A DNA stretch of 59,536 bases, counting the filler, from Sphacelaria rigidula (Eukaryota): the NCBI GenBank assembly GCA_964200075.2. It is 5 parts of 5 records of this genome, joined end to end, with 100 filler letters (N's around TTAATTAATTAA, not from the genome) between each part and the next. Parts side by side here need not be neighbours in the genome. Positions count along the whole stretch, not along the records: positions 11,931 to 23,760 come from CAXNAA020004451.1; 4 more parts are not named here. The stretch is one strand, 5' to 3'. A program made the translations under genes and the position numbers. Position 1 is the stretch's first letter, and each line of letters begins with the position of its first letter. Below, one piece after another: positions 1 through 59,536 of this stretch. A model generated the notes under the pieces. The model saw nothing but the letters and a program-made list of their open reading frames with translations. It did no database searches and was not told where the DNA came from.

Positions 1-69
1 GTGGTGGGCGGGGGGGGGGGGGGGGGGGGGGGGGGGGCGGGGGGGGGGGGGGGGGGGGGGGGGAGGGGG
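1..69. repeat. Poly-G tract at contig end
   Basis: Read directly. Similar G/C tracts occur at 4561-4705, 47761-47810 and 52851-52982, some next to N10 gaps. Confidence 0.95.
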
Positions 70-949
70 TCACATGTACGGGTCGGCACGGCAATCAACG
101 TAAACGATGTATCGCTTTTCGAAAGGGTGGAGTGCACGCGATATACCCAAATGCGTTCGTTCGTAGAGTGATACGTGTACATATTAATAGTACTGTAGTT
201 TTGTTTCTTCAACCATCATCACACCTTGAGACCGCGGGAGATCTGTCGATCGTCGTCGTCGCATCTCCTTCCCAGATAGAAGCGACAATACCACTGTCGC
301 CGTGTCGTCGTGAGGATTGATGTGTCGTTGTCGTTATTGCCCACGGGAGAGGATCACGTACGGGTGGAGTGAAAACACAGCGTAGTAACCACAAGGTGAA
401 AAAACGAAGCGGGGAGGGCAGCGGAGCGGGGCAAGCTATTGTTAGGTGTAAATACGCAACGACACAAAACACGGCTGACTCGAGAAACAGAGTACGATCG
501 ACCGGAGTAAGACCGAAGTGAAGCAGGGCGAACAAAGCAGAAGAGCCAAACGCAAGAGCAAAACAATACAACTTATACGACACACACGCCACCAGCCGAA
601 CAAGACACACGACCACAAACCGTTGACATTTGCAAAATGTCGCCCAGTACACACAGAGCCTTGTAAGTGCGAGTCCACGACGGTGTTTCAACTTTTCATC
701 GCACTGCGCAGTGTCTCCAACGCGTAGAACAAACAACGGGCACGATGAATTTCATTCAGAACTGTCAGAGCAAAGTATGCCCACAAACATCCCTGGCACT
801 CCTTACTCGGACGCTGGAGCCGAACGTGGACATTGACCTACACGACGCGCCTCCAGGGACATGTAAGTGTACCCTATCAGGTAGCACCGATCAATAGTCA
901 AGACAAAAAATAAGCAATTGCCTGATAAATGCATGTACGGCGACCGCAC

Positions 950-977
950 CTGAAACCATCCGTAGGGGTCGCATGGT
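950..977 (-). CDS. 28-nt micro-exon 4 of the same gene (RPCDPYGWFQ); the gene continues beyond the window's left end
   Basis: CCCAG acceptor and GTGCGG donor. Phase 2 completes the CGA codon from exon 3 and supplies the DPYGWFQ motif. Confidence 0.85.
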
Positions 978-2414
978 CTGGGTGCGGTGGTGAGGAGGCA
1001 TGTAGAAACGCCGACCAAAAATCACATGGTCGACGGAGCGCGGCGTTATACAAAGGGGGTGGGCACGTATCAAGTCATTCTCCAGTGTGCGCGCGTGATG
1101 AAGAATATGCAACAACCGCCCTCACGCTAAACAGAGGAAGCAGCGCTAGAGTAAAGCAGACTCATGCGTATATGTATACCTATTAGTGTCAAGGGCAAAC
1201 GGGTGGAAGGAGGGCTTTTTGCAGGTGCATCGGGAGCACAAGGGGGAAATTTCCTATTCGGGTAAGCAAGTCACACGTTGTCATTCGAAGCCAAAATGGA
1301 AATTAGTGGTACGCCATCGTTGGTATTCGAAAATCGAGCTGTACAGACGGGTGCCCTATATAAGGTATGACACACCCACCCAGTGCAAGATTCATCGTGT
1401 ACGTTACGCAGAGCGTGTACTTTCATTCAGAATGCCCGATATAGAGTACGGGTGTACTTCATACAGGGCGAATCAGTACCACGGTAAGGCTGTGCGGGAA
1501 GCCTGCAAGGTCGTGCGCCGAACTGCGCGCCTTCTGCGTGAGATTTAGACACGCATCGATGTATTGTCCCAGTCGAATGCATGCCTCTCTAATACACCTC
1601 CATATTCTAGCTGCGCTGTCAACATCTAAGTGTTGTTGCCGATGTTTTTTTCCAACGCCGGATCGTTTGTGTTGGTGTAACACTCCGGTACCGCTTGTTT
1701 TCTCTCTATTTCCTCTTTTTTCAGCACGCTTCCGACCCCTCTCATTCCACGGGAAGAGTTCTCCGTGGTCTCAACGGATCCACCAATCTCTCCCTCTGCA
1801 CACACCTTGCAATTTGGTATCACGGATTAGATCATGACCAGCACTCCCGCACCGCGTCGACGCTTGTCACGTAAAGTACTTTTTTACTACTCGAGCTTTC
1901 ACGTATTCAACGACGGAAATCAGATAGTCCTCAGAAAAGGCCGGAACCGCACCTGCCCGGCATCAAACTCGAATATTTCCGATGCCGGTGATGGTTGCAG
2001 TTGTACCATTAGACCCCCGGGGCGCGATGGCTTCTTCATCAATATATATATATATATTTTTTTTTTCCTTCCCCGCGTTTCCTTAGCGACTGCACCGTAA
2101 GTTTACCTTGGGTGTGTTTATCTTGGGAGTGCGATTGGATTCGTGGCAAATCAGTGTATGTGCGACAATCAATCAGATCAAATCAACTCCTGCTACGCAT
2201 TGCATGCTCTGCAGTTCTAGTGCACTCTGTGACGACATGTTTAAAAAATAGCTTGTTTTTTTTCATATCATCAATAAAATATATCACACATGAGTTGCAT
2301 CTCCCTGACCCACGGTGTGCATATGAACGTACATGGCAGCTAGGAGGTTTCAGCGCAGTGCAGACGATAGTACAGCACCATGCCCTATATGGTACTTTTA
2401 GGTGGGCTTTTTTC

Positions 2415-3262
2415 CAGGGCTCTTTACTGTACACGTCACTCGTACGTTTACACATCACAAACGCCACGTCATAACGGTGTAACGTGACGTCACGTCACGT
2501 ATGTTTTTTTAAGACGTCACAAATGTGACGTGACGTGACGCACCGGTGAAAAACATGTGACGTAACGTGACGTATTATTTGTCAAGACGTCACAAACGTG
2601 ACGTGACGTGACAGGTTTTTTTAAACGTCACACCAACGTATTTTGAAACGCTTATTGTGACGGGTAACGTATTTTTCACGTTACACATTTTTATACGTTA
2701 CACATTTGAGACGTTTGAACGAATGTCACGAACGTTTATTGTGACGCCTGAATGAACATCACAAACGTCACACGCTTAACTTGTACCACAATGTGACGTG
2801 ACGTACCGGGAAAAAATTGTAACGTGACGTGACGTTTTTAAACGTCACATCAACGTAGTTTGAAACGTTTTTGTAATGTGTGACGTATTTTATACGTTAC
2901 ACGTTTGTGCCGTCTGAATGAACGTCAGAAACGTTACCGTGAACTTCGTGTACCAAGTTACGCTACCTGAAACGTTACAATGTCGTACGTAGCGCTCATT
3001 TGCCCTCGACACGGTCGAAGTGTTACGTTTGTTTTCACGTTACACGTGACAAACTTCACGTTTTTTTTACGTTACACGTTACAATAAACGTTTCGAAATA
3101 CGTTACTGTGACGTGACGTGACGTATAATTTTGAGACGTCACAATTGTGACGTGACGTGACGTGACGTATTATGTTCAAGACGTCACAAAGTGTGACGCG
3201 ACGTGATGTACAGCTTTTGATACGTCACATTTGTGACGTAACGTGTAACGTAAAGAACCCTG
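2415..3262. mobile_element. Non-autonomous hAT-type DNA transposon (MITE), 848 bp
   Basis: TIR CAGGGCTCTTTAC / GTAAAGAACCCTG (1 mismatch). Perfect 8-bp TSD CTTTTTTC at 2407-2414 and 3263-3270. Interior is an array of GTGAC/ACGT motifs. Confidence 0.9.
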
Positions 3263-3766
3263 CTTTTTTCAGTGTCATTACTTTGTATAGGTGGGTGAAA
3301 TGCTGTATGTGAAGTACGCGTGTACTTCACACTACACATTTTGGTGCACGGGACGAAATGTACCTTATCTGGGGCAGGCATTTTATTCAAATATACCTCA
3401 TATAGGACGTCGCATAGTAACTACATGTCGATAGTTACCGGTATCTACTTACGTCATACAGTGGGACACGATGGGGATTTGGAGTATAGATGGTATGCAC
3501 CAAGGCTACACCCGACAGATGGGGACAGTGTAAAAGCTCCACGTAGACAACGATAGTACGTGCAAGCCTGGATACCCGTTTTTTTTTAGTAAACATTAAA
3601 CATGAACAGGGACGCTACACGTGGGTTGACCACCTGGCCATTCCTTCAGTATTTTACAGCAGCAATCATCACACGGGGGTGAAGTGAATGGCGCTATTTT
3701 GTTTCTCTTCTTCACATGCAATTTATACTATGCTTTGCCATGAAGGCGTCGAGTATTTCGTCTCAC

Positions 3767-3890
3767 CGCATCCAGCCGCTGGACTCCCACATGTGCAGAT
3801 CACCTCCGCACCCAACTCCGTATTTGTTGACGGAATCCAGGTACATTGGGTTAGCCACCTGTCTCTTGATATTTAGTCCCTCAAACCAAT
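3767..3890 (-). CDS. Exon 3 of the same gene (DWFEGLNIKRQVANPMYLDSVNKYGVGCGGDLHMWESSGWM)
   Basis: AAG acceptor and GTGAGA donor, 124 nt, phase 1/2. Not called in the ORF track. Contains the NKYGV.CG..L..WE..GW motif. Confidence 0.9.
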
Positions 3891-4560
3891 CTTGAACAAG
3901 CGAGCGGGCGGGCGATAAACAGCAACGACGACGGCGACGACGACAACGTTAAAAGACATCAATAAAAGCTCGACGTGCGGGGAGCGAAGCGAGGCAAAGG
4001 GCGAAAAAAGTAAAAGCAATGGACGATGTGGGTGACATGAGGATGAAGCTACTTTATCGACACATTCAAGCACTTGATCACGGCCTCCTACTTCAGAGTA
4101 TAACCAATGCTCACATTCATCACAACAGGAGGGAACAAATGGATGCCTGATGCGAAAAAAAGTACAAGGGCGTTGTAACTTCTCCCCTATAGAGCCACAC
4201 ACCACCCCCACCCCCCATCCCCTCCCCCACTAGCATTTTTGGGCAAAATATGGATTTCTCAGTTATTTCCCAGTCAAATACAAACTTGTCACAAAATTCT
4301 TCGACGTTTGCAGATAAAAACTCAGAACAACGACTTTATATGGATGATAGCACAGTAGCCCGCCGTCCCCTTCTTTCGTCGATTTTGTGGTGTCTTGTGG
4401 CTCCTGAGGAAACCTGCCATGAAACGTCTTGACGGAGTTGAGAGATTGGTCTGAACACACCGTGAAATCTGATAATCGTATTTCCACCCGGTTGCACGTG
4501 CAACACCACGTGCACCCTTGGATGATGGCAGATACACAGGATTTTAACCTATGTGTGTGT

Positions 4561-4598
<38 letters not shown>

Positions 4599-6416
4599 GT
4601 TTTTTTTCGGGGAATTTAGGGGGGCGCGGGGGGGGGGGGGAGGGAAGTGAGTGGGGGNNNNNNNNNNGTGGGTGGGGGTGGGTGTGGGGGGGGGTGGGGG
4701 GGGGTCGGTTGGGTGGATGTGTGTGTTTTATTCACGTGAATTCATGGCGCAGCAGTGTGCGATGGTAGGGAATGCATTTGGGCGATTTGCGTGAGCACGG
4801 TGTACATCTAGGCTCTCCACGTTGGTAGGGTATACTATACATCTGGGATTGCGGTGGGGTATATATTTGGGCTGTATTGGTAGGGTCTATATCTCGGATA
4901 GCTGCGTTGGTAGCATGTATGCCTTCTGCATGTATTGTACCGTACTAAAACACTGTACCGTAGTAAAACACTGTAGGCGTTTTTCTACACCCAGGCTATC
5001 TGTGTTGGTGTGATGTAAATCTGGACCACATATGTCGGCAGGGTATACACGTGGGTCGGACGACGTTGGTAGCAAGTAAGCTGTGGTGAGATGGGGGGTG
5101 GGCCAGAAATCTGTGTTTTACGATGTGCAAGATATCATCAGCCGAAGGTGCCCAAAGTGTCGCGTGTGCACTCAGGTGCACAGATACGAGCTGGCCCAGC
5201 CAACAATGGGTGGTTTTATCGCTCAAGCGACGCACGGCGCAATATTAGGAGTTGGACGCTGAATTTTGACAGCAGCTTTTCATGATCGAAATGCAGAAGA
5301 CCACGTGAGCAGTAACAAACTATATATATACGGGGATTTGAAATTTCAGAGAAGACAAGATAACGTCATAAGTCCACGAAAAAATGAGAATCTGCAGCTG
5401 CTCACGCGATGTATCATTTCCTTGGATGCAGAAGGTCTACCTGAAATTTCAGCTCAAGAGCAGTAGCAGAAGGAGCAGGCGAAACAAATCAATCGATCGA
5501 ACAAGTTCTGCATTCAGCGTGAAGCAGAGAGGTTTGTATCCCGTCGTGCAGTGATGAAAATCGGCGGGTACTAAGACACCTGCGTATGATCAAAACGGGC
5601 TCAGAAATACCCGACTATGCAGCAAACGAAGTGCACTTCCTGCTGATTGTATTTCACGTCACACCTTCATCTTATTGACCTGAGAAACGGAACAGCAAGG
5701 AGATGATACAGTTTGTAGCGAACACAACGACCCTTTCAGATGACGCCTGATGTTGGCATACATGTATACATGTCAGATCTGCGAGTGTAGTACTGTACTA
5801 CCGTTAATGGCGCCATGAACATGGGCCCAATATCTATAGACATACAGGACAAACGTCGGTTATGCTTTATAGAAGGTTACGGTGAATAACACTCCTAGAT
5901 GGTGGATGGAGGATGCGGCACTCTTGCTCTCAGTAGAGCTTACGCGAACTGGTCGACAAATTCCATGGTTGAATAAATAACACTTGGGTTCCTCTTTGGG
6001 GGGGGGGGGGGAGTCCCAAGTGCCCACCAGCGTGCGCAGGGCGGGTTTTTTCTCAAATCGGTGCCGCTGCCAACGCACACTTTGTGTAGGACACCGCATA
6101 TATCCTTTGCTTGGGGGTTATTGGTATTCCTTGGGTAGGGATGAGGGTTAGGGTTAGAATTCGGATTGGCGTTATGAAAGGACGAAAACAGAGTACGCTC
6201 AGCCGTGGAATTTGTCCATCAGTCTGCCTGAACATATCGCTTTGCTCTTGGTACACGGCGCAACATCTTTGGCACACAGCCTGTTCGCTCGCTCTTTTGA
6301 TCGGAGGGTACATCCGTCTGGCGACAGATAGCCGAATACAAGGCGCCATGTCTGGGAGTTCCAGCGGCAGCGCACACATGGAAACAGGAACCTGATTCCG
6401 GCGTAGTCTCCATTAC

Positions 6417-6545
6417 CTGAGGGAAACTCCTTCCAGACGTCCTTATACGACATGTTGGTGACGGATGACCTGATAGGACGAAAGTAGGAGCCCCCGAAGG
6501 AACCCATCTGCATCACTTCCTTGGGCGTTAGGTTGGGTCGGAACT
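6417..6545 (-). CDS. Exon 2 of the same gene (KFRPNLTPKEVMQMGSFGGSYFRPIRSSVTNMSYKDVWKEFPS)
   Basis: CAG acceptor and GTAATG donor, phase 1/1. Contains the family motif FRPNLTP.E...GSFGG.YFR. Confidence 0.9.
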
Positions 6546-7479
6546 CTGAGGGACATCCCCCGCCGCCGTCGCCGTTTGATTCGATGTTGTAGAGGGCCAC
6601 AGCAGTAGCAGGGTCGGAACAGGATTGCATATTTTACCCGTTCATGTCCAATGACACACGTACAGGAGGGCAGGGAGAACGCAGGGATGCGCTGGTGAGA
6701 GGGGGAAGGGGCATGGATGTCGAGTTCGGGATAGGTGATTGTATCTATGGGTTTGCGCTCGCGGATGATACCATATCGACGGCTCTGCTGATCCCTGGAT
6801 ACTCACACGAGGAATACTCGAAACAGGGAACAACTTTCCAAGCACCCACAAGGTTCGGTGACAGTACGAGGTACAGTACATGATCTTGTTTCGTGGTGCA
6901 CTCATCTTCATAGTGGCTGTGGAGGAAATTGAGCGATGTAAGAAAAAGCGGGAGTTGTGTCAAGTGGGGTTTCTTCCGATTTGTACGATGTGTATGTTGA
7001 GTGTGTGTAATCACAGAGAGAAAAACATATGAGGGTGGTTCATTTACGACATAGACGTGAAAAAATCGCAGGATGTGGGCGACAGGTGCGAACAGAATCG
7101 ACAAAACGGGCCACGGTAGAGCTAGGGCCCAGCTGGTGTGTCTCTTGTGCGAGCTTGCTTTTTTGGCGGATAAAACAACGCCAGCATGCTCGATATACGC
7201 GGAATTCTTCCGTCACTAGGGGCAATCAATCATCGGGGGAAATAAACAAGATTCAGAGGTGGGATGCGAAAGAGACGAAAACATGAGGGAAAACAAACCA
7301 TCGCCATTCAAGTGGCATTCAATCATTCACATGCGAAGAAATGCCCACGTTTTTTGCTGCTTCCGTCCGCTCAAGAGTTATTCCCATCCGCTATTGGCGG
7401 GGAATTGATTTTTTTAACCAAGCTTCCACACTTCGTTCACATGGAAGCCACTTGGCGAGCAGCGGGAGAAAAAGTTACA

Positions 7480-8960
7480 TGCACATTTGGTGCATTTTCT
7501 TTGCTTTCACATACAATGGCTGGCGATATTTCTTCCCAGCACAGGAAAAATGTGGACTTGAGCACATGTCTGTCAACGTTTCATCTTGGTGGAGAACACG
7601 CAATATTACGATCTTTACCTCTGCACACACACGAGTATCGCCGAAAAATACGGGACAGCGCCCAAGAAAGCTGCCAAGCTCCGGGTGAGTCGGCAGAGGT
7701 ACCTTGTACCCTGAAGTAACCCGCTCATTCAACTCTACCGTCCTCAGGCGCCAATCTTTGTTTTTCACACCCTGCCTTTGCTAACGATGATCTACCCTAT
7801 TCTCCGTTCACCGGTGTGCACATTGCTTTTTCGTGTCGACTTTCTGGACCAAAAAAAACTGTTGCAACGCGTCGGCTTCATTTGCGTGCGAGGAAAAACG
7901 TTCCCTGTGGTGGCCGAATGCAGCCAAACAACATCGACTCTCCAGCAAAACGGACATGCTCTCCGGTACAAGCGCCCGAGGGCACTGCACTCGTACTGCT
8001 GTGCAGCAATACTGCACGATTTCGTGTCCGAAAACACGGAATAACTATTGTGTCGCACTATACCACTGCCTGTAGTACGCGAAGGCGCCGGCCCTGTAAT
8101 CAAGAACCACGAAGATGGGAGGCTAAACCTTGGGGTTTGTTCAAAGCGAAAAGTTGCCCTGGAGGAACGGGGCTCACTAGACGACCGCATGCAGAAAAAA
8201 TGCCTACATTACGTCATGATGAAAACGCAGTTCACCATACCGATGGTTGGCGAGCTATAGGCCTCAATTTGACCCTTCTTGACCCTTCGGGCATGAATCT
8301 GCTTCCCGGGACAAATGCCGCCGGCTGAGGGCGTGTTCATTTCGACAATGGGCCAACGAGGGAAAACGGTGGGATTATCGAGTCCCAGTTTTTCAAATCA
8401 TCGTTTCGCGCCGTTTGAGTCCGAGAAACGTTGTAAGTGCACCACGAGAAAATGCGGTGGATGTCAGCAACCAACGGCTAATAGTACGCCCACCCTCAAA
8501 GTTGTTTTCACTGATGACAAGATACAATGCGGCCGATACAGCGCCGGATAGCTCAGACTGCAGCTCGAGATCAGCTGGGGTACGATGCGCTCGGTTTTGT
8601 GACAAAATGCCACGAACTTAAGCAGCATCGTCTGTTGTCGGGCAAATGCATCATTTAAAACTCTATATGGTCGCAAAAATCGCGACAAAACATTCACGCA
8701 TATGACGAACAGTCGCCCAAGATTCCATGGTTGCCACTGAAAAAAATAAGCCTTGTACCGCAATGGACGGTGGCTACGTCTGAAGGTGTCAGGCATCGAG
8801 CGCCAGTGTCCGAGGTGCCGGCGCATGCGGTCACATGTCGAGCACACGGTTCCAACTGTGGCGCATCGACTTGCATCTGATTGTTACGAGTATGACAGTT
8901 TTTCGCGCTATATTCCGGCTCCAAGAAGTAAAAAAATAATGCACGGCAAGCGCAGACAAG
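7480..8960 (+). mobile_element. Highly degenerate possible DNA-transposon coding remnant (THAP-like and SWIM-like traces)
   Basis: FFPAQEK...W...TSAH near 7530-7630 and QCP(R)GAGACGHMSS..FQL near 8800-8860, read across frameshifts. Weak similarity judged by eye. Confidence 0.25.
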
Positions 8961-10801
8961 AAGAACGAAGTTAAGCAACCAGGAGCATACATGACGTGGA
9001 TCTGCCAGATCGGATCTCCTCCATTTCGCCTCTAAGCTCGCTGGCCAACGAACTTCGTTAGTCACGCTGTATTCGTCGAAGTCGAAGTCAATGACAACCG
9101 ACAGTATTACACATGCATGTTTACGCGTTCGACCCAGACTTCATTCACTTGTGGAAATACCTACCCAACTGTGGCATACATTGTACCATACTAACCGCCC
9201 TGGACACTGAAAAGGCGGACACACCGAGGTTTATGTTGAAGGCTGAAGCGGTGGCGCGGTGGCGCTAAGGACAAGGAGGTACCTCGTTCAATCAGTGCCC
9301 TCCAGATTGTCCTGAACTTGGAAATACGAATTCGCGACACAGTTTGACATAATCTCCACAGGCTCCAGGTCTTAGTAACAGCCATCAGCTCGAGAGTGTA
9401 ACGGGAAAAGAAGATTGGGAAACGGTAGCTACAGTATAGGATCAAAGTATACCCCAAACCGTGAAATCTGGAGATTTGAGGTTTTGACGTCGTAGGATTT
9501 CTGCTCATGACGTATGCACCAAAGACCAACAAAGCCCCGTGATACTTTCCCTTACATCTGTCGTAAAAAAGCAGACCGCCCCCACACTTCGCAGTGCGGT
9601 AGGAATTGGTGCTGTAAATGGAAAATTGTATTGCTGAAAAAAGCAATCATTACAGGCTTGCGGGGGTCCCGGCGTGAACGCCTCCGGAAGCCGGTACAAA
9701 TTTGCCTCAAAATAAGAAATACAAAAGCGCCCCGAGGTAGCCAAGGAACACTCGAAGAAAGTTTCGCTAAGTAACTCGACAAACTGATGCAATGGGTCGT
9801 TTTCATGTTGCAGTACAATGTACCAGAGCCGGTTGTTATACTAAACTCAAGCAGGTGGAAGTTTGTACCTTTTAGGCTCACTTTATCGCACCAAGGCGAA
9901 AAACAACATCCCCTTTTTTGCAGTTACTGTAGACTCTGGCACTTTGCGCGCGTATCTCTGGGTATTCACGAAACACTCGAAGATTGGGTTTATCCGAGTC
10001 TTTCCTTTTCCGCCGGTTATAGAGGGATCCAGGAGGGCATGTGATTCCACAGGTCCCTGCTACCCCCGATAACCAGTGAAAAAACGAGAAAATGTCTAGA
10101 CCACCGCCTCCGAAAGTTTCGCAATGACCCGTGGTACAGTATACTGCATGTGTGCATGTTTTCAGAGTTCAACTCCAAGAAGCAGCGTGAAGTTTCGCGC
10201 ATGAGTGAATTCTGGATAATAAGTGCTGTAGCCGGGCAGCTTCTCTGTTTGGGAGCTCCACGCAACAACATACTCGTACATGCCGCGTACTCGGTGATCC
10301 CCGCAGGTCTCCAGCAGACAGCAGCGTGTGCTGTACTGTAGCTCACGCAATGTTGTTTTACTACTGTCGGTACTGTACCAATTCTACAGTCTCCGGTGAT
10401 TTGACGTCCTCGATTAACGGTTACAGCTCTTTGACCTCATATGTCGCACAATTTTCACTCGAAAATAACAGCAAGATGCAGATTACGCCCTCGCGATTAG
10501 GAGTGACTACAAGTACTCGTAGTAACAAGCGACCGCGTCTGTACAGTACTACTGGGTACGGCTTTGGTCATGGAGAGAACGCAGCCGAGCGATACGATTC
10601 TCGATGTTGTTTCTCTTAGATACAACACGCTGTTGCCAGGTTTTATCAAAAGGTTCCGGTTGGCTCTGCCCAAACAAGGTAGAAAACCGCCGCAGTCGTG
10701 GAGCAAATCCAGACTGAGAAATCATCGAGCACGAAGCGGGGGTGTTAAACCCCGTATCGTGAAGGGTCAGCTGCGTCAGCTGAATGGATTGGTATACATA
10801 C

Positions 10802-11120
10802 TTGGATGATCTGGAAACACCAGTTGACCTTGCTTGTTTCTCTTGGGGATTTCAGCCTCCACACCAGTCTTCGCTCCACTCGATCCAGCTCCATCACAGC
10901 TACCGCTGACCTGCTCAGTTGCAGATTTGGCTTCGGATTTGGCTTTGGCCTTGGATTTGGATACGGCGGTTGTCGGTTTTGGTGTCTTCGTGATGGACCC
11001 GGACGACTGGGCGAGGGTTGAAGAGGCTTCTCCCTTCGCTGTTGCTTGTCTCTTGTTACTTCCACTGTTTTTTTTTTTTCCGTCAATGGAATTGTCGGTA
11101 GCTTTTCTCTTGGGAGGCAT
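10802..11120 (-). CDS. Exon 1 of a conserved uncharacterised protein (FRPNL/GSFGG/DPYGWFQ family); Lys/Ser-rich N-terminal tail
   Basis: ATG at 11120 gives MPPKRKATD...KRNKQGQLVFPDHP. GT donor at 10801. Its phase 1 joins exon 2 to give DHPKFRPNL. Confidence 0.85.
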
Positions 11121-11830
11121 AGTGCCCAAGAGAATCAACAATCAACTGCTGAGGTTGATTCAAATATCTGTCGTTTGGCGGAGTGGAGCGTCGGACATTA
11201 CGTCTTGCGCCGATCGTTCAGACCCGCGGTACGAGGAACTTCGAAAGTGCCAGTAGACTATGTACGAGTGGTACAAAATGGTTCAACGTGACGAACGGTA
11301 ACCACGTACTTCTAGCCCATGAACTCGAAAAGTCCCTTCTTAAATAATGCATGTCAAGGAATCACTTGTCGTCTCGTTCTCTAGGTATACGACTGCTCCT
11401 GCGAAGAAGATTTTGAAACTCTTGTGTGGTCAGGAAATAATTCCCCCGGGAGGCCAGACGTCAGAGATGGGTATACATCCCTGTATTTTGTATAATACGT
11501 CGTGGCAGATGGACGGATTAAAGAGGTAACGTTGTTGGCTCAACCGTATGCTGCGTGGATCTTCCAAATATTTCACGATAACTGATATTCTAGGCAGTCG
11601 GCGCTGACCATTTAGAACAGTGTTTTCGGTGAAATCTCGAATCTTCGAGTGATGCCGCAGACCCCCCCCCCCCCCGTCGATATTGGTTGGCCACCCATGA
11701 GTCAGTGAAAAAGTCGTGGCTGTCTCTGGAAGTGGCGAAACCACAGAATAAATCAACTCATTGTAGGCTGTCATCCAAATGCAAGATTATCAGTAGGTTT
11801 CTGACCGAACAATCTTGGCAGGATGCAGCT

Positions 11831-11930
11831 NNNNNNNNNNNNNNNNNNNNNNNNNNNNNNNNNNNNNNNNNNNNTTAATTAATTAANNNNNNNNNNNNNN
11901 NNNNNNNNNNNNNNNNNNNNNNNNNNNNNN
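11831..11930. other. Artificial contig spacer (N44-TTAATTAATTAA-N44)
   Basis: Identical spacers occur at 23761-23860, 35688-35787 and 47613-47712. Confidence 0.98.
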
Positions 11931-12004
11931 GGCTGATGCACCCACATACACCGAAAGGTGTAGACTGGTGCCCAGAATAAATGGGACGACAACACAACAC
12001 AACA
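11931..12004 (-). repeat. Interspersed repeat family B (partial copy)
   Basis: Reverse complement of 57997-58075 (TGTTG.CGTCCCAT.TATT.TGG...GTCTACACCTTTCGGT). Confidence 0.85.
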
Positions 12005-12689
12005 TGATCAGTCTCGCAGGCAAATGTGAAGAATTTGTTTTTTAATGTTTACCTGTTTATTGCGCTGCGCGGGGCCGAAAAACTGTGTTCTTTGGACCAG
12101 TGAGGGCCGATAACACCCCCTGGTAATCGAGGTACATGCAGTACCCCGTGTCACCCCGACAACACCAGTTGAGGGTTGTGTCCAGAGCACGACCTGCTTG
12201 TTTTCCCAATATTTTTTAAAGCGAGAACATTCGAATGCTGAAGAAGAATATATACGAGAAATTCAGAAAAATACACAACTACGAAAACTGCCCAACCGAG
12301 CTCTGCATAGCACAGGGTGTGTGTATGTGTGTGTGTGCGTGGAGGAGGGGGGGAAGGTGAACCAATCCTGATTACTCTCGTGAATAATTTTCCAGGCTTG
12401 TAGTTTTTTCTTTCTACCTCTATACTGCGTAAAAGCCGAAAACAAATGTGCTTGAACCAAAAACGACCAATAACACCCCCTGTAAAGTCAGCCCGTAAGT
12501 CGTTCAACATCGAGAGCAGCAGGAGTCATTCTTGTTTCGGAATGTAAAGCAGTCTCCTTGCATCTCCCGATCCCCAAACTTCGCGATCAAACGATCACTG
12601 GGATGAGCGGTGTCACGCGGAAAAATAACAAAAATACAATGGAAACCAAAGCTACTATAGCCCGTTAAGCAGAGTTTGCTTCGGGCAGG

Positions 12690-13150
12690 GAGACAACTGC
12701 GGTGTAGCTAGCAGCAGCCTTGAGCACACACACGTGCGATGCGTGGCAACGTCTGGAACGTCAATTGCGCGTCAACAATTTTCACAATTTGGGGGCGTTG
12801 GAATTGCGCCTGGGATTTGGTCTCTAGCCGCATTGCTTAGACCAATACACGAATGCACTAGCTACAGTTGCTACGGTAGCCGTTAGAAGCCTGCGAGTCA
12901 GACGTGTAGCATCGATATCTGGAACGCACATTGCAGGTCGAGTATTTTCACAATCCCCGGATGTTGGAATCGCGCAAAGGATTTGGTCTCGAGACACGTT
13001 TACTTTGACCAAGACACGACTGCATTAGCCACAGTAGCTGCGGTACATGCGTTAGAAGCCTGCGAGCACGACATGTAGCAGGAGATCTGGACAGCACGAT
13101 ATTCGGCTGTCGAGCACTTTTGGTCTCGGGGTGATGGAATTGCGCCTCAG
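12690..13150 (+). repeat. Diverged ~167-bp tandem repeat (~2.7 units) upstream of Copia gag
   Basis: GGAATTGCGC, GGATTTGGTCTC, CGTTAGAAGCCTGCGAG and TCTGGA motifs recur about 167 bp apart. Confidence 0.75.
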
Positions 13151-13199
13151 ATCTTGCCTGGTACGTCAACAGGTCTACAGTTGAAGTAGCTGCCCCAAC

Positions 13200-16100
13200 A
13201 TGGGGCTAATGTGCAACGTACAAGCGACTCTCGAATCAATCTTCAAGTTTGACGGAACGAGACTGACGTTCCGCGAATGATGGTCACAGGTTGGTGTAGT
13301 GATCAATTACTCGAGCAAGTTCTTCCCCGCCATTTTCGAAGGGAAGGAATGCCCGGAGTCAACAGGAGGGCAGTTGCTGAGCGACACTGCAAGAGCTGCA
13401 CCACTCAATGCACAGACCATCGAAAAATGGCTGGCGGAAACTAAGACCTCTTCCCCGTCCTGTATCTTGCCACCACCGGATCAGCAAACATTCTTGTGCG
13501 ACAGTACGAGGGCAGGATTCAGGGAAAATAACTTGGCGATGGAATAGCTGCCCGGAAAGCCCTCGCGGGCAAGAACGACAGTCACACAAACAAAAGCGCG
13601 GCGAGCTTGCTACGACGAGTGCATGGGCAGGATCTGGAGGACTTCTACAAAATGGACGACCTTCGGACCCGACAGCATGATAGGAGAGAGGTGGTCTCTG
13701 AAGAGCAGTACCAGGACAGTAATTTGCACTCCATCACCAATGACTACGACTTCATGTGACAGACAAACTTCCGCAAACGCAACGACCTGCCGAAGGAAAT
13801 CAAGTCCACAATGCGGAAGATATTCATCGACAACCTCTCTCGCTCATCCACCAAATCTGTTGCGGGTCGCGGCGTGGCCATGCAGGCGATGCACGGCGCC
13901 CTCAGAGGCATCCAGTGGTTTAACTGCGACTAATATGGGCATCGTCGCAACGCATGCCCCGAACCTTTGCGGGAGACGCCGCAGAAGCACCAACAACAGC
14001 AGAAGCAGAAGCAGAAGCACCCGAAAAAGGGAGGAGACAGCCAATCCAAGTTGTGCTCTTCACACAAGACAACGAGTTACAGCGTCGCGACAGTGGCCGA
14101 GGTTGTTCAAGAGGCCGGCGGAGCTCGTCGAGTCAGTTTCCGTTCTTCGATCATCCTCGGAGGAAATATTCTAGCAACGAGCTGCGGACGGTTTGTGATT
14201 ATTCAGGGCGTTTGAGAATTTCCGCATGGGAAGACGTCAACAACTTTGGGTTCGGTGAAGTATAATGCGGACAGCACCAACAACAACGGGGACTGCATCA
14301 ACAGCACCTCCCTATCATGCCGGTGCATAATCGTACGTCTAGACAATACCTGGACAGCGAGCTCGCCGCCGGAATCCAACGCCGGATGACGAACATCGTG
14401 GGGCTGAAGCAGCGCCACAGGATTGTTACCGCTGGAAAACACGTCGTGAGTGGCGCCGCGACGGGTACTATAGAAACGTCTCCGACCGAAACGGCGAGAA
14501 GCGCCAGGTTGCACTCTCAGTCCTCATCGTGCCTGTCGTGGGACGACATTCACTTTCTGTAGCTGCGGCATCGAACGTGGAAGCTGTTACCATGTTCGAC
14601 TCCGTTCGTTCGTGCCCGAAGGTGGAAACTTCGTACTCCTTTCCGTTGGATCTGGGCGGCGAAACAATGGAAACGGTCTTGCGAGCCGAGTCGGCGGGCC
14701 TGTGACACCGGCGTTTGGCACACGTCAATTGCAGGAGCCCGAATATTCCGAAGAAGTTGGACGACAACAGTGTCTACGACGGGGATGTGTCCACTTGCGG
14801 TATCCGAGCCATTGGCACAAACACGCAGTACCATAACCTCAGGGAGGCTACCTACGACGCGTCTCATCCTTTTCAACTTGTGTACACCGATCTAGTGGGA
14901 CCCATCACCCCTCTCGCGTTGGGGGGCTACAAATACGTCAGCAATGTCACCGACCAGGTGACCAGGCGGAAGTAGATCTTCCTCGTCATCAATGGCAGCA
15001 GCGACTCCATCAACTAGCTCAAAATGCTCGTGCAAACGATGGCACTTCCAGTGAATTGCGAGTGGAATACCTTAGCACGGGCAGAGGCGGGGGGTACACC
15101 GGTGGTGCGTTCGAGGGCTACTGACCTCAAACTGGCATTCGACACCGGTTCGACTCAAAAGACACATCGCAGCGGAGCGGCGCGTGCGAGCTTGATGGGA
15201 GGACTCTCGCCGGGATCGTGCGCCACCTTCTCTCGGACTCCGGCCTGCCGAATTTTCTGTTGAGAGAACTCATGTAAATAATGGTGACGAAGACGTTGCC
15301 GCATGCAGCGCTGGGAAACATCAGACTCAAAATATGCTTCTGCCGCAAGTAGGCAGATTTTGGACACCGTCCAGTCATCGTCGGCAGGGTGTTTGTTCAT
15401 GTCGAAACGCACATCAAGAAGCTCGACCTCCAGGCCTGGGAAGGTCAGCTCTGCGGGTACAGCATGGAGAGCAAGTCGTTTCGGATCCACAAGCCGGCCA
15501 AGAAAAACGTGAGGGAGACCAGGAAGGTCATATTGTTTCAGACGTAGTTCACATTGCGGAATCTGGAGATGGCGCGCAATTTTAACAATAGCAACTTCAC
15601 GCATCAGGTGCACGAAGGGTTTGTGAGGGATATGAGGAATTACACGTCATGCCTCGACCTCAATTCGCCGCTCAACCATATCACAGGGATCGATCCATCT
15701 GCATGGCTGATGAACTGTGGGATATAGTGCATACAATCTGCACTGCCCACCGGGTCTGGGCCTGCATCACCAGGGAGGGATTCCCATGCGGAAGCAATGC
15801 CGAATGAAGAATCCAGGGAAACTGCATCTTCAACTGCCTCAGGGGGGGCAACGTCGTCTGTTGCGGTAGGTGTCTCGCATTCCGACACGCGGAGCATGCA
15901 TTCCGCCAGAGCACCGAGTGCGCCAGGGCACACGGCTACCCGATCGAACGGTTAGTCTCTTCCCAATCCCAACAAGCCCGACAACTGGTTTTGCGCGGCA
16001 ACTCAGCGCGTACTGAATCCTCTAGCATACTACATCAAGGAGGTGGTGGCGGCCGTTGCCCACCACAAAGGCATTGTAGAGGACGCCCTCACCGCCACCA

Positions 16101-17373
16101 ATACCCAACCACAAGGTCGTTCGGAGGGGGAAAGGGTGACCACAATTTCGAAACCTTTAGGGACGCCATGGGCTACCGAAAGCACAAGACTGGAAATCTT
16201 GTGTCCGACAAGGAGATGAAGAGTCACGACGAGCTCGGGGTCTACTCTCTGGTATCTTCCTCCAAACGTCTCCCGAGAATGAAAGCGATCGGGTCGAGGT
16301 GCGGGTACAAGATGACGGCGGACAGCACACACAAGAGGCATCTGGTAGCCCAGGGTTGGAATCGGGTGCCGGGTAGGGACTGCGGTGGCACTTCTGCTCT
16401 GGTCTGCGGATTTCAGAGCACCCACACGGTGCTCGCCACAGCGACGGAACTAAACTGGGAGATCTATCAGCCAGACTACAAATGGCGTTTCTTGACGTGG
16501 ACGTCGAGTAGGAGGTGTCCGTCAAGATGGCGCCCGGTTACGAGGCCAGACAAGGCGGGAGTTCCGCTCGTGATAGAGTTGCACAAGAATCTTGACGGGT
16601 TGACTCGAAGTCCTCAGAACTGGCCGGAAACTATCGACTCGTATCTGGTGATAATCGGGTTCTTCCCTCTCAAGTCTGACACATGCGTCTACATCTACAA
16701 GAACGGCGACGCGATCATGATATTTACGCTCTACATTGACGACCTTTTTTTACTCGGACGAAACAGCTCATGGGTCATCGGGAAAAACCTGATGAGCCGG
16801 TTCAGGATGACCGACATGGAGAGCGTGTCACTCGTTTTCGGTATGCAGGTCACGCGGGACCGCGAGAAGGAAACTGGCCATCAGCCAGCAGAACTACACA
16901 AAGTTTGTGCTGGAGTGATTCCGCATCGGGAGCTGCAAATCCCTGGGCACACCCGGGGTCGGTACGGAGCTATCACGGGAATAACCGGAGGACAAGATTC
17001 TCAACGTGGTGGATAAGCAGGGCTACCAGGCCATCACTGACTCAGAGATGAAGGGTGGTCGCGGCACTGGCGGTGAAGGAGGCGGTTTTATGCTCGAATA
17101 TAGTAGTGGAGTTGGGATTTGAGGCGGAGTTTGCAGCGCATCGTTGCACATCTAGAACATGGCTACGCTCAACGTCTTCGGCGACCATATTTTCAGCGCT
17201 CGCACAAAGCACGTAGCCTTCCGTTTTTTCTATATCCGCGAAATGGTGAAGGGGGGCAAGATCAAGATCCACGACGTATCCACGGAGTAGTAACTCGCTG
17301 ATATCGGAACGAAACACGCGAACAAAAAGTGGCGCCGGTACCTCATCGACACAGTCGGAAGCTTTAGAGCATG
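13200..17373 (+). mobile_element. Degenerate Ty1/Copia LTR retrotransposon internal region (gag-PR-INT-RT-RH)
   Basis: Gag (KFDGT..FRE*W; zinc knuckle FNCD*YGHRRNACP at ~13920). Integrase PFQLVYTDLVGPITPLALGGYKYVS (14870-14960). RT with AIGSRCGYK, LVAQGW, KSDTCVY and LYIDDL (15991-17016). RNase H RTKHVALRFFYIRE..LADIGTK ending at 17373. Copia domain order, many stops and frameshifts, no matching LTR pair found. Confidence 0.95.
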
Positions 17374-17760
17374 AATAGCAATAGGAATCTTTGACTAGAA
17401 TTGTTTACTCGGAAAATACGGGGGCCCAGCACCTCTGTCAGCGTTGACGCTAGTTGGAATTACTCCAAGTGCATCAATCTGCGCTGAAACATGTAAATGG
17501 TGACCGTCGTGTATCGTTGTGGAGCTTTTTTTTTTGTGGATAGGGTTTCAATGTGTCGTCCGATTTGTTGCACGACTGCTGCTCTCATTTGGATGTCGAT
17601 CGTCCCGCACGACTTTCTTGTAAAACCGGTACTGCAGAGAGAGTACAGGCAGCCGTTTTGTAGGTACGACAACGTTCGCATGCGATATGGATTTTTTCAT
17701 GGGGCCGTTTTAACTCGTGCACAGTATGCAAATTGTTATCCAATCAGCAACCACTGCCAG

Positions 17761-18388
17761 TGTCGTAGAAATGGAATTGGTTCGGCTCATGGCAAGCATG
17801 TGAAAACTCCAATAGCAGTTGAAAACTTGCTTGGTACACTAGAATTGATTACCCATTGGGTATCGTGACCACGCAAGGTCTATATTACGAAGCCTTGTAT
17901 CAAGTGAGCATTTGGAGGGACTAAGTGAGAAAGTCGTTAGGGTTGATTGGTTGAAATTGACAACCAGGTAAAATATTCACGATGTGGAAACCACAACATA
18001 GAGGGAACAAATTCCCACAAGTATCTGTCAAGGAATCACCTTTTCACACTGGCGACCCCATGAGATAGCGCGTACGCCTCACGAACAGAACGTCCCGGGT
18101 TCAAATCCCAGATCACACCAGAGTGTTGGGAGCCGAACATCATGGAGGATACCCTCTGAGGGAGAGTTCAAAACTTACAGAAACTCTCCTGCGGGGATTG
18201 TTGCTTGGATGTTCCAACCCACGTAGAAGATATGTGAATCAAAAAGCAAAATTCCAGCCACTAGCCGGCGCAAAAGGTTACTCCTACGAAACCTACAAGA
18301 GGTGCATGAAAGAGGGAGATGATATGGGAACCACCAGATAGAAGGGACAAATTCTTACAAGTGTCTGTCAGGGAATCACCTTTTTACA
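17761..18388 (+). mobile_element. TRIM-like element: LTR (17761-18048), PBS, tRNA-derived internal region, PPT-like GCGGGGA, LTR (18199-18388)
   Basis: Two diverged TG...CA direct repeats share ACAAATTC..ACAAGT.TCTGTCA.GGAATCACCTTTT.ACA. TGGCGACCCC starts 1 nt after the first repeat. A purine tract precedes the second. No TSD seen. Confidence 0.65.
18050..18120 (+). pseudogene. tRNA-derived sequence (Arg/Val-like) with intact B-box and terminal CCA
   Basis: GATAGCGCGT D-arm-like segment, GGGTTCAAATCCC T-arm/B-box, ends in ACACCA. The anticodon stem is unpaired and the 5' acceptor strand is missing, so it is not a functional tRNA. Confidence 0.7.
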
Positions 18389-18859
18389 ACGAAGGTATTT
18401 TTTAGCAGGCAACTTCCATTGAGGGGAAGTGTTAGAGATGGCCATTGCGGCATGGCCCTATTGAGGCAGTGCTCAGTAGCATAGAGCAGGTAGTATTTTT
18501 CGTTGGATGAAGTTTTCGTACGTTGGAACTTTTGTCTGGAACAGTCAGGATCGATCTAGGAAACGGCATAGTATGATCTAGATCATTCTTAAGAGTAGGA
18601 TACGACGTCCTGAGAAAATGAGCACAAGAGAACTCACGAGCACATCGCGAGCCCATCCCTATGACACTTCACTTCTCCAACCTCTCGACATGGACTCCAA
18701 CCGTCCGTTGGTTCCTACAAGTCTTTCTTGGCCATAACCATCGATACAACACAAACGGGTTTTTTGCAAAGTCGAGCCCAGGCTAGCTCGGCAAGTTTCA
18801 GATTGTGTACACAACACATCCTTAACAGCCTTGCACGATCGTGCAGACCTTCATCTGGA

Positions 18860-19150
18860 AATACCATATCCCTTGGTGATCCAATATCTATCCATGATAC
18901 ACTTATACACCGGATGTTCATCTGAGATGTGATATGAATATCTAGTTGGAATATCCACCTGGGATGTGGATGTTCATCTCATGGGTGTATGGATGTTGAT
19001 CTCTCAGATGGACATTCATATCCCAGAGGGATATCCAAGATGGATACAATATTTCAGAATAGCATCCAGATGAACATCAATATCCCAAGTTCATGTCTAT
19101 CTGGGACGCGATAACTCAGATAGACATCCATCTGGGAATCCACATCGCAG
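18860..19150. repeat. Low-complexity GGATAT/CATCT degenerate repeat
   Basis: ATATCC, GGATG and CATCT words recur in both orientations. Confidence 0.65.
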
Positions 19151-19654
19151 ATGGAGGTCCCGCAATGATGCAAGACTGGGTGCCGGTGGCACATTCGTTC
19201 GTACCGGTTCTACCGTTACCATGCTCGATAGTGATGGGAACCCAACAAGATCACTCTCAGTCAACACACGAGAATCGCAGTACCTGGCGATGGCTTCCAT
19301 TGCATCTACTTGCGAATCACTCGCCGGACCAGGGGCCTTAGTTTTGTGATCTCGTAGATTCACGCTGCTCTTCTCGTCGTTCCGTAGCTGTACCCGCGTT
19401 GTGTCCCTCGGCAGTCGTCTGCGTGGTACTCCGTCGCGGAACTCCAGGATTTCTCGCCAAAGCAGGCCCTAGAAGATATATCATAGTATCCACATGAATG
19501 AACAACAGCTGCGGCGAGAGGGTAGGGGTACCATACTGAACGGCCAGACGGCACTGTAAGCTGTGGGCACTTGCGATACGTTGAAAAGCGATGGCTATCA
19601 AAAGAAGAGCTTTGATGAAGAAGACGTGTCGCCAAATATCTCAATGATGAGCAG

Positions 19655-20762
19655 TGCGCAATTAGCCAAAAACCGGTACGCGTATAACGCCTACATTTTC
19701 GTCAAAAACAGAAATCGCTGAAAACTTAATCAAGAAATGCAACAAATGCAGTCGCCTGACTGGCCGAATCACGTCGCCAACGAATTCTTGCGAAAGGAAC
19801 GCGCAGTGTACCTGTTAGTGACAATTTAATTTGGATTTCACCGGTGTTTGGCGGTCGACGTTCCTGACCGCAGGTTCCCGGTCAGCCCCAAAACATGTAC
19901 ACGCCACTATACTATGTTACCTTTCGGCGGCTGGCCGCCAAATGTTAAGAGTTTAGTTTCGTCATTCCGACCACCACCATCCCAACCCATGAAGGGCCCC
20001 ACCGTACCCACAATCACGCGGCTGTTCCGCAGCTTCAAAGTATACGCGCAAATATATCACGGCGGAGCAAAAACACGATTAGTTCTCTCGAGCGGCGGGA
20101 TTGATGTCGCTGCATGCATGTGCACTGTGCTTCGGCACGTGTCTGTACCTTGTCTGGCTGCACACTGACGCGCTTTGACGTCGGCCGTAAATGTGAAGGT
20201 GTGCATTACTTTTGGGGGGTGAACACAAGCTAGCTGCCGCTTCCATCCCTTTTCCGTTGGTTGAATAAACACCCCTCGCTAGCCGAGGGTAGTCAGTGAC
20301 CGACGCGTGCGTTGTGTCTTCGACTAGCCATCTTTTTTCTCCGCCGTAATATTTTCGCCCGTCCACTTCGAAGATGTAGAACAGCCGCGTGATTGTGGAT
20401 AGAGCCCCTCATGGCTTGGAATGGTGGTGGTCTGAATGGCGAAACTGAACTTCTAATCTTTGGCGGCCAGCCGCCGAATGGTAGCAGAGCGTCTGGCGAC
20501 ATGTACATGTTTTGGGGTTGGCTGGGAACCTGCGGTCAGGCACGTCGATCGCCAAAAACCGGTGAAGTCGTCCCCAAAACCGGCGGAAGCCAAGTGGGGT
20601 CGTCATTAACAGGTACACCGCGAGTGCCTTTTGCCAGAATCCGTAGACGGTGTGATTTGGCCAATCAGGCGGCTGAATGCGTTGCCTTTCTCAAGCGGAT
20701 ATTTAGCAATACCGGGTTTTGGCGAAGATGGAGGCGGTATATACCGGTTTTGACAACTGCCT
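19655..20762. mobile_element. Foldback / long-TIR non-autonomous element (~430-bp diverged arms, ~235-bp spacer)
   Basis: 19655-20085 is a diverged reverse complement of 20320-20762 (e.g. CCTGACCGCAGGTTCCC, TTCGGCGGCTGGCCGCCAAA, CCACAATCACGCGGCTGTTC). Confidence 0.85.
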
Positions 20763-21023
20763 ATCAGTATTCCTCGGTCGGGGTCCGATGTCGTTCGACA
20801 GTGTACGATAAACTACATTTGCCCATGCGCGGGCGGTACATGGTGAGCACCGCGTGTTCAAGAGTCTGCGGCATAATCGGATAGCACTGCTTCGGCAGCA
20901 TGTGTTGAAAACCTCTGTGGTTGCCGTATCGACAACTCCGTGGGTTACTTGAAGCAAACGCACGTGGTCAGCCTCCGCAGCAACGTAACAAGAACTAATA
21001 GTTGAGCACATACACGGGCTCAC

Positions 21024-22288
21024 CCACACGAAAACGTAGAAGATCCACTCAGTTCGGGGAATTTCCGCGCTATCCTCCAGCTTGACGATGGAGTAAAACA
21101 ACGCCAACATCACCCTGCGAAAACCGTTGCGAGTGCTCAAGGTCATTCAACCATGTGACTGCTGCGACACTCCTTCAGCGTCCAAGAGGTCGTGTGACGT
21201 TCGATGCCTTATGACGTGTATCATCGCAACACAAGCCTAAGCACTCGCTGCGCAGCACGAACCCAAGTATGCTAAGGCATGACGTGTCCTATCAAACGTA
21301 TGTGACGCCACATCTCACGTAACGATGGCTGTACGATGAAGTTCAAGATTCAAGTCAGGGACGGAACACTGTTTGCCCAGCCGTACAATATGACGCGAAG
21401 CATTTCCGAACACACATGTAACTGAGGAAGTCGAACAGGAAGCGGATGACTGGAATTTCGAAGAACACGTCGGGCTTCCCGATCAGCCCAGCAAGTGAGA
21501 ACTGGAGTCCAGGTAGTATTGCGTGGTGTGGAAACGTCCACCGAAGGAGTTCAATCTTGTTGTCGTGCAACATACCGCATTCCCACGTCCACCCTTGCAG
21601 AAACCTGACAACGACGAACAACGAGAGCGTAAATACCTGTACACCATGTCAGGTTTGAACCTAGTCAGCAGATTTCTCGCAAGACGCTAGCAGCGCTGCA
21701 GAAAGGCAAGAACAAAATGGTACAGCTGATGCCGAAGTGTTTCTTGTACTAAATTTTGACCAGCGCTGGTCCACGGGATGTTTTTCCAGACGAGTTCTTC
21801 ACAACATCTTCACCTCAGGAGGAAGGCCCAGGAAACTGCTTTCTCTTTGCTGCGCTTGTTTTTACGGTCGGCTGTATTACCATCATCTCCGCCCCCACCC
21901 CTGATGTCGTCGAAGCGGTAGAGACCTTCATTGATGGCCCTGCTGAAGGGATTTCTGGTTGTCAAGCCTGGCAACGTAGCTGTGAACTTGACGTGAATGA
22001 AGTCCAGCACCAGTCTGGAGTTGATGAAGTCCAGCGCCAACGATCCTTGGTCCAGGGCGTTCTGCAGTGGGTCGATCCACTCGGGATGCTGACTGTTGTG
22101 CAGACGACGTATCGGCAGACGTATGACACGAGAAGGAATGTCTTGCTCGCCTCGAGCCTCTTGCAAGCTGCAGAGTTGGGGTACTAGCGAAAGATTGTGA
22201 CCAGCTGACGTTGAACAGTGTCAGTCGAGATCGTGTGATACAAGGTGTGCGGTCTACGGGTAATCTGAAACGATGCTGGTTCCACAAC
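21024..22288 (-). pseudogene. Decayed TRP-channel-like multipass membrane protein gene (pre-S1/S1-S2 region)
   Basis: Exon-like blocks at ~22288-21880 (PLQNALDQGSLALDFINSRLVLDFIHVKF), ~21604-21417 (FLQGW..LPGLQFSLAGLIGKPDVFFEIPVIRFLFDFLSY) and ~21114-21024 (MVMLALFYSIV..EIPRTEWIFYVFVW). The splice sites joining the last two blocks are phase-compatible. There is an in-frame TAG and a frameshift upstream. Family assignment is by motif resemblance. Confidence 0.55.
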
Positions 22289-22324
22289 CTGGACAAAAGA
22301 CGGTGTATATTGCAATAGCAAAAT

Positions 22325-23520
22325 GATCTGTTGCAGTAGATGTTAATATTGTCGTCCGCAATGGCTATTGATCGACAAGCTTCTCTCTTTCTATTGTCGT
22401 TGGCAATATCTCTCGATAGACCCCTTTCCCAAACTTTTGTCCGGGCAGCAGTCTGTTGTGTGGGCCTACACCGTCAACTATCGTCACCGACCGAATGTAT
22501 CGATCGACAGCTTCCCAAATCTATTAATGGCGGCAATGGCTACCGATAGGCCGTGTGCCAAATATTTTGATGAGGTCGATGGCTATTTACACATAGTTTA
22601 CTGAATCTATTGATAACGGGTATCGCTATGGATAGATGGCGCATAAAGTCTATTGATGGCGGCAATGAATATGGATATATACATCAGAATCTACTATGGC
22701 ACACAGTGCCTACCGATATTCTCTGTCGTCCACTGCCACACCCAAATCACAACAGACTATGTATAGAGCATGCTATACTCTGTTGGAGTACGGAAGAAAA
22801 GCTGCAGATGAGCATGCAATGGGGATGACTACGACAGTGAAGCCGCAGGTAAGCATACAGTTGGTATATGATAAAAATATATGTGAACATATGACGTCAC
22901 GATTCTACATTTTTTGAACGGTTGTAAGTGTAGGAATCCGCAATATGTGTCGGCAAACGTTTACGAGTTTTGTTGTTGGTGTGGTGCTGGTACTTATGGT
23001 TGTGTCCCCGTGATGGACGTGAGCGCTGAGAGAACTTTGGTGCGTGGGCAAGATGCGATTATACCCTGGACAATGGACTATGTAATATAACATTGGCGCT
23101 GCAATGACCTCGAAATTTGACTGTCAAAGTTCATTGTCAGTCCTAATCGACTGACATGACTGTCTATTGATAGCTGTTGTATGCGACAATAGATTCCGGA
23201 CAAGGGACAGAATGTATCATAGCCCTGACAAAGAAGGGGCCAAGCTTTCTATCGATATAGGGCATTTGTTGCAATAGGCTCTGAATTAAGGCCACTGATA
23301 TCTATTGCTGTTCACAGTAGGGTCTGCAACGCGGCCACCAATATCGATTGCTGGCCACAAAAAGAGCTGACTGACGTCGATCACTAGCTACGTATGCACG
23401 TGTGTTCGGTCGATGTTTCCACCTTTCCCCATAGGACAGATGGCCAGCTATTGCCTCAGGTAGTTGCGTGTTCATGTGTTATGGGTTTTGCCGTTGATGT
23501 TATAACATCACTGCGGTGAT
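22325..23520 (+). repeat. ATCGAT/GATAG-rich repeat, copy 1 (probable left end of a hAT-like element)
   Basis: Collinear diverged match to 28567-29540 (GAACGGTTGTA, TTGTTGGTGT.GTG.TGGT, CCCTGGACAA, AATCGACTGACAT, ATAGGCTCTGAATT). Both copies begin at the same point. Confidence 0.8.
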
Positions 23521-23760
23521 CAGTATATATACTAGAGCTCGGACATTATTTGTGTAATTATTAACCACTTAAATGGTTACGCGTAGCGCAACCATCAACC
23601 AGTTCAATGGTCCACAATGGTTTGGTCATTGAGAGGCGATTCCGCGAGCCAAAAAGACCCCCCCCGGCAGAGGGGGCTTATACTAGGAGATAGATGGTGG
23701 CCACAGACGGCGAAACAGGACGGGGATGAGATATGTAACAGGGTGTTGTGCGATGTATGG

Positions 23761-23860
23761 NNNNNNNNNNNNNNNNNNNNNNNNNNNNNNNNNNNNNNNN
23801 NNNNTTAATTAATTAANNNNNNNNNNNNNNNNNNNNNNNNNNNNNNNNNNNNNNNNNNNN
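23761..23860. other. Artificial contig spacer
   Basis: N44-TTAATTAATTAA-N44. Confidence 0.98.
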
Positions 23861-23880
23861 GGGGGGGGGCGTACTCATTT

Positions 23881-23929
23881 GGTCAATGGTCAAACGACTA
23901 AGGCAAGCAACAAATGAGTACGCCCCCCC
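23881..23929 (+). repeat. Short interspersed element family A (partial)
   Basis: GGTCAATGGTCAAA.GACTAAGGCAAGCAACAAATGAGTACGCCCCCC, shared with the copies at 35953, 47554 and 57554. Confidence 0.9.
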
Positions 23930-24419
23930 TTCCCCCGAAGCAGAACCTTTCAAAGAAAAAACAGAAACTGCTGTGCGGCTTGCTGATTGTGTGCAGCTTT
24001 TGGGCTTCTTTTGTGGCCATACGTGGGGACGATGGGGAAGGGTCAGTGCGTATACAACAGTCCCCCTGGAACGATTATTCACAGGCTGGACGCGTATGTA
24101 CCGCTGACGTGAAGAAGATTTCATTGTGTAAACAATTCTGTACTTCGTGCACGTGTGAACGTAGAGCGGAAAGGTCGTCCTAGTGGGACACTAACCCTCC
24201 CTCACCGCCCCTGATTACAATTTGAGTAAATTAGTAAGGAGGACATAAATTCAGATTTAGACGGTAACCTCGGTCTTCGTTAACATTGCAAGGTCGACCG
24301 CGCGACATGAACAGCATCTACATGAATCATGTACATTTCATGAGAACGATTTTTTCCTCGAAAGCTCTCGTGAAAAAAATATCGATCTTAACGGCTCCGC
24401 TCTCCTTTGCCATGCCGAG

Positions 24420-25794
24420 CAGATTGTGCGGACTCGCGATGGTGTCGAAGAGCTTGTAGCTGCTGTCAACTTCCCATCACCTGCCCTGGAGCCCCGTGTA
24501 CCGTGCCAGCACTGCCCGATGACCTTTGTGAACACCCAAGGTCTTGGGGTCCACGTGAAGACCAACCACAGCGGTGTCAACATGGTGGAGGGCGTGCGGC
24601 TGCAGCGGATGCTGGGAAACGACGCAAAAGGAGGTTTCCTGCCCTGGGAACGCGCCGGGCCTGGGCGTTTTTGGCACGTGAAGTTCGATGGCATCCCGGG
24701 GAATCTTCGTTCGTCCTCCAGCCCAAGCGCCTACCCGACATCGACCTGGAGTTCGACGGCTTCACGGCCGCTAAAACCAAAAAGACTTGTGGCGCTGCCC
24801 AGCGCAATCGGTACACCTACAGGTTCAAAGCCCACGTGATCCAGCAGCTGCGAATCCTCGAGGAAAACCCCCCAAGAGCTCTGGCAGGCCGAGCATCTTA
24901 CCCCCCAGCAGTACCTGTGAACCTACATGAAGATCGACCACAGCCTTATCAGCAAGTGGGCCAGAGATGAGGACATCATCGTGAGTAATGCGGCAGAGGA
25001 TGTCCCGAAGAACCTACTCGCGAAACAGCAGCCGAAACGGTAGCCTTGTGGACGACGACGACAGCATGGACCCGGAGGATGAGATTCATGGCATGGAGAT
25101 TCCGGACGGCTTTCGCATTCAAGTGTCTCCACCCGCAGCTCTTGGCAGTTCCTTAGTCCAGCGTGGAGTCCTTCTTAGGCTGGGCGTGGGTGGTTTGGTG
25201 GGCTCATCACTCGGTAGTCTCAGGAGCGTACTCGCCATGTTTACGACTACTGTGTGCATTTCGAAGTAGACCAGAGTACGCGTAGCATGAAGCTGCCGTT
25301 GGAAATATACAGTGTGTCCGGATGCGGTGGTAGGCTCTTGGATTTTACTTGAGAGAAGCACGGTAGAGCAGGTGGATGGGGTGAGAGCTGCAGCCACGTT
25401 GGGCGTTAGCAGAGCGGGAAGCGTACGCACTCCCAACGTGACCCTTGTGGACAAGGAAGGGTGACGGTTGCTTGATGCCGTGAGGGTTTCCATACTTGTA
25501 CTTTCCAGTGATCGTGATGCTGCGACGCATTCGAATGTCTCTTGTGCTCACAAGCTTTTTTCAATCGACAAGCGGAGGGTGCGTATTTAATACTTAGTTC
25601 ACTACGAACGGACGTTGCCATACCCCCCTGGAGCACTGGGTGTTGAAATAACAACAAGAACCCGCGTTTTCATGGACGAGTGCCTGGCCAAAATAAGAAC
25701 TAGGCAAATAAGAGCAGGTGCTTGGGTTGAGGCAAAAAATAAGCCTTGAGCCTCACGCAAAATCAGCGGTTCTTAAGTGCGGGCGCCTACTGTA
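24420..25794 (+). mobile_element. pogo/Tigger-like (Tc1-mariner) internally deleted transposon
   Basis: C2H2 finger CQHCPMTFVNTQGLGVHVKTNH. Brinker/CENP-B-N-like HTH RNRYTYRFKAHVIQQL...IDHSLISKWARD. Abrupt jump at ~25040 to an acidic C-terminus, with no DDE domain. Right end ...GGGCGCCTACTG+TA at 25792-25794. Confidence 0.65.
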
Positions 25795-28566
25795 TGCAAC
25801 TCTTCGTCAAGTAGAAAGGACTCGATGTAACCCTTCACTAGTTTCAGAGCATGAACCGCTGAGTAAGCACGCAAGGCATGTGCACGACAAACACAATTGC
25901 ACTAGTGCATAAGCTTTCCCCTCGTCACTAGCACATTCCACCCGTGCTGCACTCCACATCGAAACGAAAGGTAAGGCTACAAGACATTCCTGGAAGTCCA
26001 GCCAATCGAACAACGTCATCGTATTTCTTCCCGCTAGAATTGGACTACTTCGCTCCTGTTCGAGGCCCGCAATAATCATAGCCTCTGCACGGGATGCGCG
26101 TGTTGTATACACGTCACAGCCCCTTCCTGTAAAATATGACAGCGATCGGGTGCCGGCAATGCCATCTCGCACGCCTGCAAGGTTTGCTAATAGCCATGGA
26201 AGGAGAACACCTGAGCTTCAGGCAAGTAAATACTGTACCTTGAGCGGAGCGTTTTTCATGGCAAAAGATCTCGTGTCACCACAGAGATAACACGTGCATC
26301 ACATGCAGGAGATGGAAGTCAACTTTACAGTTCATGCATGTTCTAAACGTACTGGTGTGGCTTGTGTTGAATCATCGAGCATCCACTCATCACCCTACAG
26401 TGCAGTATGCCCCGCAGCAAGTCGTTATTACACGATTATGATACGCCTCAAGTTGCGTGCCTGTTGCCAAGTCAGCGATGCAGAGAGAAAAAAACCCCGA
26501 CCGATATACAAGCCAAGCTACTCTTGCAAGTCATTAATGGGGCGTCAGGAGCTCGTCAATGCCTCCATCTCGGTCAGCCGTCCGTCACCCACATTCTTCC
26601 GTAGTGATTGTCGGAGCTGTTTTGGTGAGCATGAGTAGGCTAGTAGCGCTGGTCTAGCTATTGGCATGAGCAGCAGTGCACGTGGTGGAATGATGGGGAA
26701 AAGTGGGTCCCCTGAACATCCAGACAGTACAATGGGTACAGACGTGCAAACATGTAGTACTAAAGCGACAGTGCAGCGCTCTGTTGGTTGGACATATCGA
26801 TAGAACCGTTGCTCTAGACATCAAGCTTTTGCGGAACCTGACAGTTGGCTGATGGAGATGTGAGCAGTCATCTTCATTCACGTGAGGCGAAATCAGCTGC
26901 GAACAGTCGTTGAGACGTCAGCTATTTGCTACCATGCGATCACACACTGTCTACGATGAGGCAGGGAGGTAGGTCTGCGGTCTAAGCTATCGCGGATGTC
27001 GCTGTTGGTCGTCAGATGTTGCTTTGAAGCCATTGTTCGATCGACCCTGCACCGTGTCTGGAACACGAGCCAGAAAAAACACGAGCCCTATAGAGAGGAA
27101 TAGTAACACTCCCGGGGCATATGTTATCCACCAGATGCCTCACATACAGCTTGAGCTCTCACACAGCAGAAAGAGACACGATCATGACTACGGCCCGGGG
27201 GCGATGTGTTGTCGACAAGGTTTCGAACGAAAGTAACTGCTCGAGAGGTCGTGACAGGAACTATTTCTCAATTGAAACAGACGTGAAGGTCAACCAACAG
27301 TTGCGCGCAACGGCTTCGTTTATGGGGCCCGAAAAAGGTTGTCGATCGGACGGTCACTGTAAAATCTTCCTCCCATCGACAGGCTACGAGCGCCGCAGCT
27401 CGCAGACTCCGTGCATGGCTACCCTCCGACATGCCTGTATTGCTACGATCATCGCTACAAGAACACATGTCATCAAGGGTGTTCATGCGTGTCTTGCCCC
27501 CCATCCTACCCCAAAATGGGTATTTGCCGGTTTTCCGGGGAACTGAATGACTCCGACCTTTTCTTTTTGTCGTTACCCACGCCCCGTGAAGTGAGACTAT
27601 GCAAACGTTCGAAGCTTGCATACTTTGCACGCTATTGCTACACGCATGACAAGAAGACTTGTTCGATATCACGCATGATGGGTTTTTCATGTCATCTGGA
27701 ATCGAAGCCTGTCCATTCACGTGCTCACGTTCCTCGATTGGGACCACTTCTATGCTGGTCACGTGATATTTTTACTATAGCCGTCCAGTTCAAAGATGTT
27801 CGAGTGATATTTGAGACCGATCAGGAGATGGTCACCGGTTACCAGTGTTACGCCGGCCGTCATTTTCGTTCTTCGAAACACTTTTGAGTTTCCGCACAAT
27901 CGTAGATGATGACAAGTATCGCCAGTTTTCGGGGCGTACGCTGCACGCTTTACACACGATTCTCCAGAGCAAACTACATCACGCTGCAGAGATCACCAGC
28001 TGTACAGTGTTGTGTCAGATTGTACACACGAAGGAGGCTGGAAGACATGAACTCTCAACAAGTGCGCAAATGACGTGATACTGTATCTGCTCAAGTGCCA
28101 CATAAACTTGAGAATGTACACCGCAAGGCGAGAGTGAGGCTCAGCGGGCTTGCAGTCATCGGCACGAGCAACATACGACGAAACTGCTGTTGCTAGTATG
28201 ATATTGCCGTCAGCGATCGGTTTGGTCACATCTTCCATGCTCAAACAACGGGTACAGAGTTGATATCCCCTCTCACACAGCACCTGACGAAATAACTCTA
28301 CTTGTCATGCTTAGACAAGACACGTATTCATCAGTGCACCAAGAGCATAGCCGGCCGCCTCGGTGGCTCGGTTGGTGACCACGAACCCTTCTGACATTTG
28401 GAACGGTGGGTTCGAATCTCGGCAAAGTCAACGATCTGGGATTATCTCTCACATCATGACCAACAGCGGAGAGCGACTTCGTGGTGGGTACACAAGTTCG
28501 ACCCGACGGTCGACCACGGAACGCGACTCCACACTGAATAGTAGACAATAGACGCTGCAATGGCAC

Positions 28567-30940
28567 TAGGGTGTGCTGAAATAGACGCCAATATTGTCGA
28601 CAGTAATGGACATCAATCGACGGGTTTCTCTGTCCGTTGTCATCGGTGATAAATTTCGATGGACTCATTTCCCACCCTAACACCCGGACAGCAGTTTTCT
28701 ATAGCCCTGCAGCGAAAGCTACCGAAGCCGACCAAATATATCGATGGATAGCCTCCCAGATCTAGTGATGACGGCAGTGGCTATAGATAGGTTATGTATC
28801 AGGTCTATTGATTACGACAAGGGCTTTCGATTGATTATATACCAAAACTATTGATGACGGCAATGCTTATCGGTCGATACATACCAGGATCTACCGTGGT
28901 GCCTATCGATGGATATCCCCTGTCATCTATTGCCACACCAGAAATGCAATATACCGTGTATAGAGTGTATACTACATGCACGTACGCTAGAGAGGCCGCA
29001 GTTGACGACGCGGTGGATATATGGTGGTACTATGGACACTTGTAAAATATTGTCATCACAATTCGACACATGCGGAACGGTTGTATGTTGTAGGAGTCCG
29101 TAACATGTGTGGACAGATGTTTATGGGTTTTCTTGTTGGTGTAGTGTTGGTGCTCATGGTTCTCCCTATGACGGACAAGACCACTCAGAGGACCTACGTA
29201 CGTGGGTGAGATGTGCTCATTCCCTGGACAACATACTATGTGACTATTGATGTCCCGCCACAATCGACTGACATCACTGTCTGTCGATGGAACTTAGTGA
29301 CAGCATACTCGGAACAAGTGACAGAATACATCATTACCGCGACAATGGACTGGCCAAGTCGTTTATCGATTCAAGTAAGTAAGTCGCGATAGGCTCTGAA
29401 TTGCGTTCAAGCATCTCAAGAGAATCGGTGGATGGACCTAACGTCCACAAAAGCCATTACCCACTATGGCCTCGGATAGTTAGGGGGGCACAGTTTGTTT
29501 TTGGTGTCTTACCGTTGATGCCGAAAGAACACTGCGGTGGAAAAAATATATTCATGTACATGTATCATTTCACATTTTTCACCACTTTTGCCGAGTTTTC
29601 TCTGGCGGCAAGGCATTTCTCCCCGCGATTTCTTTTGTAGCGCATTGAGAAGGGTCAGCGGTAGATTACCGTTCAGGTTTGGGTATTTTGTGATACCTAT
29701 GGCGCGTGTTCTGGTCATCGAAAGTCGCTCAAACTGGCCCTTTTTCGCGGGGTGTCGATCCCAAACCACAAACGCTTTTTCAAGATCATGGAAAAATTGA
29801 ATCAAGGACCCGAACCACAAGAAACTCCGATTGAAGATCATGGGAAGCTTCAAACATGATGACTTCTGGCCGGGTATCTTCTCCCCGTGTTTCTCTTCGT
29901 CGAGTTCTCGTTCATTTGGGAGAACGAACACACCGATTATGCCGCCAATGTCACGAGAGCATGAGAGCAAAGCAGTAGAAAACAACCAAACATTGCCTTG
30001 GCCTTAGTCAGCAGCAAACACAAGACCGTGCAATGGGCCGTTGGCGACGTGAACAAGGCACAGAAGGACGGCAGCACAGGAATGTCTTGCCGCAAAAACA
30101 ATCGCCCTGTTTCAAAAAAGGCCCGGTGATGTGGGAGCAACAGTGATGTACAAAGAACATGTCCAGAACCTTCCACGCATTCCAATCTTTCGGGAGTGCC
30201 TGCCGCTGTCATGTCTTCGTGGCACGAGAGGTACTTCGCATTCTGACACCTCGGGATTAACACACATGTCCTACACCGGCGGTTCCGTCGTCGGCCTCCG
30301 CCAAATTTCCCATATTCCCGAACGACAGCCGACAACACATGCGATGTTTTGTACCGCCACGATCACTACTGTACATTGAGATACAACAGCCTCTTCCAAC
30401 CATATATTTTCGACTTGCGTCACCCCCGCGAGGCCCGTACCAACCTCCCGAAGGGGGACCTTGTATATATATTCATACATATGATTCCAAACCTTTTGTT
30501 GGCGGCATTGGCTATCGTTAGAATATACCTAAAACGACCCACTGTTAACAATGTATGTTGATGGATACCCCCAAATCTATCGTCGGCGAAGGCCATCCAT
30601 GGATTTTTTCCGCAGTTTTTGGTGACGGCATGGCCATCACTAGGTGGCTTACCGAATTTACTGACGGTGGCATGGCTGTCGATAGATGGCTCATCAAATA
30701 TTATGGTGACGGTCATGGCTATTTATAGCTTTATCCTGGAATCTAGTGCGGTATACAAGACCCATCGATGACCAGTGATCTTGATCTATTACAGTTTCAG
30801 AGGGTCATCGATCGACGGTTGCAACATATTTTGTCTTCTCACCAATAAACGCATTCCACCGTATGTTGTCTTCGACGATATATGATGACATATTTCCCCA
30901 CCGTCTGTTGTTGGAGGAGTGGCAAGTTGTTGCGTCTATT
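28567..30940 (+). mobile_element. Degenerate hAT-like element: ATCGAT-rich subterminal repeats flanking a transposase C-terminal remnant
   Basis: Begins TAGGG. Repeat blocks at 28567-29540 and 30480-30900. The core 29700-30400 reads W..Q...LP..SSWHERYF across frameshifts, resembling the hAT dimerisation motif SS..ERxFS. Confidence 0.45.
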
Positions 30941-30944
30941 GTAG

Positions 30945-31140
30945 AGAGCGTGAAAGGGATCGTCGAAGCCTCCTCGTGATGAAAAGGAAGACGAGCACCC
31001 CGGAAGGGGGTTGAAGTACCAGATAAAACTTGAAAGATCCTGTGTTTACCGTCCTCCTGTGTGACCCCGGCTGATGCGTACAGCTATACCGAATGTATAG
31101 CCTCGCGTCCAGAATAGATGGTACTACAACACCAACACAC
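30945..31140 (-). repeat. Interspersed repeat family B (diverged copy)
   Basis: Reverse complement of 57997-58217 (GGGGTCACACAGGAGGA.GGT.AACACAGGA). Confidence 0.85.
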
Positions 31141-32635
31141 AAACCGAGCCCTAACGTTATCCTCGTACACCATTGCCGGAAACGAGAAGGCTATGGGGGA
31201 AGACGGAACAACGAGGGATAAATCTCGGAGTTTTTCGTCATGCTAGGGGCGCATTCCTTGTCTCGAACGATACCTCCCAGCATGCCCTACTCGTATCCGA
31301 AGTACTAATGGCACTATATGTCAGAAAGTACAGCGTTAATTCTGTGTGATTGTGTTCCGGATTCCAGAATGGAAAATGACCGTTGCGCTTGAACACAAAT
31401 GAGCATTTGTCGCACCAGCTGTTGGAAACCTATCCGTCGTTAGCTTGTCCTCTGCAGTGGTAAAATCGAGCACGAGTCGCTGGGGGAGGTAGTCATGGAC
31501 ATGAGCTAAAGTCGAAGGCCAAGAGAGAGTTACGGAAGATGTTTTTTTTCAGCATACAGTCAGAGTGCAGAGTGGAAGCTTCGAAACTTCAAAGTGGACG
31601 TTCAAAAGTTCATAGCGGGAGCTGTCGTGATGTGGCTTGACGTACTTGTTTTTTATCGCAGTGATCGGCCGCAGATTGCTTCGCGAAATGTACGATCGAC
31701 CAGCGTCGACTTCGAAAGTGCATAGGCCGGCACAAAACTGACTGCACCGTACACTGCGGCACCGTACGCGCCATACACTACGCTTTTTCACTGCACCTGC
31801 GGTACTTCAATCCACTACGGGGCACTACAGGACACTGTAGTACTATACGAGTAGTGCGATGGTTCTGTGCAGCTTGGAGTACAGTGCAGTACAGATAGTG
31901 CAACACAGAGCCCTACAACAGTCAGTGCATTGAGATGCTGTAAAATGTCAAGCTGTACAGCGATACGGTACAGAGAGTCAGTAGTACAGACAGTACGGTA
32001 CGCAGCACTAGTAAACAGCAGCAGACCTCGGCCGCATTGCGATGCTTTTTCTACATGCCACCCATAACGGTGGTGCAAGACGTTACGATCTCTCACGGGA
32101 TGGGAATACAGCCAGGTGTAGAATTAAGATTCGAAAAACGTTTTGCGAAACCCTCTGATATCGTTGTTTGTTTCCTGCTTCGTCGTTTCTACTGACTTTA
32201 TTATGTGTTATTTGAGAGGTGGTATGAAAGTGTGACACTTGCTCAGGCGCGACACCGGTCACGTGAATGTTGCCGTCCAACATAACACCGTCGCCCCACT
32301 CGTGCGAAACGATACGGAACCTACACCAAGTGCGGTGTTGGTGCGAACTCACTGCGCAACAACCGCAAGACTTTGATCGTGTAGTACCGCACGTTACGTA
32401 CACCAAATGAACAAGTCGGTAGCCCAATCCCACGAATATTGTACTAGGTCCGCACAACCAACAACGACAAGCAGGGCCCACAGTGGCCATATCAGGCTGG
32501 AAAACTGAAATCAACAACGTCATGGCCGTGGAGACGCTGGGGGTTGAACACATGACATATTCAAATGTCGGACAAGTCAACTCAGGTTGACTCTGGTTCG
32601 CTCTTTTCCTCGAAAATCACTTGGGAGTTAGAGTA

Positions 32636-33950
32636 ACATAACCCAGCGGTGCACATTCTGGTCAGGTAATATATACAACACAACTCAGCGGTGTATTCTC
32701 CGTTCTGGTAGGTTTTAGAACATGACTTAGCGATGCACATTCTTGCCGGGTCAGTTATCAACATAACCCAGCGGTGTACACCGTAAAAGTGCGAGAGATG
32801 GCACCGGTCGGGAAGATGGCACCGGTCGGGGAGCTGGCACGGGGGTGCGCAAAAAAAGTGGAAATGTCATGATTTAATTTTATTTCCGCACTGGGGTTGG
32901 TAAGATCACACCGGGGTGTGATCTTACCGACCCGGAACCCAACTTTGGGGGTTCCGCGGGTGGAGCAGGGCCGCTCATGAGCTGCTGCATGCACACACAT
33001 GGGTACCTTTCACGTGTGTAGTGTTGTCAACATGTTGTCGGGGCAAAAATACTTTGCGTAAGGTCACGGTTCAAGCAGGATGATGTCTGTTATTTTCATT
33101 TAATCCGCATGGAAAATCGCTCATTCCGTCCGAACAAAGTACGGTACACACCCAAATGAAGCAGCCAACATTTTTTTACCTTCACGCCATATCCAGGCTA
33201 GCACTGAACACCGTACGTATACAGCAGATGGCCTTTGTGCTATGGTGATCTACGGCAAGCTAGTGCGAGCTACTACGTTCGAGACCCCGTTCCCGTGATC
33301 CCTTCGAGCCAACAACAAAGGTACCTAGATACCGATGATGCGCCCACCGCATAAACGAAAGAACGCTGCTCTCTACGGGTGATCTTCTGTATTCTTAACT
33401 AGCGATCTTTCACAACTCAATGCCTCCTTCCTCGTCCCCATCCCCCGACACGCCCAAGTATGTAGGCTACGGTTTGCATCTGTTTGGGCATCGCACCGGT
33501 CGGAGAGATGGCACCGGAGTGCGTTGGGTAATCCAGAAATATTCATTTAATTGCATTTTGGCACCGGGGTCGGGGAGATGGCACCGGGGAGTGAAAAAAA
33601 ATCCGAGAAAAAAACAATTAAAAAATCGATCGCACCCGGTGCCATCTCTCGCACTTTTACGGTATTCTGATCGGGTGAGTTATAGCAACATAACTCGTGG
33701 GTGCATATGCTGGCTGGGTCAGTTACAGAACATAGGTCAGCGATGCATATTCGCGTGCGGTGGGTTGGGGAACATAACTCAACGTTGCATATGATGGCCA
33801 GGTAAGTTCTACAACGTAACTCAGTGGTCTCATATTTTCGGCCGGGTGAGTAAAAAAACTAACCCAGGGGTGCAAATTTTGGTCAGGTCAGGTCAGCTAG
33901 AGTACACAACTAACCTGTGCAAGATCTGGCCGAGTGAGCTGCACCTCACT
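32636..33950 (+). repeat. ~42-bp minisatellite (~10 units), split by a MITE
   Basis: Consensus CATAACYCAGCGGTGCAYATTCTGGYCRGGTNAGTTNNNRAA at 32636-32780 and 33663-33950. Confidence 0.8.
32781..33662. mobile_element. pogo/Tc1-mariner-type MITE, 882 bp
   Basis: Perfect 27-bp TIR CCGTAAAAGTGCGAGAGATGGCACCGG. Right flank TA, left flank CA. Internal AGATGGCACCGG subterminal repeats. Confidence 0.9.
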
Positions 33951-34499
33951 ACATAAGTTACACAACATTACCTCAGTGATTGCATTACTTGTCCGACTTC
34001 TACCCAAGTGCAGCATGTGCAACCTCAGAACTAGAAAAGGATTGCGTTCACTTGAGAAACAACGGACCAGCCTAACAACAAGGTTTCTTCTTTCGACTCG
34101 CGTTGTATTACGCGGTAGCCATTACGACATACAACAGACGGCACGGAAGGCTGCAGAAAGCACTTTTGACACTAGTAGTACCACTACTGTGAACGTATCA
34201 GATACAGCGTGGCGATGGATAACACCCTCTTCTCCCTTCGGAGATCAGTTCTCTAGTCCCGGTTTTCTTGGGGAGCGGGCCCCCACATTTTTTCACCACA
34301 TCAAGTACTAGACGAGATCGAAGAAATGTCCTCGACAGCCCATCCTCCAATGACGTATGTGTCGCCATTCAAGACAGCAATAATCAACAAGATCCAGTGA
34401 GGGTATTATACCCGAAACGTGCTGGATTAGCACGCCGAAGAGAAGCGGCGAAGCTTAAATGGATCTCACCTAAGTGGAAAGCCCACCCGAGAAAAAAAC

Positions 34500-35020
34500 G
34501 ACAACTTCACACCCTTGCAGTTGGACTGACACTCTGATGACGCTTTCTTGCCTGTCTGACGGCCTTCAACCAACAAACTGCGGCCAGTATTCCCGTCCCC
34601 TCGAGCAGAATGGCAGAACCAACCCGCAAGGTTGAACCAGTTCTAAAGCACGATTGAGCAGACCCGCCGGTCCAACCAAACACATTGACCGCTTTCCGAT
34701 GCGCTTCCCATTCTCAGTCGTATCCAAGACTGTCAATCTTGGCAAAACGATATTCACCCAGGACGTTTTGGGGACGGGTCCGCCGTTATAAGTCGCCAAG
34801 CCATCTCTGATGAGCATACCTGGCATGTTGGTATCGCGGATTGAGTCAGCACTCACGCTGCGGGTCGAAGTTCGTCAAATTCTCTTGCTCACTTGTGTCC
34901 TCGTGAGCGAATCAGACGGGATTCGGATACTTGAACTGCTCAGAAAACGGGTGTTCGAATCTGAACCCTCGATTTCGCCCTCTAGCAAGTCAGCCAGTCA
35001 CATAACCGTCACGGTGTAGC
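34500..35020 (-). pseudogene. Unidentified decayed coding segment
   Basis: One frame reads ~170 codons with only isolated TGA stops (LADLLEGEIEG...PKTSWVNIVLPRLTVLD...EYWPQFVG). No family recognised. Confidence 0.25.
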
Positions 35021-35687
35021 GTCGTGATGCTCTCTCAAATCCGAAACAGAGCAAGTGCATCGAAAAAAACAGAACACATGATACCTTACATATCAGTATA
35101 GCACTTCAGGGAGTGGTTTGCTGGAGCAATATTCATTATGGCGCACATCTGAGTGGTGCTATGGTACGAGAGCACGAGACGTGTAGGAGGGTCGAATTCT
35201 TGGGAATCTTCCATCTCATCCGAAAACGACTTGAGAAATGTGCGAGCACGCGACGATTAGCATTTCCAATGGGTCAGAGGGATACTCCGACTAATTTTGA
35301 AAGCGGGAAGTCCTGACCGATGTTCTTGTGCAGCTCCGAACTTGAGGCACCCCTGAATCGGGAAGATTGGTGCCCTGATGTGAAGACGCTACCGTACTAA
35401 AGCATGGCTTGTCCTCTTGGACTGGAAAACAATAAAAAAATGCACCACCTGCGATGTGGCACATGGGGCGTGCCGAACTCGCTGTTTTCATTGCTCACAG
35501 TTTCACGCCAAGCGCAACAAAATGTGCGGCGAGACGAGGGTCTGTCAAAATATATTCCGGGACACGTGAGCTCCAAGCTCGGAAAATCGAGTTTTTGAGG
35601 GGGAGGGGGGGGGGGGGGGGGGGAAAAATTTTATATTTGACTGTGTGTTTTGAACATTATCCACACACACTTTTTGCCACGAAAAAA

Positions 35688-35787
35688 NNNNNNNNNNNNN
35701 NNNNNNNNNNNNNNNNNNNNNNNNNNNNNNNTTAATTAATTAANNNNNNNNNNNNNNNNNNNNNNNNNNNNNNNNNNNNNNNNNNNN
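35688..35787. other. Artificial contig spacer
   Basis: N44-TTAATTAATTAA-N44. Confidence 0.98.
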
Positions 35788-35849
35788 AAAGCGGCTGAGA
35801 TTGGATTTTCGGTTACAGTCAGTTTTGTGCCGCGTGGTGCCGCACAAGC

Positions 35850-36580
35850 TGAGGCACAATTCCCGAGCTCAACACTTCGTCGTTTTCGATGAAAGTTTGA
35901 CATGATGTACAGGACGTAAGTGCGAACACCCCTTCGTTCCTCCCGTGTTTTTGCTCCGTCTCGAAAGGGATGCGTGGTCAATGGTCAAATGACTAAGGCA
36001 AGCAACAAATGAGTACGCCCCCCCGTGTTTTTTCTTTTCTTTTCTCCGTGAGTTATTGGCGACGGAACATTTCAGAACAGTTTTTCGGAACGAAACTGCC
36101 AATAACTCACGCAGAATAACAGAAAAACATAATGGGGAAGGTTCGGTATTCGCACGTACGTCCTGTACATCGGGTCAAAATTTCATCGAGAACAGCTTGA
36201 AATTGAACAGCATAAATGCGTTTGAATTATTCGTAAGTGGTCCACCTCCATATACTAAAGTAACTGGTTGTCGACAGAATGACGCAAATTCTTCCCTCAA
36301 TTTTGAATCGTTTTCAATGCAATTTTGACATGATGGACAGGACGTATGTGCGAATGCCAAATCTTCCATCCTCTGTTTTTGTTTTATTTTCCTCCGTGAG
36401 TTATTGATGACGGGATGTTTCGGAACAATTTTTTTCGGAACAAAACTGCCAACAGCTCACGAATAAAAATGAAAAAACAGGGGATGGAGGGTTTGGTATT
36501 CGCACATACGTCCTGTACATCGTATCAAAATTTCATTGGAAACCATCCAAAATTGAGCGAAGAACATGCGTTTCAACATT
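35850..36580. repeat. Alternating inverted-repeat (palindrome) array
   Basis: GATG.ACAGGACGTA.GTGCGAA at ~35900 and ~36330 alternates with its reverse complement at ~36150 and ~36500. CGTGAGTTATT...AACTCACG hairpins near 36047 and 36395. Confidence 0.75.
35953..36021 (+). mobile_element. Short interspersed element family A, full 69-bp copy with 11-bp TSD
   Basis: Flanked by CCCGTGTTTTT at 35942-35952 and 36022-36032. Confidence 0.8.
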
Positions 36581-36612
36581 TCTGGTGGCTTCTTGGGCGG
36601 CCCAGCTCGTAG

Positions 36613-39600
36613 CTGTACGATGCGACCGTTTCTCGAGGTGTCAGCAGCTTGAGAGACAGTAGGCGCCGGTATGTACACCCTCGCGGTTGGTGTTCGAAGT
36701 AGTACGTGGGACGCGGTACCATAGTAGTAGAAGCCCATGCGTCCGTTGCGTATGTGTAGTTTCACTCACGCTCATGACGCCCACCTTAATCAATAACTTC
36801 CCATTAATCCACCCTTGTACCAGGTCGAGTTGCCGGCCATTTCACATGCGGCTGAGATCTCCGCCCCCGTCTGGTGGAGATCAGGAGCAGGGAGATGTTC
36901 GCCTTGCTCTGACGATGAACGCGGTAGCCTTGCAATCACTCTCCACGCTTGCGTCGCTGGCAACGGTAGTGGCTAGCTTGCCGTGTGACCGCGAAACTGC
37001 CCGCAGCAACGTGGAATTGATTCGGGCTCCCTTCGCAATGCTGGCAGACATGCTATCAGAATTTCCTTCGCAAAGCTTGGTGAGGAGACGATAGGGGATA
37101 CCGGTATGGTTACATGAGGGCTACTGGCCCGGAGCCGCGTCTTTGCACATGCAGTATCTTGCGAAAGCGGCGCCAATAGCTCGGCTTTTCCCAGTTGCCT
37201 AGCCCCGAACCATTTGATCAAGTCTGTCCGCCATTGATATAGAGGCTTGAGCGCACGAATGGCAGTGTTTGTTGACTGAGCCTGAAAACTTCCTCGCCTT
37301 GACTTCCCTCGCCACGCCTTCCAATTTAGTTCAAGTACTGGAGCCCTGCGTCTACCGAGGCCGAAAAGCGGGTACCTGTTGTTCCGGAGACGGCAACGGC
37401 TTCCAGTGCTGCGTCACAGGCACACCTCGCTGTGACCGGAGGGCTTCATGTGGGTTGGAAAGCATCTTCTGCTGGTTCGGGCTTGGTCACTTGGCAGGTG
37501 AGAAATCGTGGGTTCAACAGATTTCTTCTCAAGTGGCGTGGGACCAATAGCGCTCCGTGAAGTCGAAGCGGTATATCACGCCATCGTCATTCAGTGTTGC
37601 GCTCTACTACTGGTTATCAACTTCTCCAGTCGCCAAATTCGAGCGAGTTCGTTGCGAATATGTACATTTGCTTATGCTGTGTGGAATGTGCTGTTGGCCG
37701 ACCTGCCCAACAGGTGGCTCTTGGTGAACCCGCGACAGACCTCACCTCCGTCGCTGTGCAATGGGGAGCAGGAGATCCTACCAGCAGCACGGACCAACAT
37801 ACCCTTCCCTTGGCGTTGAGCATTGAGGCTTCTGTTGACGGGGGCAAAGTGTGGTGTGGGATAAGTGGGGGCGATGAATCTGGGAATGTCGCGCTAGCCC
37901 ACAAAGCATCTGCGCGGCTGTCACAACACCGTTACCCGGTTTCGTTGATGGCTCTTCGGAGGATGAGGTGACATCTGCGTTGACTCGCTTGTGTTCGGTT
38001 AAGGACGCTGGCGCTGGCCAGTTATCAGTTTTCTCGCCAGTTACCAGAGTAATGTCAACCACTCGCGCTGTGGACGCTCTTGTACACCCACAGTCTACCA
38101 AACTTGACACCTCTGCGGACAAAATATGTACTCGATATGACTGCAGTAACGCGTTCACCTTGCAGTGTTGCTTTTCCATGATATGTAGGCTTCTGTGCTG
38201 GTGAAATATTTAATTTATGATGTTCCAGTTAAAGCATCCAAGTTTCACAGCATCAGTTGTGTTGGGCTCAGAGAAGAAACCATCCTGGGAAGAGAGGTGA
38301 TCATAATCAGCACGGATAGCTGGCGCAGAAAGCGTGGATCGGCGGTGGAGGAGTCAGCATGGCGAAAGTCGAACGTCAGTGCAAAGATTCCAAGCGGTTG
38401 CTACTCAAAATCCGCCGCGGTCCTGGCCTGTATGACTAAATTGGTACTGTATTCTCCGAGCTGGGGGCGCTACTTTGTGCATACGAGCATTGTTGCTGAC
38501 CGTGTCTGGCGTGGACCCAACTATAGTAGACTTGCTAACGGTTCACTTTGTCAGCTAGTGCAACACTCTGCAAGCCCTCGGCGAAGTGGACTAGTCAAAC
38601 ACCAAAATATGACCGTACAAAGCCGAAACGGCCGTACTCTAAATTGGTTCCGGGAGAAAAATACCACTACAACCAATCCCTTGGGTGCTAGACTGTCAGC
38701 ACGCTTGTTCCGGAAGTTCTGGTACTGTCTTTGAGGAAACATTACCCCCTTGCCAGGAACGTCGGCAAGGGTCCATGGCAGAACCCCCTGTTCGCGCGAG
38801 AAGAGCATAACCTTGACATGTCGAGCGACTTGGAGCGAGAACGTAGGCCTCCGACCCTCAGATGTATAACGGAGCTCAATGGGTGCTTCTTAGCTGCGTA
38901 TCTTCGAGCGTTGATCCATAGCCGGGCGAAGATTTATGACACGGTTGGTAGGATTCGTGGCTGCCTACGTTCCCGATTGATATCGTACCCCCTATTATTG
39001 TCATGAGATATCAGGTTTTGAAGAAAAAAATGAAAGCGCAATGCTGGTATCCACTGTTTCAATGCACACCGCGCTTTCAGGGCCTTGCGCCACTAAAGCT
39101 GTGACACCTACCTGTGGTACCAACCAACATTCCCTCCAAGTTTCAGCGTCATCACTTATCGCAAACGAGGTGCCCCTTGACGCCTAACGCCCCAAAATAC
39201 CACCTCGATATCATCGGAAGGGAATAACACTGCTCGTATTTCCTGCCGTAGGGAGTCGCAGAAGAATTCCGGAGCGCGGACGTGCGATGAAGCCCCTGCA
39301 GTGACGCATATCCGTCTCAGAATGAAAGGGCCAGCATCACCTGGTCCAGCTGGGCCCTTGCGGATATACGACGTTGCGGTCAACACCCGAGATCCCGCCG
39401 CCAGGTAGCAGCGGCACCCTTGCTGAGCTATCAACTCGTTCTATCGCAACTCTGGCGATATTTCAAGAGTAAAAGCAGTTGTCACCTTGTATAACAACCC
39501 AATCGACTGCGCCTTTCAGAAGGTGAAAGCTGACCTCGGCAGCACTCAAGACGCCAAGTACTCTACGATCTTGTGGTGTAGCTCATATGACCGTGAGCGG

Positions 39601-42600
39601 AGCATGTAATCACGCCCAAACCATTCATGCTGTGGTGCTAAAGCCCGCTTCTCTGTTTCCGCGACGCAGGCCATCCGATGTCATGACGGTACTTCGACAA
39701 GTGCAGTCATTCTTACTTGCCCAGCATTCACAAGATCCGAGTGGGTTGCAGGAATACTTACTACGAGCGCTGATCGGCATTTGCGAGGTGATGAAATATG
39801 TAGTTAAGACTTTTTCTCTGTCGCCTAGTTGAGCTGGCTGTGACTGCTGACACTCAACGAGGTCAAGGTTCAAAGCCAACTCGAACAGTTTCAAAAGGGA
39901 TGACGCGTACGATGTTGCTTACGCCTACCTTCCATTCCGGACCAGTTGTATGGGTTACTGTAGTGCTTCCTGGAGCCAACTCATGTGCGAAGACTCCCAT
40001 CAGGCATGCGCTGTCAACACGTTCGTGGTCTGTCTAGGATCTACCGAAAAGTTTTGTTGAGCAGAGCAGCAGAGTTTCCGGATTGACTGGCGATCAGCTG
40101 CTTCTGTCATCTAGTAATATAGAAGCATCCATAGGTAGTTTGCACCTTGATCTTATACTGGAATTTCAAAACAGGAGAGCATTTATCAACTACATCCACA
40201 CGACGAAACTTCAACCAAAATTCGTCTCTGTAGAGATGCTTAGTACCAAGAAGGTGAAATATTACGCGCTCAGCACTACATGTCGGACATGTTGAAATAC
40301 CGCTGCCTGCGACGCTTGTGTAGGCGTCGTGTGCTTTGGAATTCGAGCTGGATCTCGTTCGAGTTTGCATGGACTTGGAGAGCGCCGCTGCCGTGCGCGT
40401 AGCGCGTACAACAATGGGCGGGGCTGAGAGCGTTGACTCGGAGACTTCTTCACAGCGCGAGGCAAGTGCGGCCTGGACTCGTGGGGCAGGAGAGGAGTTG
40501 CAGCAATTTATTTCCACTCTTATTTCGGCAGCTTGTCGCGCTAAACGCCAGGCGTGTCGGCAAGATAGAGAGCGCGTGGTACGCGATGCAGGCTTCGACC
40601 CGGCTATGTCATCGAAATGGGTGTTCATCAGCGAGGGTGGGCAATTAGTTTCCAGTGCAGACAGCGGCCATAGCCACAGTTTGGTCCACCAGTGCTTGCG
40701 GCGCGGCACATGGTCATGGACGCTCGGTTTGGAACGGGAGAGTAGCGGCGACGAGACAACGTGTGTGGGCGTTGCAGTGCACCCTGTGATCAACTCATGC
40801 TACGAAGACTCTCATCAGGTGCGCGCCGTCAACATGTTCGTAATTCATCTAGGGTCTGCCAATGCCGTTTGGTCCGCAGAGCGGTGTAGTGTTGAGATCG
40901 ACCGATGATTAGTTGTTTCTGATATTTGTACGTAGGCCGGCCGCACGGTTTGCTTTTGAAATGATCGCTTCATTAGCATTACACACATGGCACCACCGGC
41001 CGAACTCGGTGCAGTTATCGAACTTTGTGCGACTGTTTCATGATATTGCTGCTAATTCATTGTCAGATGTGGATGGTCCGCTGCTACAGTGGAGAAACGT
41101 ACAGCAATGGGGGACGTAGGAATATTATGACCTGCAAAATACACCCGCTGGATTCGATACGGCTGACGTTGAACTGCGAAGCCGGTACACTCTCATTGGA
41201 GGTGAACGGAGTCGATCAAGGCGTCGTCTTTTCCAATGTTCCCCGGGATGTTCATCCTGCAGTATGCTTTTATGGGGTTACGAAGTCAGTGCGTCTTGTG
41301 GAGCTCAAGCGAATAGATGGCGATTCTGACAGTGATATGTCGGACAACGACGAGGACAGCGATTCCTGCGAAATCAGCGAACGGCCGCTCCACCAAGCCA
41401 ATGAGGCCACAGGTTTAGAGGAACAAACGGCGCAACACTTGAATAATTCCCGTGTACCGGAGCGAGGCCGAGATGGTACGCTCGCTGGCCCTTCACTCTC
41501 TTGCGGCGAATTCGCGATGACTGGCGCTGGAAATCGCAAAGCGGATGAGAGCTTGCGCTCTAGACGAGATCGGCGAAGGGCAGCCCGGGGAGAAGACGAT
41601 GCTGTAGCTGAAGCTATTCGAGCCTCCACGGCATCCTCACAATCTACAGGTCTCCTTGCCGGTTTGTCGAACTTCGCGCAATGGTACGTTCCGCGCGACC
41701 GAGAGCCGTTGGGAGAGGGGCAAGACACGTCGGACGAGCAGGCGGCCATTGCAGCTACAAAAGGGGGTACACCGTTGTGGATGTCCAGTCGTCAAGGAAA
41801 CGCCGAGGTTACGTCTGCCGACTTACCTACAGGTACGATGTCAGAGGGCCGGAGTATTTAGGGTAGCTATGGGGGTGTGTTGAATTCCAAATGTTGTACA
41901 GGGGACAGACTGCTACCCTCGCGAAGGCCTTCAACGCCTGTCTCTGTTTGTTTACGCCGCTGGATATCGTGGGAACAGATTCGACTGCCGATTACGACTG
42001 GAGTATCGCTGGCCGAGGAGGCCATCCTGTCGACGCCAGGCGACGCTTCAGGTGAATTATTTTCTGGTTGTTGTACGTGGGGATTCCCTTCGATCGTACT
42101 TTTGAGTCACAGGTGCAGGTAGTTACGTGCGTTGTCTTCCTAACCAAAATACTCCCGCCATCGAATCACTTGCAATGCATGAAGCTTCGAGAACGCGGGT
42201 GACAATGACTCGTGGCGGCACGCGGCACATAGAGTAGTAAGCAACTCTGAGCAGAACCTCGTCAGCAGTAGGCGGCCTACGACGAGCAGAACAACAGGAG
42301 TCTCTACACTTTCTAGACCAATCGTCATGGAGCATCGGCGAGTAGCTGTCCGATCGAGAGCGCCAGCCCGTGTGCCGTCAGCTGCTGTGGAGGCCTACGC
42401 TTCTGTTTCACCATCTGTTTCACCATCTGTTTCATCCAACAAGCGCAAGCCTCTGTCTCTGGAGGAGCCGTACGTGATCCAACCTACAGCGACAGTATTC
42501 CACAAGCTGTACCAGTTGCTGGTGCGATCACTTGCGCAGGAGAAGGCCGAGAAGAGCCAAGACAAATCGGCAGGGGCGTTCGACTCGACAAGGCAGGCCG

Positions 42601-45600
42601 ATGGTGTTCTGGGAGGCGTGAAAGGGACGGCGAGATCGAGAGCGCTCTCCTTGTTGCAAATTATGCGGGCAAATTTCTGTCGCCTAGTGGACGCGCATGT
42701 CGATCCCGCTGAAGTAGGTCTTCTGCTGGGGCCCGATGGAGAACATCACTGGCCTGGTGTGTCTACTGGGGCGGACAAGCAGAACAACACGGCAAGAGTT
42801 CTGCCAAATATTTTGCGCTGCCTCCAGGGCATCATGCTTCAAGACAGCGAGTCTTCACTACTCCGCGCTGCAGTTGACACAATATCCAGTGGTCTTCCTC
42901 TCTTGCTGCCTCAAGTTAAAGACCGTCTCCATCTTTTGCTAGCGCTGGTGCGCCATCTTAAACGCCCCAGCAAAGATGGCGGTGTCGACACACGCCAAAA
43001 CGCCGCTACAGAGGATAACACGAGCTCGGTCGCGGAGGACTTCGAGGGAAAGATGAACACAGGGGTTCCACGAGAACGCGTGACGCTCTTGCGTAACCTG
43101 CTTCGCCATTTCGCCCGCACAGAGTCTGTTCTACAGCTTCTAGCCCTGTTTGAGGAGAACGAGGCAGAGAGAGACGCCGTGTCAAATCTTTTCGAGTTAA
43201 TGCTCACGTCCATGGCAGACAAGGCCTGCCTAGACTCAGGGAACCTTATCAGCACGGGTGATACCAGAGAGAAATCCGAGGAGCATGAGACACCGCCCCA
43301 CGTTGCACACAGCGGAGAAAGAGAAAACCCTGACGACCGATCATTGGCCGAGTGTGACGCTGACGTGGATGCTGTAGACGACGGAAAAGTAGTTTCCTAC
43401 GCTAGTCACTGGGAGGAACTAGTGGCCAGTGGCGCTGGAGGAACGACCCTGAATTTCACGCTGCTCGAAACGTGTCAACAACATTTGTTGTGGATGGTGC
43501 TTAGCCGGGATCGCACGCAGGAAAATCCTTACGAACTTCTTCTGTGCCAGTACGGGCAATGCCTTCTTCAGGTGAGATTTATAATTGAACCATGCCCAAG
43601 AAGGTAATACCTGAGGTTTTACATACGACGGAGCGGCCATCCCTACAAGTATACTTGAAAGGTTTTGAAAGCGGGTACGTTCTTGGGCCCGCTTTCGTTG
43701 AAGGTCATGATTGCTTCCTATCTCCATTCCGTCGGGTGCGATTGTGTCGATTGTATTCTTTGAGAAAAAAAAAAGACTTCGGATGACGCTGGCGGCAAAT
43801 ATCGCGTTCTCATTGCACGCCGTATGGTCGGTGTGTGTATCATTCAAGTTCAGAAGAGTGCTCAGCAATTACTTCCTCAACAAATTTCAGTGGTCGAATA
43901 AGATACATTTAATCCTCCCTGACCCCTCTCGGCAGGTGTGTTGCCGCGTCCTCAACGCAAGACCTCCCTCAGTTGAAGATGACATGGAGGACGACGGGAG
44001 TCCGTCGTGGCATCTGTTGGGAGTTCTGTTGCCCCCGTTTCTCCACGGGCTGTGCTTGTGCTCGGATCGCCCCAGGGTTGCCGAGGGTGTATTGCCTTCT
44101 CTGGTGAGCTTTGAGTAAGAGCTTTACTTTGCTGTGCCTTCTGCAGCTGTAGAAGTCACCGTGACCAACCGTCAAATTCATATCCTTGCCTGCGGTAAAG
44201 GCTCGGTGGACCCCTGAGCGTACTGAATCCGCATTTATAACGTTAGCCGAGAAGATATTCCTGAGCTGTCCCGCAATTTATCTCACGGACGTGCTGCTTT
44301 TCCGACTGCACGTTAGGTGGGTCTGTCCCAGGCCCTATCAACCCGTATCGCTCGAAACCCGAACGAGGCAAAGGTCGCCGCCATGGCGGATGCAATTTTG
44401 CGGCAAACCCAGCTGACAAACCCCGAGGAGGGTCTCGCCTTGGCTCCATCAGGCTGGCATCCAGTCCGCGCGTCGTTTGAGGTGGATAAGGTGAACACGG
44501 CGTCGGGGTTGTCTCTACAGTTGGCATAATTTATCTTGTCTGTATTTTGCAGTGACGATATGGTGGCATTAGAGAGGTGTGTCATAACTCACGCCCCTCA
44601 CAGCTCTACAATGGACCAAAGAATTGCGTACCCTCCCCGTGCCTGATGCCACAGGACTGCATGACGTCCTTTGCTATTTCCGAAGACGGGCAGCTGTATT
44701 CAGCTTTGACTTCCAGCAACACCTGCGCCCTAGTTGACGTTGGCGTGTCACAAGGCAAGGCCGCTTGGGAATTCCTGTTGGAAGAAGACACACACAGGTG
44801 CGTCGCGCCCCAAAACAGATCGCACGGTCCGGCCCTATTATAATACTATTTTTCGCTCACCAAGTGTGTCGTCAGTGTGAGCAGCTGTCCTTTATGTGAA
44901 TGATGTACACTGCGGAAATTGAGGAAAGACTCGACAGTGGAGATACAAGCAGCATTCAGGAAGTACGCGTGACCATTTCCCACTCTTAGCCTGAACATAA
45001 CAAAACCATTGTCTGAAAAATGCTAAATTGTTGTTTTTGAATTACTGCAACGTGGGCCCAGTGACGAATGCTCGGTGTTCGGCGTGGCGACGAAGCCGCT
45101 GTACAGTCGATGCTACAACTCAAGCCATTACTTGCGAATGAGACGAGCATACAACGGCGTTTTGTATGATCGAGGCCGCCAGCTACCCTCGTCTCATAAC
45201 TTGTGCAAGGTGCATCCTGGGGATGTGATCCGATGCGAGGTGGATATGGATGAAGGCACTGTGTGGTTCAGGTGAGGCTGAAACGCCCGAAAGTACGAGA
45301 ATGTCACCTGCGTGAGGACTCAAAGGCTGTGAGCATTTTAATTTCTTGGCAAGTTTGTGAACGTTCGGCTGTGGTTTGGCCAGCAACGGTTTCTAATTCC
45401 ACCGATCATCATCTGGCGTAGATATGCCATGTTTTTCCTACTTCCGGTTGCGGACTTGATAAGATGCCCATCCGTACGTCCTCGCGTATCAGCGTGAATG
45501 GCGAAAAGCAAGATGGAGGCTTTCACGGCGTGGAGGGAGAGGTGTTTCCGTGCGCGGGCAGCTATAGGTCAGGCGTAGCCATCAGACTTCTCAAGGTAGG

Positions 45601-47403
45601 CGCCAGATTTTAGCACGTTGCTAAACCGGGGGAGAGTTGACATGTACCTTCATAAAGTGGGATGAGAAGAACTTGATTCCACCAATCGTGCGGAAATGAC
45701 GCTCGTATCACTTTTTATTTTGTTTTTCAATTTCTTCAACCTTAGCCTCCGGCAGCCTTTGGTCATTGTTCGACCTGGGGTTTGGGAGATGAAAAGTGAA
45801 AATCGGAGAGTCGTGGCGTCTGGTTGTTTACCCTGACGCGGTGCGTTTAGCGCTTCGCACTCACTGGAACTGCAATGGACCGCAGCGTACTATAATACGC
45901 TCCGACGAGGACCCCCCTCTTTTCATCAACGAGTCCGCCGGTAACGCTTTGAAGTTTAAAATAGTTTTGCAGCCCGGGAATGGTTCCAGTAGTCTCACCG
46001 ACTGATGTGTTTGAAAGTCATCCTATGCATCACTGGGACGCTATATACGACCATTTTTGCGTCCATCTCGTGCACTTCGCTTTCAATGCTCAGATGGAAA
46101 TCATGGGCAAATTCGGCTTAACCAGAGGTGACGAAAACGGGGCGGGAGCTTTGGCTTGGGATCCAACCGAGGTACGGTGGGAGATTTCTCATTATGGTGA
46201 TATCGTTTCAAGAGCGCGCTCTTCGCTTCGTTCGAGATGGTTATCTAAGCTACTGCTGATCTAGCAGTTGCGCAAACCGTCTGGTGGAAGTATTTGGCAT
46301 GCTGGTGGTATTTATTCAGTACTGTCTTTTGCGAGCAACCGACGGCTGGTGCTCACGCGGTAGTATCATGTATCCCACGCATGAAAGATGCACCCGTAAA
46401 GCCCTGCGTCTAACGTCACCTTCGGCTGTACCACTATCAGTAGTACTGAAGAAACAGCGTTGCTCGCTTATCGTTGCGCTCGTTGCGTGAACCATTTCGT
46501 CGTACGACCAACTGCGCATGCTTGAATGTTGTTTCCACTTGACTCCAGCTATCGTGGGCGCCTGCACCTTGTTCCAAGGCCACCCGAGGAGGAGTTGTCT
46601 CGATAGACAAAAAGGCGATGGAACTTAGGAGGATGAACGGATTTTGTCTCAAAAATCGACAGCATGGCCTGGCATCGACAATACGTACTGCTCGCGCAGG
46701 CGAGCGCCCATCTGTTGAAAGCTGTGATCCGGATGCTTCATTGTCGACAACTGTATCTCCAGAGCAGAACGCCGTGGTGCATGATCATTTTGACCGTTAC
46801 CCGACAGAAGGGGTGGCGGCACGATCGTCTGCTGTTGGGACGCTAGAAATCGCGGAGGCTGAGGCATGGGATTGGGTTACTGTACAGGCTACACGTGGGT
46901 TCCGAGCATCCCAAGGCAAGCATGCGGTAGAGATGGAGGTGACACCAGTGGGTACTGGAAGAAGGCGGCCTGTCGGGGACACTAGGAAGGGCAACACAGA
47001 CAAGACCAGCCTCAGGTGTAGTAACTAAACAATCCTTCGACACAGCGTTTGAAATAAAGCGAAGTCTGAAGTCTTCGCACTAAACTTGAATGTGTGAATG
47101 CCGTGGGATTTTTCAAAAATAATCTACCGTGTTTATGATCTATACGCTGGGCTTGTGCGTGAACTTAATATCTTGGGCTCGTGTCACTTCTTGCCGCCCT
47201 GGCACAAGTGGGTCCCCTTTGCTCATGCGCCGCTGTTGATTTGTGGACCCATGATGTTCACCAGGCGATACCCGATGGCATTTGGCCTGTGCACGGAAAA
47301 TGCTCGATCCCATGACTGCCCTGTCGGACTTGTCGAGGGAAGTTGGGGATGGTGGACTGATGGCTCTCTACGAGCTCACGGAACAGTTTTTGCACAAGCA
47401 CGG
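36613..47403 (+). CDS. Large multi-exon multi-SPRY (B30.2) domain protein, HERC/HECT-ligase-like; partial at both ends
   Basis: Phase-consistent GT-AG exons: 36613-36668, 36824-37079, 37330-37497, 37714-37967, 39252-39404, 39670-39787, 40324-40818, 41067-41832, 41979-42051, 42317-43571, 43936-44103, 44317-44490, 44655-44797, 45062-45271, 45493-45595, 46094-46171, 46579-47015, 47265-47403. SPRY motifs: RRGTWSW..TCVGVA..GTLSLEVNGVDQGVVF..VHPAVCFY; GKAAWEF..FGVA..PGDVIRCEVDMDEGTV..VFPC; TVQATRGF..GKHAVE..SWGWWTDG. No HECT domain within the contig. Confidence 0.85.
42317..43571 (+). CDS. Largest exon of the multi-SPRY gene (helical inter-SPRY region)
   Basis: Lies within the 426-aa ORF 42327-43607. 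TAG acceptor at 42316, GTGAGA donor at 43572. Confidence 0.88.
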
Positions 47404-47553
47404 GTGAGTCGACGTTCAAGGGTGGAGGTGGAGCTCCACCGTCGCGATGTTCTTGTTCCCGCACAATTGTGGATGCGCTTTGTTACATGAGATTGCGTTG
47501 TGAGCTTATCGTGTTGTTTTGCGTGTGACCCCCTACCCCCCCCCCCTTTGATT

Positions 47554-47612
47554 GCTCCGTCTCGAAAGGGATGCGTGGTCAATGGTCAAATGACTAAGGC
47601 AAGCAACAAATG
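47554..47612 (+). repeat. Short interspersed element family A (truncated by contig end)
   Basis: Identical to 35953-36011 and preceded by a C-tract. Confidence 0.9.
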
Positions 47613-47712
47613 NNNNNNNNNNNNNNNNNNNNNNNNNNNNNNNNNNNNNNNNNNNNTTAATTAATTAANNNNNNNNNNNNNNNNNNNNNNNNNNNNNNNN
47701 NNNNNNNNNNNN
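47613..47712. other. Artificial contig spacer
   Basis: N44-TTAATTAATTAA-N44. Confidence 0.98.
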
Positions 47713-50414
47713 GTTATTCCTTCCACAAAAAACCCCCAACCCGCCCCGGGAGCACACAAACCCCCCCAAAAAAAAAAGTAAACGCTCCCCCCCCCCCCCC
47801 CCCCCCCCACACCTCCCTCCTATGCAGATAGAAGGCACGAGAGTAGTCAATGGAACCAGGACGGAAATCACCGTCTCATGAGAGGGGCGGGGCGACAAGG
47901 TCACAGCATCGCTTAAGCGATGAAGCCCATGGTGCCTCCCTGCGTCCCCCTCTGTAAATATACACACTCGCAACACGGCAGTTTTGTGTTGCGCGCGCGC
48001 AGCATGTACTATTGTGTCACTGTTGTCCAAGGTGGTGACATACGTTGGTCATCCCCTTTCAGGTTGTCTCTCCTGAAGAATTTTTTTGTGCTATGCGTTG
48101 TCAAAACAACAACAACAGCAGCAGTAGTAGCAGCAGCAGCAGCAATGCGCGTTTAGTCACTGTACCCTGCTGTGGGTGAAGTGCACCGCACTGTATCGTG
48201 TGATCGCAAAAAGAATCAATCCATGTGAGCGATACCTGGACGTAAACCCCACGATACTGGTACTGTCTATGGCGCTACTTCACAATACGAGAGCAAAAAG
48301 GATACGCATGCATGAGGTCAATATTCCCAGCGAGAATTGCACACGCTTACGCCGATCCTATGGAGTATCGGCTCAGATGTCACACCTTGTCGACGTCCAC
48401 CATACACACACCGCCGCGGCTTCCTTCATGTCTAAACTTGAGCTTCCGATGACGTGACAATTTCTTTCTTTTTTGTGTTAACAACTCCAAATACTTCATT
48501 ATCTCCCATCGACCCTGAATTAAATTTTTCAAGGTTGTGTTCTGAAGGGTATACCCGGAAGTGTGGGATTTTTGGTTGGCATACTGTACTGTTGTATCAT
48601 ACCGGGGTTTGTATCGAACATTCTGGTATGGTTTGGCAGGGTATCGAGCCCTGTTCCGAGCCGAACGCGATGTTTCAGGAGGGCATTTACCGATATAAAT
48701 AGAACGCCTCTTTTTCACACCACAGTACTGTAAACACCCGAATTCCAGTGGGTAAACCCCACAGAACACAGCCCTTGAAATTTTTTCATGCAAACTGGAT
48801 GCGACTAAAAGTCATCGTCAGTGGTGGGGAGCGCAGGTCGATAGGTCTGTGGCACAGGCCTACAGGCCAAGTTAGTCTCCCAAGGCCTCGATATGTGTGG
48901 GGTCGCAACGATGGGTATGTGTGTGAAAAGTCAGTGCTTGAAGCGAACGGTACATCTGCGTGCCTACTTTAAAGTACTTCGTGTACGCCGAAGAATCGAC
49001 GTAAATGACCTTGTCCACACTATATACTACTGTATATGTACCGTCGCGGCCCCCTTCATGCATTAACTCAACCTCTTGACCGTCAGGGTACGTTATCTGG
49101 CCACGCAGCAATTTTCAAGTGGAGATGATGCCGATTCAACAAATGACCTGCCCTGGCGGCCAAAGGGTTAGACATTTCCACGGAGATGACAAAATTTCAT
49201 TTTTTTTGTGGACAACCCCGAAAACATAAATTTCTCCCATCAGCTCCAAACTAAGCACCTCATCAAACCGGACGTGACGAAAGTTCAGTTTGTAGCAGCG
49301 GGGAGCACAGATCGATAGGTTGGTAGCGCAAGTTTACAGGCCAAAGCCAGTCGCCCCCATACCCTCAATATTCACGTGCCGTAACGATGGCTATATCGAC
49401 CAAGCATTGTGCATCGTCGTTCTCTTGTGTACGTTCGCATGTCACCTACGCATGCTCAACATGCGGGTTGAACCCCATTGTCATGTTACGGTACAGTACC
49501 GCGCTAACGTTTAGTGCCTTGCTGCCCAATTCAAGACCCCTGCGTTTCGACCGCAAATTGGTTTCGGCACCTTCGGTGTGACCGAGGGATAGACTGTTGA
49601 CAGAGAGAATAGTCAATAGCGCTGCATCGAGCTGAGGTGCCGTCTTACTTTTCAATTACGCGTATTTTTTGTGACGACGGAGGAGCGTTCGGATGATACT
49701 TCGGCAGGGGACGTGAGTACGTTGCGACATGTGGGCTGTTCCTCATCATTTTCATTCTCCGATTCTCATGTTTTTGTCTCGATGAGACGGGGCCTAAGTA
49801 CGGCAATGCCGTAATTCGACTCGTGGTAGTTGCTTCGACAGCGTATGTTCGGTAGATGTACCTCCGTGGTTCGAGGAACAAAATGTGACGTGTCCCGTCT
49901 AACTCATGAAGCCTCAACAGGATGGAAACCTGGTTCTGACAGTCACGTATTACGTGACGTGATGCCGGTTCAACACATGACGTCTCCGGGCGGGCAAAGG
50001 GCGAACATCTACATATAACGACGACGAGGGTGTCCACAAATCGGACCGGCATTGTGTTTACTGGATGGCCGTCTGTCACATGTGGTTACCCATGTGTGGG
50101 CTGTGAAAGTGTGAACGGCACGTACAGGTTGGGTATTCGATTTTTGTCGAGTGTCGGGGGCGCAGAGTTTCAGGTTCAAAAAAGTGAACCCGCTTCAATT
50201 CCATCATAACGCAAGGTCGAATTAGATGCACCCCCCATCTTGAAAGGAGTGGGATATAGATTAATAATATTTTTTACGAATAGACAAGGAATCGACGTTG
50301 GAGTGTCGCTGCTGGTCTGCAGCCCGTCAAACAAGCGTAATCGATGTGGTTAAGTGTTCAATGCCCGTGTTCTTTCCTTCATTCTGATCGTCGATCCACA
50401 CTTCTCGCCCACAG

Positions 50415-52848
50415 GCATGGAGAACGTGAACGGAGGAAGGTGTGCGGGACCCGACTGCTCAAAGCAGCCTCGATTTGCCCTCCCCGGAAACAAGGGCAAG
50501 TTCTGCTCCAAGCATCGGGAAGAGGGGATGGTCGACGTATTGTACACGGTGAGTTGCACCGATCACGCCGTATGGCACACGGCGTACGAGGAGTAGAAGG
50601 CGCATCCACGCGAATGAAGTTATTTCTTTTCTCCAAAGACGCACAAAACAGGCACTTTTGCATGAACATTCAAGTATACGGTGTGCGAAGGGTCGCAGTC
50701 AGCACCTTGGAGTGATTAAATATGACGCTCTGAGCATCCGCCTCAAAGTTGGGTAAGTGTGGATTCGGTACGAGCGCGCGAACAGTGCCCTTGAAAGCTT
50801 CGACGCCGAGTGCAGGCCCGCCTATCTTGCTACTTTGTTTGCCTTGTGCATCCCCGTTCGTGTATATTACTCTACCAGCTCTATCTGGACTTCTCTCGGT
50901 TGTTGTCTCTTCATCTCTACGGGTGTTCTGAATGCGTGTTTTGAGCCTACCCGATGATATATTGTGACGTACACTGCACCAACAGGGTAACCAGAAAGCG
51001 AGAACACCAAGCGATCGTGACTGACGGCTTAACCCGCTCTCCACTGCGCTCTGCTACCCCCTCGTTGTCTCGTCTCGCCCCCTTTTCCCTACTGCACGGC
51101 AGCCCTGCGCGACCCCCGGCTGCATGAAGCACCCGCACTTCGGCCACACCGATGGCGGCCCCCGCTACTGCGCACAGCACCGCGCGGAGGGCATGGTAGA
51201 CGTCAAGCACCGCCGCTGCGCCGTCAAAGGGTGTCGCAAGGACCGCCTACAGATTCCAGGCCCTCGTAAGCGCAGCAAGTTCTGCGAAATCCACCACTAC
51301 ACGGAAGCAGAGGAAGAGTTAGTGTACGGTTCTGCCTCGGCGGGTCGGGCAGCGGAGCAATCCATATCTCCTAGCGCAGGGCCGCCACGGCCGCCGACAC
51401 CGACAAACCCACCATTTTTAAAGAGACCCGCCTCGTCCTCTGCCATGAGCGAGTACAGCGGGAGCCGCGATAAACGTGGACGGATGATGTCTATCGCTGA
51501 ACGGTGAGAGACAGGGGGAGGGGGGCGGGGGCATTGTGTGCTCTTTTTGACAGTGAGTGCAACTCAAACAGGAGCTTGTGTGAATTCCTTTTAGAAGCAG
51601 TTTCCACCGTGCGAGGAAGCTATTCAAACATGCGAAGAGAACGGTTTGTTGCGCAACCGTTCGGCGTCATAAAAACAAGTATATACTGAAACGTTGCACG
51701 TGGTGAGGGCGCCATGATGCCCGCGTCACGAACGGAAGTTTTGTTTTGTCCGGAATCGGGAGTACCTCAAAGTAGCTGCTTGTTACCGTGGGGTTCGACA
51801 GTCCTATCAACGACTCGCGTGCGTTGGTCGTATTTGATATGGTTTCCATCACTAACGTCTCAGGGAAAGTGCTGGAGGCGTACCCGTGACCCAAGACGAC
51901 GGTAGCTTTCCACAGGCCTCGGAACCCAGGCTGCGTATACCCGGGGACGCCCAATTTGCCGGCGGCCCCGGCGAGCAGAAATGCCTACCTGGATTTTTGG
52001 CGACAGTTGGGCGCGCACTGCCAGAGGTTGCGTGGGTCGGAGGAGCGGTCGCGCCCTCCGAGTCCAGTCCTCGGTTCAAGAGTGCGCCTTTCGCCACCTG
52101 CTACAGCCCTGGGATGACTACGATCACGACGTCAACGCAGTCCGATCAGGCCTTCGTCGAGACAGGTGGGTCAATCTTGGAATATGATGAAGATGAACCA
52201 TGACCATTCAAGGTTGGCGATGGTGATTTTGTGTTACCTTGCTTTCCATGCTACCGCGTGCGCGGTGTTTGCTTCGATGTGGTATCTTTCAGCAACGTCT
52301 TGCTTGTGCGTGATGGAGTAAAACACAATTGACAGGAGGAAGCGCGTCTACTACATCCGGTAGTGAGAAACGAACAGCCTGCCGGCAGAAATCTACTCAC
52401 CCAGCTGTGCGCGTGGCAATTACACTTCGACATGGACGTTCACGTTCCCCCCTTAGGCTGGCGATTACAACCCAAAATCATTTCGCACCCCCTCCAAGCA
52501 GTTCGTCATGTTGTTGATCGCCATCCAGGGGTGGATTGTGTTCTTTGGGTACAACGTGGTCTTCCCTTCAAAATGGTGTTTTTAATTGAGATACTTTATC
52601 TCGTGTCGATGTCGTGTACTTACAGCGATCAAGCATATACCAAAACAGCGCTCTCGGTGCTCAAGGTCGCGAATTCAAGGGACGAGCCTTGGCTGTGGTC
52701 TCTCAAAGCAGCCAGGGCGGGTGATGCTTGTCTCTCTGTCTCGATTGATGAGATGAAGAGCAATACTGCGTACCAACCATGGCCTGTCCATACCAACACA
52801 CGTGTAGCCAAAAGCATGACCAACCCAAAGAACAAGGATAGCACAGTC

Positions 52849-52883
<35 letters not shown>

Positions 52884-53559
52884 ACCCCCGCCAACCACAC
52901 ACCACACACACACCCACACACCTCCCCANNNNNNNNNNCCCACACAACAAGACCAGCCCACTCATCCCCCCCCCCCCCCCCCTAACAAGTTATAGCGTCG
53001 ACTAAATATACAAAACGCTTCCGTGCCCATTTTTCAATCGCCCCTGTACGTTGCCCACCCACCAGCCCGCCGGAGCCAGACCCAGTCCGGCTACCGATCT
53101 GCAGGAGGTCAGGCCCTGACCGCCCTCGAGCCTGGTGACGCCAACCCATACCCGCTCTTCTCCCGAGAGGGAACACACAGTCACAACAGCGACGACAGAT
53201 CCCGTAGCGAAGGCGGCAGCGGCGGCAGAGCAAGCGGCGTCGATGGTAGGATACCGTGGGCTAGTTCCGCGGTATCTAGGCAGGCCTTGCCGTACCAACT
53301 GCCGCCGATTGCCACCGACATGGCAACAGGCATTCGGCCGTTCAGGCTACCGACTTGGAAACCGGCAGCGGCGCTGGTAGCGGATCAAGTTTCTTGGTAT
53401 CGGTCCTCCGCTTGGGGCTTTCCCAGCGGTAGTCGGGCTGGCTCAGTCGGCGGCGATGGGTCATGGGGAGGCTACGGTAGCCGGGATGTCGGGGTCGGTG
53501 CGGCAGGACGTGGGATGGTGATGCGAGAGTCCAGCAGCCGGCCGCCAGCCGTGATGTGA
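50415..53559 (+). CDS. EsV-1-7 cysteine-rich repeat protein with a low-complexity C-terminus
   Basis: Phase-consistent exons 50415-50548, 51103-51503, 51864-52165 and 53066-53559 (stop). Repeats GMENVNGGRCAGPDCSKQPRF..FCSKH, GMVDVLYTPCATPGCMKHPHF..YCAQH and GMVDVKHRRCAVKGC..FCEIH match the EsV-1-7 consensus GMV.V....C....C...P.F.......C..H. The 5' end is uncertain (ATG at 50417 or an upstream exon). Confidence 0.88.
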
Positions 53560-56500
53560 ACCGTAAAGAAGACCGCGATGTTCTTGTTATCAAGGTCAGC
53601 TTTTTACTGCTCCCGAGTTACGTTTGTCGATTCGTCAGTTTGTCCGTCCAACGGATGTAGTGCAGAAACGAGGAGGACGGATCAAGATATAGACGTCGGT
53701 TTATCTCACCACTGTGTGCTTTTTGCCATAAGTTGTTTTTGTTATGTGAGGACCTGTGTGGACGACGGGTGGTGAATAATGTCTTCTTTACCCCAAATAT
53801 GAACACACATTATCGACGAAGACAATACGTGAAAACGCCGTGTAGCGTGCAAATGTCTCGCCTCCCACGTTGCGGGTTGAGGTCGCGGGACAGTTTGTGT
53901 ATCCACAGCTTGTCCCCACTCACTACAAACGAGGCGATTGCCGGTGCCACGGAGAGAGTCACGACGGCTGTTACTCATGAGCTAAATACTCCTCTACCTG
54001 AGGCGGTACATACTCTGACGTAATGTTCTCTTTCCGTTCTCTTTTTTTTTTCCTGCCCCCGTCGAATGCTGTCAGATATTTCGTTTCGTCAGTGGTGTGC
54101 GTCATCTTCACACGACGAGAAACGAAGACGGGTGGACCGGGCCCAGCAGGCGATGAAGGACTTGCGTTTTTTTTCAATCGACGCTGCGTGTCAATGCCAA
54201 ACCATGTATATCCAGAGACGCGTGGACAGGAAGAACGAAGATGGCGACACACCGGTTGCTCTCATTCTCGCTCGGGGGACGCTGCTACAGACGGAAAACG
54301 TGCCCGTATGCAACACGATCGATCCTGAGGGCTGATGAGGCAAAACTTACCGCCACCAGTTGCCGTGCACTGGTTGTTGCCGCGGCAGCTGTGGATCCCT
54401 ACTAGTGCTTGTCGCGAGACGTAACGTTATTCATAGCCCCACCCTGTGTAATACTGTATTCTACCTTTTTTTGCCTCGAGGCGTATTTGATAAGATCTAC
54501 CGTGTACCTTTGTTTCTTCTATTAATGTGAATCCAGCAGTTGTATCTCATCTGTGGTTCGCGTAAGGTGTGCGTTGCATGAAATGAGCCGGGAAGTGGAG
54601 TACTCAAATTGTGATTTAGACCCGGATGTACCCTGGTTTCGGGTATCAGAAGCCTGCCCCCCCCCTCCCCCCTCCCGAAAATGGTCGCGGAGGATTGTGC
54701 ACAAGTATTGTGATTTCCTGTGTGGCGAATGGAGTGCATGTGTTGTCGTAAATGTGGGTGAAATAAGTATGCAGATGAACAAAAACATGATGTATGTACT
54801 GTCGTGTAATCTAGAAGCGAGATATCCCTGATTGGCGATACCATTCAATCTTGCCACAAAGTAGCCTGTTCCCCTATATTTCTTTTCATCAGGTTGCTTG
54901 TAGTCGTCGCAATGTGTGTCGGGATAATGCGGCCGAGAGATAACAGCGTGTTCGGCATATGCAGGTAGATATCTGTTGGCCTTCTGGTGCGCTCGTGCAT
55001 GCCCTTGGAGGCCAATGCTCAGGGGTCACGAAAAGGCCCGCAGGAGTCGTCACATTCAAGTTCTCATGAGCCTATTTCTTGTCTTGTTTCGAGGCCAAAT
55101 ACACCGCTGAAATATGAAATGTTCTGTCAATGTTTGTTAGGTTGGATTGTACGCAAGTAACGACACGCATGTGTCTGTGTCTGTGAGTGTGTGAATTGTG
55201 AATGTGTGTGGGGGGGGGAGGGGGGTTGTGACAACGTTAGCAGCTTGGAAGTTATTTGGCAGAATGGAGTATGTTTGCCTCTCTTTCTTCGTCTAGGCGG
55301 TAAGTATCCGCTGGTGCAAGAATCGGATTTCTCATGAGCCTGTTGAAAAGAGTATACCCACTGCAGGCATGCGTGGTGACTTAGTGGCGGGATGCGCACG
55401 GGGTGAACGTGTTCTTCTTTCATTTTCATTTCCACTTTGTTTTTCGTTTCGCTTTCAGTTCTTTCGGAAAATATGTGAAGAATTTGGTAGAAAGATGAAC
55501 GCAAAGAGCAGTAGGTTCACGGATGAGTGGGTGGTGATTTTACGGTCAAGTCTTGCCACGAAGGAGGGAGATAGGAGGCGCTACGCAGGGACGTTACTCT
55601 GTGCTTTTCAAACGTTTAGTATAGTATTAATTTTGTCGGAATTCGGTTTGATTGTCGAGACGCAGGAGAACGGAGGTCTTCATGTCCGCCTTTTGGAGGT
55701 GCGGCGGGTCCGAAGGAGCAAAGCTACAGCGAAGGCTACACGCCTTTGTTCTAGAGGAACGTAGTCTTGATTCCCCACGAAGATCGGTGTACATCAGGCT
55801 TGATTAACGTAGGCCACTGCGTCGTGTTATTTCACGTCAGAAATCGTTTCTTTTTTTTTCCCCTCGATTGTTTTTGAAGCCGTGTTTGCGTGTCAGGCAC
55901 GAGAAATACGTAGACCCGTGTATGCAGTAAATAGCGCACTCGGCCTCTGGACAGTTGTAGGGCATGCTGTGAGTGACACATGTTGAGAAATTATGACGTA
56001 CAGTATGTAGTATGCCTGGTGCACATTTTTGCAGTTGGTGGTGGAAATCACGCGAAGTGCGACCTGCGGCTGTTGCGTGTCTGCGCGCGGACCCTCGTTT
56101 GCCGCTTCCTCATTTTTTGTTGTACGATGCTAGCGTGCATACACAAACGGTCGTAATGTTGTTGCAGCAGCGTTGTTTTTCCGTCGGCATATTGTTTTTT
56201 GTTGTGGCTTGTTGTATCTCTCCACCGCCCCCGATGAGATAGCGGGTGTGACGAGCAACATTATTATTATTGTTTATTGCGTTGACACCGGAGACTTGTC
56301 TCCTCGGAGTGCTTACTTGGCGGGGTTGTGATTATCGTTGCCTTGTTTCGGGCATCGGATAACTAGATTCGACTGTCCGTAAAGAAGGGTAAGCATCGTT
56401 AGGACTACCGCTGGTGCATGACGGAGTACTGACTCTATAAAGACAACGAAGTCACACCGCGGAAGTGTCTCCAGGTGAGAGACGAATAGCGCTGCTGTAT

Positions 56501-57553
56501 CGGCATGGGTGGGCATGCATGTGTAAACGTATACGTGACATCAGATATACTAAATGTGTCCCGTGATGCCGCTGTGCCACTAGGTGGTACGATGGCGTGG
56601 GGGTAGAGGGTGAGTAAACGAGCGGCGAGGCGAGTGGGTCTGCTACGAGTAGATAATCAAGCAACAAGGAATGGATGTGTTGTCGATGGCTCATGAGTTG
56701 TCTAATAATAGTAGTTAGCAGTAGCCCGTCCGAGTGAGCGCTGATCCTTCAGTAGCGACGCTCTTCTCCTGTAGCAGTTGCTAGTGTTATTGCACACTAC
56801 GGTATCAACGTTGCTCGGTTAGCTTTGTAATAGCAATGAGAAAAAAATGAACCGTCCAGTTCATTTTTCCCCCCCATGAAATTACGCGAAGACAACGCGT
56901 GAGTTTTTTTCCTTCCGCGAGAAGTGAACTGCTCAACTCAACGAGAGTAAAAGCAACTTCCCGGTGGCACTACGGTCGTCTACATCTCGCGTGGGCCCGT
57001 TTCATTTTTCACGACATTCATTTCTATTTTCGGGAAATCGTTATTACATGTAGGTCTTCCCGGAGCACTTATCCGAACTCCGCCCGCCCCTCAGAGGTCG
57101 AGGGTTAGTGGGTGCGAGAGAGGTGAAAAGAAACCCGGGCTGAAATAAGTCACCCTCTTTGTTGATACGGATTTATCGTCAGTCACCCAGATGGCTAAAA
57201 TTGTCTCGACACTGGAGCATATACCGCAGCAATAATAATACGTGTAAATTACTCATGTTACGGTTACTTTCTGCAGCTATACCATGTACCGCACCAGTGT
57301 CAAAGGTGTAAGGCCCTTGTCCGTGGGGTACACTGTGTTTGGTCTGTAAGTTGGGATGGACGATATTTTCTTGGTCTAGATTAATGTCTTGAGTCGCACT
57401 ACTGCTTGGTACGGCTCAACAGTCCGATCGATATGTTGAAATTTACCACTGGTTATCACGTTCGAGCATGCAGTCCGCACACATGTATATGTCCACCTGA
57501 AGTAATGGCAGAATGCCGGTACTTGAGCGTGATCTGTCGCCCCCCCCCCCTCT

Positions 57554-57625
57554 GCTCCGTCACGAAGGGGATACGTGTTCGATGAATGGTTAAACGACCA
57601 AGTCAAGTAACAAATGAGTACCCCC
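57554..57625 (+). repeat. Short interspersed element family A (diverged copy)
   Basis: GCTCCGTCACGAAGGGGATACGTG...AACAAATGAGTACCCCC between C-tracts. Confidence 0.8.
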
Positions 57626-57996
57626 TCCAACTCCCTTTACAACTACACAAGAAGGGTTAGGTAGCAGAGTATTATAGTTGTGAAACAAAGCAGGGTCTGA
57701 ATTATAGTCTCGTTAGGGACGGGTCCGTGAAGTCACAGCAGTATTTGTGCTGGAAAATGTCGGTGAAGAAATGTCAACGCGTTGTGTGCTGAACTTCTAA
57801 GCTTGGTCTGTTTTCTTGTTCCTCCCGACCCCTTGCCATATGCCACTCCGCTTGCTGGTGGGCTCGATGATACTTTACAAGTTCGGCGCGGTAATAGAAT
57901 TAGTGTAGACCGCGAACCGAGATAACCGTTCGTATTCTACACCATGTCCATGATCATGTGGAAGCCCGTCTATGTGATACGAAATGTCGAAATAGA

Positions 57997-58217
57997 GTTG
58001 TGTGTGTGTTGCCGTCCCATCTATTTTGGACGCCGGTCTACACCTTTCGGTATATATGGGTGCACCAGCTGGGGTCACACAGGAGGAAGGTCAACACAGG
58101 AGCTTTTTCTTTTTTGCTTGTTTTTAGTCTTCCACCCTCCTTCTGCGGTGCTTGTCTCTATTTTTTATCGCGAGAGGGGTTCAGCAGTCCCTTTCCCTCG
58201 GCGACCGTTGAGTCGAT
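57997..58217 (+). repeat. Interspersed repeat family B
   Basis: Matches the copies at 11931-12004 and 30945-31140. Confidence 0.85.
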
Positions 58218-58371
58218 ATTTTTGCAGGAATTATTACATCTATTATTCGAATATACAGCGTTGACCGATCTCTTGAACGACGAATATTTTTTCCCTATAC
58301 CTGCATCATCCAAGGTCACCACTCACTCGTGTCTTCACGGCGTACATGCACTACACAACCACAGTCATAAC

Positions 58372-58375
58372 CACC

Positions 58376-58410
<35 letters not shown>
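58372..58410. repeat. (CAC)n(TAC)n microsatellite
   Basis: Read directly from the sequence. Confidence 0.95.
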
Positions 58411-58412
<2 letters not shown>

Positions 58413-59400
58413 GGATAGTCCGGCGAAACCCCGGCGTGCTGCGTCCCGGCTTTGAAGGGATGCGAGGTCGATAGTCATATGACTATGGCATGCAAGATCA
58501 TGAGTACACCTCTCGTCCATCGTAGCATTAATCCGGGTGGCGCGAAAAAGTCACAGATGCCGAGGGTACAGGTGTCTGGGGAATTGCGCGATGAGCGGCG
58601 GTTGCCAGGGCCACAGCTTCCTGCCCGCCCCCTTCGCGAGCGACCGGCGCGACTCCCGCTGGTGATACCGGCGGTGGAAATAGCGGTGCACGCGGCCGAT
58701 CTCATGGTATGGGAGGGGCGCTTCCACGGCGAGCGATGTAAGGCGCGGCTTCACGGCGTACCGTCCAACAGGCAAGGCGAATGGAGCGAGCAACGTGTCG
58801 GGGGCAGCTGTACCTATGCGTCATGGTGGGGAGCCGTACTGATGCGACGGGGGGAGGGAGACGGCGCGGGAATCAGATCCGGAAAAGGATTTGATCAGTA
58901 GCACTTGTTGCGACCGTGGACCAGATAGGCCAATCGGCCGGGGTCGAAGTAGTCAGTTGGGATCTGGATTGGAGATCCAGATTCTGGATGCACGAGTCGA
59001 AGAGGACGAACTCGGCATCGGAAGCGGGCAACGACCATGATAGTAATTTCGCGTTTTGATTGAGCCTTCTGGGATTTTTTGAGGACGTTCTTGCTGTAGA
59101 TAGGTTGCACGCAGATACCTGTACTTTTCAACGTGGTCTTCTCCAGGAGGTAATCATCGACCGTGCCTCGTGTACACAGTGACAGTGATTCATGCATGGT
59201 GCGGCGCGCGCTTGCGTGCACAATTTGTTTAGACATTATTTCTGTCGATAGATTGCACGCAGATATCTGTACTATTCAAGGTTGTCTTCTCCAGGAGGTA
59301 GTCATCAACCGTGCCTCGCGTACACAGTGACGGTGATTTGGGCATGGTGCGGCGCATGCTTACGTGCACAAGTATATGGGATGTGGTTTATGGGCGAATC
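58410..59400 (-). mobile_element. Helitron-like element 3' end
   Basis: The minus strand ends in the GC-rich hairpin CCGGGGTTTCGCCGG (58420-58434), 6 nt, CTAG (58410-58413), then T. The 5' boundary was not determined. Confidence 0.6.
59091..59371. repeat. ~149-bp tandem duplication
   Basis: TTGCACGCAGATA.CTGTAC...TCTTCTCCAGGAGGTA.TCATC.ACCGTGCCTCG.GTACACAGTGAC occurs twice. Confidence 0.9.
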
Positions 59401-59536
59401 GCCGGTTGTGCATGAGGTCAAATATTTATCCGAGGCGAGTTCCGAGCTGAAGCCGGATTGGTCATTTCACCCCCCCCCTCCCCTCCCTGGCTGCTTATTC
59501 CTCAACAGACTAAGGCCTGCAACAAAAGATCACCGC

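Follow-up and report, generated by a model that had tools for sequence, protein, structure and literature searches.

Miniature LTR elements and the locus in Sphacelaria rigidula

TRIMs are miniature non-coding LTR elements that combine two short LTRs with a PBS-like site and a polypurine tract (PPT), generate a short target duplication and occur in many copies; their LTRs are usually quoted at roughly 100-250 nt. Among tRNA-derived SINEs (SINE2), short, non-coding, high-copy elements with a B-box-like run are found as well, and these possess a recognisable tRNA head and a LINE-derived or A-rich tail. For SMART/FRetro129 of grasses, which in 2012 passed for the smallest LTR retrotransposon, a length of 292 bp with 85-bp LTRs is given (PMC3281118). 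The animal Helenus elements generate 4-bp duplications and have been linked to Gypsy helpers, according to the part of Kojima 2024 that deals with this family (PMC10886601). In brown algae, TRIM families appear in the repeat account of Ectocarpus subulatus, where they come from automated annotation (bioRxiv 10.1101/307165); the manually curated table for Ectocarpus sp. 7 holds no TRIM row, the term has 0 occurrences in supplement 1, and LTRs span 187-636 bp among the matches listed in that table (PMC12477816).

The locus considered here lies in a window of 59,536 nucleotides from S. rigidula (assembly GCA_964200075.2), which is composed of five pieces of ~11.83 kb. Linkers of the form N44-TTAATTAATTAA-N44 (11831-11930, 23761-23860, 35688-35787 and 47613-47712) recur in steps of ~11,927 bases; neighbours across them are not real, and the genuine context of the element is 11931-23760 only. 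Other pieces of the window contain an ORF with an EsV-1-7 cysteine-rich motif (51025-51504, +, 1.4e-12), a motif characteristic of brown algae and of the viruses that infect them, and an ORF with a SPRY domain (40977-41858, +, 1.3e-06). Long, mutually matching G or C homopolymer runs are seen at 6-69, 4561-4597 and 52851-52889, and a tandem repeat of 1.9 copies of a 148-base unit at 59094-59371.

Positions 17983-18388 very probably represent one old copy of a TRIM-type non-autonomous LTR retrotransposon, inserted in a degenerate copia 3' region. With TRIMs in general the element shares two short LTRs, a PBS-like site, a PPT, a non-coding interior, a short duplication, a small size (406 bases) and many copies; its LTRs of 66 nt fall below the usual TRIM range. 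SMART/FRetro129 is likewise very small and non-autonomous, with TG..CA-type ends, a PBS and a PPT; in a comparison by description, the LTRs measure 66 nt here versus 85, the interior 274 versus 122, and the duplication is 4 bp here, whereas a 5-bp duplication and a copia-type candidate helper are given for the grass element (PMC3281118). Helenus/TRIMp3 is also a TRIM with a tRNA-reminiscent stretch and, in the animal Helenus, a 4-bp duplication, but its tRNA-like boxes A and B sit inside the LTRs, as laid out in the sections on this group (PMC10886601). At the present locus, the stretch lies after the PBS, with a match to the B box only (18098-18108) and none in the LTRs; the small-RNA-like promoter within the LTRs by which Helenus/TRIMp3 is defined is absent. 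The defining features of a tRNA-derived SINE are absent, too: the B-box-like run is the one match, whereas the locus has LTR ends with a PBS-like site and a PPT instead of a LINE-derived or A-rich tail, a fixed 4-bp duplication and no recognisable tRNA head.

Terminal repeats and borders

Repeat search and blastn of 17501-18700 against the window found a sole direct repeat, which pairs 17981-18048 with 18321-18388 (68 nt, 84%, E 5.6e-15); the same blastn search revealed no copies of the element elsewhere in the window. A previous reading made from the sequence alone (hereafter the sequence-only reading) had placed two diverged LTRs at 17761-18048 and 18199-18388, with an interval of 150 bp between them. 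The last 66-68 bases of both are indeed repeated, but the remaining parts do not align: MAFFT of the claimed 288-nt and 190-nt LTRs confines the likeness to the last ~70 columns, with gaps and scattered matches elsewhere, and 17761-17980 and 18199-18320 show no mutual alignment by MAFFT, blastn or repeat search. The 5' LTR accordingly extends over 17983-18048 (+, 66 nt, TGTGG...CACA) and the 3' LTR over 18323-18388 (+, 66 nt, TATGG...TACA), and the true interval between them is 274 bases (18049-18322). The two LTRs are identical at 55 of 66 positions and differ by nine transitions and two transversions. TG...CA termini are present in the 5' LTR; the 3' LTR reads TA..CA, one transition away. 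The repeat extends two bases further, with GA at both 17981-17982 and 18321-18322, so that the LTR border is blurred by two bases.

The element is flanked by a perfect 4-base target-site duplication, ACGA, at 17979-17982 and 18389-18392 (both +). The borders that define it were set independently of the ACGA match, by the loose ends of family contigs described below. Given borders fixed by the contigs, identical flanking four bases have a chance of 1/256, a value that refers to this one copy only. With the LTR borders redrawn to 66 nt, the TG..CA termini, the TGG site, the purine tract and the ACGA duplication all fit an LTR retrotransposon.

Family copies in public sequencing contigs

The stretch is present in five public runs, and contigs of four of these, from two studies, were aligned on 17000-19500 at 80% likeness; the counts of loose ends and joints obtained from them are lower bounds, among the matches listed. 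In run X1, the element's own locus is represented by contigs (records 2, 4, 5 and 7) with a depth of 58-68 and 0-1 differences. Outside the element, the summed depth of X1 contigs is 169 at 17840-17923 and 226 in the bin after 18427. Inside, it amounts to 3371 in the bin from 17924, 26789 at 18008-18091, 5186 at 18092-18175, 2169 at 18176-18259, 4720 at 18260-18343 and 3379 at 18344-18427; such sums do not count copies and are therefore read only as the mark of a high-copy family. Variant letters at 17995-18057 are borne by 85-89 different X1 contigs, and most contigs differ from the window at 18057, 18070 and 18078, as read off directly rather than from a family consensus.

The ends of the repeats emerge clearly from these contigs. 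Unrelated sequence stands before 17983 in at least 33 X1 contigs (agreement 0.39, about that of random letters) and behind 18048/18049 in at least 42 and at least 19 (agreement 0.36 and 0.44). Across the four runs, agreement at the loose ends at 17983 and 18048/18049 ranges from 0.35 to 0.44, as for interspersed copies with unrelated flanks, and the remaining three runs show the same loose-end classes as X1. At least 23 X1 contigs carry a purine/G-run tract that ends just before 17981, and at least 17 contigs on the second repeat run on past 18388 into the TTGGCGAC... PBS-like run; the joints 18378->18037 and 18383->18061 also link the LTR to the PBS region in other copies (X1). The sequence-only reading had named a single-copy arrangement without relatives as evidence against itself; instead, the order of LTR, PBS and 'tRNA-like' run recurs in many copies. 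Exact-pattern scans with the T-loop/acceptor-like run and with the 3' part of the LTR found nothing in metagenome or viral contigs.

Sites lacking the element are found in the same data. The joint 17971->18398, with 10 letters between, occurs in at least one X1 contig and in three of the four runs, and the joint 17971->18405, with 17 letters between, in at least three X1 contigs and in all four runs. The letters at these joints resemble the flanks in the window minus the element and one ACGA: paralogous sites without the 410 bases exist. The segment 17761-17980 was rejected as part of an LTR: paralogs join it to 18398/18405, and it belongs to the host.

These observations bear on the simplest rival explanation, namely that two short interspersed repeats flank another repeat by chance and that no retroelement is involved. 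In its favour, the shared repeat comprises only 66-68 nt and is more abundant than the mid-interior, but the TG..CA ends, the TGG after the left copy and the purine tract before the right one would all have to coincide, the flanking tetranucleotides are identical, there are sites from which all 410 bases are missing, and many other contigs show the same junctions of LTR with PBS and of PPT with LTR. A chance arrangement is thus very improbable.

Copies of the family also vary in their interior. The joints 18056->18147, 18109->18242 and 18120->18214 mark variants in which parts are replaced or absent; in at least one, with the joint 18056->18147, positions 18057-18146 are swapped for 35 other letters. 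In at least one X1 contig, the joint 18308->17981 (shorter side: 88 letters) appears to lead from the interior through the purine tract into the LTR and on to the PBS region. The order of interior, LTR and PBS is as expected of a tandem array, and the contig appears to represent an interior-LTR-interior tandem arrangement, which is known for some TRIMs.

PBS-like site, polypurine tract and non-coding interior

The PBS-like run TGGCGACCCC is located at 18050-18059 (+), with TGG starting one base after the 5' LTR. The sequence-only reading had placed such a site right after the 5' repeat of a miniature non-coding LTR element, and this part of it is borne out. As a string, the run is found at chance frequency: with one mismatch permitted, 4 occurrences in the window compare with 3.9 expected. 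A literature search for TGGCGACCCC matched primer lists only. Rfam weakly assigns 18051-18078 to the HIV-1 splice-donor hairpin (E 0.72), by way of a 6-bp stem over the PBS.

At the other end of the interior, the polypurine tract GAAAGAGGGAGATGA (18308-18322, +; 14 of 15 purines) abuts the 3' LTR; such a purine content is reached by 431 of 118034 15-mers in the window (0.37%). The string GCGGGGA, previously noted before the second LTR, is present at 18191-18197, but it lies 125 bases off the true 3' repeat and is not its PPT. The other strings of the sequence-only reading are in place as well: TGGCGACCCC at 18050-18059, GGTTCAAATCC at 18098-18108, CCA at 18118-18120, and the hairpin strings GGAGAGTT at 18161-18168 and AACTCTCC at 18182-18189.

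The middle of the interior (18121-18307, +) is variable and non-coding. It includes a hairpin at 18154-18196 with a z of -2.9, a region that was chosen post hoc and for which 4 of 200 shuffles fold equally well; taken as a whole, the interior does not differ from shuffles in its folding (z -0.57). Two ORFs that cross the interior, 18002-18226 and 18069-18341, have no Pfam match. With 274 non-coding bases between its LTRs, the element is a non-autonomous one of the TRIM type.

The leader stretch next to the PBS

The stretch 18060-18120 (+), the former 'tRNA-like run', contains a T-loop-like hairpin at 18097-18109 and ends in ...CACACCA. Among the copies in X1, it is better kept than the next 100-200 bases: 59-67 contigs bear variants at 18070/18078, with summed depths of 6800-9600, versus ~900-2000 at 18121-18219. 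According to the sequence-only reading, this stretch is a tRNA-derived cassette with the PBS in the position of the A box. The reading as a tRNA-derived cassette is not supported by searches with tRNA models. ARAGORN reports 0 tRNA genes in the window and 0 in 17951-18420 down to the threshold ps80; at ps70 and ps60, the latter region yields five and seven scattered calls on both strands, which is noise. Rfam at E<=10 detects no tRNA in 17000-19500, 18030-18140 or 18072-18121, the last query being cut so that a 5'-truncated tRNA match could score; it picks up only the 13-nt hairpin GGGTTCAAATCCC (18097-18109), via models that bear a T-loop. The folding of 18049-18125 does not surpass that of shuffled sequence, 170 of 200 shuffles doing equally well (z +0.96).

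The promoter boxes give a similar picture. The B-box pattern GGTTCRANNCC is found three times in the window versus 1.04 expected, a number reached by 11 of 100 shuffles, and the other two sites (24822 and 39867) are unrelated to GGTTCAAATCC. The A-box consensus is TRGCNNAGTGG, of which the corresponding position shares only TGGC. By eye, a loop CTCACGA is located 13 bases upstream of the T-stem-like run, roughly at the position of an anticodon loop; no pairing for acceptor, D and anticodon stems is visible by eye in 18060-18120.

In our reading, 18060-18120 belongs to the leader, adjoins the PBS and is conserved; it may descend from a tRNA or act as a signal for packaging or priming. Read-through of the tRNA primer was rejected as the source of the tRNA-like stretch: on the basis of plus-strand strong-stop synthesis, it would yield an antisense rather than a sense tRNA after the PBS. 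A decayed tRNA or tRNA-derived SINE relic, which would have landed in an ancestral leader and have no promoter role now, is compatible with the TRIM explanation; it is conceivable, if rather doubtful. The negative ARAGORN and Rfam results, the shuffle-like fold, the near-chance B box and the acceptor and D-stem pairing, which cannot be drawn, argue against such a relic, and the T-loop-like hairpin, CTCACGA at plausible spacing and the ...CACACCA end argue for it. An origin of this kind would also have a counterpart in Helenus, for which insertion of a SINE into TRIMs is proposed in the pertinent part of Kojima 2024 (PMC10886601).

Pol III transcription and dual priming as unlikely alternatives

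A more far-reaching proposal of the sequence-only reading was a Pol III-transcribed TRIM/SINE hybrid, in which internal A and B boxes would be contributed by the tRNA-derived cassette that lies between the LTRs. Several features are consistent with it: GGTTCAAATCC fits the B-box pattern, the CTCACGA loop 13 bases before the T-stem-like run is near the place of an anticodon loop, and 18060-18120 is better kept than other parts of the interior. Moreover, T-runs are located near the 3' ends of both LTRs (18041-18044 and 18381-18385) and no run of four T in the interior, and LTRs of 66 nt would leave little space for a Pol II promoter. The hybrid is nevertheless unlikely. No tRNA is recognised by ARAGORN or Rfam, even with a 5'-truncated match permitted, the fold resembles that of shuffles, the B box is near chance level and the A-box position retains only TGGC. 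In addition, a start dictated by boxes behind the 5' LTR would fall at or past the T-run 18041-18044, and at least one variant has 18057-18146 replaced by the 35 other letters. Replication of the LTR type needs a terminal repeat (R) in the RNA; a Pol III transcript starting at the end of the LTR and stopping in the T-run 18381-18385 would have no R for the first strand transfer. With no match to a tRNA model, a weak A box and an RNA without R, the hybrid is left unsupported.

A related layout is a long shot: the TRIM would carry a gene-internal type-2 Pol III promoter, positioned not within the 5' LTR but immediately behind it. If true, this would relieve the LTR of the promoter, so that it could shrink to 66 nt, and a third type of organisation would join the Pol II TRIMs and the Cassandra/Helenus-type TRIMp3. 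The lack of terminal redundancy would have to be overcome, for instance by transcription from tandem arrays, an arrangement that the X1 contig with the joint 18308->17981 appears to show.

The sequence-only reading also considered a second, opposing PBS on the minus strand and thus dual tRNA priming. The site in question, TGGTGTGATCTGGG, is the complement of the T-loop/acceptor-like stretch. Dual priming, or a minus-strand element with TGGTGTGATCTGGG as PBS, could invoke the TGG followed by the complement of the acceptor/T-arm-like run and an LTR that reads TG..CA on the minus strand too, but the minus orientation fails the tests for PBS and PPT: it has a pyrimidine tract after the 5' LTR and no purine tract before the 3' LTR. 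Among the matches listed, the sole loose end at 18120 (10 contigs of run X5) goes on much as the window itself does, and none of the loose ends listed marks a family border at 18120, which makes either version hardly credible.

The copia host and the age of the insertion

The host of the TRIM-type element is a frameshifted Ty1/copia pol remnant at 14895-17365 (+; RVT_2 1.7e-21 by Pfam). In tblastn with three relatives, the pol pieces in 14895-17365 are spread over several frames and the C-termini end at 17347-17365; the integrase end, RT and RNase H are recognised by tblastn and RVT_2 by Pfam. The best named relative of the copia RT comes from Ectocarpus (40% identity); like the EsV-1-7 motif ORF, this agrees with a brown alga or close kin as the source. 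An LTR pair of the remnant was not found in the window. The TRIM is inserted in the copia 3' region, ~600 bases downstream of pol, which explains the few-fold repeated flanks and the 'empty' paralogs. A 1238-nt contig (X1, record 1) runs unbroken over 17000-18120 with 204 differences and 9 gaps, so that the insertion is shared by one or more paralogs of the host element; some copies may have spread as copia passengers rather than independently. The LTRs diverge by ~17%, which is of the same order as the divergence of this contig, and the insertion is therefore old.

Further repeats are found downstream of the element. The segment 18596-18679 is a short high-copy repeat, with a summed depth of 4277 in X1, where single-copy contigs reach ~60; in run X3, its copies continue alike behind 18654 (agreement 0.82). 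At 18910-19160, short direct and inverted repeats are clustered around TGGATGTTCATCTC in what looks like a MITE-like foldback; this region has weak Rfam matches resembling microRNA precursors (E 0.11-6) and a paralogous contig with many small deletions. An inverted repeat of ~420 bases with 74% identity (19669-20073 and 20333-20751) possibly belongs to a DNA transposon or a foldback element, of which it would form the arms.

Proposed mobilisation in trans

The best-supported mechanism is the one usual for TRIMs, mobilisation in trans, which we infer here. The RNA of the element would be packaged and copied by the RT and integrase of an autonomous LTR retrotransposon. The 3' end of a host tRNA would pair with the putative PBS TGGCGACCCC and prime the first strand, the purine tract would prime the second strand, and the integrase of the helper would generate the 4-base duplication. 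The caveat is that an LTR of 66 nt would leave scant space for promoter, R and U5.

As to the type of helper, the curated Ectocarpus families give 4 in Gypsy rows with a TSD entry and 5 in Copia rows, among the matches listed in the relevant table (PMC12477816). Taken together with the 4-base duplication, this rule, which comes from another species, makes a Gypsy-type helper appear more likely than the neighbouring copia. The copia pol is the only LTR-retrotransposon remnant of the window; this neighbouring copia was rejected as helper in view of the 5-bp rule and of the lack of a shared LTR in the window.

Implications

The element is ordinary in kind; what stands out is how short its LTRs are. 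With it, the brown algae gain a well-delimited TRIM family, of which manual curation, as represented by the Ectocarpus sp. 7 table and supplement 1, has so far listed none for this lineage (PMC12477816). For annotation, two lessons can be drawn: short LTR pairs can be overlooked or given wrong borders, and T-loop-like runs in repeats do not amount to tRNA genes or SINEs unless a tRNA model matches. With 66 nt, compared to the 85 nt of the element called the smallest in 2012 (PMC3281118), the LTRs of this family bear on the minimum sequence that a working LTR requires.
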